A stretch of DNA of 64,000 nucleotides from an uncultured archaeon. Its GTDB lineage: Archaea; Thermoplasmatota; Penumbrarchaeia; JASLWR01. Shown piece by piece: positions 1 to 64,000 of the stretch. The notes beneath the pieces were generated by a model. That model did no database searches and was not told the origin of the DNA. It worked only from the letters and a program-made list of their open reading frames with translations. How positions within the stretch are numbered: the stretch's first letter is position 1; every line of letters starts with the position of its first letter. The position numbers and the translations under genes were made by a program. The DNA lies in assembly GCA_964430885.1 (NCBI GenBank), contig CAYSHM010000002.1:141009-205008 (forward strand), read 5' to 3'.

Positions 1-2
1 CG

Positions 3-749
3 GTCATAGCTGTCAACGATGCGCTTACAAAATATCTTTTCGACAACCGGTACGGAACCGGCCAGAGCACTATAGACGGTATTCTCAGGGCCACCAATAT
101 CCTGCTTGCAGGACGCAAGTTCGTGGTAGCAGGCTACGGCTGGTGCGGCCGTGGCATTGCCCAAAGGGCCAGGGGTATGGGTGCCCATGTTGTGGTAACC
201 GAGGTGGATCCTGTCCGGGCACTTGAAGCTCACATGGATGGTTTCACCGTTCAGAAGATGGATGAGGCCGTGAAGAGCGGAGAGATATTCGTCACTGCTA
301 CTGGTAATACATCTCTAATAACCGAAGAACATTTCGAGCATATGAAGGACGGTGCTATCATGGCCAATTCAGGGCATTTCAATGTTGAGATCCAGGTCGA
401 GGCCTTGGAGAAGATCAGTGTTGGCAAGAAGAAGATCCGCTCTGAAATAACCGAGTACACATTGGGTGACGGCAGGAAATTGTATGTTCTTGGTAGCGGC
501 AGGCTCATCAATCTCGCGGCAGCAGAGGGCCATCCCGCAGCGGTCATGGATATGTCCTTTGCTAACCAGGCACTGTGCGTGGAACATATTGTCGTGGAGC
601 ATTCAAACCTGGATAACCGTGTCTACAAGGTTCCGGACTGCATAGATAAGCAGGTCGCAGAGCTGAAGTTGGAGGCACTGGGTGTTTCCATCGACAGCCT
701 CACCGAAGAACAGAACCAATATTTATGCGGCTGGAAAACAGGCACATAA
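3..749 (+). CDS. ahcY: Adenosylhomocysteinase (5' truncated by window edge)
   Basis: The frame is open from nt 3: [30 protein letters not shown] Rossmann motif, [27 protein letters not shown]. Confidence 0.97.
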
Positions 750-778
750 AAGGGAAATACCAATCGGGATGCGCTATC

Positions 779-1495
779 ATGTCAGAAGGTGTCGGTGACA
801 AATTCCAGAAAAAGACGAAATATCGAAGGTTCAAGCTCCCACTTGGAATTCCGAGACCAAATCGCTCATCCCCTTTCAAATCTTACCCGGGCACGAAAAA
901 AATATCTCTGCCTGAACCATCAACGGCTCAAAAAGAGTTTGATAGGATTGTCTCTGATAGAAGGAGCATAAGAAACTTTTCCACTACGCCACTGGAATCG
1001 GATGAACTCTCCTATTTGCTCTGGGCCACCCAGGGGATCACCGGCAGATCTCCGGTCCTTAGAGCTTCCCCTTCGGCCGGAGCACTTCACCCTTTAGAAA
1101 CCTACCTCTGTGTTAACCGTGTGAACGATATTGAACCCGGGATCTATCATTATGACCTAAGGAACCATCAGATGGAACAGCTCGGAAAAAAGAAGATGTT
1201 GCCTTCTCTTGCCGATGCCTGCCTTGGCCAGGGAATGGTAGTGGACTGCGGAGTGGTTTTCATTTGGAGCGCCGTCTTTGACAGAACCCTTTTCAAGTAC
1301 GGTCAGAGAGGTTACAGATATGTATATCTGGATGCGGGCCATGCAGGTCATGCTCTCCAGCTTGCAGCAGAAGGGTTGGATCTGGCCTCATGCAATATTG
1401 GGGCTTTCTATGATGATGAGGTGAATGAGGTTCTGGAATTGGACGGGGAAAATGAAAGTGCGGTTTACCTGTGCACTGTAGGAAATAAAAAATAA
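779..1495 (+). CDS. SagB/ThcOx-family nitroreductase-like dehydrogenase
   Basis: RRSIRNF, RASPSAGALHPLE, YRYVYLDAGH and IGAFYDDEVN motifs. Start taken at the ATG at 779. Confidence 0.9.
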   Translation: MSEGVGDKFQKKTKYRRFKLPLGIPRPNRSSPFKSYPGTKKISLPEPSTAQKEFDRIVSDRRSIRNFSTTPLESDELSYLLWATQGITGRSPVLRASPSAGALHPLETYLCVNRVNDIEPGIYHYDLRNHQMEQLGKKKMLPSLADACLGQGMVVDCGVVFIWSAVFDRTLFKYGQRGYRYVYLDAGHAGHALQLAAEGLDLASCNIGAFYDDEVNEVLELDGENESAVYLCTVGNKK

Positions 1496-1544
1496 GGAAA
1501 CGAATACCGAATGATCCCACTCCATATTGTGCGCTCGTTATTTT

Positions 1545-2468
1545 TCAGATTTCCGAAGGAATAGACTTTTCCTTCTTCTCTCCCTCGTTGTTCTTTGCCT
1601 TGTATCTCTGCAGAATGATACCTCCCACAATAAATACCAATCCGATGAGGGTAGAGGCGAATATGTCTTCCTTAAGTATGAAGTGGATGAGGACCAGTGA
1701 TATGAAGGGTGATAGGTAGATCAGGTTGCCCACCTTGGCAGTCGTGGATGCCATTTTCAATGCATTTAGCCACAGAACAAAAGTGATTCCCATCTCAAAT
1801 AGACCTATGTAAACCAGGATGATAATGGAGCTGTCCAGATGTATTTCTGAATTGCCCGTAAATATTACAACAAAAATGGAGAAAAGGGTGCCGAAAACAA
1901 AGTTTAGGAAGAGCTTCACAACCCCGTCCCTCTCCTCTTTCATGTTGAATATCCAGTACAGAGCCCATATTACCGAGGATCCGACTGCCAAACTTACTCC
2001 CAGAGGGTTTGACAATTTCATAGCTGCAATTTCCCCCCTAGTGCCTATAATGATTACTCCGATAAAACTGATAATGACTGCAATAAGATCCCTGGTCTTG
2101 ATCTTCTGTTTCAGTATTATGATGGAAAGGATGACGAGTGTAAGAGGCCAGGTATAGTTCAATGTTTGAGCTTCCTGGGCAGGCAGTATATCGTAGGCCT
2201 TGAATAGTATGATATAGTACAGAAATGGATTTAGAAGGCCCATGCCGGCTGAATGCACGAAATCCCTTTTTTTGAAATCCATCAGAAGCGTCATCTTTTT
2301 CTGGATCAGAATTACAATTAATAATCCCAGGGCTGAGAAGAAAGAGGACCAGAAAAGGAGCTGGATGAAATTCACCGACCGAAGTGCCAGTTTGAATGCT
2401 GTGGCCACTGTGGACCAAAACATGACGGCAGATATGGCAAAGATATAGGCCTTCCGGGAATCCTTCAT
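1545..2468 (-). CDS. EamA/DMT-family transporter
   Basis: About 10 hydrophobic helices in two EamA-like repeats (AQTLNYTWP; LIYLSPFISL...KE). Confidence 0.9.
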   Translation of the reverse strand: MKDSRKAYIFAISAVMFWSTVATAFKLALRSVNFIQLLFWSSFFSALGLLIVILIQKKMTLLMDFKKRDFVHSAGMGLLNPFLYYIILFKAYDILPAQEAQTLNYTWPLTLVILSIIILKQKIKTRDLIAVIISFIGVIIIGTRGEIAAMKLSNPLGVSLAVGSSVIWALYWIFNMKEERDGVVKLFLNFVFGTLFSIFVVIFTGNSEIHLDSSIIILVYIGLFEMGITFVLWLNALKMASTTAKVGNLIYLSPFISLVLIHFILKEDIFASTLIGLVFIVGGIILQRYKAKNNEGEKKEKSIPSEI

Positions 2469-2667
2469 AAAGGGAAATGGGTCATAAGTGTATTTATATC
2501 CATTGATACAAAGTCATGTCGGCTATTTTACAGCTTTTTTACCTGTTTGATAGTATGGACCCTCATTTCAAATATTTTTGAGTCATTTAACTAATAAAAT
2601 ATTTTACCAGTTCGATCAAATGTTTATATTTATTTCATTTTAATAATTCAATACTATCGGTGCCTCA

Positions 2668-3747
2668 ATGACAGAAAAGAAGATATCCGCTGTATCCATC
2701 ATCAGGAGCGAATATGACAGCATAGATGTGGGAAAGCTGCTAGAACCTCTAGGCGGTCTGGAGAAATGGGTCAAAAAAGGAGAAAAGGTACTTCTGAAGA
2801 TAAACATGCTAAACGGTAAAGGTCCCAAAAGCGCAGTCACCACCCATCCGTCAGTAGTCCGCTCTATCGGTCTTGCAGTAAAGAAGGCCGGATGTGTACC
2901 AATAATCGGGGATTCTTCGGGGGGCACATTTTCCAAGAGAAGGCTAAAGGCCAACTATCGGTCGGCAGGATATGAGGAGATCTCCAAGAAGTATGAAATC
3001 CCGCTTAATTTTGACACATCTACTAAAAAGGTCAAATTTCAGAATGGGAAGGTATTGAAAAAGACCAAAGTCTGCAATTTTGCCCTGACCCCTGATAAGA
3101 TAATAGCCGTTCCCAAGCTCAAGACGCACTCCCTTATGTACATGACCCTGGCCACCAAGATAATGTATGGTGTGATACCGGGTCTGGCCAAAGCAAAATA
3201 CCATGCCAAGTTCCCTACTAGAAGCAAGTTCGCAGAGGCTCTTATAGATATACTGGAGAAGGTGCCGCCTACCCTCATTATACTTGATGGGATAGTTGCA
3301 ATGGAAGGTAACGGTCCCAACAGCGGGAGGCCTGTGAAGCTAGGTGTTATGATGGCTTCAACCGATGCTGTTGCTATGGATATTGCAGTTTGTGAGATGT
3401 TGGGACTTCAGCCTGTTGGTATTCCTTCTTTGAAACAGGCCAAGCTCAGGGGGATGTGGCCGGATGAGATTGAATATCCTCAGCTTTCGCCGGAAGATGT
3501 TAAGGTCAAGAACTTCGAATTTCCCAGTTCAATGAGCGACCTGGCCGCAAAAGGCAAAGGGACTGAAAAAGGCGGTAAACGGCCCCGTCCCAATGAGAAG
3601 TGCATAGCCTGCGGTGAATGTGTCCGGATCTGCCCCAAGGACGCTATAGCCATTGTGAGGAAGAGGGCTAAGGTTGAGGATGGCGAATGTATCCGCTGCT
3701 ACTGCTGTCATGAGATATGCCCAGTATACGCAATAGATCTTAAGTGA
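2668..3747 (+). CDS. DUF362 protein with C-terminal 2x[4Fe-4S] ferredoxin domain
   Basis: VLLKIN, TTHP, PKLKTH, DGIVAMEGNGP, and CIACGECVRICP / CIRCYCCHEICP. Confidence 0.9.
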   Translation: MTEKKISAVSIIRSEYDSIDVGKLLEPLGGLEKWVKKGEKVLLKINMLNGKGPKSAVTTHPSVVRSIGLAVKKAGCVPIIGDSSGGTFSKRRLKANYRSAGYEEISKKYEIPLNFDTSTKKVKFQNGKVLKKTKVCNFALTPDKIIAVPKLKTHSLMYMTLATKIMYGVIPGLAKAKYHAKFPTRSKFAEALIDILEKVPPTLIILDGIVAMEGNGPNSGRPVKLGVMMASTDAVAMDIAVCEMLGLQPVGIPSLKQAKLRGMWPDEIEYPQLSPEDVKVKNFEFPSSMSDLAAKGKGTEKGGKRPRPNEKCIACGECVRICPKDAIAIVRKRAKVEDGECIRCYCCHEICPVYAIDLK

Positions 3748-3777
3748 GATGGGTGTTGTATGAAATAATGCTTGTTT

Positions 3778-6093
3778 TTATCCTGCAGTCCTTTCTCTAA
3801 GGGTCTTCTCTGTGTCAACCTTTCTCTGGTACCTAATAGGAACTACTGAGGAAAACAGCACTACGGCAATCCCGGATACCAGCGTGATGATAGTGGCGCC
3901 CATGATGAAGATCACGGGATATGTGAACAGTATCTTTGCCATCACAAGGGCGAATATCTTTGCAAACAGGTAGGCCAGGGGTACTCCGATGATTCCAGAC
4001 AGAATACCAAGCACACCCATTTCCAGCAGTATGCTCTTGGCTACCTTCCATTTAGTTATGCCAAGAGTACTCAGGGTAGCGAATTCCACATCCCGCTCCA
4101 TTGTGGATATGATAACCGCGGATGCGGATACTACGAAGGTTATTGATGCGCTGATCACAAAGAACGTGTAAAATATACCGTTTGCTGTGCTGAGGAGTTC
4201 GTCAAAGGACTCCGCAATTTGATCCTTGACGGATACCTTGATCACCGAGGGATGGAGACGAAGGGCGCCAGCGTATTCCTCCGTCATGGCCGGGTTTTTC
4301 AGCTTGATGTATATCCCTGTGCAGTTTTCAGGGGAGAAGAATGCATCCAGATTATCCTCATTGGTGTAGACCGCCTGCTGAACGATATCGTTGACTATTG
4401 CGCTTACCTCGATATCCGCTACAATGGGACCTACGCTGAGGGTTATCATATCTCCAACACCCGCACCGGTCTCGTCTGCAACCTTGTTGGTTATCACTGC
4501 TTTATCCAGATCCACGCTGCCTTTCATCACATTAAAATCCCTTGCCTTTTCTATTTCCCCGCACCCAAGGAAGGTGGCACCTGTTGAATGCGATCCATGA
4601 TCAACTGAACCGCTTATGCCCGTATAGGGGATGATGAATTCGGTCTCGTTCTCAAGATATATTTCTATTTGGTCAAGTTCTTCAACGGATACACCGCCGA
4701 AGAAGTCGGCTCTCATATCCCATTTATCACTATCTATGCTGTCTTCCACATAACCCCAGGCTGAATCGATCATTATAAGCCATGATCCCGACATACCAAT
4801 TGTCATTCCAACAACAAGAACTGTGATTCCCAGCCTTGTTGGATTTCTTGTGACGTTACGGAGTCCCATAAGGTTTGTCCTAGACAGGAAAGAAGGTCCG
4901 AACCTTGCTGTAGTTATCTTGCTTCTGGGTTTGTAATCCAAAGCTTCCCGAACACTTGTTCCAGTTATCAGGACCACAGGTATAGCCACAGAAAGAAGTA
5001 CAGATATCATCACGAACAAGAAACCAAGAACAAATGGCAGCAAAGAGATGGGGAATGCAATATCGATGCTGCCTATCATCTCCATGGTCACATTTGCAAT
5101 GCCGTAGGAGAATAGAAATGAAAGTAAAATTCCGAAAATCAGACCTATGCTGCCCAGCACCACCCCCAGCAGCAGATAGGCACGGATGATCTTTTTACGC
5201 TGGTAGCCAAGTGACATCAGGACCCCGATGTATCTGCTGTCGTTGAGCACAAGGCGGTAGGCGGTCATCATTATCGAGATGAATCCCACGATCATGAATA
5301 TCACCGAGAACATGGGCATCATGTACTTCATCTTGTCAACGCCCATCTGCATGAAGATCACTGTGAAATGATCCTTCTGAAGGGTTGTACCTTTTACCGG
5401 GAAAGAGCTCAAAGAACCTATGATGGCATCGGAATCCGCTCCGTTTTCCTTGATAATTACGAGGTCGTTTATTCCAGTGACGTTCATTATTCCCTGCAGC
5501 TCCTCAAGGTCCATGTAAAGGGCAACTACATTTCCAGGGATAGGAACCGAGGTCTCCGCCATGTAGCCGGCCAGGGCATATTCAGCGTTCTTGACCACTC
5601 CGGAAATTGTGATATTGACCTCCTTTCCCCCTATTATGAAATTACCTATCTCGCCTGCATCCGCTCCGTAATCCTCCATTGAGGAAATCACAACTCCTTC
5701 ACCCGGTCTTTCAAAAAGAGAACCGGATGCCTTTGTCATCACGTTGATATCCTGTCGGCCAGGATCCCGCATCCCTATAACAAAGGCAGGGAAGACCTCT
5801 CCTTTGTAGGTGTAGAATGCCATTACCTTAAGGCGCATATCGTATGCCTTGATTTGCTGCCGTTCAAGTACTGGCTCAAGTTCGCTCTCGTTCACAGGCT
5901 GGGCGAACTCCACGAAAATGTCCGGCATCATGGAATCCTGAAGCATCACATCAGTACTGTGGTCAAATATCTCAGCAGAATATAGACCGGAGATGAACAT
6001 CGCGGCAGCCATCGCTACAACAAATGAGATGCCCACTGTTCGGAGCTTCATTTTGGATAATTTCCTTATAACCATCAGGTTTATCTTGTCCAC
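3778..6093 (-). CDS. ABC transporter permease, FtsX/MacB family
   Basis: Two repeats of TM + extracytoplasmic domain + 3 TM (RYIGVLMSLGY; ERDVEFATLSTLG). Directly follows the ATPase gene. Confidence 0.9.
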   Translation of the reverse strand: MDKINLMVIRKLSKMKLRTVGISFVVAMAAAMFISGLYSAEIFDHSTDVMLQDSMMPDIFVEFAQPVNESELEPVLERQQIKAYDMRLKVMAFYTYKGEVFPAFVIGMRDPGRQDINVMTKASGSLFERPGEGVVISSMEDYGADAGEIGNFIIGGKEVNITISGVVKNAEYALAGYMAETSVPIPGNVVALYMDLEELQGIMNVTGINDLVIIKENGADSDAIIGSLSSFPVKGTTLQKDHFTVIFMQMGVDKMKYMMPMFSVIFMIVGFISIMMTAYRLVLNDSRYIGVLMSLGYQRKKIIRAYLLLGVVLGSIGLIFGILLSFLFSYGIANVTMEMIGSIDIAFPISLLPFVLGFLFVMISVLLSVAIPVVLITGTSVREALDYKPRSKITTARFGPSFLSRTNLMGLRNVTRNPTRLGITVLVVGMTIGMSGSWLIMIDSAWGYVEDSIDSDKWDMRADFFGGVSVEELDQIEIYLENETEFIIPYTGISGSVDHGSHSTGATFLGCGEIEKARDFNVMKGSVDLDKAVITNKVADETGAGVGDMITLSVGPIVADIEVSAIVNDIVQQAVYTNEDNLDAFFSPENCTGIYIKLKNPAMTEEYAGALRLHPSVIKVSVKDQIAESFDELLSTANGIFYTFFVISASITFVVSASAVIISTMERDVEFATLSTLGITKWKVAKSILLEMGVLGILSGIIGVPLAYLFAKIFALVMAKILFTYPVIFIMGATIITLVSGIAVVLFSSVVPIRYQRKVDTEKTLRERTAG

Positions 6094-6109
6094 GAAAATC
6101 CCCTCATTA

Positions 6110-6787
6110 TCAGTTATCTGGTTTCAGTACTCCCTTTCTGAGAACCAAAGTTCGGTCCACATACTGCTTGAGCCTTGTGTTATGGGATACTATAAGAAAG
6201 GTCATCCCTAACTCGTGCTGGAGCCTGTTCATAAGCTTCATCACGGAACTCTCTCTTTCCTCGTCCAGGTTCCCAGTGGGCTCGTCTGCCAGGATCAGGG
6301 AAGGTTCTTTGGAAAGAGCCCTTGCCACTGCAACCCTCTGCTGCTCTCCGCCGGAAAGCTCCTGGGGAAAATTCTTGAGCTTGTCACCGAGACCCACCAG
6401 TTCTAGATATTTTACCGCCTGATTCTTGATCTTCTTTTTATCCTTCATTATCTGCTCAAGTCCCAGTTCCACATTCTCAAGGGCTGTAAGCGTGGGAATA
6501 AGGTTGTAGAATTGGAAGATGAATCCTACCTTGTCACGGCGGAACAGCAGGGACCTTTTCTTGTCCAGTTTGTTTATCTTTTTTCCAGATATCTCCACCG
6601 AGCCATTGTCCGCTCTGTCTATAGCCCCCAGTATGTTGAGGAGGGTTGTCTTTCCGGAACCTGAAGGCCCCATGATCATGACCATCTCACCTTTCTTCAG
6701 AAAAAGGTCTAGTCCGCTTAATACTTTGGTGGTTTCCGAGCCGCTCTTATAGCTTTTATAAAGTTCTTTCACTTCAACGGTATCCAT
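6110..6787 (-). CDS. ABC transporter ATP-binding protein (LolD/MacB type)
   Basis: Walker A GPSGSGKTT, LSGGEQQR, LILADEPTGNLD. SD-like GAGGT before the ATG at 6787. Confidence 0.95.
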   Translation of the reverse strand: MDTVEVKELYKSYKSGSETTKVLSGLDLFLKKGEMVMIMGPSGSGKTTLLNILGAIDRADNGSVEISGKKINKLDKKRSLLFRRDKVGFIFQFYNLIPTLTALENVELGLEQIMKDKKKIKNQAVKYLELVGLGDKLKNFPQELSGGEQQRVAVARALSKEPSLILADEPTGNLDEERESSVMKLMNRLQHELGMTFLIVSHNTRLKQYVDRTLVLRKGVLKPDN

Positions 6788-6862
6788 GGGATCTACCTCT
6801 TTGTGAATACATGAATTAATAACTGTATAGTATAAGGTACGCAAAGATTTAACTTTATTGTC

Positions 6863-6888
6863 CCGTTCATGTACGGTAGTTTATATAT
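6863..6888. promoter_or_regulatory. Near-palindrome CCGTTCATGTACGG next to TATA-like TTTATATAT in the divergent ABC/regulator promoter
   Basis: 12/14 palindrome at 6863-6876, TATA-like box at 6880-6888. Confidence 0.4.
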
Positions 6889-6909
6889 TATTAATGAAAT
6901 CGGTAAATC

Positions 6910-7572
6910 ATGCGAAAAATGACTATGAAATTCCAACTGGGAAGTATGATAAGAAAATTCTGGGGAAATGCCTTCGATCATATTGAGAGCATGGAAATGA
7001 TAGAGATGCTCCGCCTTGATTTTGAGAAAGGGATTAAGGTAGTACTCACGGAGATCATATTGAAGGACGGTTCTGAGATGTCGGACCTGAACTGGCCTGT
7101 AAAGGTAAAGATGAATGTTCTTCACCAAAATGGAAGTAAATATGTGGTTATCGTCACCGCAAAAGCGCCGTCCGGTGTTTTCAGCAGGATGTTCAAAAAC
7201 TTTCAGGCGGATGTGATTTGGACAACTCCCAGTTTTTTTAAATCCGCCGCCGATTCCTTTGAGGCTACGCTGAGCTGTATTGGGGAGGAGGATGAGCTTA
7301 AGAAAGTTCTTCGTACGATAAAACTATTTGGAATTGTTGCAGATGTGTCTTTCAGAAAGGCAGTTTACCAGGAGCATAATCTATTGACCGTTCTTACTCC
7401 TAAACAAAAAGATGTAATTCTGACTGCAAAGAGACTAGGCTATTATGATTATCCTAGAAAGATAGATGCTTCAGGTTTAGCGGTGGAGGTGGGTATTTCG
7501 AAAGCTACCGCGGTGGAACATCTGAGAAAGGCGGAGAACAGGTTGATATCCAATATTCTGGCAGGATATTAG
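6910..7572 (+). CDS. HTH-10 (Bat-like) transcriptional regulator
   Basis: C-terminal LTPKQKDVILTAKRLGYYDYPRK...GISKATAVEHLRKAENRL is the typical HTH_10 signature. Divergent from the ABC operon. Confidence 0.92.
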   Translation: MRKMTMKFQLGSMIRKFWGNAFDHIESMEMIEMLRLDFEKGIKVVLTEIILKDGSEMSDLNWPVKVKMNVLHQNGSKYVVIVTAKAPSGVFSRMFKNFQADVIWTTPSFFKSAADSFEATLSCIGEEDELKKVLRTIKLFGIVADVSFRKAVYQEHNLLTVLTPKQKDVILTAKRLGYYDYPRKIDASGLAVEVGISKATAVEHLRKAENRLISNILAGY

Positions 7573-7668
7573 AAGAACATTATAACTTTGGGAATTATAT
7601 TTAGTATTTTTCAGCGCTCATGTTACTGCTGTATATTTAGCATATCAACTGATAAAGGAAATTTGTTT

Positions 7669-7684
7669 TACAAAAAGGAAAGAA
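7669..7684 (-). terminator. Oligo-T terminator after 5S rRNA
   Basis: The minus strand reads TTCTTTCCTTTTTGT immediately after the 5S 3' end. Confidence 0.5.
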
Positions 7685-7808
7685 TGGTGGACAGCGATCC
7701 AGGTTCACGTGGACTCGCGTACCACACTACTTAAAGGAACGCATGCAGGCTTAACTTCTGGGTTCGGGATGTTACCAGGTGAGCCCTGCCGCTCTGGCCG
7801 TCCTACCA
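7685..7808 (-). rRNA. rrf: 5S rRNA
   Basis: Minus strand: GGTAGGACGGCCAGAGCGGCAGGG...CATCCCGAACCCAGAAGTTAAGCC...GCTGTCCACC. Complementary ends, about 122 nt. Confidence 0.93.
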
Positions 7809-7900
7809 TTCTTATATGACATTTATTCAATTATTATATTGAAGTCAATAGGCAAGAAGATATCCATATGTGATCTGTCAAACGGTTGAGCCGATATTAG

Positions 7901-10888
<2,988 letters not shown>

Positions 10889-10920
10889 TATCGACTCAAC
10901 TGGCGTCCAGATCACATATG
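10889..10920 (-). other. 5' arm of the 23S pre-rRNA processing stem with BHB motif (3' arm at 7865-7896)
   Basis: CAUAUGUGAUCUG-GACG-CCA-GUUGAGUCGAUA pairs with UAUCGGCUCAAC-CGUU-UGA-CAGAUCACAUAUG, giving a 4-bp helix with two 3-nt bulges. Confidence 0.9.
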
Positions 10921-11224
10921 GTTTGGTAATCATTGGGTCCCATAGTTTACCCCGATGGGCCCTATACCCTTACCTGATGGAAACTTTACTCCTCCAGGCG
11001 CACGTTTCTTCTTTAATTGGGTTTCAATATTATAGATTTGAATCCAACTCGGTGATTTACCATAATGGTATTTCAACCTTATGGCATGGATACGTCTATT
11101 TGCCAAAAAGGCATCATATCCTTGAAATGACCAGAAATTGTTCAACCATGAATAAGTTGAGTTTTCAGGTCTTTTTTTTCACCACCTCGAAATTCAAAAT
11201 TTATAGGTCTTTTTTTGGTTCGAC

Positions 11225-11260
11225 CGCCGGGGGATAATCAGGAAGTAAAATAAAAATATT
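11225..11260 (-). promoter_or_regulatory. Putative 23S-5S rRNA promoter
   Basis: The minus strand reads AATATTTTTATTTT, then about 22 nt later CCCCCGGCGG, upstream of a structured ~300-nt leader. Confidence 0.45.
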
Positions 11261-11469
11261 ACTGTCCGAATTCCTTTATTTTTCATTTACCATATTCATA
11301 ATGCTGATTAAGATCAAAACAAGGGATTGGCCCTTCGAAAAAACAATGTTTCCTGATTCATTTTGACAATGATTAAATCATATGTCCCTATTATAAAGAA
11401 CCTACTAACTATTTGATTGGAATTGATTTCCTTATGGAAGTATCTAGTAATAAATTCGGAAGGTATAAC

Positions 11470-11949
11470 ATGAAATTGATAATAAACGGGTGGAGACAGC
11501 ATCTGACCTTTTCAGCTTGTCATTTTATTCCTCAGCACCAACTCTGTGAAAGACTTCATGGGCACACTTACGGTGTTCATCTGGAATTGGATGGTGAAAC
11601 TGCAGAAGACGGGATGCTAGTTGATTTCAAATATGTGAAGCAGATTCTAAAGGCGATGATCGATGAACTAGATCACAGGATCATTATCCCCCAAAAAAAT
11701 AAGCACATAGAGATGTCGAACATTGGAGACCAAGGTGAAATTGAAATCCGGGTCTGCGGGAAAAGGTATGTCATACCAAGCTCGGACATTGTAATTCTGG
11801 ATATACGCAGTTCTTCAGCCGAGGATTTGGCAGATTTTATTGTCTCAGGAATGTGGTCGGAACTAGAACATAGAAAAAATTTAACCAGTCTATCAATAGG
11901 CGTTGATGAAGGACCCGGGCAGGGAGCTTGGAGTACAAGAACCAGATAA
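11470..11949 (+). CDS. queD: 6-carboxy-5,6,7,8-tetrahydropterin synthase
   Basis: FSACH, CERLHGHTY, GMLVDF, LDHR, SSAE motifs. Adjacent to queC. Confidence 0.93.
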   Translation: MKLIINGWRQHLTFSACHFIPQHQLCERLHGHTYGVHLELDGETAEDGMLVDFKYVKQILKAMIDELDHRIIIPQKNKHIEMSNIGDQGEIEIRVCGKRYVIPSSDIVILDIRSSSAEDLADFIVSGMWSELEHRKNLTSLSIGVDEGPGQGAWSTRTR

Positions 11950-11967
11950 GACAGAGGGGGTGGAAAT

Positions 11968-12681
11968 TTGGCAGATTCGGAATCAAGAGAGCAGAAGAGA
12001 GCAGTAGTGGTACTGAGCGGGGGTTTGGATTCATCCACTGCCTGCGCTGTTGCATGTAGAGATAATGATGAGGTATTCGGATTAACCTTTGACTATGGGC
12101 AGACGCTTCAAAGGGAGATATATTATGCTGAGAGGTTAGCTGAATATTTCGACCTGATAGAACATAAGATTTTCCGGGTCGATTTGACCCGGATAGGGGG
12201 CAGTGCATTAACAGATCAGAGCATCGATATTCCCGGTTCAAGCAGAGGAGAAAATCCTGAAACCCATAGTTCCATACCCGTCACATATGTTCCAGCGAGG
12301 AACACGATCTTTCTTTCCATTGCTCTTGCCTGGGCCGAGATCTTGGATGCAGGATCTATCTACATAGGGGTTACTGCAGTTGATTACAGCGGATATCCCG
12401 ACTGCCGGCCTGAATACATTGAAGCTTTTCAGAATCTTGCGGATCTTGCGACAAAAAGAGGCGTAGAGGGCAATCCAATTAAGATAGTCACACCACTGCT
12501 TCACAGGTCTAAATCTCAGATAATAAGGAAGGGATTGGATCTCGGAGTTCCCTATGAATTAACCTGGAGCTGTTACAAAGAGGGTGTTCAGCCTTGCAGA
12601 GTGTGCGAGAGCTGTGTTCTCAGGGAAAACGGTTTCGAGGAATTGGGTATGAAAGACCCATTAGTGGAAAGAACCCACTGA
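11968..12681 (+). CDS. queC: 7-cyano-7-deazaguanine synthase (archaeosine pathway)
   Basis: LSGGLDS, TYVPARNTIFL, YSGYPDCR, TWSCY...CRVCESC. TTG start. Confidence 0.97.
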   Translation: MADSESREQKRAVVVLSGGLDSSTACAVACRDNDEVFGLTFDYGQTLQREIYYAERLAEYFDLIEHKIFRVDLTRIGGSALTDQSIDIPGSSRGENPETHSSIPVTYVPARNTIFLSIALAWAEILDAGSIYIGVTAVDYSGYPDCRPEYIEAFQNLADLATKRGVEGNPIKIVTPLLHRSKSQIIRKGLDLGVPYELTWSCYKEGVQPCRVCESCVLRENGFEELGMKDPLVERTH

Positions 12682-12728
12682 ATGGAATGTCGATATCAGA
12701 GTAATATTTCTATAAAAATAGATTTCAA

Positions 12729-14348
12729 TTATTGGGTCCAGCGTATGTGGTAATCACCTTCATCCATTGTTTCAATCCATGAATATCTTGTACATATCTC
12801 TATATCATAATCATTCCCGTTGTCCTGAATGGCCCCCCTGAGCGGATGTGTCTGGTCCCCTGCCTCCAGCATATCAATGATCACTTGGAAGGTTCCGTTA
12901 TTATCTGAATTCCCGTAGCTCCATGACAGATCTATGTTGCCGTTTGAACCCTCATCATCATTCAGTAGTTCACCCCCCGGTCCCATAATGCTGGCACCCA
13001 TACTATCTGGCTGATTCGAGTAATCAATTATTAGGGCCCCTTCGTCCGGTTCGTCAGTCCATGTCAATTTGAGGCTTATATCAATGATATTTCCAGTGGG
13101 AGGGATTAGTTCAATAATTAGATTTTCCCCCTCCCCGAGATAACCGCTGTCAGTAATGTTAAGATAATCGAATCTTTCAATGGCGAGGTTTTCTATCCTT
13201 CGGTCCTTAATGCGCTCAGGATCGGATGTGGCAAATATTGCACCTATAGGGATCATTGCTATGCAGAAAATGGATGTGACTGCAACGGTGAACAATATGG
13301 GATTTTTCAACTTTCTTCCTCTATCTCTTATGTTCACAAATCTTGCAAACCTCTCCCAAGCACTTCTCCCCTCCCGATCCTTCTCTCTTGCCTCCCTGCA
13401 CCAGAACTTTTTATGAATGAAGTAGAAAATCGGTAGCATTAGGGCCAAGGTTATGATGGTGTTTATGGTATCCAGCATGCCGAAGGTCTCTGCCGAGGCA
13501 CCTATGACTGAATCGGTATAGGCCCCCTTTATCTGGTAAAGTGTTAGATACCAATCCCATAATCCATGGATTATAATTCCCAAGACAATATTCCGTGACC
13601 AATGGTAAATGATTGAGAAGAAACCACCCATTATCACAAGGACCACCATGTACCAAGCGATCACTTTCCAGGGCAAATCATAGACCAGTATGGATATGGG
13701 CAGGTGTCCAATAGCAAATAGCACAGCTGAGAACAATATTGCATGTCCTATGGAAAATGCCCTGCTGGTTTGGTCCTGTAGAAAACCCCTGGAAAAAATT
13801 TCTTCTGCCGGCCCCGTTCCTATCATGTAGGAAAATAAGGTAGCTATTACCAACCCCCATCCTACCGTATCCCATCCCATTACCAGACTGAAATCGGTAC
13901 CCATGCCCCTTATCCACATATGTCCTACATAGACAAATGAAGCTACTACAAAGAATATCAGTCCGCCGATACAACCCCAAACAACCGATGAGAATAGATT
14001 CTTTTTAGTGAATCTGAATGGGCTTCCTTTCTCCTTAAATATATACAACCATATCAATAGGACCGGCCCCAGCTGGAGAACGGGTTTGGCGATCATGCTG
14101 ACCCAATAGTTCATCTCCCTGCCGTTCTCGGGATTGGTGAAGAAATCCATGGAACCGGTTAGATATCTGTAGAAACCCCAAATAATTATCTTTACAATGA
14201 AGACAAGGGTTACCAATCCCAGGAATTTCCATTTATTGTCAATGGGATTTTTACCAACAGGCGGAATCCCGTTCCATCGCGGATCCTTTACCATTTCTGC
14301 CTCGGTCCCGTTATCGGAAGGTTTCTTGAAAAGGTCAGTAAAGCTCAT
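12729..14348 (-). CDS. CPBP (Abi/CAAX) intramembrane metalloprotease with C-terminal soluble domain
   Basis: EEIFSRG, FAIGH and IIHGLWD catalytic motifs. Multiple TMs plus an acidic C-terminal domain of about 160 aa. Confidence 0.88.
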   Translation of the reverse strand: MSFTDLFKKPSDNGTEAEMVKDPRWNGIPPVGKNPIDNKWKFLGLVTLVFIVKIIIWGFYRYLTGSMDFFTNPENGREMNYWVSMIAKPVLQLGPVLLIWLYIFKEKGSPFRFTKKNLFSSVVWGCIGGLIFFVVASFVYVGHMWIRGMGTDFSLVMGWDTVGWGLVIATLFSYMIGTGPAEEIFSRGFLQDQTSRAFSIGHAILFSAVLFAIGHLPISILVYDLPWKVIAWYMVVLVIMGGFFSIIYHWSRNIVLGIIIHGLWDWYLTLYQIKGAYTDSVIGASAETFGMLDTINTIITLALMLPIFYFIHKKFWCREAREKDREGRSAWERFARFVNIRDRGRKLKNPILFTVAVTSIFCIAMIPIGAIFATSDPERIKDRRIENLAIERFDYLNITDSGYLGEGENLIIELIPPTGNIIDISLKLTWTDEPDEGALIIDYSNQPDSMGASIMGPGGELLNDDEGSNGNIDLSWSYGNSDNNGTFQVIIDMLEAGDQTHPLRGAIQDNGNDYDIEICTRYSWIETMDEGDYHIRWTQ

Positions 14349-14617
14349 GATTGGACAATTGTCATTTGTTTAATTATTCTTTCCTTGAATTTATCATCCC
14401 AACTTAACGGTAATTCATTTCTGGTTCTTCAGTCACTATGTTTATTTGCCAATCGATGAAATAATTTTCATAGGTCAATGTATGTAAGATTGCTTATAGT
14501 AACAAGATTGTACAATTATACTACCTATAATAATAAGATATTAATAATTACAGGTCCTTGCTGTAACGATTATTAGTTATTTATTTTGTAAAGATTAATT
14601 ATTATTAATTAGAAAAG

Positions 14618-17600
14618 GTGTTTCAGATGAAATATTTCAGATCTGGTTTAAAACAAGTTGCCATGATTAGGTTTCTGCCATTCATGGTTGCGTTTTTTTT
14701 GTTGCTAACGGGTTTTCCCATATCTTTACTATCAAACCAAAATGATCAATCAAGGGCGTTTGTTGCATCATATGATACAAACCCCGATCCAGTAAAAGGA
14801 TGCCGAGGTGCTAATACCATAATTCAGGAGGATGATTTTGACGATGGATGGGGCAATTTTTCTCATTCCATCGGAGGTCAGGGTGTGATAGTTAGACAAA
14901 CACAAGCAGATGCGGATTCTCTAGCCTACTCGGGTAATTCAGTTTTCATGTGGGCCGCAAACCGTAATGCTTGGGATTATTCCTACATGTGGACAACCGT
15001 GAACCTAATCAATACCTCAAAGGTCTACATGGATTTCCAATTTGCACTGGAGGATATTGAGAATCACGAGCATCTGTATATTTGGCTCGATACGGATGGG
15101 GATCCATCAAACGGTTATTCCCATCAAAGATGGCGGGAAGCACCCAAGGGCGCTAATGGAAATAATAATGATTTTACTACCGAACCTCAGGATTACCAGT
15201 TGGTGACATTTGATCTCTCTAATATAACCAAGACCGCAAATCTGCTGATACTTTTTGAAGGTTTGTTTTATAGGAGCGGTATGCCAGGAGATATGTTCGC
15301 CATTGATGATGTTGTCATAAGAGCGAATTACAAACCTCAATTGACATCCAAGGATGATGTCAACATATCGCCTTCAGTTGTCCATACACTCACTGATGAA
15401 TTCGCCAAGATCAATGTTACATATCATGATAAGGATGATCATCAAATTGAAGATTTCTCAGTTACTATGGATGTCAGATTGGCAGATAACACAACTGTCA
15501 TTCGATATATGAACAATAAATCCCTTAATGACCCCCTGGTTTCCATTGAGCGAATTGCTCCAATGACATATAATATGAGTATTATCTTCGATCCTGCCAT
15601 TATATATGGTTTTGGATTTGTGGATTTCTTCTTAGTGATATTTGATCCCGACGACCTTCATTTCAGTCTTTACTTCAACTATTTGAATGATATACTGGAA
15701 CTGCTGGACCACGAGGTGGTGATTAATGACGCTGACACCAAAGCCTCCCCTGCCCTGCTCAATGTGGAGGCTGATGATCCCTTAGAGATTGTAGGAACAT
15801 TTACCGATCTTGATGATCAGCCAATTTCGGATTTCACCTTTGATTTCATTATACGGGACCAAAATTCCGTAGAATATCCTTTGGGTCCGGAAATTGTAGC
15901 GGGAGATGATGACTTCACCTTAATAAAGGAGGATGTTGGCGAATATTCATTCAGTTTATTATTCGAACTCAATTCCTCTTACCCATCTTCCCTTTACGAT
16001 ATTTTTGTGGAAATAGACGACGGATACATAGAGATGAACCAGAGCAGTTTCATTGATAATCCCGAAGAACTAGAATTGTTTTCTGCAGCTGTTTCTGATA
16101 TCATAATTTCTCCTGAACCTTACAATATCTATCATCAAGAACCACTTTATTTAAATTTCACCGTCACTGAAAATATTGCTCTGAACAATAATGGCTTTTC
16201 TCTCAGAGAATCCATATTGAATTCAGGGATTAACATCAGTTTGAGAGATTCAGAGAATGAAGAATTGGTTCTTTATTCTCAGAAAACAAGGGGAAGAACG
16301 AATGCCCCTATACTTCAGAACCTGACAAATGACACATTCCTGATTTCCTTCAAATACGAGGATGCATTCAATCTTTCAAAGGATGTTTTCGATCTGAAAC
16401 TCAGCATTTTTAATTCAGAGGCAGTCCTTCTGGAATCCGACTATGAGGATAACGAGGATATACTGACTACATTTTACAATATTGTCCCAAGGATACTAAA
16501 TGTGTGGAGTTCCCATGATCTAATAAATATTTACTACAATCCAACAATTATTATAGGTACGGAAATGAGAGATAGGGATATGCCGGATATCGGAGATCTT
16601 TTGTTCAGTCTCGCACTTAGGAACGATGATGGTGGCGAAATAGTGATATTCGATGGCAGCTCATCTGATGTCGATGGATTAGAATTCTCAGAATACTTGG
16701 ATGAGAATGGGACTTTCCTACTGAATTACAGTGTTGATATTGATGGAGGTTTTGAACAGGGATTCTATGATGTGGAGGTTTCAATTGAGGACGAGTACGG
16801 GATGAAATTCATATCTTCATATTCGGAATCACTGGACCTTTTTGAGCTCTATTACAATGAACCTCCAAATGCACCGAGCAAGTTCTTACCCAACGAGACC
16901 AGCGACAGGAGTCCTTTACTTCATTGGTATGGTGCTTCTGACAGCAGTGTTGCAACTGTGGACCTGACCTACAGCCTAAAGATAGGGACGGATGAAGGCA
17001 GATCAGATATTTTGGATTGGTATGATGTTGGTAAAAATCCCTTTTATACGATAACGGATGTATTGGATTACGGTTTATATTATGTAGAGGTCATTGCCAA
17101 TGACGGCCAGGACAATTCTTTGCCTTACAAGGATAGTTTCGGCGTTTTTGCCTTGGCCAATACGCCTCCGTTGCCGCCGAACGAGATATCCCCTGATTAT
17201 TCCTTAGAAACCCTTCCATTGATCACCTGGAAGGGAGCTTCAGATCCTGATGGGGATACAATTAGAAATAATTATCTTCAGATTGGGACCTATTCCTATG
17301 GAGGGGATGTTCTTTCCTGGGTCAATGTGAGATTGGCAACCGAATATCAGATCGTGAATACCCTGCCCCTTGGTAATTATTTTGTCCAGGTGAAGGTCTC
17401 CGACGGAACGGCGATGTCATATGTGCAGCAGGAAATGCTGTACATAATCAGCGAAGGAAATGTTCCGCCCTCACCTCCAACGGAGATGTATCCCATCACC
17501 ACATGGGAAAGGAAACCGACCATAACATGGTCTGGTGCCTATGATTATAATGAAGAGGATACTTTGACATATTCCATTCAGATCGGAAGCAGTTCGGGAA

Positions 17601-19219
17601 AGGGTGACGTGCTCTCATGGATTGACGATATACCGGAAACCAAATATGCGGTCACCAGCGAACTGAACATAGGAGAGTATTGGATTCAGATCAAGGCTCA
17701 CGATGGAGAGCTGTTCTCCAATGTATTTGAACGAAAACTGACCATTACCGAGGTAGGAAACCTTCCGCCCTTGGCAGTAGGAAATATCACACCCACGACC
17801 ACAACAAATTCCACCCCACTTATTAAATGGAGTCCGTCAACGGACTCTGATGGTGACGAGAAGGACATTACCTATTATATCCAAATAGGATTTGCACTGG
17901 GTCACGGGGACTTCTTATCATGGTATACCACCAAGGATAAAACCGAATATCAGATATCTAAGGAACTATCACCCAATAGAAAATACTTTGTTCAGGTCAA
18001 GGCTTTTGACGGGGAATCATTTTCTTCAGTTGAATACGGCACACTGGAATTACTTGTTTATCTATCCGAAATATCTTTCCAGGGTAACATTACTTCGGTT
18101 GGAGTATACAAGGAGGAAGTCTATACCTTTGACCTGTTGCTCCTAGGAAGGGGGACCGCCGGTTTCGATGTGGACCTGAAGATCGAAACATCGGAGGAAT
18201 TGAGTGAATTTGTAAATCTTTCAATTTACAATATATTCCTTTCACCGGGTGATAAGGTAGTAATAATACTTGCCTTGAATATACCTGCAAGCTCAGATAT
18301 TACTGGCAATTTCAGCGTACATGCCGTATCAGATTCACCATTTTACTCCGATACCACTGAAGTTCCGCTTACATTAAGTATACTGAAAAGGGATGAACCG
18401 GACCCAACGTTCTTTGAGGATGTCAGTAACGATCCCATGTATATTATTGGATTCATAGCATTGTTGTTATTACTTATCCTTCTGATCTTATTGATCGTGA
18501 TAATAAAGCGGAGGAAGGACCAAGCACCTGAAGAAATAATTGATAGAGATGAAAAGGATCTGGATGGTGTGCCGGAACTGACCTTTACCCCTATTGCTGA
18601 GAAGGGACTTGTGACAAAGACGATAGTGCCGGATTCCGAAAAGATATTGTCCGGGAAATATCTAGCACTAAAAGGAGGAAAAGCTTCTAAGAAAGTACCT
18701 CAGCTTCCGGGAAGTACTGCTGCGGGAGAGAAGAAAAGATTGGCTCTGCCCCAGCATTCAGTGGTTATTGATATGGATTCCCAGCAGGTTGTGGGACATA
18801 CAAAGGTGGATGAGAGGAAAGATGATGAGAAGGAGGATGTAGTTTTTGATTTCGAGTCTGTGGGCGGGAAATATGTAATAAAGGATAGTCTTCCCCCTGA
18901 GAGCCCTTATGGGACCTCATATCGGGAGGATGTTACAACGGAAAGCCGTTATTCAGCATCCAAAGGAAAAGGAAAAGGTAAAAAAGGCCGAAGGGGAAAG
19001 AAGGGTACTGGGAAAGGTAAAAAGGGTATGCGAGCAGGGAAAAAAGTTCCCGCATCGGATAAGAAGGGGGGAACACCTGAGAAAGGAAAAGGTGAGGTGA
19101 AGATGGAAACACGTTCGGAAGAACCTCCCGCACCCCCTACGCCCCCTACACCCGCTTCAGATCCAACGCCGGATGTTCCACCCATGGAAAATGATCAGCC
19201 GTCTCCGCCCCCTGAATGA
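14618..19219 (+). CDS. Large single-pass surface protein with Ig/FN3-like repeats and disordered cytoplasmic tail
   Basis: Signal-like N-terminus, many N-x-S/T sequons, four NxPPxP..W..D.D....Y.IQIG..G.GD.LSW repeats, a TM near aa 1275-1295, and a Lys/Gly- and Pro-rich tail. Confidence 0.85.
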   Translation: MFQMKYFRSGLKQVAMIRFLPFMVAFFLLLTGFPISLLSNQNDQSRAFVASYDTNPDPVKGCRGANTIIQEDDFDDGWGNFSHSIGGQGVIVRQTQADADSLAYSGNSVFMWAANRNAWDYSYMWTTVNLINTSKVYMDFQFALEDIENHEHLYIWLDTDGDPSNGYSHQRWREAPKGANGNNNDFTTEPQDYQLVTFDLSNITKTANLLILFEGLFYRSGMPGDMFAIDDVVIRANYKPQLTSKDDVNISPSVVHTLTDEFAKINVTYHDKDDHQIEDFSVTMDVRLADNTTVIRYMNNKSLNDPLVSIERIAPMTYNMSIIFDPAIIYGFGFVDFFLVIFDPDDLHFSLYFNYLNDILELLDHEVVINDADTKASPALLNVEADDPLEIVGTFTDLDDQPISDFTFDFIIRDQNSVEYPLGPEIVAGDDDFTLIKEDVGEYSFSLLFELNSSYPSSLYDIFVEIDDGYIEMNQSSFIDNPEELELFSAAVSDIIISPEPYNIYHQEPLYLNFTVTENIALNNNGFSLRESILNSGINISLRDSENEELVLYSQKTRGRTNAPILQNLTNDTFLISFKYEDAFNLSKDVFDLKLSIFNSEAVLLESDYEDNEDILTTFYNIVPRILNVWSSHDLINIYYNPTIIIGTEMRDRDMPDIGDLLFSLALRNDDGGEIVIFDGSSSDVDGLEFSEYLDENGTFLLNYSVDIDGGFEQGFYDVEVSIEDEYGMKFISSYSESLDLFELYYNEPPNAPSKFLPNETSDRSPLLHWYGASDSSVATVDLTYSLKIGTDEGRSDILDWYDVGKNPFYTITDVLDYGLYYVEVIANDGQDNSLPYKDSFGVFALANTPPLPPNEISPDYSLETLPLITWKGASDPDGDTIRNNYLQIGTYSYGGDVLSWVNVRLATEYQIVNTLPLGNYFVQVKVSDGTAMSYVQQEMLYIISEGNVPPSPPTEMYPITTWERKPTITWSGAYDYNEEDTLTYSIQIGSSSGKGDVLSWIDDIPETKYAVTSELNIGEYWIQIKAHDGELFSNVFERKLTITEVGNLPPLAVGNITPTTTTNSTPLIKWSPSTDSDGDEKDITYYIQIGFALGHGDFLSWYTTKDKTEYQISKELSPNRKYFVQVKAFDGESFSSVEYGTLELLVYLSEISFQGNITSVGVYKEEVYTFDLLLLGRGTAGFDVDLKIETSEELSEFVNLSIYNIFLSPGDKVVIILALNIPASSDITGNFSVHAVSDSPFYSDTTEVPLTLSILKRDEPDPTFFEDVSNDPMYIIGFIALLLLLILLILLIVIIKRRKDQAPEEIIDRDEKDLDGVPELTFTPIAEKGLVTKTIVPDSEKILSGKYLALKGGKASKKVPQLPGSTAAGEKKRLALPQHSVVIDMDSQQVVGHTKVDERKDDEKEDVVFDFESVGGKYVIKDSLPPESPYGTSYREDVTTESRYSASKGKGKGKKGRRGKKGTGKGKKGMRAGKKVPASDKKGGTPEKGKGEVKMETRSEEPPAPPTPPTPASDPTPDVPPMENDQPSPPPE
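16855..18050 (+). repeat. Four tandem ~100-aa FN3-like domain repeats within the surface protein
   Basis: NEPPNAP / NTPPLPP / NVPPSPP / NLPPLAV starts, each followed by P.(I/L).W..(A/S).D and (Y/F).VQ(V/I)K..DG. Confidence 0.75.
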
Positions 19220-19239
19220 TCAGGCAGGTCTGCTAGAGT

Positions 19240-19503
19240 TCAATTAAATGTCCATTTGAGATTTTCAATATCAGTGGCGCTTCTAACCTTTATATATGCT
19301 ACCTCTTTCAAGGGAGAAAGAAGCCTGTCAACGAAGTCATGGTTTTCCGCGTGGAAAAAAATTATAAAATCATAATCACCGAAGAGTGCAAGTATCTTTT
19401 CGATCTTTATTCCTTCTGGTTCCCTCAAGGTCTTGATCCTTCTGATCAAATGCCTGGAACTCCCAGGAATTGTCCGAATGAACGCGATAAACAACATACT
19501 CAT
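19240..19503 (-). CDS. Stand-alone Lrp/AsnC ligand-binding (RAM)/GYD-like domain protein
   Basis: IEKILALFGDYDFIIFFHAEN motif, no HTH. SD GGAG before the ATG at 19503. Confidence 0.65.
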   Translation of the reverse strand: MSMLFIAFIRTIPGSSRHLIRRIKTLREPEGIKIEKILALFGDYDFIIFFHAENHDFVDRLLSPLKEVAYIKVRSATDIENLKWTFN

Positions 19504-19596
19504 CGATGACTCCAATAAAATGAAATCAATTCCCCCGGCCATCAATTAGGATTTTGATAGCCATATTTCAATTATTTATATAGAATTTATAATTAT

Positions 19597-22500
19597 TTAT
19601 TTCTTTCCTTTTTTTATTATTAAACCAATCAGGACCAAAAGGATAAAAATTCCTGCCCCTGCATAGATGAATACTGGATTATTCACAATAAATGATTCTC
19701 CTTCAGCATTATTTTTGGGATTTGACATTATCCTCACCGTAATATTATCCATCGCGCTATTTCCTTTCTTATCAAAGGCGGTAATGGTGAGCTCGTACTG
19801 CCCGTTTTCAATTGAATCTGAAATAGGATATTTCAATGTGAATTTTCCGTCCATTTCCCATTTATCACCCATCTTTCCATCATCCCTGAGCTCTTTTTCT
19901 TTTGGCCCACCCATAGGACTGAGGTCTATGGTTATCTTTTCTAAATCCTCCCAACCATCTGGATCGGAGATCTTCACTATGCATTCCCAAATGTTATTGT
20001 TATCTATATTCACAAGTTTGATTGTGCTCCTTATGTCAATCTTGGGTGCTAAATTGGTCTTTATTATCTCTATTGATGAGTTCTCCAAGGTCTTCGCCCC
20101 TGTCCTGTCGATTGCGATAATGGTAATTAGCTGATTACCTAAAGTTAAACCTCCAGGCAGGTTAAAGATCAGAGCATAATTCCATCTACCTGTTCTATCG
20201 CAGAGCATGCTTCCTAGTCCCAGGGAGGATAGGTCAACAGCTACCGATGCGATATCATCTGGACCATCAGGGTCGTTCAGTATGATGTCTATAGCAACCG
20301 TCCCACCTTTGTCCTCTAAAATCCGGGGTTCTATAGATATACTTGTAATCTGAGGCGGGTTGATAATTATATCAATATCGAATTCTATTTCAGCAATTTC
20401 CGATTCCTGATCATCGACATCAACGGCCATTGCTCTGAAAATATGCTTCCCCTTACCCAATACGGATATATCAATTTCTACCTCCCAAAGCTCATCATCC
20501 GATATGGGTATCCATTCCTGATCATCTACCTGGGCTCTTACCTCTTTAATCCCGTTATCGTCCAGGGCTCCTCCGAAGAAAAATGTATTTTCAGTCAGAG
20601 TAGTGTTGGGATGGGGATAATCGATGTACACCAATGGTATCAGACTTTTTCCGCTTTCATATATGTCTGCATAAAGCACACCCTCAGTCAAACCGCCATC
20701 ATTATCTGCCACGCCAACATTTATAATATACTTGTCAGGAACATTGAAGGTATGTATCAAGCTCCCTTCCTGGGTTAAATAATCCCAATCCAGGTCATTG
20801 TCAGTATCCCACCAATATTCTGCTACGGATCCATCACTATCCACGGCCTTTACAGTTAACTCCACCGGTTCCTCAGCCTCACCGGAAGCATTGTTCAATT
20901 CAAGAATTTCCGGCAGTTGATTTTCATGAGGCAGTGCCTTTGAGATTATTCCCGAGGGATAGCGTATATTTCCGTATACCAGGTTAAGACCTTCTCCATT
21001 CACTTTGATTTCAAGGGTGAGCTGAATATCACTTCGGAATGTCAGATCTGTAATGGGGATCTCGCTAGATAACTGTATCATCATCGGCGGACTGCTGGGT
21101 TCAACATAATCCTCGGGGCTCTCAATCTGGAAAAGGTTAGTTCCGTCTATACTGACGGTAGTCCTGAACTGAACGTCAAATCCGCGGTCCTCCAGTGAAT
21201 TTTCGATCCAGAATTCCACATCCATTTTCTCCACAAGCTCCACGGTTTCCAGGGAATAACCTATTTCCCACAGTCCGATTGTCCTGTATTCTACTATTCC
21301 AATTGGACTGCTGGGAATGGGATAAGGTGTATATCCGTCCGGACAAGGCATGGTGGAGTAGTCGGAAATGTCTGGTTTATCTAGGGTAAGGTTTCCCTCG
21401 TCCAGTATGTAGAATCCCAAACGTCCTCCTTCTAGTTCCCGAACTGAGATGGTCATGCTGGCGTTGTTCGTACTATTCCTTCCTCCATTGTCCTGTACAA
21501 TCAGACTGGCGGTAAAATTACCGGGAATAGAATAGGAATGACCAACGTTATCAACATTGATCCAACCGCTCTCATTTCCATCACCGAAAAAGAAACGCCA
21601 TTTAGTAACGCTCCCGTCGGTGTCAAAGGATTCATCTCCGAAAAAGGTTACTTCTTCGTGGATGTCGGCCAAGGATTCAGGGGATGAGGCCAATCTAGCA
21701 ACGGGTGCAGCATTCACACCCCCTGTTACTCTTATGGGTTTTGTAGCTGAATTGTTGTTCTCGGAAAGCTCATCTATCTCATCATCAGGGTCTACTGCCA
21801 CATAGATATTATGAATTGTACCTGCTGTAGCTACCCATTCCACATACGTACTTTCCCTTGCCCCTGCAGGGACATCAACCTCACCACTCCCAATAAGGAT
21901 TCCGCTGGTGGGATTTCCGTCATAGAAATCCACTCTTGCATCAAAGGCATCACTTAGTCCCCGATTTGATATGTTTGCATAGATCACAACTGTTTCACCG
22001 GCATTTACAGGGGATTGGGAGAATGTTATGTCCTCCGGAGTAATCACTAGATCTGGCTTCTGTTCCGATTTTCCTACGGATATGGTTTCTTCCTGCGTTG
22101 GAAGCGGTATGCGGTTCAATTCCCCAGATAATTGAAAATCAAAGGTCTGTTCATCCCCGACTTGCGGAGAGGTTGTAAATAATTTGAGAGCGGGGTCCAC
22201 TTCAATATCTTCCCCTTCAGGGCTATTTAGGGTTGCTTCGGCACTGACCCTCCATAAGCCAGGGAACCTTTCAATGTCCAGTGAGTTCAGTTCCACTTGT
22301 CCTCCAGCCGATGATGTTAATGTAATATTCTCGGGTCTGGAGAAGAAATCAGGAAATTCAAGAACAAGGGACAGTTCATCCCGGGATGTGAAATAGGCTC
22401 CCCTGTAAAGATCTAAAGACGGCTGAACCTTAATCCTCGTTCCGCTGTCCACGAACTGGGGCATATTCAGCTTAAAAGAACTAAGATCAACAGCCCTTCT

Positions 22501-23925
22501 TACAGCACCATAGGAATCCATCATTCCATATCCATAGTCCTCGTTGTATTTCTCATCTAAATTTGAATCGTAGGGATTACCCTTCATCTCGGAAGTGAGA
22601 TGTAAAATCTCCTTTATATGGGAAGGTTCCAAAGGAGGATATGCCTGCTCCATGAGTGCTACGTTACCAGCTACATGGGGTGTTGCCATGGAAGTACCTG
22701 AGAATGCGACATAGGCATTTCTCGTATTATAAGCGCATGAACGAATGTCAGATCCGGGGGCCGTGATGTCGGGTTTAAGCTCATCTTTATCATCACCATC
22801 CCCATCGCTGGGCCGGGGTCCGCTCTGGGAATAACCCGCAATACTGTCATCGCTCCTGTCGGCGGTGTTCTTCTCATGAATAGATCCCACTGTAATGACC
22901 TTGTCGGCAGATCCTGGAGATGAAACTATATTGGAATTTTGACTGAGGTCGTCATTTCCGATTGCCACAATAACAGTCACCCCCGCATCCACAACTTCAT
23001 TGGCCAATCTAGATACTGGATCCTGGCCGTTTGTTGAATGCTCGGTTCCCATGGAGATTGAAAGCACTGATATGTTGTATCTGTCGGCATTTGCCCTGAC
23101 CCATTCCAGGCCCTCCATGAAGTTGGTCGGTGTCGCACTGCCCAGGGTAGCAGCGTCTCCCACCCTGCAGTCTACCAGTGATGCTTCCGGTGCGATCCCG
23201 ATATTTTCTCCACCGCTTCCGGTCCCCATGATAATACCTGCGCAGTGTGTACCGTGCCCCACATCATCGTCGGGGTTTCTAGGTGTAACTCCCACAGCAG
23301 TTGTAGTATCTACCCCCGCTATGAACTTCAATCTGAGTCCCGTATGTACAACATCATCCACTCCCGAATCGATAATCGCAACATTCACCCCTTCTCCTTT
23401 CAGTCCCAGATCTTTCCATACCGTGGAATCATATATCTCGCTTTCCTTAACTCTAACCGCTCTAGCAGAATTGTCCAGCATGGGATGGAACGTTGGTGCG
23501 ATTTCTATACACTTCACATCCTGTAGCTTCAATACACAATCTATGATATTTTTATCAGCGTTCTCGATTATCAGGGTATTGATATACTGGGATACAAAAG
23601 AAGGGGATAAATCATATCTTTCGAGCTCCAGAAGATCAGAGTCATCGATGGTTTCATGGTAGTTAACAAAAATGTCGAATCTTGCATACGGGTTTTGATT
23701 GAGGATTTCATCGATTTGGTCCTCTATCCCATTTCCGTCCATATCAATGTTCCATTTTACCATGATGTTTTGAGATCCATCCAAATTATTATTTTTGGGA
23801 ATATTACTCATGAAGCTTATTTCGGCTATGGGCTTGGCCATTGAAAAAATTCCAATGACGTTGAGCAACAATAACGTACTGCAGAAGACGATAGTGATCT
23901 TTCTCAAATTCATATTAACTACCAA
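19597..23925 (-). CDS. Membrane-anchored S8 subtilisin-like serine protease with CARDB, PKD and Ig-like domains
   Basis: Catalytic triad IIDSGVD / GHGTHCAG / GTSMATPHVAG. CARDB (DPDDEIDELSENNNSA), PKD (WRFFFGDG), signal peptide and C-terminal TM + KKGKK. Confidence 0.95.
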   Translation of the reverse strand: MVVNMNLRKITIVFCSTLLLLNVIGIFSMAKPIAEISFMSNIPKNNNLDGSQNIMVKWNIDMDGNGIEDQIDEILNQNPYARFDIFVNYHETIDDSDLLELERYDLSPSFVSQYINTLIIENADKNIIDCVLKLQDVKCIEIAPTFHPMLDNSARAVRVKESEIYDSTVWKDLGLKGEGVNVAIIDSGVDDVVHTGLRLKFIAGVDTTTAVGVTPRNPDDDVGHGTHCAGIIMGTGSGGENIGIAPEASLVDCRVGDAATLGSATPTNFMEGLEWVRANADRYNISVLSISMGTEHSTNGQDPVSRLANEVVDAGVTVIVAIGNDDLSQNSNIVSSPGSADKVITVGSIHEKNTADRSDDSIAGYSQSGPRPSDGDGDDKDELKPDITAPGSDIRSCAYNTRNAYVAFSGTSMATPHVAGNVALMEQAYPPLEPSHIKEILHLTSEMKGNPYDSNLDEKYNEDYGYGMMDSYGAVRRAVDLSSFKLNMPQFVDSGTRIKVQPSLDLYRGAYFTSRDELSLVLEFPDFFSRPENITLTSSAGGQVELNSLDIERFPGLWRVSAEATLNSPEGEDIEVDPALKLFTTSPQVGDEQTFDFQLSGELNRIPLPTQEETISVGKSEQKPDLVITPEDITFSQSPVNAGETVVIYANISNRGLSDAFDARVDFYDGNPTSGILIGSGEVDVPAGARESTYVEWVATAGTIHNIYVAVDPDDEIDELSENNNSATKPIRVTGGVNAAPVARLASSPESLADIHEEVTFFGDESFDTDGSVTKWRFFFGDGNESGWINVDNVGHSYSIPGNFTASLIVQDNGGRNSTNNASMTISVRELEGGRLGFYILDEGNLTLDKPDISDYSTMPCPDGYTPYPIPSSPIGIVEYRTIGLWEIGYSLETVELVEKMDVEFWIENSLEDRGFDVQFRTTVSIDGTNLFQIESPEDYVEPSSPPMMIQLSSEIPITDLTFRSDIQLTLEIKVNGEGLNLVYGNIRYPSGIISKALPHENQLPEILELNNASGEAEEPVELTVKAVDSDGSVAEYWWDTDNDLDWDYLTQEGSLIHTFNVPDKYIINVGVADNDGGLTEGVLYADIYESGKSLIPLVYIDYPHPNTTLTENTFFFGGALDDNGIKEVRAQVDDQEWIPISDDELWEVEIDISVLGKGKHIFRAMAVDVDDQESEIAEIEFDIDIIINPPQITSISIEPRILEDKGGTVAIDIILNDPDGPDDIASVAVDLSSLGLGSMLCDRTGRWNYALIFNLPGGLTLGNQLITIIAIDRTGAKTLENSSIEIIKTNLAPKIDIRSTIKLVNIDNNNIWECIVKISDPDGWEDLEKITIDLSPMGGPKEKELRDDGKMGDKWEMDGKFTLKYPISDSIENGQYELTITAFDKKGNSAMDNITVRIMSNPKNNAEGESFIVNNPVFIYAGAGIFILLVLIGLIIKKGKK

Positions 23926-24197
23926 CGATTATTACTGGATTAATGATGGGACTAGTTCAATTAGTGATTTCATATATATGATCTAAAAATATGATCAAAA
24001 TTATTTTTGATGCAGAGTATCATAGGCTTTCTTGAAATAAAATCGTTTGTTCTGCTTTTTTTCTTTAATATTTTTTATTAGCTTTATTTGAAATTGTTAA
24101 TAATAGAGTTGGCCAGTATTTCATTTTTCATTATCTGAATTACTGGTCGAATGGTTTGTTGGTAGATTATTTATAACGATATATTGCATTCAATTTG

Positions 24198-25976
24198 TCA
24201 TTTGCTGAAAAACTTATTAATTCTCTCTTTTGTCCATGCATTGATCACCTGATCTGGCGTGGCCCTTCCTTTTCTGGCGGTACCTATCCCGAACCTTATT
24301 CCTTCCAGGTGATGAGGGCTGTGCCCATCACTGTTTATTGATAAAAGATTGCCCTTGTTCATTGCTTGGATCACATGGTCCATATTCAGATCCAGTCTGA
24401 CAGGGATGGAATTGATCTCCAAGGCAATATTATTGTTCATGGCGCTGTCCATGACGGTGTTCATGTCCATTGCACAGGGTTCCCGCTGTCCGATTTTTCG
24501 GCAGGTGGGATGTCCAAGAATATTGATATGGCCAGTAGACATGGCATCAGTCAATCTCTTTGTCATTTCATTGCTACTCATTTTAAAACCGGAGTGTACT
24601 GACCCCACAACATAATCCAATTCTTCAAGGACATGGTCAGGATAATCTAAAGATCCGTCCTTAAGTATGTCCACCTCGCTTCCTGCAAATATTTTAATGC
24701 CGTATTCATCGTGGTCCAATTCCCTGAGTCTTTCAATATTTTCCATTACCTTTATCTCATCTGGAGCATTAATCATCTTGAGGTTGGGGGAGTGGTCCGC
24801 AATACCGATATATTCATAATTCCTTCCCTTTGCATTGTCCACAACCTCCCTCCAAGACATGTGGCCATCACTCTCAGTGGAGTGTATATGAAGATCTCCT
24901 TTGATGTCCTGGATAGATATCAGCTCCGGTAGCTGTCCGGATTGTGCCAATTCGATCTCACCCCGGTCTTCCCTGGTTTCTGGGTAGGGGAATGAAAGTC
25001 CCAAGGCCTCATAGACCCCAATTTCATCATTCCCTGCTTTTTTTTCCTTCGATTTCCTGTCGTATACGCCGTACTCATTTATCTTCAATCCAATGGATAT
25101 AGCGATCTTCCTGACGGCGATATTGTGCTGCTGTGAACCTGTGAAATACTGGAGCGCCGCACCCCAGCACCCGCTATCAATAACCCGAAGGTCTACTTGG
25201 GTTCCGTCGTGGAACCTTACAGAAGATTTGGTTTTCCCCCGAGCTATAACATCTTTTACCAAGGTATAGGATGTGAATACCTCCATTATGCTGTCTACAA
25301 TCTCATTTTCCCGGTCCCCGTCCTCAAAATCTTGGTCATAATCGGTGCTCTTTCCGCCGTTTGATGGCGCCACTAGAATATCTATATCTCCGATTGTTTC
25401 GCACATTCTCCTAAGTGATCCTGCGATAGAGATATTCCTGATTTGGTCCGAGCAGTTGTTCTTCAGGTGATCTATATACTGCATTGCCTTCCCGTAGGCC
25501 TCCCCTAGGAGCATTCTGCCACCTGCCTGATAATAGGTCTCCAGCCCTTTTATGATATTGTTTTGGGAAACCTCTCCAAACCCGTCCAGTTCCTTTATTC
25601 GGTCGTTGAGGGCCGTTTCCTTAAGATCATCCAAGGTCCAGATCCCCAATTTCTTGTGAAGCTGCATGACCTTTTTTGGGCCTAGAGATGGTATGTCCAG
25701 CATTCTGATCAGGTCTGGGTGTATCTGGTCCTCCAGATCATCCAGATACCTGATGTGTCCGGTTTCGATATATTCCTCGATCTTCTTTGCGATAGCCTTG
25801 CCAATACCCTTCAGATTTTCCAATTCACCTTTATTCATTATCTCTCTAATATCAGAGGTCAATCCCTCAAGTGTAGAAGCTGCATTCCTGTAGGCTCTTA
25901 TCTTGAAAATGATCTCTCCTTTCAGTTCCAAGTAATCAGCGATTCGATATAATAAAACAGCAATGTCCTTGTTCAT
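24198..25976 (-). CDS. polX: DNA polymerase/3'-5' exonuclease PolX (PolX-PHP)
   Basis: HhH GIGKAIA, GSLRR..ETIGDIDIL, VDLR, YFTGS, and PHP motifs DLHIHS, DH, GHP, SDGH. Confidence 0.95.
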   Translation of the reverse strand: MNKDIAVLLYRIADYLELKGEIIFKIRAYRNAASTLEGLTSDIREIMNKGELENLKGIGKAIAKKIEEYIETGHIRYLDDLEDQIHPDLIRMLDIPSLGPKKVMQLHKKLGIWTLDDLKETALNDRIKELDGFGEVSQNNIIKGLETYYQAGGRMLLGEAYGKAMQYIDHLKNNCSDQIRNISIAGSLRRMCETIGDIDILVAPSNGGKSTDYDQDFEDGDRENEIVDSIMEVFTSYTLVKDVIARGKTKSSVRFHDGTQVDLRVIDSGCWGAALQYFTGSQQHNIAVRKIAISIGLKINEYGVYDRKSKEKKAGNDEIGVYEALGLSFPYPETREDRGEIELAQSGQLPELISIQDIKGDLHIHSTESDGHMSWREVVDNAKGRNYEYIGIADHSPNLKMINAPDEIKVMENIERLRELDHDEYGIKIFAGSEVDILKDGSLDYPDHVLEELDYVVGSVHSGFKMSSNEMTKRLTDAMSTGHINILGHPTCRKIGQREPCAMDMNTVMDSAMNNNIALEINSIPVRLDLNMDHVIQAMNKGNLLSINSDGHSPHHLEGIRFGIGTARKGRATPDQVINAWTKERINKFFSK

Positions 25977-26018
25977 GGATTATCACACCTTCATGGCATA
26001 GGGGGGCCATGATATTGA

Positions 26019-26480
26019 TCATTCAACACCCATTTTTTTCCATTTTGACTTGGCTCTAACATACTCCGGTGCAGCAAAACCGTATCTGAAACGGTCCATC
26101 ATGCTGAATTTCCAGGGTTTCCTAGACATTTTGGAGGCTAAAGCCCTGATAAATTTCTTCGAACAACTAATATTATCAACATTCAGGTCCTCGATTTCCA
26201 GCATGTGTACAATGCCTGATGCGGTGGGAGCTTTATTGAAAACCTTGATCCGTATATCCGCAGGCTCATGAACCTGGAAAACATAAACATAAGCAAATTT
26301 GGGCATAGGTACAACAAAAACAACCTTGGAAAACTCCTTCTGGCTCTCTTCTCTGGTGAATTTATAGCCCAGCTCTTTCAAGGTAGTTCTCACGAGGTAG
26401 GACAGCTCGTCCACCTCCGGCCAAACGGCAGCGGAAAATTTTTCGGGATATCTCACTCCCTTATAGGTAAAATGTCCCAT
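26019..26480 (-). CDS. Hypothetical protein
   Basis: 153-aa ORF co-oriented with its neighbours, with plausible composition. No family recognised. Confidence 0.7.
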   Translation of the reverse strand: MGHFTYKGVRYPEKFSAAVWPEVDELSYLVRTTLKELGYKFTREESQKEFSKVVFVVPMPKFAYVYVFQVHEPADIRIKVFNKAPTASGIVHMLEIEDLNVDNISCSKKFIRALASKMSRKPWKFSMMDRFRYGFAAPEYVRAKSKWKKMGVE

Positions 26481-26551
26481 GATAAATCCATCTCACTTCT
26501 GATACGGTTTCCTCGCGAAGTTCAGAACCATTGGATAATATATTATACATT

Positions 26552-28726
26552 TCAGGAGAAACCGCAGTTCTTGCAGCTGTCCAGATCGAACATGCATTCT
26601 ATGTGGTATACCTTGCTGCAATCCGGACATTGGTTCCCTTCTTCTCCGATCTTCATCATCCTGCTGCAGTGAAAACAGATATTTGCTTTCTCAAGGGATG
26701 GAATGAACTGCCATTTCTTTTCTAGCCCGCTGACCGTCCCGTTCGGAATATCGTGATCACTCTCATCTATTTCCCATTCTCCATCATCGTCCGCAATGCT
26801 TGGCTCATCTGCTGGCGGGGAGTCTATCGGGATATTGAGGTTTGGTACCGGTGCGGAATATGAATCAGAAGCATCCTTAACTGAAACCCATCCGCTGTCC
26901 TCCCCTGTCAGTTTATCCTTTTTCTCAGTTCGTTCCAATTTCTCAACTTCAACCGATGAGAGGCATGAAGATGTGTCGGACCCGCAGTTTGGACATACGG
27001 GTATTTCACATTCCAAATGCAGAAGAGAATCGCATATCTTGCACATATATGCGTTCTTGCTGGCCATGAAATCCCTGTTGCAGACCTCGCATTTAACAGT
27101 ATTGTTAACGGTGATTCTTCTGCTGGGTTCCTTTTTAGGTTCGAGTCTTTTACCTGAAAGGGCCGTGTCAGGGGTTTCTCCGGAAGTATCGGCTTTGCCC
27201 CCTTTTGTCTTGTCATAAGGGCTGGAAGCTCTTTTTTTCATAATGACCATCAGCGCTACCATTATAATGATTATAACAGCAAAGACGATGGATAGAATTA
27301 TTATGGTAAGCACCCAATTTTTATCCTCTTCTTTTTTGTCCTGTTTACCCGAACCAGCACTTTCGACCTCTATCTTGGTGAACTTTTCATCAACAGTGCC
27401 GTCATTGTCCATGACAAGCAGTGTTATATTATGGGTCCCTCCACTGAGCTTAATCATGTCATTGAGGGATGTGGAGATTAATCCGTCAAGATCCGATACC
27501 CATCTGTAGCTTATTATATTGCCGTCATTATCACTGGACCCTAATGCCGATAGGTTGATCTCTCTGTCCGATGAATATGACCCTTCACCCGGACCCAATG
27601 GTCTAGGGTTCTTCAAAACGGCATTTGGGGGTTGATTGACATTATCAACCACGATTGTCCATCCTCTTACATAGGCCCTGGAACCTGACTTGACCAAGAC
27701 CTTCAAAGATCGTGAGCCCTGGTCCCTGAACTTGGGGGAATATGTGTAGTTCCACCCGTCCTCATTGGGGATTTCGTCTCCATCCATTTCCCAAGAATAA
27801 CTCACAACCACATCATCAATGTTCTCAACCTCCAGGGAGAAACTGAGTCCCTCACCCTCTGGAATATATACAACGCTGTCTGCGGGATGACTGGCAATTA
27901 TTAATATATCATCTGTAACGCTTCTAATATTGACTGTAACTTGTGCTGAAACCGAAGTACCTAGGTGATCCACGGCAGATATTTCCAGAGTTTCCATCCC
28001 ATAGTAGTTCTCCTCGGAGAAAAAGGTGACGAGTCCTGTGCTGTTGTCCATGAGGTAATGGACCATATCATTGTTCCTGATAACATAACCCAGCTCATCA
28101 CCGTCAGGATCAGAGAAATATTTGTGGAGGTCCAATCCCATATATGATGCACTCCCTCCCTCTTCCAAAACCTGGGTCGGGATCTTTCCCCCAACCACCT
28201 TATCAGTGACTTCAGGAATCTTATTGTAAAACACAGAGAGTCCTCTGAGGGTTAGGTTCCCGGCTGTGGTCGATGTGATATTGAGTGTTATCGGAGGGGT
28301 TTTTCCATTGCCGGTTTCCGGGATAAGTTCATTGTTCAGGGTGCTTATTATATCATTGCCTTCGATAGTGGTGTTTCCTACCAGTTGACCGGGATACTGC
28401 CATTCCACCTTTGAACTGCTGCCTATATTAAAGGTTATGTCAGATGGATAGGACCCATTGAGGGGGTGGCTGCTGATCTTCATTGAGAAATCATGTACCT
28501 TCTCTCCTTCATCCAGGGTCATGGTTATTTGGGTGTTGGTTCCGCCTCCCACAGGAAATTGAATAATCGCTTCAGGCGAATCATCGGAGAAAGTATCCAC
28601 ATCTGGACTTGCATATACTCCAGGTCCGAAGGTCCAGAAGCAAATTGTTAAAACGAATATCAGCAAGATACTCTTAATCTTGTTTGAGTTGAATTTACGG
28701 TTTGATTTCTCATTTTCTGAAAGCAT
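26552..28726 (-). CDS. Single-pass surface protein (cadherin/Ig/PKD-like) with two cytoplasmic RING/PHD-like zinc fingers
   Basis: Signal peptide, FSDPDGDEL and SSDNDGNIISYRW Ig/PKD motifs, TM WVLTIIILSIVFAVIIIIMVALMVIM, and two C4-H-C3 Cys/His clusters. Confidence 0.85.
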   Translation of the reverse strand: MLSENEKSNRKFNSNKIKSILLIFVLTICFWTFGPGVYASPDVDTFSDDSPEAIIQFPVGGGTNTQITMTLDEGEKVHDFSMKISSHPLNGSYPSDITFNIGSSSKVEWQYPGQLVGNTTIEGNDIISTLNNELIPETGNGKTPPITLNITSTTAGNLTLRGLSVFYNKIPEVTDKVVGGKIPTQVLEEGGSASYMGLDLHKYFSDPDGDELGYVIRNNDMVHYLMDNSTGLVTFFSEENYYGMETLEISAVDHLGTSVSAQVTVNIRSVTDDILIIASHPADSVVYIPEGEGLSFSLEVENIDDVVVSYSWEMDGDEIPNEDGWNYTYSPKFRDQGSRSLKVLVKSGSRAYVRGWTIVVDNVNQPPNAVLKNPRPLGPGEGSYSSDREINLSALGSSDNDGNIISYRWVSDLDGLISTSLNDMIKLSGGTHNITLLVMDNDGTVDEKFTKIEVESAGSGKQDKKEEDKNWVLTIIILSIVFAVIIIIMVALMVIMKKRASSPYDKTKGGKADTSGETPDTALSGKRLEPKKEPSRRITVNNTVKCEVCNRDFMASKNAYMCKICDSLLHLECEIPVCPNCGSDTSSCLSSVEVEKLERTEKKDKLTGEDSGWVSVKDASDSYSAPVPNLNIPIDSPPADEPSIADDDGEWEIDESDHDIPNGTVSGLEKKWQFIPSLEKANICFHCSRMMKIGEEGNQCPDCSKVYHIECMFDLDSCKNCGFS

Positions 28727-28819
28727 TGAACACCCTCTCCTTGGATTGATAATCACGGTATAGATTAAATTCCATATTTAACATTTTGTGATAATTGGGA
28801 AAGGAATACTAGATACTGA

Positions 28820-31800
28820 TTACTCAAGGATCACAACATCCTTGGGATTCTCTTGCTTCTCTATGAAATCCAGATCCATCCCCATTTCTGATGCAATTTG
28901 CTTCACAGCACTGTCGCTGTTAACAATTCGTGCAATATTTTTGTGAGCCTCTTCAGTTCCGATTTTTCTAAGGGACTGTAATGATAGGGTCCGATCCTCA
29001 GGTTCAATAGATCTCTCAAGCATATTTGCCAACGCAGGGACCGTTCGAGGATCTTCGGTTCTTCCGAGATATTCAAGTGCCAATCTTCTGATCTTGATAG
29101 GGAGATCATACAATCTTTCGATGATCATTTGAACCGCATATCTGTCATTGAATAGAAGGAGCCTTTCGAAGGCTTCCCTGGCCTTTTTGGTTGAATGTTT
29201 TACCAGATCATTCACGATTTCAGTGGTGATGAATTGATTCACGCAGGTCCTCAAGGGCGATTTTCCAACTCTTATGAAAAGATGATCTTTCATTTTTCCT
29301 GCATTTGCCTGGCCTTTTTTCAAATTATAGAAATGGTATTCAACAAACAGAGATCTGCATATTGAAACGAATAGTTTCCAAGCGGTATTTCTTCTTAATA
29401 TCTTTTCATTATTTGATTCCAAGTGGTCAATTCCATGGAGTACTAATTCGGTTAATTCCATATCACTCATGTCGGCCAAAATAGTCAAGAATTCCATTAG
29501 GCTCCATTTTTCATCTATATTTTTAAATGGTCTATGAATCCATTTATCCATATCAAACCTGATTTCTTTTTTATTAAAATCCCTATCCAGACGATCCTGC
29601 TTGCCAGCGCTTTCAATTTTGACTTCTTTAGATTTTATTTCTGACCTTTCAGTAGTTATCCATTTTGGGTAATATTTATTATGGTTTGGACTCTCCTTCT
29701 TCACCTTCGGGATGTCCATAAGGTAGCGCGTTAAACCTGAGATCAATCTTATTGACAGGTAAAGATTGCCTTTTGAAGCATTTAGGATTTCTGTAAGGGA
29801 TTGTTCTTCATAACCCCTTCTGAGGCTCTCAAGTATATCGGAGATAGGGGAGAAGCTAATGATGGATGTTTCCCTGGTCCTCAGCTTCATGAATCCGGTC
29901 TTTCTCACGGTTTTTTCAAATTCAAAAAATCCGCTGGATTCTAGAAACTTTTTACATTGATCTCTTTTTACTTTGGATTTTTTTGATATGTAGTGAAGTG
30001 TAAGATCTTCTGCTCTTACGATGTCGGAAAGCCCAGTCTTTAGAACACTTTGGGCGAACAGAGTGTTGGTTGTGAGAAGCAGGACCTCGATCGGTTTTCT
30101 TTCGGAATCGTTTTCATTCACCTTCTGATTTGATCCTTCCTTCGGAATTTTATGATTATCCATTGGTTTCTTGCAAGGGGGACCCTTGAAGATCTCCTCA
30201 ATACCGGAGTAATAATTAATTTCATCAATTATTGGCGCCGCTACAATTTTCAATAGCTCGTGAGGTGCGCATTTATCAATAGGCAGAATTGTCGAAACCG
30301 TGACGGAGGAATTGCCCGGCGCAGCTTTAATACCCTGTATCCTGTAGCGGTATGGCCCGATGTTTTTATTATTGTTCAATAATTTGAAAGAGCCATTTGG
30401 GAAATATAGTTCAATATTTATCGGAACGGTTGAAGATGATGTATTCTTAACGGATATCTGGATATCTGTTCTACTTCCGCTTCCACCCATGAGCATCTTA
30501 TTTTTCAGTGCGAATACCAGTTCTTTTCCGAATGTGTAGTAATCCTTTCTATACTTGACATTCTCATAATAATTAAGAATGAAATTCTGTGTTCTGGACA
30601 CATTTCGTACCCAATTAAAATGCCATGTCTTATGGAATTTTTTGATATAACGGAAGAGATTCTGTCGGTGAAAGTCATTCAATATCTCGGTCGCCTTCTT
30701 TTGATCATTGGCTCGTTGATCTTTGACCATTTGGGATGCGATCTCATTTTCGGTCCATTTAATCAGGTGCTGTGTTATTAACGATAAATGCATCTCCAGG
30801 AGCGTACTGTAATATAATAATGAAAGTGCAGATGTTATGTCCATATTTCCTTCATTGAATTGTATCAGTATTTCGTCTATTTTGCTCTGGATAGCCTGAT
30901 AAGCGAGGCCTAAGAACATTAAGGTGTTGGCCCCTTTTTCCGGGTCCCAAATGGCACCGTCAGTATCTGAATGATCAAATGAAAGTATATTCGAATTGAG
31001 GCCTGTGTAAAGGAGAGGCGGTGTTTTTTCAAGGATTTCAGTCATTTCACCATCAAATTGATCCCCCTTGTTCCTATCTGCTTTCCTGAGAGCTTTTTTG
31101 AATCTTTTCAATATTCTACTGTTCTTGCTGTATGGTGAACCAGAAAAATCTTGAAGAAAGACAAGGTAATCCCTGCTTAAGAGGGTATTTTTCAGAGGTT
31201 TAGATACAAGTTCTTTCAGCATGTATAAAGGGGATCTTGACATTATCTGATACTTTTTTTTCAGCTTGTGGCCCTTTGCATTTTTCATCCGTTTTCTAAA
31301 TAGCTTAATTAAACCCTCCAGATGATAGGATGGGTCATATTCGTTCCAATACTGGTCTTTAAGATGAAATGCTTTGGATAGATCTTTGGATATGGTGTTT
31401 TTCTGAATTATATTTCTCAACATTCCACCAAGGGACCGCTGAATAATTTCCAGCTTGTTTCTTACATCATATAATACATTTCTAGTCAAACCCGTGCTGC
31501 TGCACCAATTTAGGAGTATTTGACCTTCAAACTCCTTCCGAATTCTTTTTTCCGAATCCTTAGTTATCAATGAATTCCTATAAAGAAAAAAATATCCGCC
31601 ATTTTCGAGATGAACGGTTTTATGATCCGCTATTGCATCTATTCTAGTGATTTTTTCATCTGGAAACAGGTATTTGTCAAAAGCTGCATTTCCATCTGCC
31701 TTATCATTATCTACTTGTTTTATTGAACCGTAATCTAATACATTCAGTTGTACAGGTATTTCGTGGTCCCGCTGTATTTGGGTGAAATAAGTCTGTCTGT

Positions 31801-33232
31801 AAGCTTTAAATGAGTGCTTTCTTCCTTTGACAAGAGGTGTTATCCGTATCTCAATGGGTCCTGAATCCGTGTTTTCAGGAATTAATAAGGAGCTTTGAAG
31901 TAAACCCCTGATTTTTCCCACCTCAGTTTCAAATCCTTTCCGATCCAGATCCAGGACTACTTTCCTCTGGTTTATTACTGTACTGTCTTTAATCAGTTCT
32001 ATATGTGCCCCGTATTTCAGGTCTAGAATGTTTTTCTCCCACTCGAACAATGCTCTGACCATCACTTTTTCTCCGGGTTTGTATCCGGTTTTACTGCAGT
32101 AAGCCCCAATGAATCTGAGATCAAGGCCATGACTTATTTTCAGTTTTAATAGCTTCTCTATTTCAATATCGCCTGTAAATCCGATGAGAAGATCATAGTC
32201 ACCTGGTGCTAGGTTTTTCAGAAGTTCAATATCATAGGTTTTGTTGAGAATGTGCAGGTTATTATTATTATCAGGGGGAATTGATATTTTATCCAAATCA
32301 GTATCATAAAGCTTCTTTCCTTGATAATCTACAGCCAATCGTATGTCTAAATCAAGCAGATTGGACCCGGCATTTACCAATTCCAGTTCCAGTCCGCCAG
32401 TATTCCCTTCAGTAATCGTCTGCTGGATGAGTTCTATTGTTTTTAACTCAAGTTTCTTTAACTCTCTGATACAGACGGCTTTTGGAAATTCCTTTTCAAT
32501 GATTTCTTCTTGAACCTTTATAAAAACCTTCAATGTAAGTCCGTCCTCACAGGCGCTTTCGTCAAGGGTATCGCTGTCCAATATAAAAGCAGCAGAATAA
32601 TTGCCGAGTCTGTCCTTCGAATAGTCATTACTATCTGCCGTTACTATGGTGTTACCGTTTTTGTCTATTAATTTTATCCATGCATTTTTTACTGCTTTGC
32701 TTTGGTTCCCTGCAATATCTATTTTAATGTTGTTTTCTCTTCTTGGTGATATGACAATAGGTTCTACTGGCAGGCCGACCCGGATATCTTTATCTCTTCG
32801 GATCTTCAATATTCCGCTTGAAAAATCCTTGATAGTATTGAAATATATCCCGTGTTTAATGATTATTCTAGAGTGCAGTTCATGATTTCCCTTCTGCATC
32901 AGTTCAAGATCAATGGGGTATTCTTCTTCTATACCAGTAGGCTCAATGGTTAACTCAGGGATTGAAATTATGGGCCCTGATATTTTAATATCCAGTTTAT
33001 CGGGAATGTCGTCTTCTTGATATTTCATTTTCAAGATGTTTTTGATCTTTTTAGTTCCCCCATCCTCCATAAGATCGATTTTAGCATCAATGTCCGGTTT
33101 TGCACTTTTGGTAAATACCGAGATTTCAAAGGATATGGTATTTTCCTTTTCCTGTTTCCTTTGTTTGGTGCCCATTAAATTCCCTCGGCCTTTTGTTGAA
33201 TTCAATTCGCTTTCATTAATCATCATTGCCAA
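28820..33232 (-). CDS. Large hypothetical protein with beta-sandwich-like segments and C-terminal HEAT/PBS-like repeats
   Basis: 1470-aa ORF. IRRLALEYLGRTEDPRTVPALANML...RTLSLQSLRKIGTEEA is HEAT_2-like. No obvious signal peptide or TM. Confidence 0.75.
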   Translation of the reverse strand: MAMMINESELNSTKGRGNLMGTKQRKQEKENTISFEISVFTKSAKPDIDAKIDLMEDGGTKKIKNILKMKYQEDDIPDKLDIKISGPIISIPELTIEPTGIEEEYPIDLELMQKGNHELHSRIIIKHGIYFNTIKDFSSGILKIRRDKDIRVGLPVEPIVISPRRENNIKIDIAGNQSKAVKNAWIKLIDKNGNTIVTADSNDYSKDRLGNYSAAFILDSDTLDESACEDGLTLKVFIKVQEEIIEKEFPKAVCIRELKKLELKTIELIQQTITEGNTGGLELELVNAGSNLLDLDIRLAVDYQGKKLYDTDLDKISIPPDNNNNLHILNKTYDIELLKNLAPGDYDLLIGFTGDIEIEKLLKLKISHGLDLRFIGAYCSKTGYKPGEKVMVRALFEWEKNILDLKYGAHIELIKDSTVINQRKVVLDLDRKGFETEVGKIRGLLQSSLLIPENTDSGPIEIRITPLVKGRKHSFKAYRQTYFTQIQRDHEIPVQLNVLDYGSIKQVDNDKADGNAAFDKYLFPDEKITRIDAIADHKTVHLENGGYFFLYRNSLITKDSEKRIRKEFEGQILLNWCSSTGLTRNVLYDVRNKLEIIQRSLGGMLRNIIQKNTISKDLSKAFHLKDQYWNEYDPSYHLEGLIKLFRKRMKNAKGHKLKKKYQIMSRSPLYMLKELVSKPLKNTLLSRDYLVFLQDFSGSPYSKNSRILKRFKKALRKADRNKGDQFDGEMTEILEKTPPLLYTGLNSNILSFDHSDTDGAIWDPEKGANTLMFLGLAYQAIQSKIDEILIQFNEGNMDITSALSLLYYSTLLEMHLSLITQHLIKWTENEIASQMVKDQRANDQKKATEILNDFHRQNLFRYIKKFHKTWHFNWVRNVSRTQNFILNYYENVKYRKDYYTFGKELVFALKNKMLMGGSGSRTDIQISVKNTSSSTVPINIELYFPNGSFKLLNNNKNIGPYRYRIQGIKAAPGNSSVTVSTILPIDKCAPHELLKIVAAPIIDEINYYSGIEEIFKGPPCKKPMDNHKIPKEGSNQKVNENDSERKPIEVLLLTTNTLFAQSVLKTGLSDIVRAEDLTLHYISKKSKVKRDQCKKFLESSGFFEFEKTVRKTGFMKLRTRETSIISFSPISDILESLRRGYEEQSLTEILNASKGNLYLSIRLISGLTRYLMDIPKVKKESPNHNKYYPKWITTERSEIKSKEVKIESAGKQDRLDRDFNKKEIRFDMDKWIHRPFKNIDEKWSLMEFLTILADMSDMELTELVLHGIDHLESNNEKILRRNTAWKLFVSICRSLFVEYHFYNLKKGQANAGKMKDHLFIRVGKSPLRTCVNQFITTEIVNDLVKHSTKKAREAFERLLLFNDRYAVQMIIERLYDLPIKIRRLALEYLGRTEDPRTVPALANMLERSIEPEDRTLSLQSLRKIGTEEAHKNIARIVNSDSAVKQIASEMGMDLDFIEKQENPKDVVILE

Positions 33233-33382
33233 TAGACATGTTTCTCATAAGTTCAAATTGCTAGTTCATATTGCCTTGTCATTAGATAAATCGGGTCTAT
33301 TTGAATATGGATATTATCATTTACCAAATTCAAGGATACATTACCTATGTCAGAACAATAATGCAAATTAGGTGGAAGCGGA

Positions 33383-34189
33383 TCACGTACCTAACCATAT
33401 ACCTGAAACCACTTTCCTAAGTGTCGCAATAGCAGATAGGGCTGCAAGATAGCTGGTTCTAGGATTGGTGATGGATGGGTAATTCTGCAGCTCAATTGAA
33501 AGCCTGCCGAATCTCCCTTTAACCTTTAGTCTATGGGTGTTGGTGGTTATGTTCGGGTCAGCCACGATCCGTACTATTGTTCTCTCGAATCCGATACCTG
33601 CCAGCGATAATGCCGCTGATACGTTGATATTCTTGGGGAATTTTTTCACCGCTTCTTTTGCGGCCCCTTCAAAAAGAATGGTCTTTTCCTTGATATTGCT
33701 CACATTGATACCCTTTTCCATGAAATATTCGGCCCCCTCAAGGCTCGATGGATGTTTGAGAGTGGTCAATTCAACACTGTCAACCTGGGCAACCGATGCG
33801 CTCTTCAAACCGTCAATCCCTGCAACAGCTCCAGAAGGTATGTAGAGATTGACTCCCTTCTCCTTGGTGAGATTGACCATTCTTTCATAGAGTTCAAAAT
33901 CCTGGAGGGCTCCGATGCTCATTATCATCAGGTCTTTTCCATTATCAAGGATGAAATGGCCGTATCTTTTAACCGCTTCCTGGGATGCAGCTTCTATGAC
34001 TAGGTCCGATTTCAGAATTATCTCTTTGCAATCACCATAGCTGGAGGCTTTGGGGACTTTTGAAGCCAGTTCTCTGCTCTTTATGGATAGTTGATCGAAG
34101 AGGAGTACATGATTGACTTCATCAATGTTGCTGCATTCTTTTGCCAACATGGCACCTATGAAACCGCATCCAATGATTCCTATTTTCGT
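33383..34189 (-). CDS. nadX: L-aspartate dehydrogenase (start non-canonical or frameshifted)
   Basis: EAASQEAV, SGAVAGIDG, FEGAAKEAVKKFPKNINV, NPRTSYLAALS. The in-frame KIGIIGCGFIG Rossmann motif lies upstream of the ATG at 34150. Confidence 0.92.
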   Translation of the reverse strand, partial: TKIGIIGCGFIGAMLAKECSNIDEVNHVLLFDQLSIKSRELASKVPKASSYGDCKEIILKSDLVIEAASQEAVKRYGHFILDNGKDLMIMSIGALQDFELYERMVNLTKEKGVNLYIPSGAVAGIDGLKSASVAQVDSVELTTLKHPSSLEGAEYFMEKGINVSNIKEKTILFEGAAKEAVKKFPKNINVSAALSLAGIGFERTIVRIVADPNITTNTHRLKVKGRFGRLSIELQNYPSITNPRTSYLAALSAIATLRKVVSGIWLGT

Positions 34190-34252
34190 TCTACCACCAC
34201 CATGATTATTAAAGCAAATTATGGGTAATTAATAAGGTCGAAATAGCATTTT

Positions 34253-37200
34253 TTAATCGAAAAATTCAAATTCGATATCGTCATCAAAACGTTCTCCACA
34301 GCCAGGGCAAACGGATATGTCCTCGCTGATTGGAGTTCCGCACTCTGAACAGATCATTTCGGTCTCCCATAGTTCATCACCGCAGAATGGGCAGAAATTC
34401 TCATCACGATCCACAGATGCACCGCAATTATCGCAAATCCCTTTACCTTCCTTTGTCATCCATATATTTCCGCATTCTGGACATGATCCATCCCCAAGTT
34501 TTACTTCGGCCCCGCAGAACGGGCATTTCTCATCCTTCTCTTCCTTCCCTGTTGTTTTTTTCCCATCACCCTTTGTGCTCAATTTATCAAATTCGTTACC
34601 GCAAGCAGGACATTTCTCGTCAGAAGGTTCAAGTTTCGTATCGCATTTTGGACAGTTCAACTGAAATCCTCCGGAGAATAGATTGGTTCCGCATTGTGAG
34701 CAAATGGAATCTCCATGATCGGCCTCCTCTCCGCAATTGGGACAATAGGTTAAATCGTCCTGGAATAATTCCTCGGTGTCTTCAGGCTCTCTCTGTTTCC
34801 TGAAGGTCATATACATCATGAAGAGAAGGACTATTATACTTATTATCAGTACCAAAGTGGAAGCAAGGTATAGATCCAGCTCAAAATCATCTTTCTCTTC
34901 TGTTTTGATAGGTGATTCTTTCTTCTCTTCTGTTGAAAAGTTTATTATATATTCCCTTCCCAGCATATGTCCTGCCTTGCTTTTCAGGGTGGATTTTATT
35001 GTTACAGAGAAATTATAGCCGTAGAAAAGATTTTCCTCGGGTACTATTATCAAAGTATGGTTGTTGTTGATCAAAAGATAATTAACGTTTAATGCTGGCA
35101 GTAGCACTATGTTTTCCTTTACGTTGGATAGACTTAGTTCCTGGTTGAAAACGATATTGATAGAGGTATCTACCTTTATTGAAGAATCATATTTATCAGG
35201 ATAATGCTCAAGAACCTTCAGTTCTCCCAGTAGTTTTTCGGTCTTGAAGGACCAGGTAATATTGCTACCTATATCATTCCCCCATTTGTCCTCCATTGTT
35301 CCGAGGATAGTAATATGGTACTGCTCCTCATAATCGAGGTCATTGCCAGGATCGAAGGATATGGTGCTGCCCTTAACTTCAAGAATGCCATCTATCAGAT
35401 CGCCATCCTGACCCTTTAGGAGTAATCCGTCATCGCCCACATTGCTTATCTCCTCGCTGAAAACCGCTTCAATATCGGTGTTAACAGGAACATTATTGGA
35501 TTCAGGCAATGGTTCTGCTAAGTTCATTATTATGTAAGGCGGAGTGACATCCATGGGCCCCAATATTCCAAAGGTTCCTTCCCGAGTCACATTGGCCTTA
35601 ATTATATTATTAACGGTATCAACAGATGAGAATGCGTCGGCCCTAACCCAAGTATCTGATTCATAAGTATATAGGTCCAGCCCCTCTTCTGTAAATATCT
35701 TAGATATGTCAAAACTATAATAATTAACACCTATTTCAATATAATCCCAATCTTCCATCTCGATACCCTGAACATCCAAGGTGAAGTAAAGACCTACTTC
35801 CCAGGTACCTTCGGGATTGCTTATCACCCCTGGATCGTTGATCAGGTTCAGATTGAGGACCGGCGGATTTCCTCTATTAACAAAATGAAGGGTGGCGGAT
35901 ACAGCACCGGAGGTCACTGTGATTGTGTCAAAGAATGGAACAGGGACAACTTCCAAAAGCATGGTGTCCCAGCCTGAATTTCCCTGCCGGTCCTTAACGG
36001 TCAATTTTACAATATAGTCTCCGGGAATATCAAATTGATATGAAGGATGAGGCCCATATAGTCTGACGAGATTCTGAGAGTAATTGAAGGACCATGTATA
36101 ATTCGTAATTTCCTGGTTGTCAACAGACCAAGTGCCATCGAATTCATAGTTGGATCCCTGGTAGATCCAATCATTACCTCCTGCGTCTACATTGGGTTCA
36201 GTAATATCGTTAACGACAACGGTCCATTCCTTAGTTTCATTGGTGAAGATCACAGTACTGTTCAAACCGGTGGAGAATCCCATCTTGGATGATATGATAT
36301 CATAGTAATATTGGATATTGTTATCAGAATGTAGGGTTTGCCTAACTACCCGAACAGGATCAGTTTCACCGCTGTGGTCCGTGCTGTATCTATGGCTGGA
36401 ATGGAGGGCCGGAGGAATGAGATCCCGATATCCTTTCAGGTCTATCCTTGTATATGGTATTCTGTATCCCATATCGTCCTTTGAGATGAAGGTGACGTAA
36501 TATTTATCCCAAATAATGCTATCATCTCCCTGAGGGATCTGATATTTATAGGGTATTGTGTTAACAAGAGTAGCATTGGAGTTATTGGTAAGTGAGATAT
36601 CATATCCTACTGAACTCTTTATGATAACATCCTCGAATAGAGAAGCGGATGAATCCATTTCAACACCTGCATGGTTTTCAGTAATAATAAAATCACTTAC
36701 GTGAGCCCATGCACCCTTTTCCAGGGTCAAACCGCATATGGAAGTGTTTGTGATCCGTCCGCCCAAAATGGTGATGTGTGCATTATTCACAACAATGCCT
36801 TTGCCTGGAATATCATAAAGTCTAATGTTCTCTGATTCCAGAGATGTCGATTGGGTCGAATTGAAAACAGTTATTCCGTTCCCTGTGATTCCGTACATTG
36901 TGATGTCCTGAATATTGATGTTCGAATTGGCAACGATAAGGCCGTTCTCGCAGTTCTTGAATCTGGACGATGACAGAACAGTATCGGGATTTATGCTGGA
37001 ATTAAATATCAATCCGCAGTAGTTATCTGTGAACTCGCAATTGCTAATAAGTACATTATCGCTGGCAACGAATAATCCCATTTGATCCAAGAAATCCATA
37101 GGCGAAGAAGCCCTTCGGTTGTTATCCGCTTGAAAACCGCAGTGTGATATTTTCATATGGTTCATCTGGAGGATTCCTCCGCTCTCCACAATGAGATTGT

Positions 37201-39235
37201 ACTGGTGGTTTCCATCTGTTACAGTGGATGTTATGTTGTTCTTCTCAGGATTATTGCCAGCCAATATCATTTGTCCACCGTTCTCGATTACAATTCTCCT
37301 TTTACCGTTCTCAGGGACTTGAAGATTGAGGTCGGTGCCCGAAAGGCTGAGGACTCCTCCCTCGGCAATTGTGATATTACCGTTGATAATCAAATCCTTG
37401 TTGATGATAGGGACATAATCAGTTACAGTCCAATCAGTCAAAATATCCTCTACACCCATTTCAAATTCTTTACTCATAGAGGAATTAACATAGAACTCAT
37501 GCAGATCATACAGCTCACCATATGCTATACCTAATGTATGGGGAGTAATATACAGGATCTCAGAGGAATTTCCTTCTAATATTGTCTGGATGCACTGGAT
37601 ATTGTTTATTTTTCCAGAGGAGCCCAGAGTTGTATTGATAATCTCATTTTCATTTACATCTTTGAGCACGACTTCCGCGCCTATAAGGGGCAGTCCGAAA
37701 GCATTTTCTGCCGAAAGATGAAGGAACCATTTCGTTGTTACCACAGAAGTGCCTGTGGCATCTGGGGCTGATAGACAGGTTGTGTTTATCAGATACATGT
37801 CGCCTGTACTGCACTGGAGAATGTCGATAGATGAGTTCAGAAATTTCGACATATTTTCCAATGAGTTTTCGGATATGGTCAGGTTCAGACTTCCATGGGT
37901 AAGGATGTCCGATCCTGAGCAGTTTTCCACCGTATTGTTGGAGAAATGGATATTGGATGAATCCAGGTCAAATAAGGCTTTTTCCGATGAATTGAACGAG
38001 TTCATTCCGATGTAGGCATCGGAGTTTTCCCAGCTCAAAATAGATGTAGTATTTATTGAGAGTATTTCATTATTCAATATCTCGGTACGCTTGGAATTAT
38101 TTAAGGAGATTCCAACTTGACATTCCTGAATAGTGTTGGAATCTATCGTGTTCCTCAATGAGAGCTGAGTAATATTGAACCCGGTGTAACAATTCATTAT
38201 TTCATTGTTCTTGAAAGTATTATCCAGCGAGATTTCTATGGCAATTCCGAATTTTCCCTTTCCTATGATGGTATTATTATGAATTGTTGAATTTTTCAGA
38301 AGTACATTATCCACGGCAGTGTCGTTCATATCTTCGGTATCATAAGTACCTTGAAAGGAGTTATGTGAAATTTCAATCTCCCGGGCCCACCATGTAAGAA
38401 TGTCTGTGGTTTCACCGATGAATGCATTTCCTGAAACCTGGCAATTGGTAACATTCAGCAATGCCAAGCCATTGGTGCACATGAAGGTACTGTTCATCAC
38501 AGAGGCACCTGATGTATCGAGGATGATCAAACCCGTATGGCAATTCTCGAACAATGTACCGCTCACAGCAGTTTTATTGGATCGAACCAGCATACCTGCA
38601 TTGAAAATGGGGAGAACTGCACTCTGAAAACCGCAGTTCTTAACCACAGAATTATGGATGTCCACCTGTTTGCTCCAGTTGAAGAATGCCTTGAACTGAT
38701 TACTTGTTCCGCTGATTAATTCCGAGGCGTCATCTTCACTTTGAAAATCACTATCCCAATCTGTAATGTTGATCACAGAGTTGGATTTCCCATAGAATAT
38801 GTACTGGCCGTCGAATGAAGTAAATATGACAATTGAAGAGTTGATGGAAGTGAACGAGGCATTTTCACCTAAAATGATATCGCCCCATATATTCAGGGTC
38901 GAATTGATCAGAAAAACCGATGAATTCGGTTTGACATCCAGCCAGCCGGTTATATTGATTGTTGAATTGGTGAGTTTCAGAGAGGAGGCAGTATTTAGAG
39001 TGATATTTCCAGATGCCATTATTTTTGAAGAATCGTAATCCAGATCATCACCGCTAGATATGTTCCAGTGGTCAGTGGAATTATTATAGATGGTCAGTCC
39101 ATCTGCGGTCTGTTCACCTGAATCCTGGGGTCCGCCAGTATCTCCAAGGACAAATTGATCACTTGCAGTAAAAATACTGAAAACCATAAGCAAAGCTACA
39201 ATAGCACTAAACGATCTCTTAACCCAATTTACCAT
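34253..39235 (-). CDS. Giant surface protein: right-handed beta-helix, PKD and SbsA/Big_5 Ig domains, TM and five cytoplasmic zinc ribbons
   Basis: Asn-rich parallel beta-helix repeats, VDAGG...YTWSF PKD, P....NVPVNTDIEAVFSE Ig, TM, and ten CxxC motifs at the C-terminus. SD GGTGA before the ATG at 39235. Confidence 0.88.
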   Translation of the reverse strand: MVNWVKRSFSAIVALLMVFSIFTASDQFVLGDTGGPQDSGEQTADGLTIYNNSTDHWNISSGDDLDYDSSKIMASGNITLNTASSLKLTNSTINITGWLDVKPNSSVFLINSTLNIWGDIILGENASFTSINSSIVIFTSFDGQYIFYGKSNSVINITDWDSDFQSEDDASELISGTSNQFKAFFNWSKQVDIHNSVVKNCGFQSAVLPIFNAGMLVRSNKTAVSGTLFENCHTGLIILDTSGASVMNSTFMCTNGLALLNVTNCQVSGNAFIGETTDILTWWAREIEISHNSFQGTYDTEDMNDTAVDNVLLKNSTIHNNTIIGKGKFGIAIEISLDNTFKNNEIMNCYTGFNITQLSLRNTIDSNTIQECQVGISLNNSKRTEILNNEILSINTTSILSWENSDAYIGMNSFNSSEKALFDLDSSNIHFSNNTVENCSGSDILTHGSLNLTISENSLENMSKFLNSSIDILQCSTGDMYLINTTCLSAPDATGTSVVTTKWFLHLSAENAFGLPLIGAEVVLKDVNENEIINTTLGSSGKINNIQCIQTILEGNSSEILYITPHTLGIAYGELYDLHEFYVNSSMSKEFEMGVEDILTDWTVTDYVPIINKDLIINGNITIAEGGVLSLSGTDLNLQVPENGKRRIVIENGGQMILAGNNPEKNNITSTVTDGNHQYNLIVESGGILQMNHMKISHCGFQADNNRRASSPMDFLDQMGLFVASDNVLISNCEFTDNYCGLIFNSSINPDTVLSSSRFKNCENGLIVANSNINIQDITMYGITGNGITVFNSTQSTSLESENIRLYDIPGKGIVVNNAHITILGGRITNTSICGLTLEKGAWAHVSDFIITENHAGVEMDSSASLFEDVIIKSSVGYDISLTNNSNATLVNTIPYKYQIPQGDDSIIWDKYYVTFISKDDMGYRIPYTRIDLKGYRDLIPPALHSSHRYSTDHSGETDPVRVVRQTLHSDNNIQYYYDIISSKMGFSTGLNSTVIFTNETKEWTVVVNDITEPNVDAGGNDWIYQGSNYEFDGTWSVDNQEITNYTWSFNYSQNLVRLYGPHPSYQFDIPGDYIVKLTVKDRQGNSGWDTMLLEVVPVPFFDTITVTSGAVSATLHFVNRGNPPVLNLNLINDPGVISNPEGTWEVGLYFTLDVQGIEMEDWDYIEIGVNYYSFDISKIFTEEGLDLYTYESDTWVRADAFSSVDTVNNIIKANVTREGTFGILGPMDVTPPYIIMNLAEPLPESNNVPVNTDIEAVFSEEISNVGDDGLLLKGQDGDLIDGILEVKGSTISFDPGNDLDYEEQYHITILGTMEDKWGNDIGSNITWSFKTEKLLGELKVLEHYPDKYDSSIKVDTSINIVFNQELSLSNVKENIVLLPALNVNYLLINNNHTLIIVPEENLFYGYNFSVTIKSTLKSKAGHMLGREYIINFSTEEKKESPIKTEEKDDFELDLYLASTLVLIISIIVLLFMMYMTFRKQREPEDTEELFQDDLTYCPNCGEEADHGDSICSQCGTNLFSGGFQLNCPKCDTKLEPSDEKCPACGNEFDKLSTKGDGKKTTGKEEKDEKCPFCGAEVKLGDGSCPECGNIWMTKEGKGICDNCGASVDRDENFCPFCGDELWETEMICSECGTPISEDISVCPGCGERFDDDIEFEFFD

Positions 39236-39540
39236 ATGTCTCACCACATCCACATTATTCATATTTCATGTGAATTTTTATATTCCTGCACTACGAAAAA
39301 CTTAGTATATTTATTTTGTTCATTTAGATTGATTTACTATGAAAATATCGCTGATATTTGGGATTTCAGCGGTTGGTGTTTTAAAACTATAAATAATTAT
39401 TGCAAGTGGGAACGTAGGTTATATAAGTGAAGTTAACCATTTTACAGTAATATTATTTAGAATTCCCTAACAAATGAAAGGCTTATTGGAATATACATGT
39501 TCAGGATTGCATGTCCAATGGCTGCACAGGAGGCATTGTG

Positions 39541-41598
39541 ATGGACAGGATCAATAAAAAGAGTATATTTTCATTGATGTTGATATTCATTATGATATTC
39601 ACATTTGGTTGGACATTGAAACCTATGAGTGATAAGGAAGTTGGATACAGTGATAGATTTGATGATCAGGCAGCAGGAAGCTTCTTAAGTTCCCTTAGGG
39701 CTGATGATAATACAATGAACAATGCCACCCTTTTGGCCCCGAATTCATCAACCTTAGATGATCTGGACAACATTACTGATTTTGTGGATTGGTATAAGAT
39801 ATCAGTAATGGGCGGCGACCTTTTAAAGATAAATTTATCAGTCCCGGAAACTGGGGACTTTGATCTGGCATTGTTCAATGAGAGTGCAAATTATACTGGA
39901 GCAAGTTCTAATCTGGGTGCCGGATTGTCAGAGGAGATAGTTATTGTCAGCCCAGTTGAGCAAATATATTTTATTCAGGTACTGGCTTTTCAGGGAAACG
40001 GAGAATATGAGCTCAATGTAACATTGGACCCCAATTATCAGTCTGATGGGAACGACTATACCTATACGGCAGTGGAAATATGGCCTCCTTATTCAATTAA
40101 CGGAGCACTCGTAAAGGGAACCGACGATCATGATTATTATAAAATAAATCTTGATCACGGGGATATCATTGATGTGGAGCTTACTTATCCTGATACCCAA
40201 AATTTCGATCTATTCCTGCTGGATGACCAATCCGATATAATCAACACATCTGAGAATTTCACAGGTTTTGAAAAAATCATTTATACCATTGCCGACCAAG
40301 ATCATTATTATATTCTTGTCAGTTCAATTTGGGGATCAGGAAGTTATAGTTTGAATGTGGCTGTAAACCGATCAAACTCCCAGCCGGATATAACCGATAT
40401 TTGGCCGGATGATATGACTCCCAATGTTACCGAGGGAACAAATATTTCTTTCGGGGTTGATGTGTCAGATCCAGATGCCGATGTTATCAGCTATGAGTGG
40501 TCTATCCAGGGCGTATTTGTCGACGTGGCCTCCGGTGAATTGACAATATATACCCAATACAATGGCGATTTTTCTCAAGGGATTTATGAAATTGCCTTGA
40601 ACATAACTGATGGATATTACTATCAGGTGATTGAATGGCTCTTAACGGTTGAGGATCTTAACCCCGAACCAGTAATAATCAGTAAGGATCCAGAAACCCA
40701 ATCTATTGCCGTTTCTGAAGGTTTGGCGGCAACATTTACAATAGATATTTCAGACCCTGATGGAAGCACGCCCCTTATCCAGTGGTTATATGACGATGTC
40801 ACTATAGATAATGAGAGCGGTAGAACCTTTGTCTTCCACCCTGATTATTCCAGTTCTGGTAATCACACAATTAAAGTCAAGGTAATAGACAGTGGCGATA
40901 ATCAGCAGTTTGTGAGCTTCACCTGGAATATCAATGTGAAGAATACTGATCGGCCTCCCATGATAATTGATGCAGGGCCACTCTCTAGTGCACAAAAAAC
41001 TGATGAAGAAACACCCATTTCATTTTATATAAACGCAACAGACCTTGACGGCGATGCCATCACATATAAATGGTTTATCGGCTCCTCGCACCAGGCGGGG
41101 ATAACTGCCTCGGTTTTAAATTTCGTGCCGGATTACAGCAGTGGGTCCCAGGGGCCCTATGTCATCCTAGTTCAGATCATTTCCGGCTCTTCTCTGAGAG
41201 AATACAACTGGACTCTTACCGTGATTGATGTGAATAGAGCACCTTCATTGAATACTACGGGATTTCTCCCAGAAGACCAAGGGGAATTTGTCCAGGGTGA
41301 AAAGGTTGAAATGTCAGCTTCTGCAGAGGATCCTGACGGTGATTCAGTTACCTACCGCTGGGAGATATTGGAGACCGGGGAACTATTATCGGAAAGTCAG
41401 ACCTTTAACCATCAATTCGAAAAACCAGGAGACTACACCGTAAGTTTGACAGTTTATGATGGCAAAGGAGGAAATGTTACCAAGGAGGTCTCAATAAAGA
41501 TAACGAAAAAGGAAGATTCTCCGGGATTTCTTTTCAGTTATTTGATGAGCGCAATTCTTCTGATATTAGTTATAATGCATATTTACAGAAAAAAATAA
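39541..41598 (+). CDS. Surface protein with PPC-like and PKD/Ig domains and PGF-CTERM sorting signal
   Basis: DFVDWYKI / DDHDYYKI and DFDLALF PPC repeats, DPDGD Ig repeats, C-terminus SPGF + TM + RKK. Confidence 0.85.
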   Translation: MDRINKKSIFSLMLIFIMIFTFGWTLKPMSDKEVGYSDRFDDQAAGSFLSSLRADDNTMNNATLLAPNSSTLDDLDNITDFVDWYKISVMGGDLLKINLSVPETGDFDLALFNESANYTGASSNLGAGLSEEIVIVSPVEQIYFIQVLAFQGNGEYELNVTLDPNYQSDGNDYTYTAVEIWPPYSINGALVKGTDDHDYYKINLDHGDIIDVELTYPDTQNFDLFLLDDQSDIINTSENFTGFEKIIYTIADQDHYYILVSSIWGSGSYSLNVAVNRSNSQPDITDIWPDDMTPNVTEGTNISFGVDVSDPDADVISYEWSIQGVFVDVASGELTIYTQYNGDFSQGIYEIALNITDGYYYQVIEWLLTVEDLNPEPVIISKDPETQSIAVSEGLAATFTIDISDPDGSTPLIQWLYDDVTIDNESGRTFVFHPDYSSSGNHTIKVKVIDSGDNQQFVSFTWNINVKNTDRPPMIIDAGPLSSAQKTDEETPISFYINATDLDGDAITYKWFIGSSHQAGITASVLNFVPDYSSGSQGPYVILVQIISGSSLREYNWTLTVIDVNRAPSLNTTGFLPEDQGEFVQGEKVEMSASAEDPDGDSVTYRWEILETGELLSESQTFNHQFEKPGDYTVSLTVYDGKGGNVTKEVSIKITKKEDSPGFLFSYLMSAILLILVIMHIYRKK

Positions 41599-41754
41599 GC
41601 CGTCTATATCCAGCACTTCAGGTTTAACAAATCATATTCATGATAAAAAATCTTTAGGTTATTGAAAAGTGGATAATATTGGATGCTGAATAAGTATTAA
41701 ACGGCTAGGGAAATTCATCTAAGACTCCTGAAATCAAAATGCGGGGACTCTAAT

Positions 41755-42204
41755 ATGCCAGGAAAAAAGAAGAGATTCGGTGTGATAGCAGGTAGCGGGC
41801 GGTTGGGGGCCTTCATGGGGAACAAATTAAGTTCCTACGGTTACGGCATCACAATAGTTGATAAGGACCCAGAAGCTTTTAAGAATCTATCTATGGAATT
41901 CAGCGGCTTTCATATTCTCGGAAATATTGTTGAGTTCAGGATACTGAAAAAATCCAATATAAAAAAAGCTAGTTTCTTTATAGCTACCACTGGAGATGAT
42001 AATACCAATATCATGGTAGCTCAGATAGCTAAAGATATGTTCAAAGTACCTCTGGTCGTTGCCCGTGTTGATGATCCCAAGAAGAAGGAGATCTATTCGG
42101 AGATGGGAATCAAGACAGTAAGTCCAACACAGATATCGGCGGATGTTTTCCTTGAGAAACTGGACCTAAAGAAGGACCGTTCATTATTGAAAGGGTGGTT
42201 ATGA
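41755..42204 (+). CDS. trkA: TrkA-family K+ uptake regulator (single RCK-N domain)
   Basis: IAGSGRLG, VDKD, ATTGDDNTNI, ARVDDP. Confidence 0.88.
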   Translation: MPGKKKRFGVIAGSGRLGAFMGNKLSSYGYGITIVDKDPEAFKNLSMEFSGFHILGNIVEFRILKKSNIKKASFFIATTGDDNTNIMVAQIAKDMFKVPLVVARVDDPKKKEIYSEMGIKTVSPTQISADVFLEKLDLKKDRSLLKGWL

Positions 42205-42268
42205 TGAGTTATTCAAGTGAATTCAAAACTAATTGCCAGGATAATGCCAGGATTTCGGAGGTATTCCC

Positions 42269-42931
42269 ATGAAGGTTTTGATAGTGGGAGGCGGGAAACT
42301 AGTGTATTATTTGTCCCGAACCTTGGTCAACAAGGGTAACAGGGTAACAGTTATAAACAGTAGCCGTGAGGACAGCGATAAACTGGCCCAAATGAGCAAG
42401 GTTGATGTGATATTTGGAGACGGCAGTGAACCAGAGGTTCTTGAGGATGCGGGGGCTTTCTATTGCGATGCTCTCCTGGCCCTGACCCCCTATGACCAGG
42501 TTAATTTCAATGTGTGTCAGATATCCAATGCATATTTCCAGATACCCCGTGTGGTTGCTTTGGTAAATGATCCTGATAACGAGATTGTATTCCGAAAACT
42601 CGGAGTTGCAGAGGCCATATCAACAACTCATATACTCACCGGATTAATAGAGCAGACAACAATATTCGAGGATATCATAACCCATGCTCCGGCAGGAACA
42701 GGTAAGGTAAGTATATCCGAAGTACCCATAAAGAAAACTGCTAAAGTGATAAATCAGAAGGTCAAGGACCTTTCCCTGCCGAAGGATTGTCTTATAGCGG
42801 GTTTATTAAGGAAGGGTAAACCGATCATACCTCGAGGCGACACAAGAATTAAGCGGGCTGACCGGGTAATTGTAGTTTCCCTAACATCCAATCATGACAA
42901 GGCATTGGGAATTCTTAGTGAAGAATTTTGA
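42269..42931 (+). CDS. trkA: TrkA-family K+ uptake regulator (RCK-N + RCK-C)
   Basis: IVGGGKLV, GDGSEPEVLEDAG, IIPRGDT. Confidence 0.92.
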   Translation: MKVLIVGGGKLVYYLSRTLVNKGNRVTVINSSREDSDKLAQMSKVDVIFGDGSEPEVLEDAGAFYCDALLALTPYDQVNFNVCQISNAYFQIPRVVALVNDPDNEIVFRKLGVAEAISTTHILTGLIEQTTIFEDIITHAPAGTGKVSISEVPIKKTAKVINQKVKDLSLPKDCLIAGLLRKGKPIIPRGDTRIKRADRVIVVSLTSNHDKALGILSEEF

Positions 42932-42967
42932 TTATTGTGACCCTAATCGTTGAAGAAGGTAGTTATC

Positions 42968-44458
42968 ATGAGAGGCCGGGAACGATTGAAAGCAAAATAT
43001 TTTTCCATCCTGTCCTTTACCGGTTTCAACATGATCCTCGTGAGTACGCTAATGCTCATCCCCCTTTTGGCTCTCTTCGGATGGAGGTCCGAATGGGAGA
43101 ACAGCATGGGTTTCTTTATTCCAGCCCTTTCATGCGCTGGAATGGGTATGATATTGTGGCGGGTATTTGAATCCAAAGAACGTTCGACCCTTACCGTTGC
43201 TGATGGAGGAATTATAGTTTTCCTAACCTGGGTTCTGGCCTGCGTTTTTTCGGCTTTTCCTTTTATATTAATAGAGGGTATGACCTTTACCCAGGCCATT
43301 TTCGAATCCGTGAGCGGCTGGACCACTACCGGACTGACAATGGTCACCGAAGAGGAAACATCCAACATGGTGCTTCTTTGGAGGAGCACCATCCAACTAG
43401 CAGGAGGCGCAGGTTTTGCTATAATGATGCTGGCGGCAATAACTGGACCTGTGGGGGTCGGTTTCACCCAGGCGGAAGGCAGAGATGAACGATTGGCCCC
43501 GCATGTTAAGGAGAGCGCTAAGTTGGTAATAAAGCTCTACATCACCTATGTGATCATCGGAATATTGGGGTATATTTTTGTGGGCCTTACCCTGTTTGAC
43601 TCTGTAAATCACACATTTACAGCGGTGGCAACGGGAGGATTCTCAACAAAGAATGCCAGCATCGGTCATTGGAATTCGTGGAGAGTGGAAATGGTCACTC
43701 TAGGACTGATGTTCTTGGGTAATTTGAACTTCCTAACTAGCTACTGGTTATTCACTGGTAAATGGCGGTCTTTCTTCAGGAACGGTGAGATAAGGGTACT
43801 AATCATGCTTACCCTTATTGGAACTGGCATCATGTTCTATTGGCTTACCTGGAATCCCGCAACTCCCATGTATGACTCCTGGACTAAAACCTTGAGAGTG
43901 GCATTATTTGAACCTTTTTCAGCGGTCTCCGGAACTGGTTTCTCAACAGTTGATTACGGGGAATGGTCCATTATGAACTCTCATTTAGGCTGGTTTGTGA
44001 TGATAATTTGGATGATTGTGGGAGGCGGGATATGCTCCACAGCTGGTGCACTGAAGCAGTATAGGGTTCATCTTTTTCTTAAATCCATTTGGTGGCAGAT
44101 TAAAAGACCTTTCAGATCTGGCTCAGCTGTTGTCAAGAACTACATTTGGAAAGGTGATCATAAAAAGTACATTTCCGATGATCATCTGAAGAATGTAGCC
44201 AATTATGTATTTCTATATTTCATGGTATTTCTTATCGGCTCCATGATAATCAGTATATACGGCCATTCAATAAAGGACTCTATGTTCGAGTTCGCTTCAG
44301 CCTTGGGAACTGTGGGTCTGTCAGTTGGCATTACCGGTCCCGATGCACCTATACCTCTATTATGGACTGAGATATTGGGTATGTTCCTGGGACGATTGGA
44401 ATTCTTTGTTGTCTTTGTGAGCATAGTGAAGATCTTCAAGGATATCTTCAAGTTTTGA
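42968..44458 (+). CDS. trkH: TrkH-family potassium uptake membrane protein
   Basis: Pore motifs SGWTTTG, ATGGFS, SGTGFS, ALGTVGLS and MFLGRLE. Confidence 0.95.
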   Translation: MRGRERLKAKYFSILSFTGFNMILVSTLMLIPLLALFGWRSEWENSMGFFIPALSCAGMGMILWRVFESKERSTLTVADGGIIVFLTWVLACVFSAFPFILIEGMTFTQAIFESVSGWTTTGLTMVTEEETSNMVLLWRSTIQLAGGAGFAIMMLAAITGPVGVGFTQAEGRDERLAPHVKESAKLVIKLYITYVIIGILGYIFVGLTLFDSVNHTFTAVATGGFSTKNASIGHWNSWRVEMVTLGLMFLGNLNFLTSYWLFTGKWRSFFRNGEIRVLIMLTLIGTGIMFYWLTWNPATPMYDSWTKTLRVALFEPFSAVSGTGFSTVDYGEWSIMNSHLGWFVMIIWMIVGGGICSTAGALKQYRVHLFLKSIWWQIKRPFRSGSAVVKNYIWKGDHKKYISDDHLKNVANYVFLYFMVFLIGSMIISIYGHSIKDSMFEFASALGTVGLSVGITGPDAPIPLLWTEILGMFLGRLEFFVVFVSIVKIFKDIFKF

Positions 44459-45536
44459 TTCTTTTCATTGAATCTCTATAAAAGTTCTTTGTCCTTTGCA
44501 TCAATTCATCATCGGCTAAAGATGATTCAAAATCAAAATTTCCAAATAAGTCCACAACAAGCTGGTATTCTTTCAGTTTGTAGAATGCTTCAACAATATA
44601 GGCCAAGATTTCAGGGGCCTTTCCTCCAACCGTTCTATAAGATTCGAACAGACTACGCGCCTGTTGGTATTCTTTCAGTTTTACCGACGCACTGACAGCT
44701 AATTCCAACAGCTCTTTGGAATAATCATAGGTTTTTAGATATCTCCTGCATACTTTAACGCAATGGGAATATTTTTCCATTTGATAAAATAATTTAGCTT
44801 CAATAATTCCTGAAACTAATGAGCGTTTTTTAAGTCTCTTAAGATATTTTAAATACTTCAATGATCTCCCATAATCTTTCATCTCCCGGTGATTTTCAAC
44901 TAAAAGGATCCATGTTTTGGGAAGATTTCTTCTATAGAGAAGGGAACGTTGAAGCAATTCGTTACAACCTTTGAGGTCCTTTGAAAACATCTTTCTGGCA
45001 GCGATGTTGTTGAGGGTTTCCGCTATCAATGTTTTTCTGATCCAGAATAATCCTGCACTTGATATAATAATAGATACCCCTGAAAATGTCTTCCAAAGAT
45101 GAAAATTTTCTACTGTATCCATTACAATAAATATGAAGATCAAAATGCTGAACAATGCTATGTATTCGTACATCACTTTTATTATCTTCAACGGTCCTAA
45201 ATAGATCTTGTCAATGGTTTTATCAACCTGGCCCTTTGATTTAATCAGCAGTATAGGTGATATTACAATTCTTATAACTAAATATGCCAGAGGGAGCATA
45301 AAGGAGATAAGTATCCCCAAATAAAAATATGTGAATTTGTCATATTGATCCAGAAGGAATGAGTTTTTATCGCTTAAAACAATGAAGAGCGAGGAACTGA
45401 ACAGGAGAAGGGAAAAGAGGAACTGCCAACCTTCAGCATACGTGAGATTTCCCTTCCTTGCAATTCTGAAAATCAAAAAGGAGATGAACAATTCAACTAG
45501 AAGGAACCATGAATAATTATCGATATAGAAGCTCAT
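44448..45536 (-). CDS. Membrane protein with C-terminal TPR-like region
   Basis: About 5 N-terminal TMs followed by helical TPR-like repeats (YQMEKYSHCVKVC; LKEYQQARSLF). Confidence 0.7.
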   Translation of the reverse strand: MSFYIDNYSWFLLVELFISFLIFRIARKGNLTYAEGWQFLFSLLLFSSSLFIVLSDKNSFLLDQYDKFTYFYLGILISFMLPLAYLVIRIVISPILLIKSKGQVDKTIDKIYLGPLKIIKVMYEYIALFSILIFIFIVMDTVENFHLWKTFSGVSIIISSAGLFWIRKTLIAETLNNIAARKMFSKDLKGCNELLQRSLLYRRNLPKTWILLVENHREMKDYGRSLKYLKYLKRLKKRSLVSGIIEAKLFYQMEKYSHCVKVCRRYLKTYDYSKELLELAVSASVKLKEYQQARSLFESYRTVGGKAPEILAYIVEAFYKLKEYQLVVDLFGNFDFESSLADDELMQRTKNFYRDSMKRIKT

Positions 45537-45746
45537 CACCTTTTAAATGACTTTTTTTATTTTAAATCCTGCACTACTTTTGTATGGATGAGTATATTCA
45601 ATAGATCCCTTCAAAGTAAAATTATTTAAAGGGTTTTCATCTCGGCTAATTAGTTTTTATCGGTAAGTTTTTTCATATTGTTCAAAAATAATTGTAGAAG
45701 CAATATTATGATGAAATTTAGGACCGTTCGATTTTTGGTCTTCAAT

Positions 45747-45768
45747 TGACCTTTATACTTAAAGGTCA
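45747..45768. promoter_or_regulatory. Perfect 9-bp inverted repeat TGACCTTTA-N4-TAAAGGTCA (candidate operator)
   Basis: Seen directly in the divergent intergenic region 45540-46014. Confidence 0.45.
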
Positions 45769-46014
45769 TCCTTGGGTATAGTATACAATTTGCCAAAAGT
45801 CCCAGAAATGAGTACTTGTTCACATAATTTTTATATACCAAATGGGTAATTTGTTTATAGAATTCCTAAACTAAAAACCATTGATATCAGATGATAGTAG
45901 GGAACGAGTTCCAATATGGAAAGTCGATTAATTCTATCAATGTGTAAAAGAAAGTAATGATTGATAGCATTTGATTGACCCATATGGTAATAAAACAAAG
46001 ACAGGAGGCATTTC

Positions 46015-48693
46015 TTGTTATTGAACAGGTCATTGTCAAAGGGTAAATTGATTTTCATGTGTGCGATTTTGGTCGCTGGATTATTGTTCACAGCTCTAGA
46101 TTTTTCTGGAGATGTGAACCGATCAGATTCGGCCATATGGAAAAAGGCACCGATTGATGGTATGTTTTATGATGGATCTGAAAGGGTCAATGAATCCAGC
46201 ATACCAGTATTTGAGGAACCCTTTTTAGGGTATTCCTTAATAGATAAGGATAAAAGCACAGCTATCGTAGAGGGCGGGAAAGCTACTCTATCAGGTTCAC
46301 CCATTCCCGATGTAGATTCGGATGTTATCATCCCATTGGATTGGCTGCCTGATCCTGTGCACGATTATTCATTTCATCCAAATGCCATGACTTACGATAC
46401 ACAAAGCAATGCTCTGGTTCTATCCATGCAGGGTACGGGGGAGCTTCATCTGGTCAATAAGGACAGCGGTGATCTCATTGATGAGATTCAGCTCGATATT
46501 GATACCGATAACAATACAGGTATCGGTTATGGTAATGGTGGTTATTATTATTCGGTTGGAGGCGGGAGTGATTCCACTATTGATCTTTATAGATATGATA
46601 AGGCTACGGAGAAATCAATAGCTTTCGGGGTGAACACTTCAAATAAGGATGGATTTCCCCTTGTAGTCCTTGAGAATTCAATAATAAGGGGTAGGACTTA
46701 TCAGGATGGAAAGCAAAATTGGGGCACAATCAATATACTAGAAAAAATACCCCTGGCAAATCCGGATGAAATAGATACTACCCATATGCTGGATTTCAAC
46801 GGTGTCCAGGATCTAGCCTATGACGGAAACTATATTTGGGTTCTGAAGGATACAAATGACGTTTCATTGTCTCTCTACAGCAAAAACGGTGTGCTCGTTG
46901 ACGACTTTCCAGATCTCAATCCTGTTTTCTCCCTTGATGATGGCTTCAAGGCAAGGGGGCTTGCTTACGCTGGTAACTATCTGTATATCCTGGTATACGA
47001 GGATGTGGAGGACCAGGGTGAATCGAGTTTCTTGTTAAGGCTGTCCTTTGGAAAACGGTACTATGATAGTGGTAGCGTTATTTCTAAAACATTCTATCAG
47101 AGTTCAAATCCGGTTGCTTCTGTAAAAATCGAAGCAGATGTTCAGCAACCTTCTTCTACGAATATTGAATATTATGTTGGGTCTGGAAATGCTGGAGATT
47201 GGAAGAAGATAAGCAGTGATGATTGGACTGGAATTGGTTCTGCTTATACCAAATTGAAATACAAACTGGAATTGAGTTCAACCAATTCTGATAAGACTCC
47301 AATTGTTACAAATATTAAAATTTCCTGCAATTCAGTTAACAAACCTGAGATAATCACTCCTGATAACAATATATGGACTGGTGGAAAACCTGATATGCGC
47401 TGGAATTTCAATGATAAAAATGACCAGGACAACCAAACAGCTTTTAACATACTTATATCCAATGTTTCAACCTTCGACAGCGTTCTAAAGGATATCAATG
47501 AGGAGAAGAGGGAAGGCGGTTATAAATATCCTCAGAAAATGAAAGGGGGTGCATATTACTGGAAGGTGAGGACCAAGGATGAGCTGATGGGTTGGAGTCC
47601 CTTTTCAGATGTGGCAGTTTTCAATGTTGACGTTGATAGCCCCGGGGGATTAGTAAGAATTAACGATGAGAACAAGTCAACTACAGACAGCTTTGTCAAT
47701 CTTGAAATTCTTGTGAGCGATTCTTCCACCAATGTCACGGAGGTGCATATAAGCGAGGAAGAGCGCTCAAGCGCACCAGAGTTTTATTGGCAGCATTATG
47801 AGAAAGATGTGAACTTTACAGTATCCGAAGAACTTGGCGAGAAGATAATTTATGTATGGTTCAAGGATGAAGCAGGCAATGTTGGAGGTCCTGCTTCTGC
47901 AGTTATTCAGCTCAAGAAAGCTTCTGATGATGACGAAGAAGGTGCCTTAGGGATGGGTAAGATTGGGAAAATAGATGTCCTATATCTGTTAATAGCCGGA
48001 TTGATACTGTTATTGATCCTGATAATTTTGATAAAAACCAGCGGCAGCGGACACGACCCCTACTACGATGATGACGAAGATGAAGAATATGAGGAATACG
48101 GAGAGGAAAAGGGCTCGATGAGTTCGTTGGAGGCTATCAGAAGAAAACATCTTGAGCAGGTTCAATTTGACTCGAGATATAATGAGGATGAAGTTGAAGA
48201 AGGATTTTTAGTGACTCCCAATAAATATGGGGGAAGCGGTGGATACGAGCAGAGTCCATATTCCAATGTTTACGGAGGTTATGGTGGTTCAGGAAGATAC
48301 GGCAGTTCCCCTTATGATGACGATGAGCTGAGCCTTGAATATTCATCCTATTCTGCACCACCATCTTTGGACGATTTCATCAATAAATTGGAAGGCGGAC
48401 TGGATCGAGAAGCTCAAAAACCGTCAGGTGATTCTTCAAAGGAAGAACCTCCTGAGGAAATGGATGATGAAAAGAGGTACGAGAAGAAGGTGGAAAAGAT
48501 CAAAGAACAGATTGCGATTCTGAAGGAAAGGGAATCCGGTTTGAAAGAAAAGATCGAAAAAACATCCAATAATGATAAGGAAGAAGAGTTAAAGAAGAAC
48601 CTCGGCGACATCGAGAAATTGAGGAGGGACCTAGAGAATTATCTAGAAGAAGGTAGTAAACCTAATGATAATTTGCCCCCACCCCCTCCTTAA
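46015..48693 (+). CDS. Single-pass surface protein (beta-propeller-like + FN3/Ig) with acidic Tyr/Gly-rich, coiled-coil, poly-Pro tail
   Basis: Signal-like N-terminus, QDLAYDGNYIWV / RGLAYAGNYLY propeller blades, YYWKVRTKD FN3, TM VLYLLIAGLILLLILIILI, ending NLPPPPP. Confidence 0.8.
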   Translation: MLLNRSLSKGKLIFMCAILVAGLLFTALDFSGDVNRSDSAIWKKAPIDGMFYDGSERVNESSIPVFEEPFLGYSLIDKDKSTAIVEGGKATLSGSPIPDVDSDVIIPLDWLPDPVHDYSFHPNAMTYDTQSNALVLSMQGTGELHLVNKDSGDLIDEIQLDIDTDNNTGIGYGNGGYYYSVGGGSDSTIDLYRYDKATEKSIAFGVNTSNKDGFPLVVLENSIIRGRTYQDGKQNWGTINILEKIPLANPDEIDTTHMLDFNGVQDLAYDGNYIWVLKDTNDVSLSLYSKNGVLVDDFPDLNPVFSLDDGFKARGLAYAGNYLYILVYEDVEDQGESSFLLRLSFGKRYYDSGSVISKTFYQSSNPVASVKIEADVQQPSSTNIEYYVGSGNAGDWKKISSDDWTGIGSAYTKLKYKLELSSTNSDKTPIVTNIKISCNSVNKPEIITPDNNIWTGGKPDMRWNFNDKNDQDNQTAFNILISNVSTFDSVLKDINEEKREGGYKYPQKMKGGAYYWKVRTKDELMGWSPFSDVAVFNVDVDSPGGLVRINDENKSTTDSFVNLEILVSDSSTNVTEVHISEEERSSAPEFYWQHYEKDVNFTVSEELGEKIIYVWFKDEAGNVGGPASAVIQLKKASDDDEEGALGMGKIGKIDVLYLLIAGLILLLILIILIKTSGSGHDPYYDDDEDEEYEEYGEEKGSMSSLEAIRRKHLEQVQFDSRYNEDEVEEGFLVTPNKYGGSGGYEQSPYSNVYGGYGGSGRYGSSPYDDDELSLEYSSYSAPPSLDDFINKLEGGLDREAQKPSGDSSKEEPPEEMDDEKRYEKKVEKIKEQIAILKERESGLKEKIEKTSNNDKEEELKKNLGDIEKLRRDLENYLEEGSKPNDNLPPPPP

Positions 48694-48894
48694 ACCTTTG
48701 TTTTATACCGAACCGATAATACTCAGAATTGATTGCATGAATACAGTGTATATTGTCCTATTCATACATGTCCTATTTTGGAAAATTTGAATTGAAAAAG
48801 TGTTCGATCGATATATTAATTGAGAAATGTCCTTACAGAAAAATCGGGAGAGTCAATCAAATCCAGTTCATTATTTCGTTTGGGGGGAAAGATA

Positions 48895-49848
48895 TTGGTT
48901 CATGAAGATGATGAATTACAGAAAATACAGGACGGCCTAGCATGTCCTGAGTGCGGTCAATTTTTGGGCCCCATGAATATTTGTCCGTATTGCAGAACTA
49001 AGGTCAAAGGAAGAGTAGATATTAAGATAATCAAAGCCGTAAGTATTCTTGTAGCTATATTGGGCGTTGGATTATTACTTCTGTGGGCAAATCTGCAAGA
49101 GCCGTCAGGGATGAAGATAGGAGATATATCCAAAAGACAGAACTATGCCTTTGTTGAAATAGAAGGTGAGATAACAGGAGATTCCATGTACTATGTGGAG
49201 GTTTCCGACGAAGGCGAAGTATTTCCATCGGGTCTCAGTTTCTGGCTTGATGATGGAACCGGAGTCATAAAGGTCAAGACCTATGATGAGGTTACCAAGG
49301 ATATAATCGAGGCTAAAAAAATACCTGTGGAAGGCGATAGGGTAGTCATTAAGGGCAATGTGATGTTCAGGGAGGATGACATGTCCATGACCCTGCAGAG
49401 TCCGGATAATATTGAGATAGTCAAGGATACTGAATCACCAAAATCCATGATGATCCAGGATATATCAGGAAAGGACGAGACTGAAGATTTCAATGGGAAA
49501 TTTGATGAAATGGATGTGAAATCGTCAACAATTAGTGGGAGTCTCACCGGGATAGACAGTCAGACCACAAGCTATAGGGACCTTTACGATAATCTTTATT
49601 TTGAGGTAAAGGATACTCAGGGATATTCCATTCTAATCAAAGTACCTTATGCGATTTACTCTGCTTATGGAGGTTCAATCGATGAAGGAGTTAAATCTTT
49701 GCCTCTCAACCAGGAAGATATAGGGGATGAGGATATCAAGGCGACGGGTCATTTGGTATGGGACCGATACAATAATCCTACAGGGGGATATGGTGGCAGT
49801 TGGGTTTTAGTGCTGCAGGATATTACGAATATTAAATTGGAGGTGTGA
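48895..49848 (+). CDS. Zn-ribbon + TM + OB-fold nucleic-acid-binding domain protein
   Basis: CPECGQFLGPMNICPYC, one TM, and OB fold VEIEGEI...FWLDDGTGVIKV...GDRVVIKG. TTG start after a G-rich SD (ORF open from 48820). Confidence 0.82.
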   Translation: MVHEDDELQKIQDGLACPECGQFLGPMNICPYCRTKVKGRVDIKIIKAVSILVAILGVGLLLLWANLQEPSGMKIGDISKRQNYAFVEIEGEITGDSMYYVEVSDEGEVFPSGLSFWLDDGTGVIKVKTYDEVTKDIIEAKKIPVEGDRVVIKGNVMFREDDMSMTLQSPDNIEIVKDTESPKSMMIQDISGKDETEDFNGKFDEMDVKSSTISGSLTGIDSQTTSYRDLYDNLYFEVKDTQGYSILIKVPYAIYSAYGGSIDEGVKSLPLNQEDIGDEDIKATGHLVWDRYNNPTGGYGGSWVLVLQDITNIKLEV

Positions 49849-49850
49849 AG

Positions 49851-51137
49851 ATGGCTAAAGGAAATAAGGAGTCCTCTAGCCAGGATGAAAGAAGTGAGAA
49901 AATGAGACCCTGTCCTGCCTGCGGAAAGGAATTTGGAAGAAAGAAGAGAAAATGTCCTCACTGTGCAGCTCCCATGGCTTTCCGTGTGAAGGAATCCACA
50001 ATAATTAAGGTCTCCTGTGTCGTATTTGTTTCGCTCACGATTATCCTGGCTTTGTTAGCTGTTTTCAGTGACACTGAAGTTTCAAAAGTCGAGGATTTGA
50101 AGGAGGAGGACAGTTTTGAGATAATGCGTTTCAAGGGGAAAATTGTGGAAAGCCCAAGATACTATCCAGAGGATTACAGTGATATCGGCCGAATGAAATT
50201 ACTGCTGAATGATACCACTGGAGAGATAACTATCAATGTTGCAGCCAATATAGTTGAAGAACTAATGGATCAGGGGAAAATACCATCCTTGGGTGATGAG
50301 ATAGATGTGATGGGCAGCGTAGGAGTGTTTAAAACCGGAGGGGTCACGGATATGGATATTAAGATATCCGACAATGGTCTGCTGTTGGAGTCTGGATATG
50401 AATATGATTCATACAGTTATTCTCTCACTCTTACAAATCCCGACAATCTTGAGATTATGAGCAACGATTATGATTCCCTTTCGATTTCGGACATCGCAGG
50501 TACTGGCGGTGATGCATATGAGAACGGTAAGAAGGTGAAAATCGAGGGGACCGTAATCTCGTCGGTGACAAATTGGTCATCTGCATACCAGATCACCCTG
50601 AAAGATATGACCACAGACGATACTATTCTTCTATATGTTCCTAAGGATGTTGTCGAACTGTCAGGTGTGGATTTATATTCTGAAGATGATATTGCATATA
50701 ATCTGAAACCTGGCTCAGAGATATCTATTCTTGGTTCTCTTATGTTCTATGAAAATGTGAAATATCCTCAATATAGCAAGTGGGAACTCATACCGACTTC
50801 AGCCGGAGATAACTTGAAGATAGCTGGAAGGAATGCCATAAAGATCAATAAGGAGGGTCAGGGTTTCAGCGTGGATATGCTTATGGGTAATAAAGACCTC
50901 TACGAAGGTGCCGACGTCAGCCTGGAAAATGTTGTTATAGACCGTATGGAGGAAGGCGACCTTTATGTCAAAGATCCAGGAGGTACTTACTCGATAATGG
51001 TTTTCAGCTATGATCCCATTACTGATATTGATGTTGGGGATAGGGTAAATCTTTTTGGAGAGTTCACTTATTATGCACCCCAAGATATTTGGGAAATAAA
51101 GTTGAGCGATGCAGAAAATATTTGGGAGGTGTCATAG
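49851..51137 (+). CDS. Zn-ribbon + TM + multiple OB-fold domain protein (paralog of upstream gene)
   Basis: CPACG..CPHC, TM, LLNDTTGEITI...GDEIDVMG, plus further OB-like repeats (GDRVNLFGEF). SD GGAGGTG. Confidence 0.82.
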   Translation: MAKGNKESSSQDERSEKMRPCPACGKEFGRKKRKCPHCAAPMAFRVKESTIIKVSCVVFVSLTIILALLAVFSDTEVSKVEDLKEEDSFEIMRFKGKIVESPRYYPEDYSDIGRMKLLLNDTTGEITINVAANIVEELMDQGKIPSLGDEIDVMGSVGVFKTGGVTDMDIKISDNGLLLESGYEYDSYSYSLTLTNPDNLEIMSNDYDSLSISDIAGTGGDAYENGKKVKIEGTVISSVTNWSSAYQITLKDMTTDDTILLYVPKDVVELSGVDLYSEDDIAYNLKPGSEISILGSLMFYENVKYPQYSKWELIPTSAGDNLKIAGRNAIKINKEGQGFSVDMLMGNKDLYEGADVSLENVVIDRMEEGDLYVKDPGGTYSIMVFSYDPITDIDVGDRVNLFGEFTYYAPQDIWEIKLSDAENIWEVS

Positions 51138-52475
51138 ATGTCATTACCGATTGATGTTATACTGATAACCATAGCTATTACTTGTCTTGGCGCGTTTTTA
51201 TCAGGCCTACTGGCTTTCCTGCCCGGCTTTCACATCTATAACTTAATGGGAATCGTTATGATAATGTACATGGGTTTTGCAGAGGCAATCCCTGGAATAT
51301 ATGTTGCAGGAGCTATGCTGGGAATGATGCTTGGCTTTGTGATGTACTTTTCCTCAGTGAGCACACTTTATTTCCAGGCCCCTGATGATTCAACAATGTT
51401 CTTTCAATTTCCTAGCCAGCAATTCCTTATGAAGGGTAAGGCCCATGCTGCAGCAATCCTAGGTACCGTCGGTTGTTTGTTGGGTGTTCTTATAGTGGTT
51501 ATTGGGATACCTCTCTTCAGCCCCTTGTTGAAGATTTTCGTGGATGTTTTCAAGGAAACCCAGTTCTTCCTTATAGGTCTGGTAATCACATTTCTCCTGA
51601 TGTCCGAATGGCCCAAGGATTTCGGGCAGGGCCAGACAAAATGGCAGAGGCTGAGAGACGGATGGTCAACCCTGACGTGGGGTTATCTGACCTTCGCTCT
51701 GGCCGGGATTCTCGGAATGATCAATTTTTGGCACCCACTAATACCTGTGGAAAACGCTTTCCAAAGCCTTCTTCCGGTTTTCGTTGGGCTCTTTGCTATT
51801 CCATCGATCATATTGAACATTATTTCAAGGACCCGGTTGCCGGAGCAGTATGTTTCCAAGAGCGTATATCTGCGTTTCCATCATTTGATCCAAAGCGGAT
51901 CATCCGGAGGTCTTGGGGGGATTTACGGTGGAATTGCACCCGGTGTAACAGCAGGGCCTGCAGGTTATATGTCAGGCCACGCCACGGCTCAGTCGGGTAC
52001 CAACAATTTTCTCATGAGCATGAATGTCACCCGAATTGTGTATTTCGTCGGGGCTATGACCCTCCTCCTGAATCCCGCCATCCATTTGAGGAGAGGCGGT
52101 GCTGCAGTTCTTACCAACCTATTCTATACGCCCTCAAATCCTACAGAATACACCGTTATACTAGCGGGTCTATCCCTGGCTACTCTGGTTTCATTATTTG
52201 TGGTACTTGGAATATCGAGATTGAGCGGGAAGATACTCCGAAAGATTAGTTTCAAGCACATCTCCTGGTTTTCTCTGTTCCTGCTTATTATCATAGTGCT
52301 GGTATTTACAAGCTGGCAGGGTCTATTGATTCTGATGGTGACCACTGCACTCGGTATGATGTGTGTTCTTGTGCAGACCCGAAGATCGCATCTTTTAGCA
52401 GTTCTATTACTACCGCTGTTCCTGAATATGTCAGGGGCGGGTGGTACATTAGCTAGCTTCCTGGGGTTGGTTTAA
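51138..52475 (+). CDS. TctA-like (DUF112) tripartite tricarboxylate transporter-family permease, archaeal type
   Basis: GLLAFLPGFHIYN, APDD....PSQQFLMKGKA, LLPVFVGLFAIP, RRSHLL. About 11-12 TMs. Confidence 0.85.
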   Translation: MSLPIDVILITIAITCLGAFLSGLLAFLPGFHIYNLMGIVMIMYMGFAEAIPGIYVAGAMLGMMLGFVMYFSSVSTLYFQAPDDSTMFFQFPSQQFLMKGKAHAAAILGTVGCLLGVLIVVIGIPLFSPLLKIFVDVFKETQFFLIGLVITFLLMSEWPKDFGQGQTKWQRLRDGWSTLTWGYLTFALAGILGMINFWHPLIPVENAFQSLLPVFVGLFAIPSIILNIISRTRLPEQYVSKSVYLRFHHLIQSGSSGGLGGIYGGIAPGVTAGPAGYMSGHATAQSGTNNFLMSMNVTRIVYFVGAMTLLLNPAIHLRRGGAAVLTNLFYTPSNPTEYTVILAGLSLATLVSLFVVLGISRLSGKILRKISFKHISWFSLFLLIIIVLVFTSWQGLLILMVTTALGMMCVLVQTRRSHLLAVLLLPLFLNMSGAGGTLASFLGLV

Positions 52476-53609
52476 ATGAAGGGATTGACACATTACATCG
52501 TGGGTGTAGCCATAGCTACTTTTTTCATAGATGCGGTACAGATGACCATATTCGATAAATCCTGGATATTGTTATTAGGCGGAGTTTTCGGTATACTTCC
52601 TGATTTTATGGATTTCAGATTTGCACGTTATCTCATTGTTCATGATTATGAGGTAACTCCAGGCCATAAGGACCTGAATCCCCGTGTGGTCTCCGAAACA
52701 GTGGCCAAGGCTATTGACGAGGCCGCGGAAAAGAGTAAATCTATCAAGATCAAGCTTCATTCAATGAAGGTCAGCAGGGATTTTTGGAGACAATATTCAG
52801 TACAGTTCGATACTGATAAGAAGGAGATAATAACAAAAATCGGGCCACTGGTAACTACTGGACAGGTTCCCCAGCCCGGAACCGCACCCAAAGGGGACAA
52901 GGCCATTGCTGTAGCAAAATATAAAGCGGATATTAATCACACATATCATTTGGCAACGAATATTGATATCTGGCATGGCAACGACTGGGAATTTGTACCC
53001 GAGGGCGATAAAATAAGGGTTGACTTCATTCCCTGGCATAGAAAGGTTTGGCATTCATTTACTGCAGGTCTTCTCTTTGGACCTATCGGATTCCTTATCT
53101 ATGGTGATTGGAGTGCTATGATGTCCGGAGATGTCCTAGGTTTCTTTACCGCCCAGGCGGGATGGCTTGCAGCTCTTATCATCGTCCTGGGTTTCTGGGG
53201 TCATGTGGTCTGTGATCAGTTGGGCAATTTAGGTTCCAATCTTTTCTATCCCTTTACAAAGAAGAGGGCAAGAGGTTTGAAGATGACCAGTGCTTCAGAT
53301 CCCTTCTCGAACATATCCTTCGTATATGCCTCCATTGCTCTGATAATCTTCAATTTCAATGCCTTTAATTATAGGCATTCCTTTATGATGTGGGGCATCG
53401 ACAACTTCCACGGAGTGAATTATTTCATCGGATTGGCGGAATATTTTGTATTGGTAATTATCCTCCCAATGGTCCTTCTGAAGCTGGCAATTATAGGCTA
53501 CAAGAAAAAGTTCATTGAACCAAGAAAGAAAAAGGAAGAGGAGCTTTCCAATGAAGAAAAGGAAGCTTTAGATTCACTTGCAGAGATAACCGAGATGGCC
53601 GGGGGATGA
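52476..53609 (+). CDS. Membrane-bound metal-dependent hydrolase (YdjM/DUF457-like)
   Basis: MKGLTH, LPDFMD, WHRKVWHS and GHVVCD metal-ligand motifs with TMs. Confidence 0.85.
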   Translation: MKGLTHYIVGVAIATFFIDAVQMTIFDKSWILLLGGVFGILPDFMDFRFARYLIVHDYEVTPGHKDLNPRVVSETVAKAIDEAAEKSKSIKIKLHSMKVSRDFWRQYSVQFDTDKKEIITKIGPLVTTGQVPQPGTAPKGDKAIAVAKYKADINHTYHLATNIDIWHGNDWEFVPEGDKIRVDFIPWHRKVWHSFTAGLLFGPIGFLIYGDWSAMMSGDVLGFFTAQAGWLAALIIVLGFWGHVVCDQLGNLGSNLFYPFTKKRARGLKMTSASDPFSNISFVYASIALIIFNFNAFNYRHSFMMWGIDNFHGVNYFIGLAEYFVLVIILPMVLLKLAIIGYKKKFIEPRKKKEEELSNEEKEALDSLAEITEMAGG

Positions 53610-53879
53610 GTATAGATCCCCTTCATTGGATGATACATTGCTGCTAGATGCGAAAGCTGTCTGAATAGGATTGGATGGTATTTCCATAACGGACGTCTAG
53701 TCCCCTTTACATCCTAGACTGCTATTTATCAATCTGTAATAAGGTATGTTCAATAAAAAGACCCCCGAATCAATGCCTGCTCTCTAAGTCCTTAAATAGT
53801 CTGAGCTAGAAATGCTAAATAACTTGTGGGAAATATTATATTCATTGGAATGATAGGATAAGGTCCCGGGTGAATTGTA

Positions 53880-56777
53880 ATGATTAGGAAATTTGATATA
53901 AAAACAAAATCAGTATCAGGGCACAGAACCAAATGTATGAATCAATTGATGGTTCTAATGGTATTAACGCTATTGTTCGTCTCCTATTGGCCTTCTACTG
54001 GAGGTATGGATAGTATTTGGGAACCCAATAGGACCGGCAGTTTTCGATTATTGATCAGTGAGGTGGGACCTTACGGTAACGATGCTGTTGAAGAGGATTG
54101 GGTCGAACTGATGGTTGTTGAAGGCAGCGGTGATATTTCCGATTACGTCTTGACCACATATGATTCCCAGAACAGGGATGAGGCCTTTTCTACTTCAGCT
54201 GTGACCGTAAATGAAGGAGATTTTATTTTGGTACATTACAACGCTACTGTTGATGATGAAACAGACGCTGCAGGTGATGTTAATTCCAACGGTTATATTG
54301 ATATTTATATCAATTCATCCGACCTTTCAGGTACAAATGAACAGGTGGCACTGTTCACAGCTTTGGATTATTCGGATATTTGCGATGCAGTTTGCTGGTC
54401 AAAGGATGATCCTAGTTCTTCAGAAGTTGATGATTCCCAGGAGATCGTGAACCTTGGTGAGTGGCCGTCTACATCAGTTGAGGACATGGTGCCATCCGCA
54501 GATCTTGAGAAAGGAATCAGTATAGCTAGAAGGTTCAACAGGAATGATGATAATACAAGGGACTGCTGGTATATGGAACCTGAGCCTTCACCAGGTGCCC
54601 CTAACCGCTTATTGGACTTCAACGGGACCGCGCTTATTAAAAGTGTTCACCTCTCATCGAACCCTAAATATGTTTGCTTTGAAGTAACCCAGGGCAGTGG
54701 GAACGTGTCCTCATTAATGATATCCGATTTGGATGGTGTCAGTGACTTTTTCAGCCTTCAGGAAATAACCGGAGATCAAGGGGACATGGTTAATATCATT
54801 TACAGCCAAGGGGTATCGGAAACCGATGATATCGGAGATATGAATAATAATGGAATGATAGACATTTATTATGATGAAAAATTGCCCACTTCCACAATGG
54901 ATTCCATAGTTTTGGTCCACGGTTGGAATGTGCTGGACGCTCTAGCATGGCACTCAGGAACAATTAGTTCTTCCGAACAGAAGGACCTTGATAGACTGAT
55001 ATCTATTGGTGAATGGGACGGTAATGCCACCTCACACTGCATCAATGTATCCGATCTGGATGATGAGCAGGAGATAAGAAGGAAATCAGATATAGCTGAC
55101 ACAAACTCTGTATCTGATTGGGAGATAGCAGCGGTATCCGGAGGGTTTGAGATTCAGGAATTCACCCTTGAGACCTTCGGTGTCGATTCCGTAACATGCG
55201 GTATTTCTCCAGATACCAGTTTTCAACAGCTCTCCTCAATAATTGATTCTGCCCAAACCTCAATATGTGTGGAGGTTTACATATTTGATAATTATGACCT
55301 TGCGGCAAAAATACTCGCCGCTCAAGAGCGGGGAGTGGAAGTAAAGATACTTCTGGAAGGCGGTCCGGCTCACGGTGTCCCCGATATGGAGAAATACATT
55401 ATGTCCCTGATACATGAAAAGGGAGGGGATGTCAGATACATAATAAATGACCCGGATAAAGGAATAAACGAGAGGTATCCGAATATCCACTGCAAATTCG
55501 TTGTGGTGGATCATAGATATACCTTTATCACTTCAGAGAATTTCAGACTGGAAGGAATACCTAGGTTCGGTTCATGGGGCAACAGAGGATGGTCAGTCAC
55601 AGTTGATTCCGCAGATTGTGCTGATTATTTTGAACAGGTATTTCTATATGATTTTTCCAGCAACAGTCCGGATATTAAACCGTATGAAAAAACACATCAT
55701 CAATATGGTGAACCTTCCAAGGAATTCGATCCATCGGATAACAGCTACAAATCCAAGGAAGGCGATCATCCGATTGTCTTCAATCAACAGATAGTTAAGG
55801 GGAATATATCTGTTACTCCCGTACTCTGTCCTGACCATACATCGGAGTTGGAGGCAGTGGTGCCATTGCTGCAAAGTGCCCAAGAATACATTTATGTTCA
55901 GCAGCACAGTGTAAGCGAGAGCTGGCATGATGGTAAAAAGTATATCGATAATCTATATCTGGAAGAATTATATGCTGCAGCCCGCAGAGGTGTTAAGGTT
56001 AGGATTCAATTTGACGAGACCTTCAAATTCAGCAGCGATCATTCAGATATTATCAATCAGACGAACGAGATAGCAGGAGATGAAGATTTGGATATGGCTG
56101 CGATATTCACCTCCAATGAAGCCCTTGGGATCGAGAAAGTACATAACAAAGGTATTATTGTTGACGGAAGCAAGGTGCTGATATCATCAATAAACTGGGC
56201 TACCAATTCAATATACCAAAACAGGGAAGTTGGGATTATAATTGAAAATCTGGAGGTAGGGGATTATTACCGACAGGTGTTTGAATGGGATTGGAACAAT
56301 GCCGATACCGATATCACGGGTACAATAACCGGTATTATCGAGGATACGGAAGGGAGCCCAGTGGAAGGAGCCGAGGTCTATATTGAACTGGATGATGGAG
56401 AAAGGCTAAGATCGGTTACTATGGCAAACGGGTCCTTTTTACTTGAAGGCGTGCCTATTGGGGTTAACAGGATTCATGTGAATGTGTCAGGGTACCAATC
56501 AAATCAAGCTACAGTAGATGTAGCAATGGGTGAGATGGTAAATCAGAATTTTGAGTTGATAAAAAATATTAAAGAAGGTGAAGGGAAAGGAGCATCATTC
56601 TTGGCTATCGGAGTGGTCGTTTTATTGTTGATCCTGTTCATTATCATATTTTTTGCAGTTGTCATTGCTGCAAAAAAGAATAGGAAAGAGGATGATGAAA
56701 AGAAGATTGTCAGATTACATGGTTCAAAGGAACCTTTTGATGATCAAGTGGAAACAGAAAAGGAAAATAGATCTTAA
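53880..56777 (+). CDS. Surface phospholipase D-superfamily enzyme with lamin-tail domains and carboxypeptidase-regulatory-like domain
   Basis: Two HKD motifs (IHCKFVVVD, VHNKGIIVD), LTD (LLISEV...DWVEL...PSPGAPN), GSPVEGAEV domain, signal peptide and C-terminal TM. Confidence 0.88.
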   Translation: MIRKFDIKTKSVSGHRTKCMNQLMVLMVLTLLFVSYWPSTGGMDSIWEPNRTGSFRLLISEVGPYGNDAVEEDWVELMVVEGSGDISDYVLTTYDSQNRDEAFSTSAVTVNEGDFILVHYNATVDDETDAAGDVNSNGYIDIYINSSDLSGTNEQVALFTALDYSDICDAVCWSKDDPSSSEVDDSQEIVNLGEWPSTSVEDMVPSADLEKGISIARRFNRNDDNTRDCWYMEPEPSPGAPNRLLDFNGTALIKSVHLSSNPKYVCFEVTQGSGNVSSLMISDLDGVSDFFSLQEITGDQGDMVNIIYSQGVSETDDIGDMNNNGMIDIYYDEKLPTSTMDSIVLVHGWNVLDALAWHSGTISSSEQKDLDRLISIGEWDGNATSHCINVSDLDDEQEIRRKSDIADTNSVSDWEIAAVSGGFEIQEFTLETFGVDSVTCGISPDTSFQQLSSIIDSAQTSICVEVYIFDNYDLAAKILAAQERGVEVKILLEGGPAHGVPDMEKYIMSLIHEKGGDVRYIINDPDKGINERYPNIHCKFVVVDHRYTFITSENFRLEGIPRFGSWGNRGWSVTVDSADCADYFEQVFLYDFSSNSPDIKPYEKTHHQYGEPSKEFDPSDNSYKSKEGDHPIVFNQQIVKGNISVTPVLCPDHTSELEAVVPLLQSAQEYIYVQQHSVSESWHDGKKYIDNLYLEELYAAARRGVKVRIQFDETFKFSSDHSDIINQTNEIAGDEDLDMAAIFTSNEALGIEKVHNKGIIVDGSKVLISSINWATNSIYQNREVGIIIENLEVGDYYRQVFEWDWNNADTDITGTITGIIEDTEGSPVEGAEVYIELDDGERLRSVTMANGSFLLEGVPIGVNRIHVNVSGYQSNQATVDVAMGEMVNQNFELIKNIKEGEGKGASFLAIGVVVLLLILFIIIFFAVVIAAKKNRKEDDEKKIVRLHGSKEPFDDQVETEKENRS

Positions 56778-56837
56778 TCATTTAACGATATAAAAGCAAG
56801 ATGATTTATTCTGCATCAACAGCAATTTGGGTCTTGG

Positions 56838-57056
56838 TTATGGGGATATGTATATCACATTGTCTCCTCTTACTATCACTAAACTGATATTGATGGGTTC
56901 CTCTTCATCTACAATTTCCTGAGCGTTCTTCAGAACTAGATTCATATGTGGATCATATCCATCAAGAATACCTCGGTATTCCCTATTTCCCCGGAGTTCC
57001 ACAATAACTCGGTTTCCAATGTTCTTTTTCAAAGCATCAAGTGGTCTCAAGGCCAT
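56838..57056 (-). CDS. Sm-like archaeal protein (SmAP/Lsm)
   Basis: RPLDAL...GILDGYDPHMNLVL...IVRGDNVIYISP (Sm1/Sm2 motifs). Confidence 0.96.
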   Translation of the reverse strand: MALRPLDALKKNIGNRVIVELRGNREYRGILDGYDPHMNLVLKNAQEIVDEEEPINISLVIVRGDNVIYISP

Positions 57057-57239
57057 GTTGTTCTCCTCTTCTTCAGTATTGTTTTATTTCAAATTATAAT
57101 TGTACCCTGGAGTCCTTTAATTAATTATACACTTAAGTATCCAAATATGAGTGAACGCAACATTCACACTCGGAACTGAGAATCAGTATTATTGGTAAAA
57201 AGAAAGAAATTGGGTATTTTCAGATCAAGACTGTAGTTA

Positions 57240-58382
57240 TCATCTGATGAAATCAATACCCATATCGCCAGAGCTGAAGTCATCCCTTTCTCTGTCCTTT
57301 CTAATATCCTTGAGCTTAACGCCTTTAAGAACTATCATTACTCTGATAGAGTTCTCAAATCTCTCGTCTATATAAGCTCCCCAAATGATCTCTGCGTTGA
57401 GTTCAACTCTGTCCTGGATCTCCTGGGCTACTTTCTGTGCTTCCTTGACGGTCATATCCCTGCCGCCAAATACACATACTAGAGCACCTGAAACATCACT
57501 GATGTCCACATCTAATAGAGGAGATTCCAGAGCATCAGATACCGCTTCTCTTGCTTTATTGGGTGAGTCTCTTGCTTCGCCCATACCGATAACTGCAGTT
57601 CCGCTCTTCTTCATCACTGTTTTCAGGTCGTTGAAATCAAGGTTCACAAGACCAACATTATTTACCATGTCAGTAATGCCTTTTATGGAGTTCATAAGGA
57701 CTTCGTCTGCTACCCTGAAAGCCTGGTTGAGCGGCAGTCTTGGTACAAGTTTCAGCAGTTTGGAGTTCTCGACGATAATAACTGTATCCGTTTCCTCTTC
57801 GAGTTTTCTAACACCCCATTTGGCATTTTCCATTCTGACAATACCCTCCCCGGGGAAAGGTGTCGTCACAATAGCCAAGGTAAGAGCTCCCAGTTCTTTA
57901 GCTATTCTGGCCACAACCGGTGCCGAACCGGTTCCAGTGCCGCCTCCCATGCCCGCCGTAATGAATACCATATCAGCATTCATCAGCGACCGTCTGATCT
58001 CTTCTTCGTTCTCCTTGGCTGCATATTCACCCATGGTGGGTTTTGATCCTGCACCCAGTCCTTGTGTTCTGTGCTGTCCTATAAGCAGTTTAACCGGAGC
58101 GGTTACTGTCAGGAGATGCTGTGCATCTGTATTGATGGCATACATCTTAGCACCGCGTATACCTTCCTCAACACAGCGGGTAATTGTGTTGCATCCTGCT
58201 CCGCCACAGCCCACGATTTTGATCTTTGGGATGTTTCTTTGAATAGCATCCTGTAATTCTCTATCCTGTTGAGACATTTCTTCTTCCGCTTCTTCTGATG
58301 GGATCGAAAAATCTATCTTTTTTGATTGTTTTTTGGATGGTTTATCCACTACTTTTAAAAGTTCCTTAGCCAAAGAAGTCAT
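57240..58382 (-). CDS. ftsZ: Cell division protein FtsZ
   Basis: GCGGAGCN, INTDAQHL, GMGGGTGTG and LVNLDFND. SD AGGAGG. Confidence 0.98.
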   Translation of the reverse strand: MTSLAKELLKVVDKPSKKQSKKIDFSIPSEEAEEEMSQQDRELQDAIQRNIPKIKIVGCGGAGCNTITRCVEEGIRGAKMYAINTDAQHLLTVTAPVKLLIGQHRTQGLGAGSKPTMGEYAAKENEEEIRRSLMNADMVFITAGMGGGTGTGSAPVVARIAKELGALTLAIVTTPFPGEGIVRMENAKWGVRKLEEETDTVIIVENSKLLKLVPRLPLNQAFRVADEVLMNSIKGITDMVNNVGLVNLDFNDLKTVMKKSGTAVIGMGEARDSPNKAREAVSDALESPLLDVDISDVSGALVCVFGGRDMTVKEAQKVAQEIQDRVELNAEIIWGAYIDERFENSIRVMIVLKGVKLKDIRKDRERDDFSSGDMGIDFIR

Positions 58383-58663
58383 TTAATTTCCCTCCTAATC
58401 ATATTGGCATATCTCATTCTATTATTGAGACAATATTATCCTCTCACAATAAATACCATCATAGTCTAATACCGTTTCCTGACGGTGTTTATATATGCCT
58501 TCTATAATCCAGCCCATTAATAGTTATTGTTTAAATAGTTTTCTTATAAATAAATATGTTACTCTAATATTATATTGGCTAGGGGGCTTCTAAGCAATAT
58601 AAGCGGATAATTTTTACCTCCTGCCAGTTCATTTTTTTTATCAATCGATAAATTCGATTTAAA

Positions 58664-58682
58664 TGGAAAAATATTTAAGTAA
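58664..58682 (+). promoter_or_regulatory. BRE/TATA promoter of the rpl3 operon
   Basis: GGAAAAATATTTAAGTAA about 320 nt upstream of rpl3. Confidence 0.5.
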
Positions 58683-58699
58683 AGCCGGTCTTTCCCCCA

Positions 58700-58999
58700 A
58701 GAGGTCGTATTTACAGATGTATAAAATCAGATAAATATGACTGATGTAGATGATACATTGAAAGGGATTTCGATCCTTTGAGGTACTCGCCATACGTGAT
58801 AGGAAAAACATAAGAACTTCCATTGGAGCACCGATCGGTAATGATTCTGGGTGTTCCCAACGTTAAGGCTTGGACGTGATGAAGGAGGATTGGGATATCT
58901 GATCCAAGTGATCCGCTAATAGAATCACTGTTCATAGGATACAGTGGATAATAGAATTGGCGGAAAAAGGAAAAAGCAGTTTGAACAGGGAGGAATCGA
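58700..58999 (+). ncRNA. Structured 5' leader RNA of the rpl3 operon with a C/D K-turn
   Basis: Five consecutive hairpins, including UUCG- and GUAA-capped stems and a GUGAUGA/CUGA K-turn closed by GCUUGGA/UCCAAGU. Confidence 0.65.
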
Positions 59000-59998
59000 A
59001 TGTCAAAAGCACATCATCCAAGGCGTGGTTCGCATAGTTTCTGGCATCGGAAGAGGGCTAAGAAAGCAATATCCAGAGTAAGGAATTGGCCTTCTTCTAC
59101 TTCAAGCGCACCTAAGATACAGGGATTCGGGGGCTACAAGGTAGGAATGACCCACGGGTTTATTATCGATTACAGGAAGAAGAGTACTACCGCGGGGCAG
59201 GAAGTAACAGTCCCGATCACAATCGTAGAGGTACCACCTTTAAGGGTTTGCGGGATACGCGTATATCACAATACTGAATGGGGTTTGAAGACACTGTCCG
59301 AAATTTGGAGCGATAATCTAGATAAATTTGTTAATAGAAAGATATCCGTACCAAAGGAGAAGAAGGAAGATAGTCTAGACGCTCTTCTGAAGATGGATGT
59401 CGATGATGTCAGATTGCTAGTTCATTCCAATCCCTCTAAGGTGAAATCCATTCCCAAAAAGAAACCGGAGTTGATGGAACTCAGAGTTGACGGGGGCACT
59501 ATCGAAGATAGATTGAACTATGCCAAGGAATTGCTTGGTAAGAATTTGGATGTTACGCAGTTCATAGGGGAGGGTCAGATGGTAGATGTACTAGCTGTGA
59601 CAAAGGGCAAAGGATTCCAAGGTCATGTGAAGAGGTTTGGGGTTAAGCTTTTAACTCATAAGAACAGCAAACACAGAAGAATGATCGGTAATTTGGGTCC
59701 CTGGCATCCCAGTTTTGTTCTATCAACTGTTCCTCAGGCGGGTCAAACAGGTTATCATCAGAGAACTGAATATAACAAGAGGATACTGAAAATTGGTGAT
59801 AATCCTGACGACATCAATCCTCAAGGCGGTTTCAAACATTATGGGGAAATAAGCAACAAGTATGTCTTAATCCACGGGTCAATACCTGGACCAAACAAAC
59901 GGTTCATCAGGTTCAGGGATCCTCTGAGGTTCAAGGGCGGCAAGATCGATAATATTGAATTCAGTCACATATCTACACAATCAAAACAGGGTGCCTAG
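59000..59998 (+). CDS. rpl3: 50S ribosomal protein L3
   Basis: HHPRRGS, GYKVGMTH, VTKGKGFQG, GQTGYHQRTEYNKRI. Confidence 0.98.
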   Translation: MSKAHHPRRGSHSFWHRKRAKKAISRVRNWPSSTSSAPKIQGFGGYKVGMTHGFIIDYRKKSTTAGQEVTVPITIVEVPPLRVCGIRVYHNTEWGLKTLSEIWSDNLDKFVNRKISVPKEKKEDSLDALLKMDVDDVRLLVHSNPSKVKSIPKKKPELMELRVDGGTIEDRLNYAKELLGKNLDVTQFIGEGQMVDVLAVTKGKGFQGHVKRFGVKLLTHKNSKHRRMIGNLGPWHPSFVLSTVPQAGQTGYHQRTEYNKRILKIGDNPDDINPQGGFKHYGEISNKYVLIHGSIPGPNKRFIRFRDPLRFKGGKIDNIEFSHISTQSKQGA

Positions 59999-60019
59999 AA
60001 AAAGGGGAGGTGAAAAGAA

Positions 60020-60856
60020 ATGGCAAGAAAGACAACTGATAAAAAACCAATAAAAGCAAGCGCTAGTAAACAGACCTTTAAAAAGGGCAGGAAAAAGGCA
60101 TCATTGTTATCATTGAAAGGAGAGAGTATGAAGAATATCTCCCTTCCAGCTGCATTTGACGAAGAATTTCGGCCGGATATAATCAAACAGGCTGTTACCG
60201 CCCATAGGGCTAATCGGAGACAGCCTTACGGCCCCAATAAAATGTCTGGAATGCATCATGCGGTTTCAACATGGGGTAAAGGCCGCGGTGTGGCAAGGGT
60301 CCAGAGATTATCCCAGGGGAGGATGGCTGCGGAATCGCCGAACAATGTGGGAGGTAGAAGAGCTCATCCCCCTAAACCTGAGAAGAACTGGGGTAAGAAG
60401 ATCAATAAGAAGCAGAGGAAGAAAGCTCTCTTATCTGCTCTGTCCGCCACAACTAATATTGATCTTGTAAGAGCTAGAGGCCACATGGTCAGCCAGGATG
60501 CAAAGATACCAATAGTCTTCACCAATCAGATAGAAAAGGTGATCAAGACCAAGGCACTTACTGACGTGCTTCAGGCGGTTGGGGTTTGGGATGATGTGAT
60601 CAGATCCAAAGATGGCAAGCATATTAGGCCAGGCAGGGGGAAGATGAGGGGTAGAAAATACAAGACCCCCTGTTCCCTCTTGATTGTTGTAGGCAATGAT
60701 TCGGGTATAGCTCTTATTAAAGCGGCCAGGAACCTTTCCGGTGTGACGGTGTGCACTGTTGAAAATCTAAATACAGAGGTGTTGGCACCCGGCGGGGATG
60801 CCGGTCGATTGACAATATTTACCCAGAATGCCATTCAAAAAATCGGGGGTTGGTAA
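60020..60856 (+). CDS. rpl4: 50S ribosomal protein L4
   Basis: RPDII, WGKGRGVARV, GGRRAHPPK, RPGRGKMRGR, LAPGG..GRLT. Confidence 0.98.
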   Translation: MARKTTDKKPIKASASKQTFKKGRKKASLLSLKGESMKNISLPAAFDEEFRPDIIKQAVTAHRANRRQPYGPNKMSGMHHAVSTWGKGRGVARVQRLSQGRMAAESPNNVGGRRAHPPKPEKNWGKKINKKQRKKALLSALSATTNIDLVRARGHMVSQDAKIPIVFTNQIEKVIKTKALTDVLQAVGVWDDVIRSKDGKHIRPGRGKMRGRKYKTPCSLLIVVGNDSGIALIKAARNLSGVTVCTVENLNTEVLAPGGDAGRLTIFTQNAIQKIGGW

Positions 60857-61123
60857 ATGAGCAAACATTCACCATACAAGATATTGAAATATCCGCATGT
60901 AACGGAAAAGGCCATGGATCACATGGATAAAGGTAACAAATTGGAGTTTCTCGTGGACAAGAATGCTACAAAAGAGCAGATCAAAAGGGCCTTTGAAGAA
61001 GCCTTCGAAGTGGAGGTTGTCCAGGTGAACACCCATAACAGAAAGGATGGTAAACATGCCATTATCAAACTATCTAGCAAGTTTTCTGCTGAGGATATTG
61101 GTACTCGAATAGGAATATTCTAA
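60857..61123 (+). CDS. rpl23: 50S ribosomal protein L23
   Basis: YPHVTEKA, LEFLVD..ATKEQIK, AEDIGTRIGIF. Confidence 0.97.
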   Translation: MSKHSPYKILKYPHVTEKAMDHMDKGNKLEFLVDKNATKEQIKRAFEEAFEVEVVQVNTHNRKDGKHAIIKLSSKFSAEDIGTRIGIF

Positions 61124-61142
61124 TTGAAATGAGGTGAAATGC

Positions 61143-61850
61143 ATGGGGAAGAGAATCAGGGCCCAGAGAAGGGGGGTAAGTCCCGCATACCGATCTCCGG
61201 AAAGACGATCAGAGAAACACGTGACACTGCCTAAAATGGAAAGGGGTGTTGGAATAGTTGAGGACATTGAGCATGAATGTGCCAGGTCGGCTCCAGTAGC
61301 GAGGGTCAGGTTTGAAAATGGACAGTCCCTTCCAATGCTGGCACCGGAAGGAATCTGTGTAGGTCAAGAGATTCGGGTCGGCAAGGACGCACCGTTAAGA
61401 ATAGGAAATATACTTCCTTTGTCCAAGATCCCGTCAGGATTGCCCGTATTCAATATTGAGCAGAATCCCAGGGATGGCGGTAAGTTTGTCAAGGCGGCGG
61501 GAAGTGCAGCTGTTGTAGTCAGTCAGGGCAGCAAGGTAGTAGTTCAGCTGCCGTCAGGAAAATTCAAATCATTTATGCCGGAGTGCAGGGCAATTCTAGG
61601 TGTGGCTGCCAGTGGCGGCCGTAGAGAGAGGCCAGTTATGAAAGCAGGTAAGAAATATTATTATTTGCAGTCAAAATCCAAATGTTGGCCCCGGGTTAAA
61701 GGTGTTGCTATGAATGCAGTGGACCATCCTCATGGTGGAGGTGGGCACAGGCACGTTGGCAAATCCACCAATGTTTCCAAGCATACTCATCCGGGAAGAA
61801 AGGTTGGAATGATAGCTCCAAAGAAAAAAGGACGAAGAAATAAAAAATAA
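61143..61850 (+). CDS. rpl2: 50S ribosomal protein L2
   Basis: MGKRIRAQRRG, WPRVKGVAMNAVDHPHGGG. SD GAGGTGA. Confidence 0.98.
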   Translation: MGKRIRAQRRGVSPAYRSPERRSEKHVTLPKMERGVGIVEDIEHECARSAPVARVRFENGQSLPMLAPEGICVGQEIRVGKDAPLRIGNILPLSKIPSGLPVFNIEQNPRDGGKFVKAAGSAAVVVSQGSKVVVQLPSGKFKSFMPECRAILGVAASGGRRERPVMKAGKKYYYLQSKSKCWPRVKGVAMNAVDHPHGGGGHRHVGKSTNVSKHTHPGRKVGMIAPKKKGRRNKK

Positions 61851-61869
61851 GTTCAGAAAGGTGATTTAA

Positions 61870-62343
61870 TTGGGTAAGAGGAAGAAAAAAGGATTCACCT
61901 CGCCACGGGCTGCCCGTAGGAAGACGAGAAAGAGGAAGAAGCAGATTGCGGTGAGGGATAAGAAGAAGTTCCTGTATAAAGGTTATGACGTTGAAGAACT
62001 GCAGGAATTGTCCATGGAGGAGTTATTGGATTTGTTCCCATCCAGGTTAAGGAGAACCTTCGAAAGAGGCTACAATGAGGAAAATAAAAAGTTGCATGAT
62101 AAGGTATTGAAATCTGATGGCAAGAAACCGATAAGAACCCATGTGAGGGATCATATTGTTCTGCCGAAATATGTTGGGAAGTTCATGAGTATCTACAACG
62201 GAAAGGAGTTTGTTGAGGTGGAAATCAAACCTGAGATGATTGGTCATTATCTGGGTGAATTGGCCCCAACAAGAAAATCAGTTAGGCATACTGGTCCGGG
62301 TGTAGGTGCTACAAGGTCTTCCAAGTTCATGCCTAAGAAATAG
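61870..62343 (+). CDS. rps19: 30S ribosomal protein S19
   Basis: [39 protein letters not shown] start after GGTGA. Confidence 0.98.
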
Positions 62344-62363
62344 ATAAAAAAGGTGGTAATAAA

Positions 62364-62822
62364 ATGTGTCCGTATTCCATTAATCCGGATCCCGATGTGA
62401 CGGCAAAAGCCTACGGCAAGGAAGTAGATGTCTCTCCCAAGCATGCTGTTGAAGTATGCAGGTTCTTGAGAGGCAAGGATGTTCCCAGAGCTGAGGAAAT
62501 CCTGAACAAGGTGATTGAGAAAAAAATGGCTGTGCCTTTCAAGAGATATAAACACTCAGTATCTCATAGAAAAGGCAAGGTTGGTCCCGGGAAATATCCG
62601 GTAAAAACCGCCAAAATGATACTTGAGCTGCTGAAAGATGTCAAGGCCAATGCCGAGGTGAAAGGTATCGATCCAGATAATACATACATACTTCATCTGT
62701 CGGCTTATAGGGGAAGAGTTACCCAGAGCTGGTTTTATCGTGCCAGGGGCCGTTCGACACCTAAGAGGCGGATATCCGTTAACATTGAGATCATAATCAA
62801 AGAGAAAGAGGAAGATCTATGA
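62364..62822 (+). CDS. rpl22: 50S ribosomal protein L22
   Basis: SPKHAVEVC, VPFKRY, GKYPVK, RARGR. Confidence 0.98.
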   Translation: MCPYSINPDPDVTAKAYGKEVDVSPKHAVEVCRFLRGKDVPRAEEILNKVIEKKMAVPFKRYKHSVSHRKGKVGPGKYPVKTAKMILELLKDVKANAEVKGIDPDNTYILHLSAYRGRVTQSWFYRARGRSTPKRRISVNIEIIIKEKEEDL

Positions 62823-63733
62823 CTTTGGAACGTAAGTTTGTAAGAGAGAACATTAAGCGAGTTCTATTGAAGGAGAAGCTTCAGAGGGAGACTAGTAGAG
62901 CGGGATTTGGAGGTCTTGACATTCAGCGTACCCCGCATGGGCTTCGTTTGACCCTGACAGCTGAACGTCCAAGATTTGTAATAGGCAGAAGAGGCTCAAC
63001 CATCAAAAGATTGACCCAAGAGATCAAGGATGAGTTTGATCTTGACAATCCACAAATCGAGGTTAAGGATTCAGAACAACCTTCACTTAATTCACAGATA
63101 ATGGCGCAGAAGCTCTCTTCTGCTTTGGAAAGAGGATGGCATTTCAGAAGGGCGGGTCATACGACCCTGAGAAGGATCATGGAAGCTGAAGCAAAGGGCT
63201 GTTTGATTATTATTTCTGGCAAATTGACCGGACAGAGACATAGGACGGAAAAATTCGGCGCTGGGCATATCAAGTTCTGCGGAGATACGGCCCTTCAATG
63301 GATTGACAGGGGTTTTGCAATAGCCAAGAAGAAGCTTGGTGTAATAGGTGTAAAGGTTCTGATAATGAACAAGGATGCGAAACTTCCTGATGAAGTTGAG
63401 ATCGCCGACCCCTCGGAGGATAAAGGTCTGCAGAGGGTGGACTGGGAAACATCTACCACTCCTGCTGATGAGGAGGCTTCTGAAAAGAAGATAGATGAGG
63501 CCCTTGAGGAAATATCTGCTGAATCTGCTGAATCGGTTGAACCTGTTGAACATGCAGAACCTGAGACCAAGAAGAAGATTAAAAAACCTAAAAAGACAGC
63601 GAAGAAGGCTAAAAAAGAGGGCGAATCCAAAGAAAAACCCGCTGAAGAATCGGGAACAACAAGCGAATCGGAAAAGAAGGATGTAAAAGAAACCCCTGCT
63701 GAAGAAAAAGTAGAGGCAAAAGCAGTTGAATAA
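62819..63733 (+). CDS. rps3: 30S ribosomal protein S3 with long charged C-terminal tail
   Basis: RAGFGG, VIGRRG, LERGWHFRRAG, SGKLTG, KLGVIGVKV. Confidence 0.98.
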   Translation: MTLERKFVRENIKRVLLKEKLQRETSRAGFGGLDIQRTPHGLRLTLTAERPRFVIGRRGSTIKRLTQEIKDEFDLDNPQIEVKDSEQPSLNSQIMAQKLSSALERGWHFRRAGHTTLRRIMEAEAKGCLIIISGKLTGQRHRTEKFGAGHIKFCGDTALQWIDRGFAIAKKKLGVIGVKVLIMNKDAKLPDEVEIADPSEDKGLQRVDWETSTTPADEEASEKKIDEALEEISAESAESVEPVEHAEPETKKKIKKPKKTAKKAKKEGESKEKPAEESGTTSESEKKDVKETPAEEKVEAKAVE

Positions 63734-63859
63734 AAAGCAGTTTAAGTTATGGAAGCTGAAGCATCAGAGGATATAAAACAGAATTAGAATCAGTCAAAAT
63801 AATATTTGAGTAGATTAAGATTTGAGATGGATATCATAATGAGGAGAGTGTTTAGGCCA

Positions 63860-64000
63860 ATGGCAAAGCTCAAAGCGAAGGAAATCAGGGAAATGACCAA
63901 GGATGAGCGAGTTGAGAAACTTGAAAAGCTCAGAAGCGAGCTCATGTACGAACGAGGGGTGGCAGCCATGGGTGGTGCTCCGCCTAGTCCCGGCAAACTT
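63860..64000 (+). CDS. rpl29: 50S ribosomal protein L29 (3' truncated by window edge)
   Basis: Translated by hand: MAKLKAKEIREMTKDERVEKLEKLRSELMYERGVAAMGGAPPSPGKL. Follows rps3. Confidence 0.95.
   Translation, partial: MAKLKAKEIREMTKDERVEKLEKLRSELMYERGVAAMGGAPPSPGKL

Follow-up and report, generated by a model that had tools for sequence, protein, structure and literature searches.

The window analysed here, a stretch of 64,000 nucleotides of DNA from an uncultured archaeon, carries on its forward strand a set of four co-oriented, abutting genes (A to D), with an associated surface enzyme that starts 270 nt downstream of the set:

48895..49848, + strand: OB1 (gene A), with an N-terminal C4 zinc ribbon (predicted cytoplasmic), a transmembrane (TM) helix at residues 45-63 and two OB folds predicted to face outward
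49851..51137, + strand: OB2 (gene B), a paralog of OB1, with a basic N-terminal zinc-ribbon segment, a TM helix at residues 54-72 and an additional C-terminal OB-like domain
51138..52475, + strand: TctA-family membrane protein (gene C) of a "C-type" subfamily, PF01970
52476..53609, + strand: YdjM-family membrane metal hydrolase (gene D), PF04307, with a beta-rich insert
53880..56777, + strand: PLD surface enzyme, associated and putatively nuclease-like, with an N-terminal TM/signal segment, two PLD (HKD) domains, CarboxypepD_reg and a C-terminal TM anchor

Gene A starts with a TTG at 48895, with GGGGGG 5' of the start, and only the two letters AG separate its TGA from the ATG of gene B at 49851, just upstream of which lies GGAGGTG. 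The TAG of gene B ends at 51137, directly before the ATG of gene C at 51138 and again with GGAGGTG upstream, and the TAA of gene C ends at 52475, with the ATG of gene D directly at 52476. Open reading frames and junction letters thus agree with the spacing originally described (TGA-AG-ATG, TAG/ATG, TAA/ATG), and from these junctions genes A to D are translationally coupled. A metatranscriptome library contains three contigs with 100% identity to the window, of which one spans the junction of A and B and another that of C and D; as DNA carry-over is possible, this is a weak hint of expression.

The first two proteins are paralogs with the architecture that the original prediction had given them, a C4 zinc ribbon, one TM helix and OB folds. 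The OB1 HMM matches gene B at E 2e-42, in three stretches of OB2, the OB2 HMM matches gene A at E 4e-34, and each protein has an N-terminal CxxC...CxxC followed by its single TM helix. In an alignment of 21 OB1 sequences, C17, C20, C30 and C33 are invariant, and the zinc ribbon stands ahead of the TM helix in 22 of 22 OB1 orthologs, in 21 of 21 OB2 orthologs and in 32 of the 37 complete OB open reading frames of metagenome modules. The "(L)xDxTG" motif is also real, reading DDGTG at residues 119-123 of OB1, with D119 to T122 invariant and G123 nearly so across all 21 aligned OB1 sequences. Matches to PF01336 reach 30.2 bits for OB2 and, below the cut-off of 27, 22.4 bits for OB1, and OB2 scores 17.6 bits with PF13742. 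The OB arrays of both proteins are predicted to face outward, as first proposed, from the basic zinc-ribbon segment of OB2 (14 K/R vs 6 D/E) ahead of its single TM helix. Their low pI had been read as a property of the OB domains; it is present but not peculiar to them, as a pI of 4.0-4.6 is shared by all large surface proteins of the window, and ortholog OB ectodomains have a pI of 5-7 in DHVE2 archaea and 6-10 in bacteria.

The AF2 model of OB1 (pLDDT 79.7) has two beta-rich domains past the TM helix, and Foldseek returned 265 matches to it in the PDB at E<=1e-3. Nearly all of the best 50 of these 265 are OB proteins that bind ssDNA and belong to the RPA/SSB/Teb1/POT1 kind; they are led by Teb1 AB (E 3.9e-8), P. 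abyssi RPA and RPA70 DBD-A/B bound to ssDNA and also include human RPA, two-OB bacterial SSBs, telomere end-binding proteins and POT1. The OB1 ectodomain is accordingly modelled as an RPA/SSB-like tandem OB fold with putative ssDNA binding, in support of the proposal that the OB folds are of the nucleic-acid type.

TctA proteins are secondary transporters of small anions. Gene C matches PF01970 at 102.5 bits (cut-off 28.9) over nearly the whole profile (positions 2-422 of 423), a low score beside the 198 bits of the second TctA paralog in the genome. In a 24-sequence alignment of C (A3), residues H32, D83, E157, P159, H281, R415 and R416 are invariant. C-type relatives fall into at least 874 clusters at E<=1e-10, and in a quick, unrooted tree without outgroup, which has three TctA groups on long branches, the C-type sequences form one group apart from the other two. 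Gene C represents a distinct C-type TctA subfamily that is always found in the OB1-OB2-TctA-YdjM module. Separately, LPG_synthase_TM adjoins the Methanocaldococcus-type TctA gene. TctB (PF07331) and TctC (PF03401) gave 0 matches in the whole 3.13-Mb genome (91.6% complete), where positive controls matched, so the absence of both partners that had been noted in the window extends across the genome. In contrast to the TctABC (TTT) system, the partners of C are OB proteins and a hydrolase.

The family membership of C would also suit another function, that of a small-anion importer unrelated to nucleic acids, in which the TctA-like protein would carry a carboxylate, a phosphate ester or a similar anion, the OB proteins would replace TctC and TctB as tethered binding or scaffold subunits and the YdjM-like protein would modify the import. 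OB folds are able to bind non-nucleic-acid ligands, and the TTT-family relatives of TctA are described as secondary anion transporters in PMC10133366. We nevertheless consider such an importer unlikely, as the genome has neither TctB nor TctC and the OB model matches ssDNA-binding tandem OBs, not the sugar- or metal-binding OB types.

Gene D matches PF04307 (YdjM) at 46.5 bits (cut-off 29), with conserved His and Asp at helix ends as in the YdjM/DUF457 family; H6, D43, D46, H188, H193, H243 and D247 are invariant in a 27-sequence alignment. A conserved beta-rich insert of about 140 residues (residues ~57-186) lies outside the Pfam model. In Pfam, YdjM is presumably placed together with zinc phospholipase C and P1 nuclease. 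For the AF2 model of the gene D product (pLDDT 82.1), Foldseek found no solved relatives in the PDB at E<=1e-3, a PDB profile search gave nothing below E 0.08, and a wide VIA search reached a best Z of 6.0 with nothing specific. By the positive-inside rule (14.5 K/R in inside loops vs 1.8 in outside loops), the predicted position of the candidate metal ligands and of the insert is on the cytoplasmic side. The membrane metal hydrolase named as a partner in the original prediction therefore stands as a family assignment, but it is predicted to act at the inner face and not outside the cell.

The order OB1-OB2-TctA-YdjM is found at all 6 loci retrieved with C as the query. With D as the query, a TctA-like gene lies directly upstream in 28 of 29 genome loci and an OB1-like gene is present in 24, four more loci being cut by contig ends. 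Metagenome contigs that extend 1.6 kb or more upstream of D gave 54 loci, of which 33 have a TctA-like gene, counting L038 and L052, in which open reading frames overlap. The same order recurs in Thermoplasmatota, an Aenigmatarchaeota MAG, PVC bacteria and many metagenome contigs, and the carriers of the module comprise uncultured marine Thermoplasmatota, DHVE2 archaea, a DPANN MAG, PVC bacteria, three of whose genomes have two copies, and Chloroflexota-labelled proteins. The four-gene linkage, kept in the same order in distant lineages, is far beyond chance, and its conservation, by which the original prediction was to be checked, is strongly borne out by the neighbourhood comparison.

The downstream PLD protein, one of 5 encoded in the 3.13-Mb genome, matches PLDc_2 in two stretches at 109 bits and PLDc at 26.5 bits. 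Its closest solved sequences are the Nuc endonuclease 1byr (E 7e-6) and then Zucchini/MitoPLD, the PLD4 exonuclease and NucT, a sequence affinity that places it nearest to the nuclease branch (Nuc/NucT/Zucchini/PLD3-4) as a putative nuclease-like enzyme. Orthologs directly follow the YdjM-like gene in L009, L010, L011 and L014 and stand one gene further in L013. Lamin-tail domains, which are reported on surface nucleases in the eDNA literature (PMC8289736, PMC3929857), occur on the PLD orthologs of L011, L013 and L040; Pfam finds none in the PLD protein of the window itself.

Genes for LTD and/or PLD proteins or EEP nucleases lie beside the module in 12 of the 33 loci with annotated flanks (the window, L011, L012, L013, L040, L042, L062, L076, L080, L099, L109 and L111). 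Directly upstream of the module in L011, on the same strand, are deoC, a phosphopentomutase-like gene, a nucleoside/AMP phosphorylase, a cytidine deaminase and PNP, while DeoC is found in L062, PNP in L076, MazG in L046 and HD phosphohydrolases in L011, L013, L040 and L021. At solo D loci, which have neither TctA nor OB genes, an LTD or LTD-PLD gene directly follows D in 4 of 17. Time and again, the genes around the module suggest the breakdown of nucleic acids outside the cell and the catabolism of nucleosides, and the occurrence of such genes in separate lineages argues against the small-anion importer; the 21 of 33 annotated loci without a nucleic-acid-related neighbour, which include most bacterial loci, fit that importer better.

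Lipid-related genes also occur beside the module, namely a patatin in L060, a Tle1-like phospholipase in L037, MlaA in L064 and a cardiolipin-synthase-like (Cls-like) PLD in L035 and L054, and 6 of the 17 solo D loci lie in a cell-envelope glycosylation context (methyltransferase, PMT_2 and DUF2298). Together with the repeated placement of D beside PLD-family genes, they would suit a membrane or envelope phosphodiester module for phospholipid head groups or a lipid-linked or teichoic-like polymer, in which PLD and YdjM would cut and the TctA-like protein would move the anionic product or precursor. The presumed Pfam grouping of YdjM and the LPG_synthase_TM gene mentioned above would fit as well. 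This reading appears decidedly improbable to us, as the PLD domains have their closest relatives in the nuclease branch and not among phospholipases, the PLD orthologs bear lamin-tail domains of the kind known from surface nucleases, the OB folds are RPA-like in the model, and deo, PNP, cdd, HD and MazG genes are among the neighbours.

Parts of the proposed design are known from methanogens. In M. maripaludis, natural transformation requires both the OB/one-TM gene MMJJ_13020 and the adjacent TctA-like gene MMJJ_13030, and also a membrane thermonuclease, and in M. thermophilus the loss of transformation was shown for the TctA-like gene alone (Fonseca et al. 2023, PMC10133366). The pairing of OB and TctA-like genes and the DNA-transporter hypothesis have been in print since 2022/2023, so that the idea can no longer be called uncharacterised, as in the original prediction. 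At the coordinates given in PMC10133366, a Methanococci-class genome (G021) has an OB gene of 203 aa (PF01336 at 36.3 bits) that abuts the TctA-like gene (TAA/ATG). The window shares with the methanogen pair a single-pass PF01336-type OB gene directly before and abutting the TctA gene (TAG/ATG in the window), the absence of TctB and TctC, and a membrane-anchored surface nuclease in the process, which is the thermonuclease in the methanogen and would be of the PLD type in the window. It differs in having a pair of OB genes whose products each carry 2-3 OB folds and, at the N-terminus, a zinc ribbon, whereas 0 of 8 distinct Methanococci OB genes have the ribbon, in having the YdjM-like hydrolase in the operon, whereas the YdjM gene of G021 is ~300 kb away, and in occurring also in bacteria. 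The window operon looks like an enlarged, divergent version of the methanogen DNA-uptake gene pair, a likeness that also weighs against the small-anion importer.

This likeness is one of design. Gene C was considered and rejected as the closest relative, in its genome, of the methanogen TctA-like protein: it has 21% identity to the G021 protein (59 bits, E 7e-14; hhalign of A3, probability 99.7% over 379 columns), whereas the paralog at L118:8222-9592, which has no OB neighbour, has 27% identity (119 bits, E 4e-34). Because the paralog is closer, the methanogen genetics transfers by design and not by orthology, and the existence of such a paralog without OB partners calls for caution in transferring the methanogen result by name alone. 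The comparison with transformation genes suggested at the outset has therefore held for the shared OB/TctA-like design and failed for the relationship of C itself.

ComEC, the bacterial DNA-uptake channel, consists of an OB/DUF4131 part, a competence domain and a metallo-beta-lactamase nuclease that acts outside. The competence domain PF03772 gave 0 matches in the whole 3.13-Mb genome (91.6% complete), and Pfam finds none in C, in line with the lack of a recognised ComEC channel that the original prediction noted for most archaea. Both systems combine an outward OB fold with a polytopic membrane part and a metal hydrolase, and weak DUF4131 matches below the cut-off were obtained for L013 OB1 (E 1e-3), L037 (E 3e-4) and the G021 OB protein (E 6.5e-4). 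Unlike in ComEC, the parts of the module are separate proteins, the membrane part has the TctA fold and the hydrolase is of the YdjM type and predicted to face the cytoplasm. The PVC carriers moreover have ComEC in addition to the module (3 of 3 checked). In DNA-degradation loci, such as Hvo_1477 of Haloferax volcanii (PMC3929857) and those of the Izemoplasmatales (PMC8289736), where DNA is used as a nutrient, membrane-tethered lamin-tail enzymes of nuclease type likewise lie near uptake and nucleoside-catabolism genes, but the nucleases are of the SNase type and the transporters nucleoside or ABC-type, and the portions of these accounts available do not mention an OB/TctA/YdjM module.

Taken together, we judge it probable, by a modest degree, that the four genes and the accessory PLD enzyme form a single membrane system by which nucleic acid from outside the cell is captured and then imported, as such or as its breakdown products. 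The cargo may be ssDNA, oligonucleotides or mononucleotides. Outside the cell, the membrane-anchored, nuclease-like PLD enzyme would cut DNA, and at the outer face the RPA-like tandem OB folds predicted for OB1 and OB2 would bind the single-stranded product. By analogy to the M. maripaludis deletions, the TctA-family protein C may move the cargo across the membrane, the YdjM-type hydrolase would process it on arrival at the inner face, where the positive-inside rule places it, and the cytoplasmic zinc ribbons of the OB proteins could, more speculatively, couple the outer receptors to the inner parts. A hydrolase active site predicted to be cytoplasmic could also serve export, with DNA, nucleotides or a nucleotide-derived compound prepared by the hydrolase and released to the surface (e.g., for a biofilm matrix), where the OB arrays would hold it, and transport direction is set neither by gene order nor by the tools used. 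Such an exporter is nonetheless very improbable, as catabolic deo and PNP genes beside the module fit import and DNA uptake in methanogens depends on a pair of the same design (PMC10133366).

Within the import reading, scavenging is more likely than transformation, because of the nucleoside-catabolism neighbours and the presence of ComEC in module-bearing bacteria, and we think that the role is mainly the acquisition of nutrients (phosphorus, nucleosides), with transformation as a possible by-product. Of the DNA-uptake module originally envisaged for competence or scavenging, uptake is thus supported by the nucleic-acid context and the methanogen pair, whereas the nucleoside-catabolism neighbours and the ComEC of the bacterial carriers speak for scavenging rather than competence. 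A bolder version, a ComEC-independent import machine of archaea and bacteria in which the TctA fold would translocate ssDNA or oligonucleotides from the OB arrays and the zinc-ribbon-coupled YdjM hydrolase would process the strand, seems to us conceivable but rather doubtful; if true, it would be a case of a secondary-transporter fold turned polymer conduit and would give YdjM/DUF457 its first defined role.

To our knowledge, most archaea lack ComEC, the passage of DNA across the archaeal membrane is an open question and the methanogen OB/TctA-like pair is the only genetic lead on archaeal DNA uptake. The window offers a richer and widely spread version of this design from a marine archaeon, with a testable list of parts whose roles are predicted, i.e., a pair of OB receptors at the outer face whose zinc ribbons would lie in the cytoplasm, a TctA subfamily of its own, a YdjM-type hydrolase turned towards the cytoplasm and a nuclease-like surface PLD enzyme. 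Given the broad range of carriers and the nucleoside-catabolism neighbours, the module could therefore be a common means of feeding on extracellular DNA in sediments and seawater.

Read from its open reading frames, the operon in the window consists of four co-oriented, abutting genes, laid out as follows.

Genes of the operon
48895–49848, + strand: OB1, TTG start behind a GGGGGG run, ending in TGA
49851–51137, + strand: OB2, ATG start, TAG stop
51138–52475, + strand: TctA-family gene, ATG directly after the TAG of OB2, ending in TAA
52476–53609, + strand: YdjM-family gene, ATG directly after the TAA of the TctA-family gene

At the first junction, the TGA of OB1 is followed by AG and then the ATG of OB2, and GGAGGTG motifs precede both OB2 and the TctA-family gene. 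Comparison of OB hidden Markov models identifies OB1 and OB2 as paralogs, each with an N-terminal CxxC...CxxC, one transmembrane (TM) helix and PF01336-type OB folds. The third protein belongs to the TctA family (PF01970, 102.5 bits), as confirmed by a protein-atlas comparison, and the fourth to the YdjM family (PF04307, 46.5 bits); NCBIfam held no family for OB1, the TctA-like or the YdjM-like protein. A scan for sigma-70 promoters and terminators, a model not applicable to archaea, stayed at chance level. The gene junctions, Pfam matches, paralogy and TM/CxxC features thus bear out the original prediction in its description of the four genes. Its emphasis on acidic OB folds as a distinctive trait was dropped, since acidity is common to the surface proteins of this organism; the large surface proteins in the window all have a pI of 4.0–4.6, and among orthologs the OB ectodomain has a near-neutral pI in DHVE2 archaea and a neutral to basic one in bacteria.

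These very large and very acidic proteins of the window, presumably located at the surface, carry hydrophobic segments at their N- and C-termini.

Large acidic proteins in the window
14618–19219, + strand
19597–23925, − strand
26552–28756, − strand
34253–39262, − strand
39511–41598, + strand
46015–48693, + strand

One of them, the 892-residue protein encoded just before the operon, has conserved counterparts in the nearest relatives (L009 and L010) only, and a 1,470-residue basic ORF (28820–33232, − strand; pI 9.0) has no predicted TM helix.

Neighborhood scans established that the proposed linkage of OB and hydrolase genes to a TctA-like gene is conserved in many lineages. Six loci were returned by a species-genome scan with the TctA-like protein of the window, all in the order OB1-OB2-TctA-YdjM, and five of them include a gene for a surface nuclease-like protein with phospholipase D (PLD)-type domains, the sixth contig ending first. 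An equivalent scan with an alignment of the YdjM-like protein gave 29 loci from Thermoplasmatota (including DHVE2/Aciduliprofundum), an Aenigmatarchaeota MAG, Verrucomicrobiota, Lentisphaerae and Victivallales, with a TctA-like gene directly upstream in 28 and an OB1-like gene in 24 (at a further four the contig stops short); the bacterial loci also retain the second OB gene, in diverged form. Relatives of the YdjM-like protein are also encoded on 390 metagenome stretches. Among the best 80 of these 390, a TctA-like gene lies upstream at 33 of the 54 loci with at least 1.6 kb of upstream sequence, a count that includes L038 and L052, whose ORFs overlap, and OB genes occur at 21 of the 35 with at least 4.5 kb. 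Distribution within the Thermoplasmatota is patchy: the YdjM-like protein was found at E ≤ 1e-30 in 8 of 301 sampled genomes, namely all four of the window's family, one of another family and three of a third. The subfamily of the window's TctA-like protein (C-type) comprises at least 874 clusters at E ≤ 1e-10, among them proteins labelled Chloroflexota and Anaerolineae by NCBI. Each of three PVC genomes (G042–G044) holds two copies of the module (L273, L274, L275, L278, L279 and L280), one with two OB genes and the other with a single larger OB gene.

The predicted fold of OB1 is RPA-like. In its AF2 model (pLDDT 79.7), a short zinc-ribbon region at the N-terminus leads into a long TM helix followed by two beta-rich domains, and Foldseek returned 265 PDB matches at E ≤ 1e-3, of which the best 50 are almost all ssDNA-binding OB proteins, including Teb1, archaeal and human RPA, two-OB SSBs, telomere end-binding proteins, POT1 and BRCA2. 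A zinc ribbon precedes the TM helix in 22/22 OB1 and 21/21 OB2 orthologs from genomes and in 32 of the 37 complete OB ORFs of metagenome modules. The outward-facing OB domains of the original prediction hold as an expectation from the positive-inside rule: because the segment before the TM helix of OB2 is basic (14 K/R against 6 D/E), the zinc ribbons should be cytoplasmic and the OB folds extracellular. At the DHVE2 loci L016, L021 and L033 (about 2300–5590), the gene for a ~1,080-residue surface protein overlaps the start of OB1; this protein combines a PKD domain with strong OB matches to PF01336 (50–65 bits), and similar giant OB-bearing proteins are encoded upstream of the module in L042 and L047.

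A related gene pair has been described in methanogens. According to Fonseca et al. 2023 (PMC10133366), in-frame deletion of MMJJ_13020 (one TM, OB fold) or of its neighbor MMJJ_13030 (TctA-like, 11 TM) abolishes natural transformation in M. maripaludis JJ, with complementation of the mutants; a TctA-like homolog in Methanoculleus thermophilus is essential too, as is a membrane thermonuclease, and the TctA-like protein is proposed to be the archaeal DNA transporter. Our literature search for a link between TctA-like proteins and natural transformation turned up nothing beyond this work and its preprint, and searches on TctA together with YdjM, or on DUF112 in archaea, found nothing relevant. 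Methanococcales genomes were reached by a McrA motif scan, and a search of the class with a TctA alignment then found a relative in 36 of 40 Methanococci genomes. In one of these (G021), the coordinates given in PMC10133366 correspond to a 203-residue OB/TM gene that abuts a 398-residue TctA-like gene at a TAA/ATG junction; the OB protein matches PF01336 at 36.3 bits and has no N-terminal zinc ribbon. The YdjM gene of G021 lies far from this pair, whereas that of the window is inside the operon. The protein encoded by the G021 OB gene (L261 4954–5565) also has a Cys-rich tail (pattern C...C..C, final ~40 residues), which would be extracellular provided that the OB domain is outside, an orientation suggested by the Zn-ribbon/TM/OB arrangement of the window proteins.

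OB models trained on the module detected an OB gene ahead of the TctA-like gene in 8 of 20 Methanococci genomes with loci returned; by Pfam, none was found there in two Methanocaldococcus-type genomes. In genomes of that type (G001 and G006; loci L241 and L264), a gene with an LPG_synthase_TM domain directly follows the TctA-like gene, unlike in the Methanococcus type. Because none of the eight distinct Methanococci OB genes encodes an N-terminal zinc ribbon, this element appears to accompany the C-type/YdjM module, a contrast drawn with one outgroup lineage only.

By profile comparison (hhalign probability 99.7%), the TctA parts of the window and methanogen systems are clearly homologous. The C-type protein shares 21% identity (59 bits) with the methanogen protein, compared with 27% (119 bits) for a second TctA paralog of the same genome (contig C5, L118 8222–9595, + strand; PF01970 at 198.6 bits). 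This paralog has no OB neighbor; at a distance of 600 nt from it there is a short YdjM-family gene (L118 10207–10854, − strand; 215 aa, PF04307 at 40.2 bits). Exactly two TctA-family genes also occur in 5/5 other module genomes checked. A plasmid search with the second paralog yielded no canonical TctA outgroup, its only matches being two cyanobacterial TctA genes whose neighbors were uninformative, so the quick tree is unrooted; it contains three long-branched groups (C-type, second-paralog type and Methanococci) and leaves their sister relations undecided. Given the identities, the three groups and the differences in zinc ribbon and YdjM, the window system is best regarded as a variant of the published pair that has diverged and been enlarged, and not as its ortholog.

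The YdjM-like protein is highly conserved, with invariant H6, D43, D46, H188, H193, H243 and D247 and a GSN..P.T.R loop. Six helices make up its AF2 model (pLDDT 82.1), together with a beta-rich insert spanning residues ~57–186. Over 27 sequences, loops on the side of the N-terminus, insert, GSN loop and C-terminus hold a mean of 14.5 K/R versus 1.8 in the three loops opposite, which would place the insert, candidate metal ligands and predicted active site at the cytoplasmic face. Fold and sequence searches found no solved structure resembling the model, and the insert (residues 50–190) had no named relative in the protein atlas, matching an unnamed cluster at 0.78. Likeness of the insert to a small beta barrel or OB fold was too faint to be usable (Foldseek E 0.05–1). 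A single complex prediction with OB1 residues 1–72 (zinc ribbon/TM) scored 0.01 against a mark of 0.32 and speaks neither for nor against contact between the two.

The gene that begins 270 nt past the YdjM-like gene encodes a surface protein of 965 residues, which contains two PLD domains and is anchored at its C-terminus. Among proteins of solved structure it is closest in sequence to Nuc endonuclease, MitoPLD/Zucchini, PLD4 exonuclease and NucT, which places it in the nuclease branch of the superfamily. Pfam detects a lamin-tail domain (LTD) in the orthologs of L011, L013 and L040 and none in the protein of the window. As the genome has five PLD genes in 3.13 Mb, adjacency by chance is unlikely.

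Flanks were annotated at 33 module loci (12, 20 and the window). An LTD, PLD or EEP-nuclease gene lies beside the module, upstream in some and downstream in others, at 12 (the window, L011, L012, L013, L040, L042, L062, L076, L080, L099, L109 and L111). In L011 (Aenigmatarchaeota), five same-strand genes run directly into OB1 (DeoC, phosphopentomutase-like, nucleoside/AMP phosphorylase, cytidine deaminase and PNP/UDP phosphorylase); L062 has DeoC downstream of the module, L076 has PNP close to it and L046 has MazG upstream, and HD phosphohydrolases flank the module in L011, L013, L040 and L021. The absence of a nucleic-acid-type neighbor at 21 of the 33 loci counts against a nucleic acid substrate, as do a few lipid-enzyme neighbors (patatin, Tle1-like, MlaA and Cls-like PLD). 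Where the YdjM-like gene occurs without TctA or OB genes (17 annotated loci), it is directly followed by an LTD or LTD-PLD gene in four, lies within a methyltransferase/PMT_2/DUF2298 operon in six and stands beside a MutS2-like gene in three. On metagenome contigs of GC 0.62–0.66 (L082, L088, L104, L105, L106 and L113), a shorter YdjM-like gene is part of a conserved operon with AAA, cupin, methyltransferase, PMT_2 glycosyltransferase-like and DUF2298 (~1,600 residues) genes, an envelope-glycosylation-like setting without TctA or OB genes.

On balance, we infer that the module handles nucleic acid. As originally noted, TctB and TctC are missing beside the TctA-like gene, and a genome-wide search found neither of them, nor ComEC, anywhere in the window's genome. 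One or two ComEC genes are present in each of the three module-bearing PVC genomes (G042–G044), and together with the nucleoside-catabolism neighbors this favors nutrient scavenging as the main role. A metatranscriptome library belonging to the study of the probable source contains three contigs identical to the window, one spanning the OB1/OB2 junction and another the TctA/YdjM junction, which hints only weakly at expression; operon stretches without RNA contigs carry no information on expression.

The idea of extracellular OB domains feeding ssDNA or RNA to a TctA-like channel is therefore partly supported, and it is partly in print already (PMC10133366). What is new here is a distinct TctA subfamily with zinc-ribbon OB pairs, a YdjM-type hydrolase predicted to face the cytoplasm and a nuclease-like PLD partner, spread over both domains.

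Follow-up and report, generated by a model that had tools for sequence, protein, structure and literature searches.

The analysed stretch of DNA (64 kb, referred to as the window) is archaeal and contains genes for 23S and 5S rRNA. On the plus strand, rpl3, rpl4, rpl23 and rpl2 form an operon (59000..61850) that is headed by a leader RNA (Table 1). The gap between ftsZ and rpl3 comprises 617 nt, and the leader feature fills its last 300 nt. From ftsZ to the predicted promoter of rpl3, the spacer is AT-rich (330 nt). GGAGG-type sequences are found in relatives at the place equivalent to that of the Shine-Dalgarno sequence of rpl3.

Some features of the surroundings are independent of the leader. 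The 23S and 5S rRNA genes are located together at window positions 7686–10893 of the minus strand. The sole 16S gene found in the genome is on the same contig (G000:C2:232771-234239, minus strand), ~81 kb from the 23S and 5S genes, and the rRNA genes are therefore unlinked. An ORF of 965 residues (53880–56777, plus strand) starts with a hydrophobic segment and ends in a membrane anchor, and two HKD-like regions are discernible by eye. In two relatives, the rpl3 matches (G023, C287:1430-2413; G035, C9:50095-50406) contain one in-frame TAG each; a sequencing error, a frameshift and stop-codon recoding are all conceivable causes. The rpl3 gene of G035 is split into two matches.

Table 1. Features of the rpl3 upstream region and its neighbouring genes (window coordinates).
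Feature	Position	Strand	Basis or remark
Sm-like (LSM) protein gene	56838–57056	−	Divergent from the rpl3 operon
ftsZ	57240–58382	−	Divergent from the rpl3 operon
Predicted TATA box ATAAATAT	58731–58738	+	Aligns with TTATATATA of family relatives
First hairpin, GAUGUA/UACAUU	58743–58748/58754–58759	+	In MFE fold; not conserved
Second hairpin, AAGGGAU-UUCG-AUCCUUU	58762–58779	+	5'-proximal
Covariance-model match, core and flanks	58776–58894	+	R1 and R3 models
'CCAWACG' block (P1 5' strand, loop, P2 5' strand)	58789–58797	+	Paired with 58860–58869 by RNAalifold
P1 5' strand, GCC	58789–58791	+	Pairs with 58867–58869
Internal loop, A58792 U58793 (5' side) and UAA (3' side)	58792–58793, 58864–58866	+	Between P1 and P2
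P2 5' strand, ACGU	58794–58797	+	Pairs with 58860–58863 (ACGU)
P3 hairpin, GGAA/UUCC, 12-nt loop	58802–58805/58818–58821	+	GGGCAA...CCC in most of the phylum
P4 hairpin, lower stem GGAGCACC/GGUGUUCC	58825–58832/58850–58857	+	MFE and centroid folds
Conserved UUCU, just 5' of the 3' strand of the P4 lower stem	58845–58848	+	UUYU in relatives
'CGUMACGG' block (P2 3' strand, loop, P1 3' strand GGC 58867–58869)	58860–58869	+	Conserved in relatives
Box C/D-like K-turn hairpin, CUUGGA-CGU-GAUGA...CUGA-UCCAAG	58869–58908	+	Sequence; genus-specific
Fifth hairpin, UCCGCUAAU/AUUGGCGGA	58912–58920/58956–58964	+	MFE and centroid folds; between core and ribosome-binding site
Shine-Dalgarno sequence GGGAGG	58988–58993	+	Sequence; 6 nt before rpl3 ATG
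rpl3	59000–59998	+	ORF; Pfam Ribosomal_L3, 1.5e-88
rpl4	60020–60856	+	ORF; Pfam Ribosomal_L4, 3.1e-43
rpl23	60857–61123	+	ORF; Pfam Ribosomal_L23, 6.6e-18
rpl2	61134–61850	+	ORF; Pfam Ribosomal_L2_C, 3.1e-42

The original prediction described the region upstream of rpl3 as a densely structured leader with five consecutive hairpins. Inspection base by base showed that all five can be drawn at the proposed places or within 1–2 bases of them. The strand-specific folding signal is real but modest: the plus strand of 58690–58999 has a z-score of −2.63, with 1 of 100 shuffles as good, compared to −1.04 and 18 of 100 for the minus strand. The MFE fold of the leader holds the hairpins at 58743–58759, 58825–58857 and 58912–58964, and the K-turn hairpin is absent from it. 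A single one of the listed hairpins, P4 (58825–58857), is part of the element that is conserved in relatives; the other four lie outside of it, and P1, P2 and P3 had been missed.

The outer hairpins differ in character. The sequence at 58762–58779 can alternatively pair with 58882–58890, which closes the core in the constrained fold. The other three genomes of the window's family have a small hairpin of unrelated sequence at the equivalent place. The fifth hairpin encloses CACUGU/ACAGUG (58926–58931/58941–58946), and inspection of relatives likewise revealed a hairpin of unrelated sequence at the place equivalent to 58912–58964. The K-turn hairpin, also listed in the original prediction, is not found in the other three genomes of the family. 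A search for UGAUGA...CUGA with a closing stem of at least five pairs gave 11 occurrences in the genome and 7–11 in each of five Markov-simulated genomes, which is chance frequency. For these two reasons the K-turn is ruled out as the conserved core. A C box (RUGAUGA) and a D box (CUGA) joined by a terminal stem are present in the sequence at 58869–58908, with just 16 nt between the boxes; the further marks of C'/D' boxes, a guide of ~12 nt or a conserved K-turn are lacking there.

For comparison of the upstream regions, 30 rpl3 loci were fetched and oriented. When the 311-nt leader was compared with 41 relatives by plain BLAST, the matches were all short. Three matches within the window's family are located ~190–220 nt upstream of rpl3 of the respective genome and mark a syntenic conserved block. 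Two sequence blocks, CCAWACG and CG(U/C)(A/C/U)ACGG, are common to all 30 upstream regions with a spacing of 57–90 nt. RNAalifold, applied to a structure-blind MAFFT alignment of the 30 loci, pairs these blocks as the helices P1 and P2. In this alignment, compensatory changes are present in four of nine pairs, and one pair occurs with six standard types. Additionally, folding the interior of each locus yields the hairpins P3 and P4 in 30 of 30 cases.

The conserved core is a three-way junction of ~81 nt (58789–58869, plus strand), in which P1, a 2×3 internal loop and P2 lead to the hairpins P3 and P4. In the window it is situated 130 nt upstream of rpl3, on the plus strand. The internal loop is nearly invariant; its consensus is A-N on the 5' side and M-A-C on the 3' side, and it is flanked by invariant C-G pairs. 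The upper stem of P4 (58825..58857) is capped by a GUAA loop and there is a bulge on the 3' side. P4 has no conserved sequence apart from UUYU. The MFE folds of 58776–58894 and of 58786–58872 are exactly the consensus fold. For the predicted transcript (58761–59003), the fold constrained to the consensus is only 0.8 kcal/mol above the MFE.

Within its family, the copy in the window scores lowest (43 bits, compared to 57–73 bits). It has just three P1 pairs, and the model marks its two outer P1 pairs as non-canonical; an A replaces the invariant C174. Because of the short P1 and this substitution the copy may be partly degenerate; alternatively, it may have co-evolved.

In model-fitted alignments, P1 and P2 show standard pairing in 94.0% of the cells with 59 distinct rows and in 92.0% with 97 rows; when the 3' partners are slid, pairing amounts to 22–45%. 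Changes on both sides of a pair are observed for 8 of 12 pairs (59 rows) and 6 of 12 pairs (97 rows), and the covariation score was reached by none of 500 shuffles. Pairing of P3 in relatives is 89%. As all these model-fitted alignments lean towards the structure of the model, the structure-blind MAFFT/RNAalifold result was weighed as the independent evidence. The P4 hairpin forms in all 59 distinct sequences with a mean z-score of −2.09 (53 of 59 below −1).

Invariance was counted in 97 sequences from outside the window's family. In P1, C15 and C16 are present in 96 and 97 sequences, respectively, and the first loop residue (A17) in 96. A19 and C20 of P2 are found in 93 and 97. The GGG of P3 comprises G29 and G30 (97 each) and G31 (94) and is followed by CAA; A34 is found in 92 sequences. 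On the 3' side, G-U-M-A-C-G-G, the residues G170, A173, C174 and G175 are each found in all 97 sequences and G176 in 96. UUYU is present in P4 of 90 of the 97 sequences, compared to a mean of 13 and a maximum of 22 in 200 shuffles. The unpaired positions of the loop and the junction are thus the most conserved, while the stems vary. Invariant unpaired bases next to variable stems are what a site of specific binding would be expected to show, and they fit a specific ligand better than a mere stem.

Possible partners of the UUYU in P4 are the A-rich J4/2 or, in the window's family, the AGAA of the P3 loop. A pseudoknot of this AGAA with the UUCU of P4 looks plausible by eye in the four family genomes. 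It was dropped as a candidate, since UUYU is invariant and provides no covariation signal.

Three covariance models were used. R1 was built from 30 sequences, R2 was rebuilt from 65 hits, and R3 was made without any sequence of the window's family. In the 3.1-Mb genome to which the window belongs, R1 has one significant match (43 bits, E 6.2e-9); the next has an E of 8. Within the class, R1 finds one match each in 33 of 37 genomes. The four misses comprise two genomes without an assembled rpl3 and two with divergent copies upstream of rpl3, which a targeted search detected with 15–17 bits. Of 151 genomes sampled across the phylum, 75 are matched by R1 with a threshold of E 0.1, and 102 have exactly one R2 match with a threshold of E 0.01. 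Outside the window's family, R2 matches at 98 of 100 rpl3 loci. In the leave-out test, R3 has a single match in the 64-kb window, at 58776–58894 of the plus strand (23.3 bits, E 2.4e-5). The rpl3 gene is directly downstream in 36 of 37 matched loci, and the remaining locus stops at a contig end. At the matched loci the motif is always on the rpl3 strand and immediately upstream of this gene. According to the record titles, the groups that carry it include Methanomassiliicoccales (among them Methanomassiliicoccaceae), DHVE2/Aciduliprofundum and Poseidoniia/Marine Group III; titles of close rpl3 loci also name Thermoplasmata. Roughly two of every three Thermoplasmatota genomes sampled have the motif, as a single copy.

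No family of Rfam 15 accounts for the element. At gathering score, the 23S and 5S rRNA alone match Rfam 15 in the 64-kb window, and searching 58350–59050 at E up to 10 gave noise only, including C/D matches at the K-turn hairpin (E 7.4 and 1.9). At gathering score, 20 relatives show only a tRNA match; at E up to 5, 12 relatives show one sR4 noise match, which is located elsewhere. In the literature, judged mostly at abstract level, no description of a leader of this operon in Thermoplasmatota was found. The original claim of a new structured leader of the rpl3 operon is borne out at the level of computation, as there is no match to an Rfam family and the upstream regions of relatives keep structure and sequence with covariation. 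The element is an uncatalogued, well supported RNA motif that covaries across much of the Thermoplasmatota.

The TATA box had been placed at ~58672. This position is not conserved and, by alignment of the family, probably lies ~60 nt too far upstream. The rpl3 promoter element is more likely ATAAATAT, a weak TATA variant that starts 59 nt upstream of the invariant CC. A TATA-like hexamer (TTWAWA) starts 35–62 nt upstream of this CC in 69 of 98 loci, compared to 14 of 98 and 4 of 98 in the control windows. Twelve loci lacking the hexamer, among them that of the window, were inspected and have a TATA-like variant at the same place. From ATAAATAT, a transcript start near 58761 is predicted. The leader would accordingly comprise ~240 nt instead of the ~300 nt proposed earlier, the hairpin at 58743–58759 would be outside the RNA and the hairpin at 58762–58779 would form its 5' terminus. 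The promoter-like element is upstream of the structure and does not adjoin rpl3. In most lineages the motif is ~15–25 nt from the predicted 5' end.

In the MFE fold, GUCGUAUUUA pairs with UAAAUAUGAC across the predicted TATA region (window 58703–58741). This imperfect palindrome over the promoter could be a protein site at the DNA level or could have arisen by chance.

P1 and the start codon are separated by 16–381 nt, with a median of 81 nt. In loci of the DHVE2 group, the motif is located 16–24 nt before the rpl3 start codon. Five loci with DHVE2/Aciduliprofundum titles (L104, L106, L110, L111 and L114) have the most compact form of the leader; the motif is 16–18 nt before the start codon, and the 3' strand of P1 is 6–9 nt before a GAGGUGA Shine-Dalgarno sequence. 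These leaders are the best candidates for direct occlusion.

Metatranscriptome contigs from two runs cover 58926–59134 and, on the ftsZ side, 58300–58482 only; a third run has nothing on this stretch. The coverage is outside the core, and the contig beginning at 58926 has a depth of 2.4.

The original prediction referred to rRNA-mimicking leaders of ribosomal-protein operons. Neither of the conserved strands occurs in the 23S, 16S or 5S rRNA of the genome itself with at most one mismatch, and all matches of the covariance model to the rRNA genes are fragmentary with E > 0.1. Strand and covariance-model searches of these genes thus gave no sign of rRNA mimicry. Resemblances of 7–8 nt to 'GCAACGGU' in 16S rRNA and to 'GUUAAGG' in 23S rRNA were attributed to chance, as neither fits the family consensus. 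A three-dimensional mimic of rRNA is possible.

Complementarity of the motif to the Shine-Dalgarno region is no better than that of shuffled motifs (mean z −0.20, 55 sequences). For 30 of the 59 sequences examined, P4 contains the best partner of this region, although no other part of the motif is as long as P4. Anti-Shine-Dalgarno switching was rejected as a candidate mechanism, since CCUCCGG in the P1 flank of one family does not generalise and the duplex energies do not surpass those of shuffles. Between the motif and rpl3 of the window no oligo-U tract or terminator was seen, and attenuation is thus unsupported.

A ribosomal-protein leader that is operated by a protein is suggested by the neighbouring operon, by the occurrence in single copy, by the location at the 5' end and by the invariance of the loop. 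As is usual for such leaders, the motif occupies a 5' position (with a predicted start) on the coding strand directly upstream of a ribosomal-protein operon, and its structure covaries. Resemblance to the rRNA site of the ligand, which is common in these leaders and not obligatory, was not found. We put the probability that the motif is a ribosomal-protein leader mediating feedback by a protein encoded in the operon, uL4 by precedent or uL3 by adjacency, at roughly 60%. The motif would thus probably act as a new switch through which the synthesis of ribosomal proteins is fed back. The fold, its conservation and covariation, its location, the single copy and the lack of an Rfam match are shown; where transcription starts, which protein binds and in which direction regulation acts are inferred.

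In the proposed mechanism, an operon protein that is in excess over free rRNA would bind the invariant loop and the junction, and the bound protein would lower expression of the operon. The favoured ligand would be uL4 because of the precedent, followed by uL3 as product of the adjacent gene. In loci of the DHVE2 group, the short distance of 16–24 nt would make occlusion of the 30S site sufficient. At other loci (median 81 nt) the route may be via translation, mRNA decay or processing. Since the motif and the start codon are 16–381 nt apart, a single simple occlusion mechanism cannot hold everywhere.

The position of the motif would also suit a constitutive function at the 5' end that involves no feedback by a ribosomal protein. 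A 5'-terminal fold could shield the mRNA, which is expressed at a very high level, from 5'-to-3' decay. Alternatively, the motif could direct endonucleolytic cleavage of the leader and thereby activate translation. The proximity to the predicted 5' end in most lineages (~15–25 nt), the wide range of distances to the start codon and the missing anti-Shine-Dalgarno signal are consistent with a role at the RNA end. Processing has a parallel in Methanolobus psychrophilus, where, as described in PMC5499594, processing of ribosomal-protein 5' UTRs stabilises transcripts and activates translation. The sole RNA contig on the leader has its first base at 58926 and so lies beyond the core; as one contig of depth 2.4, this is weak evidence. 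A stabilising stem, however, needs no invariant unpaired bases, whereas here the loop and the junction are the most conserved parts and the stems vary freely. A stabiliser or processing signal of this kind is thus considered unlikely. The same invariant junction and internal loop within variable stems are typical of aptamers. In a riboswitch-like sensor the junction would bind a small molecule, an ion or another RNA (tRNA or an rRNA fragment) that reports the growth state. The phylum-wide occurrence in single copy and the negative searches for rRNA mimicry are compatible with this explanation. Such an aptamer would set the output of the main ribosomal-protein operon across the phylum, as a global control of growth rate for which no archaeal example is known. 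We regard it as improbable, as the motif is found before rpl3 only and never before metabolic or transport genes. Furthermore, a conserved expression platform is not apparent, since neither anti-Shine-Dalgarno pairing nor a terminator was seen. No riboswitch is known to control a ribosomal-protein operon.

Two further explanations concern parts of the locus. L7Ae-responsive K-turns have been described in archaeal 5' UTRs, and the box C/D-like hairpin at 58869–58908 follows the K-turn rule with a stem of 5–6 bp, a 3-nt bulge (CGU) and tandem G·A pairs formed by GAUGA and CUGA. It could be an L7Ae-binding operator that was added in this genome. This is quite improbable in view of its absence from the other three family genomes, its chance-level frequency and the noise-level C/D matches in Rfam; its stem also competes with outer P1 and the long-range pairing. 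Finally, the motif could be a small non-coding RNA gene of its own, with rpl3 as a mere neighbour, which is very improbable. The DHVE2-group motif ends so close to the start codon (16–24 nt) that there is no room for a second promoter, no oligo-T terminator separating the motif from rpl3 was seen in the window, and the motif is always on the rpl3 strand and directly upstream. A separate gene would be suited by the promoter-like element of its own and by RNA contigs that do not join the core to rpl3.

A ribosomal-protein leader with feedback by an operon protein would be a handle on the balance of ribosomal proteins and rRNA across a whole archaeal phylum. With its sharply defined invariant nucleotides, the motif would represent a new module for RNA–protein or RNA–ligand recognition, and the covariance model is ready for use in annotation.

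Feedback on the synthesis of ribosomal proteins through mRNA leaders is textbook knowledge in bacteria, and few archaeal cases are known. The leader of the S10 operon of Escherichia coli is autoregulated by uL4, which involves NusA-dependent attenuation as well as translational repression. Cis-acting, rRNA-mimicking elements in archaeal ribosomal-protein mRNA are represented by the L1 operator of Methanococcus. Like the S10 leader, the motif heads an operon with the genes for L3, L4, L23 and L2, and the feedback of one operon protein on the whole operon, as in E. coli, is proposed here. Unlike in E. coli, where the operon starts with S10, it starts with L3 in the window, and the two leaders have no match in sequence or structure. 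The S10 leader is bacterial and its distribution narrow (for context, see PMC3616713).

The archaeal leaders of S15 and eL15 resemble the rRNA site of the respective protein according to the survey of Eckert and Weinberg (2020, PMC7247131). As in these leaders and in the Methanococcus L1 operator, the motif is a cis-acting RNA in an archaeal ribosomal-protein mRNA; for those RNAs, binding of an encoded ribosomal protein has been proposed or shown. Unlike them, no resemblance of the motif to the 23S, 16S and 5S rRNA of its own genome was found. Post-transcriptional control in archaeal ribosomal-protein leaders also links the motif to the 5' UTR processing in Methanolobus psychrophilus. That case belongs to another phylum and is defined, in the account given in PMC5499594, by cleavage sites and not by a conserved fold.

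The closest known counterpart is the candidate L4 leader of Archaeoglobi, which is located upstream of rplC-rplD-rplW-rplB (Eckert and Weinberg 2020, PMC7247131). As presented in that survey, it is one of four archaeal candidates for ribosomal-protein leaders and the sole one at an L3-L4 operon, it is confined to Archaeoglobi, its authors rated it 'borderline', and its ligand was inferred from the bacterial L4 precedent (PMC7247131). In Rfam it is apparently listed as L4-Archaeoglobi. Rfam 15, which should include this model, has no match to the leader of the window at E up to 10 or to 12 relatives at E up to 5. The two RNAs are set apart by this Rfam search, and distant homology is possible. 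Both are archaeal structured RNAs directly upstream of the genes for L3, L4, L23 and L2. In contrast to the candidate from Archaeoglobi, another archaeal class, the motif of the Thermoplasmatota covaries strongly and has a far wider distribution.
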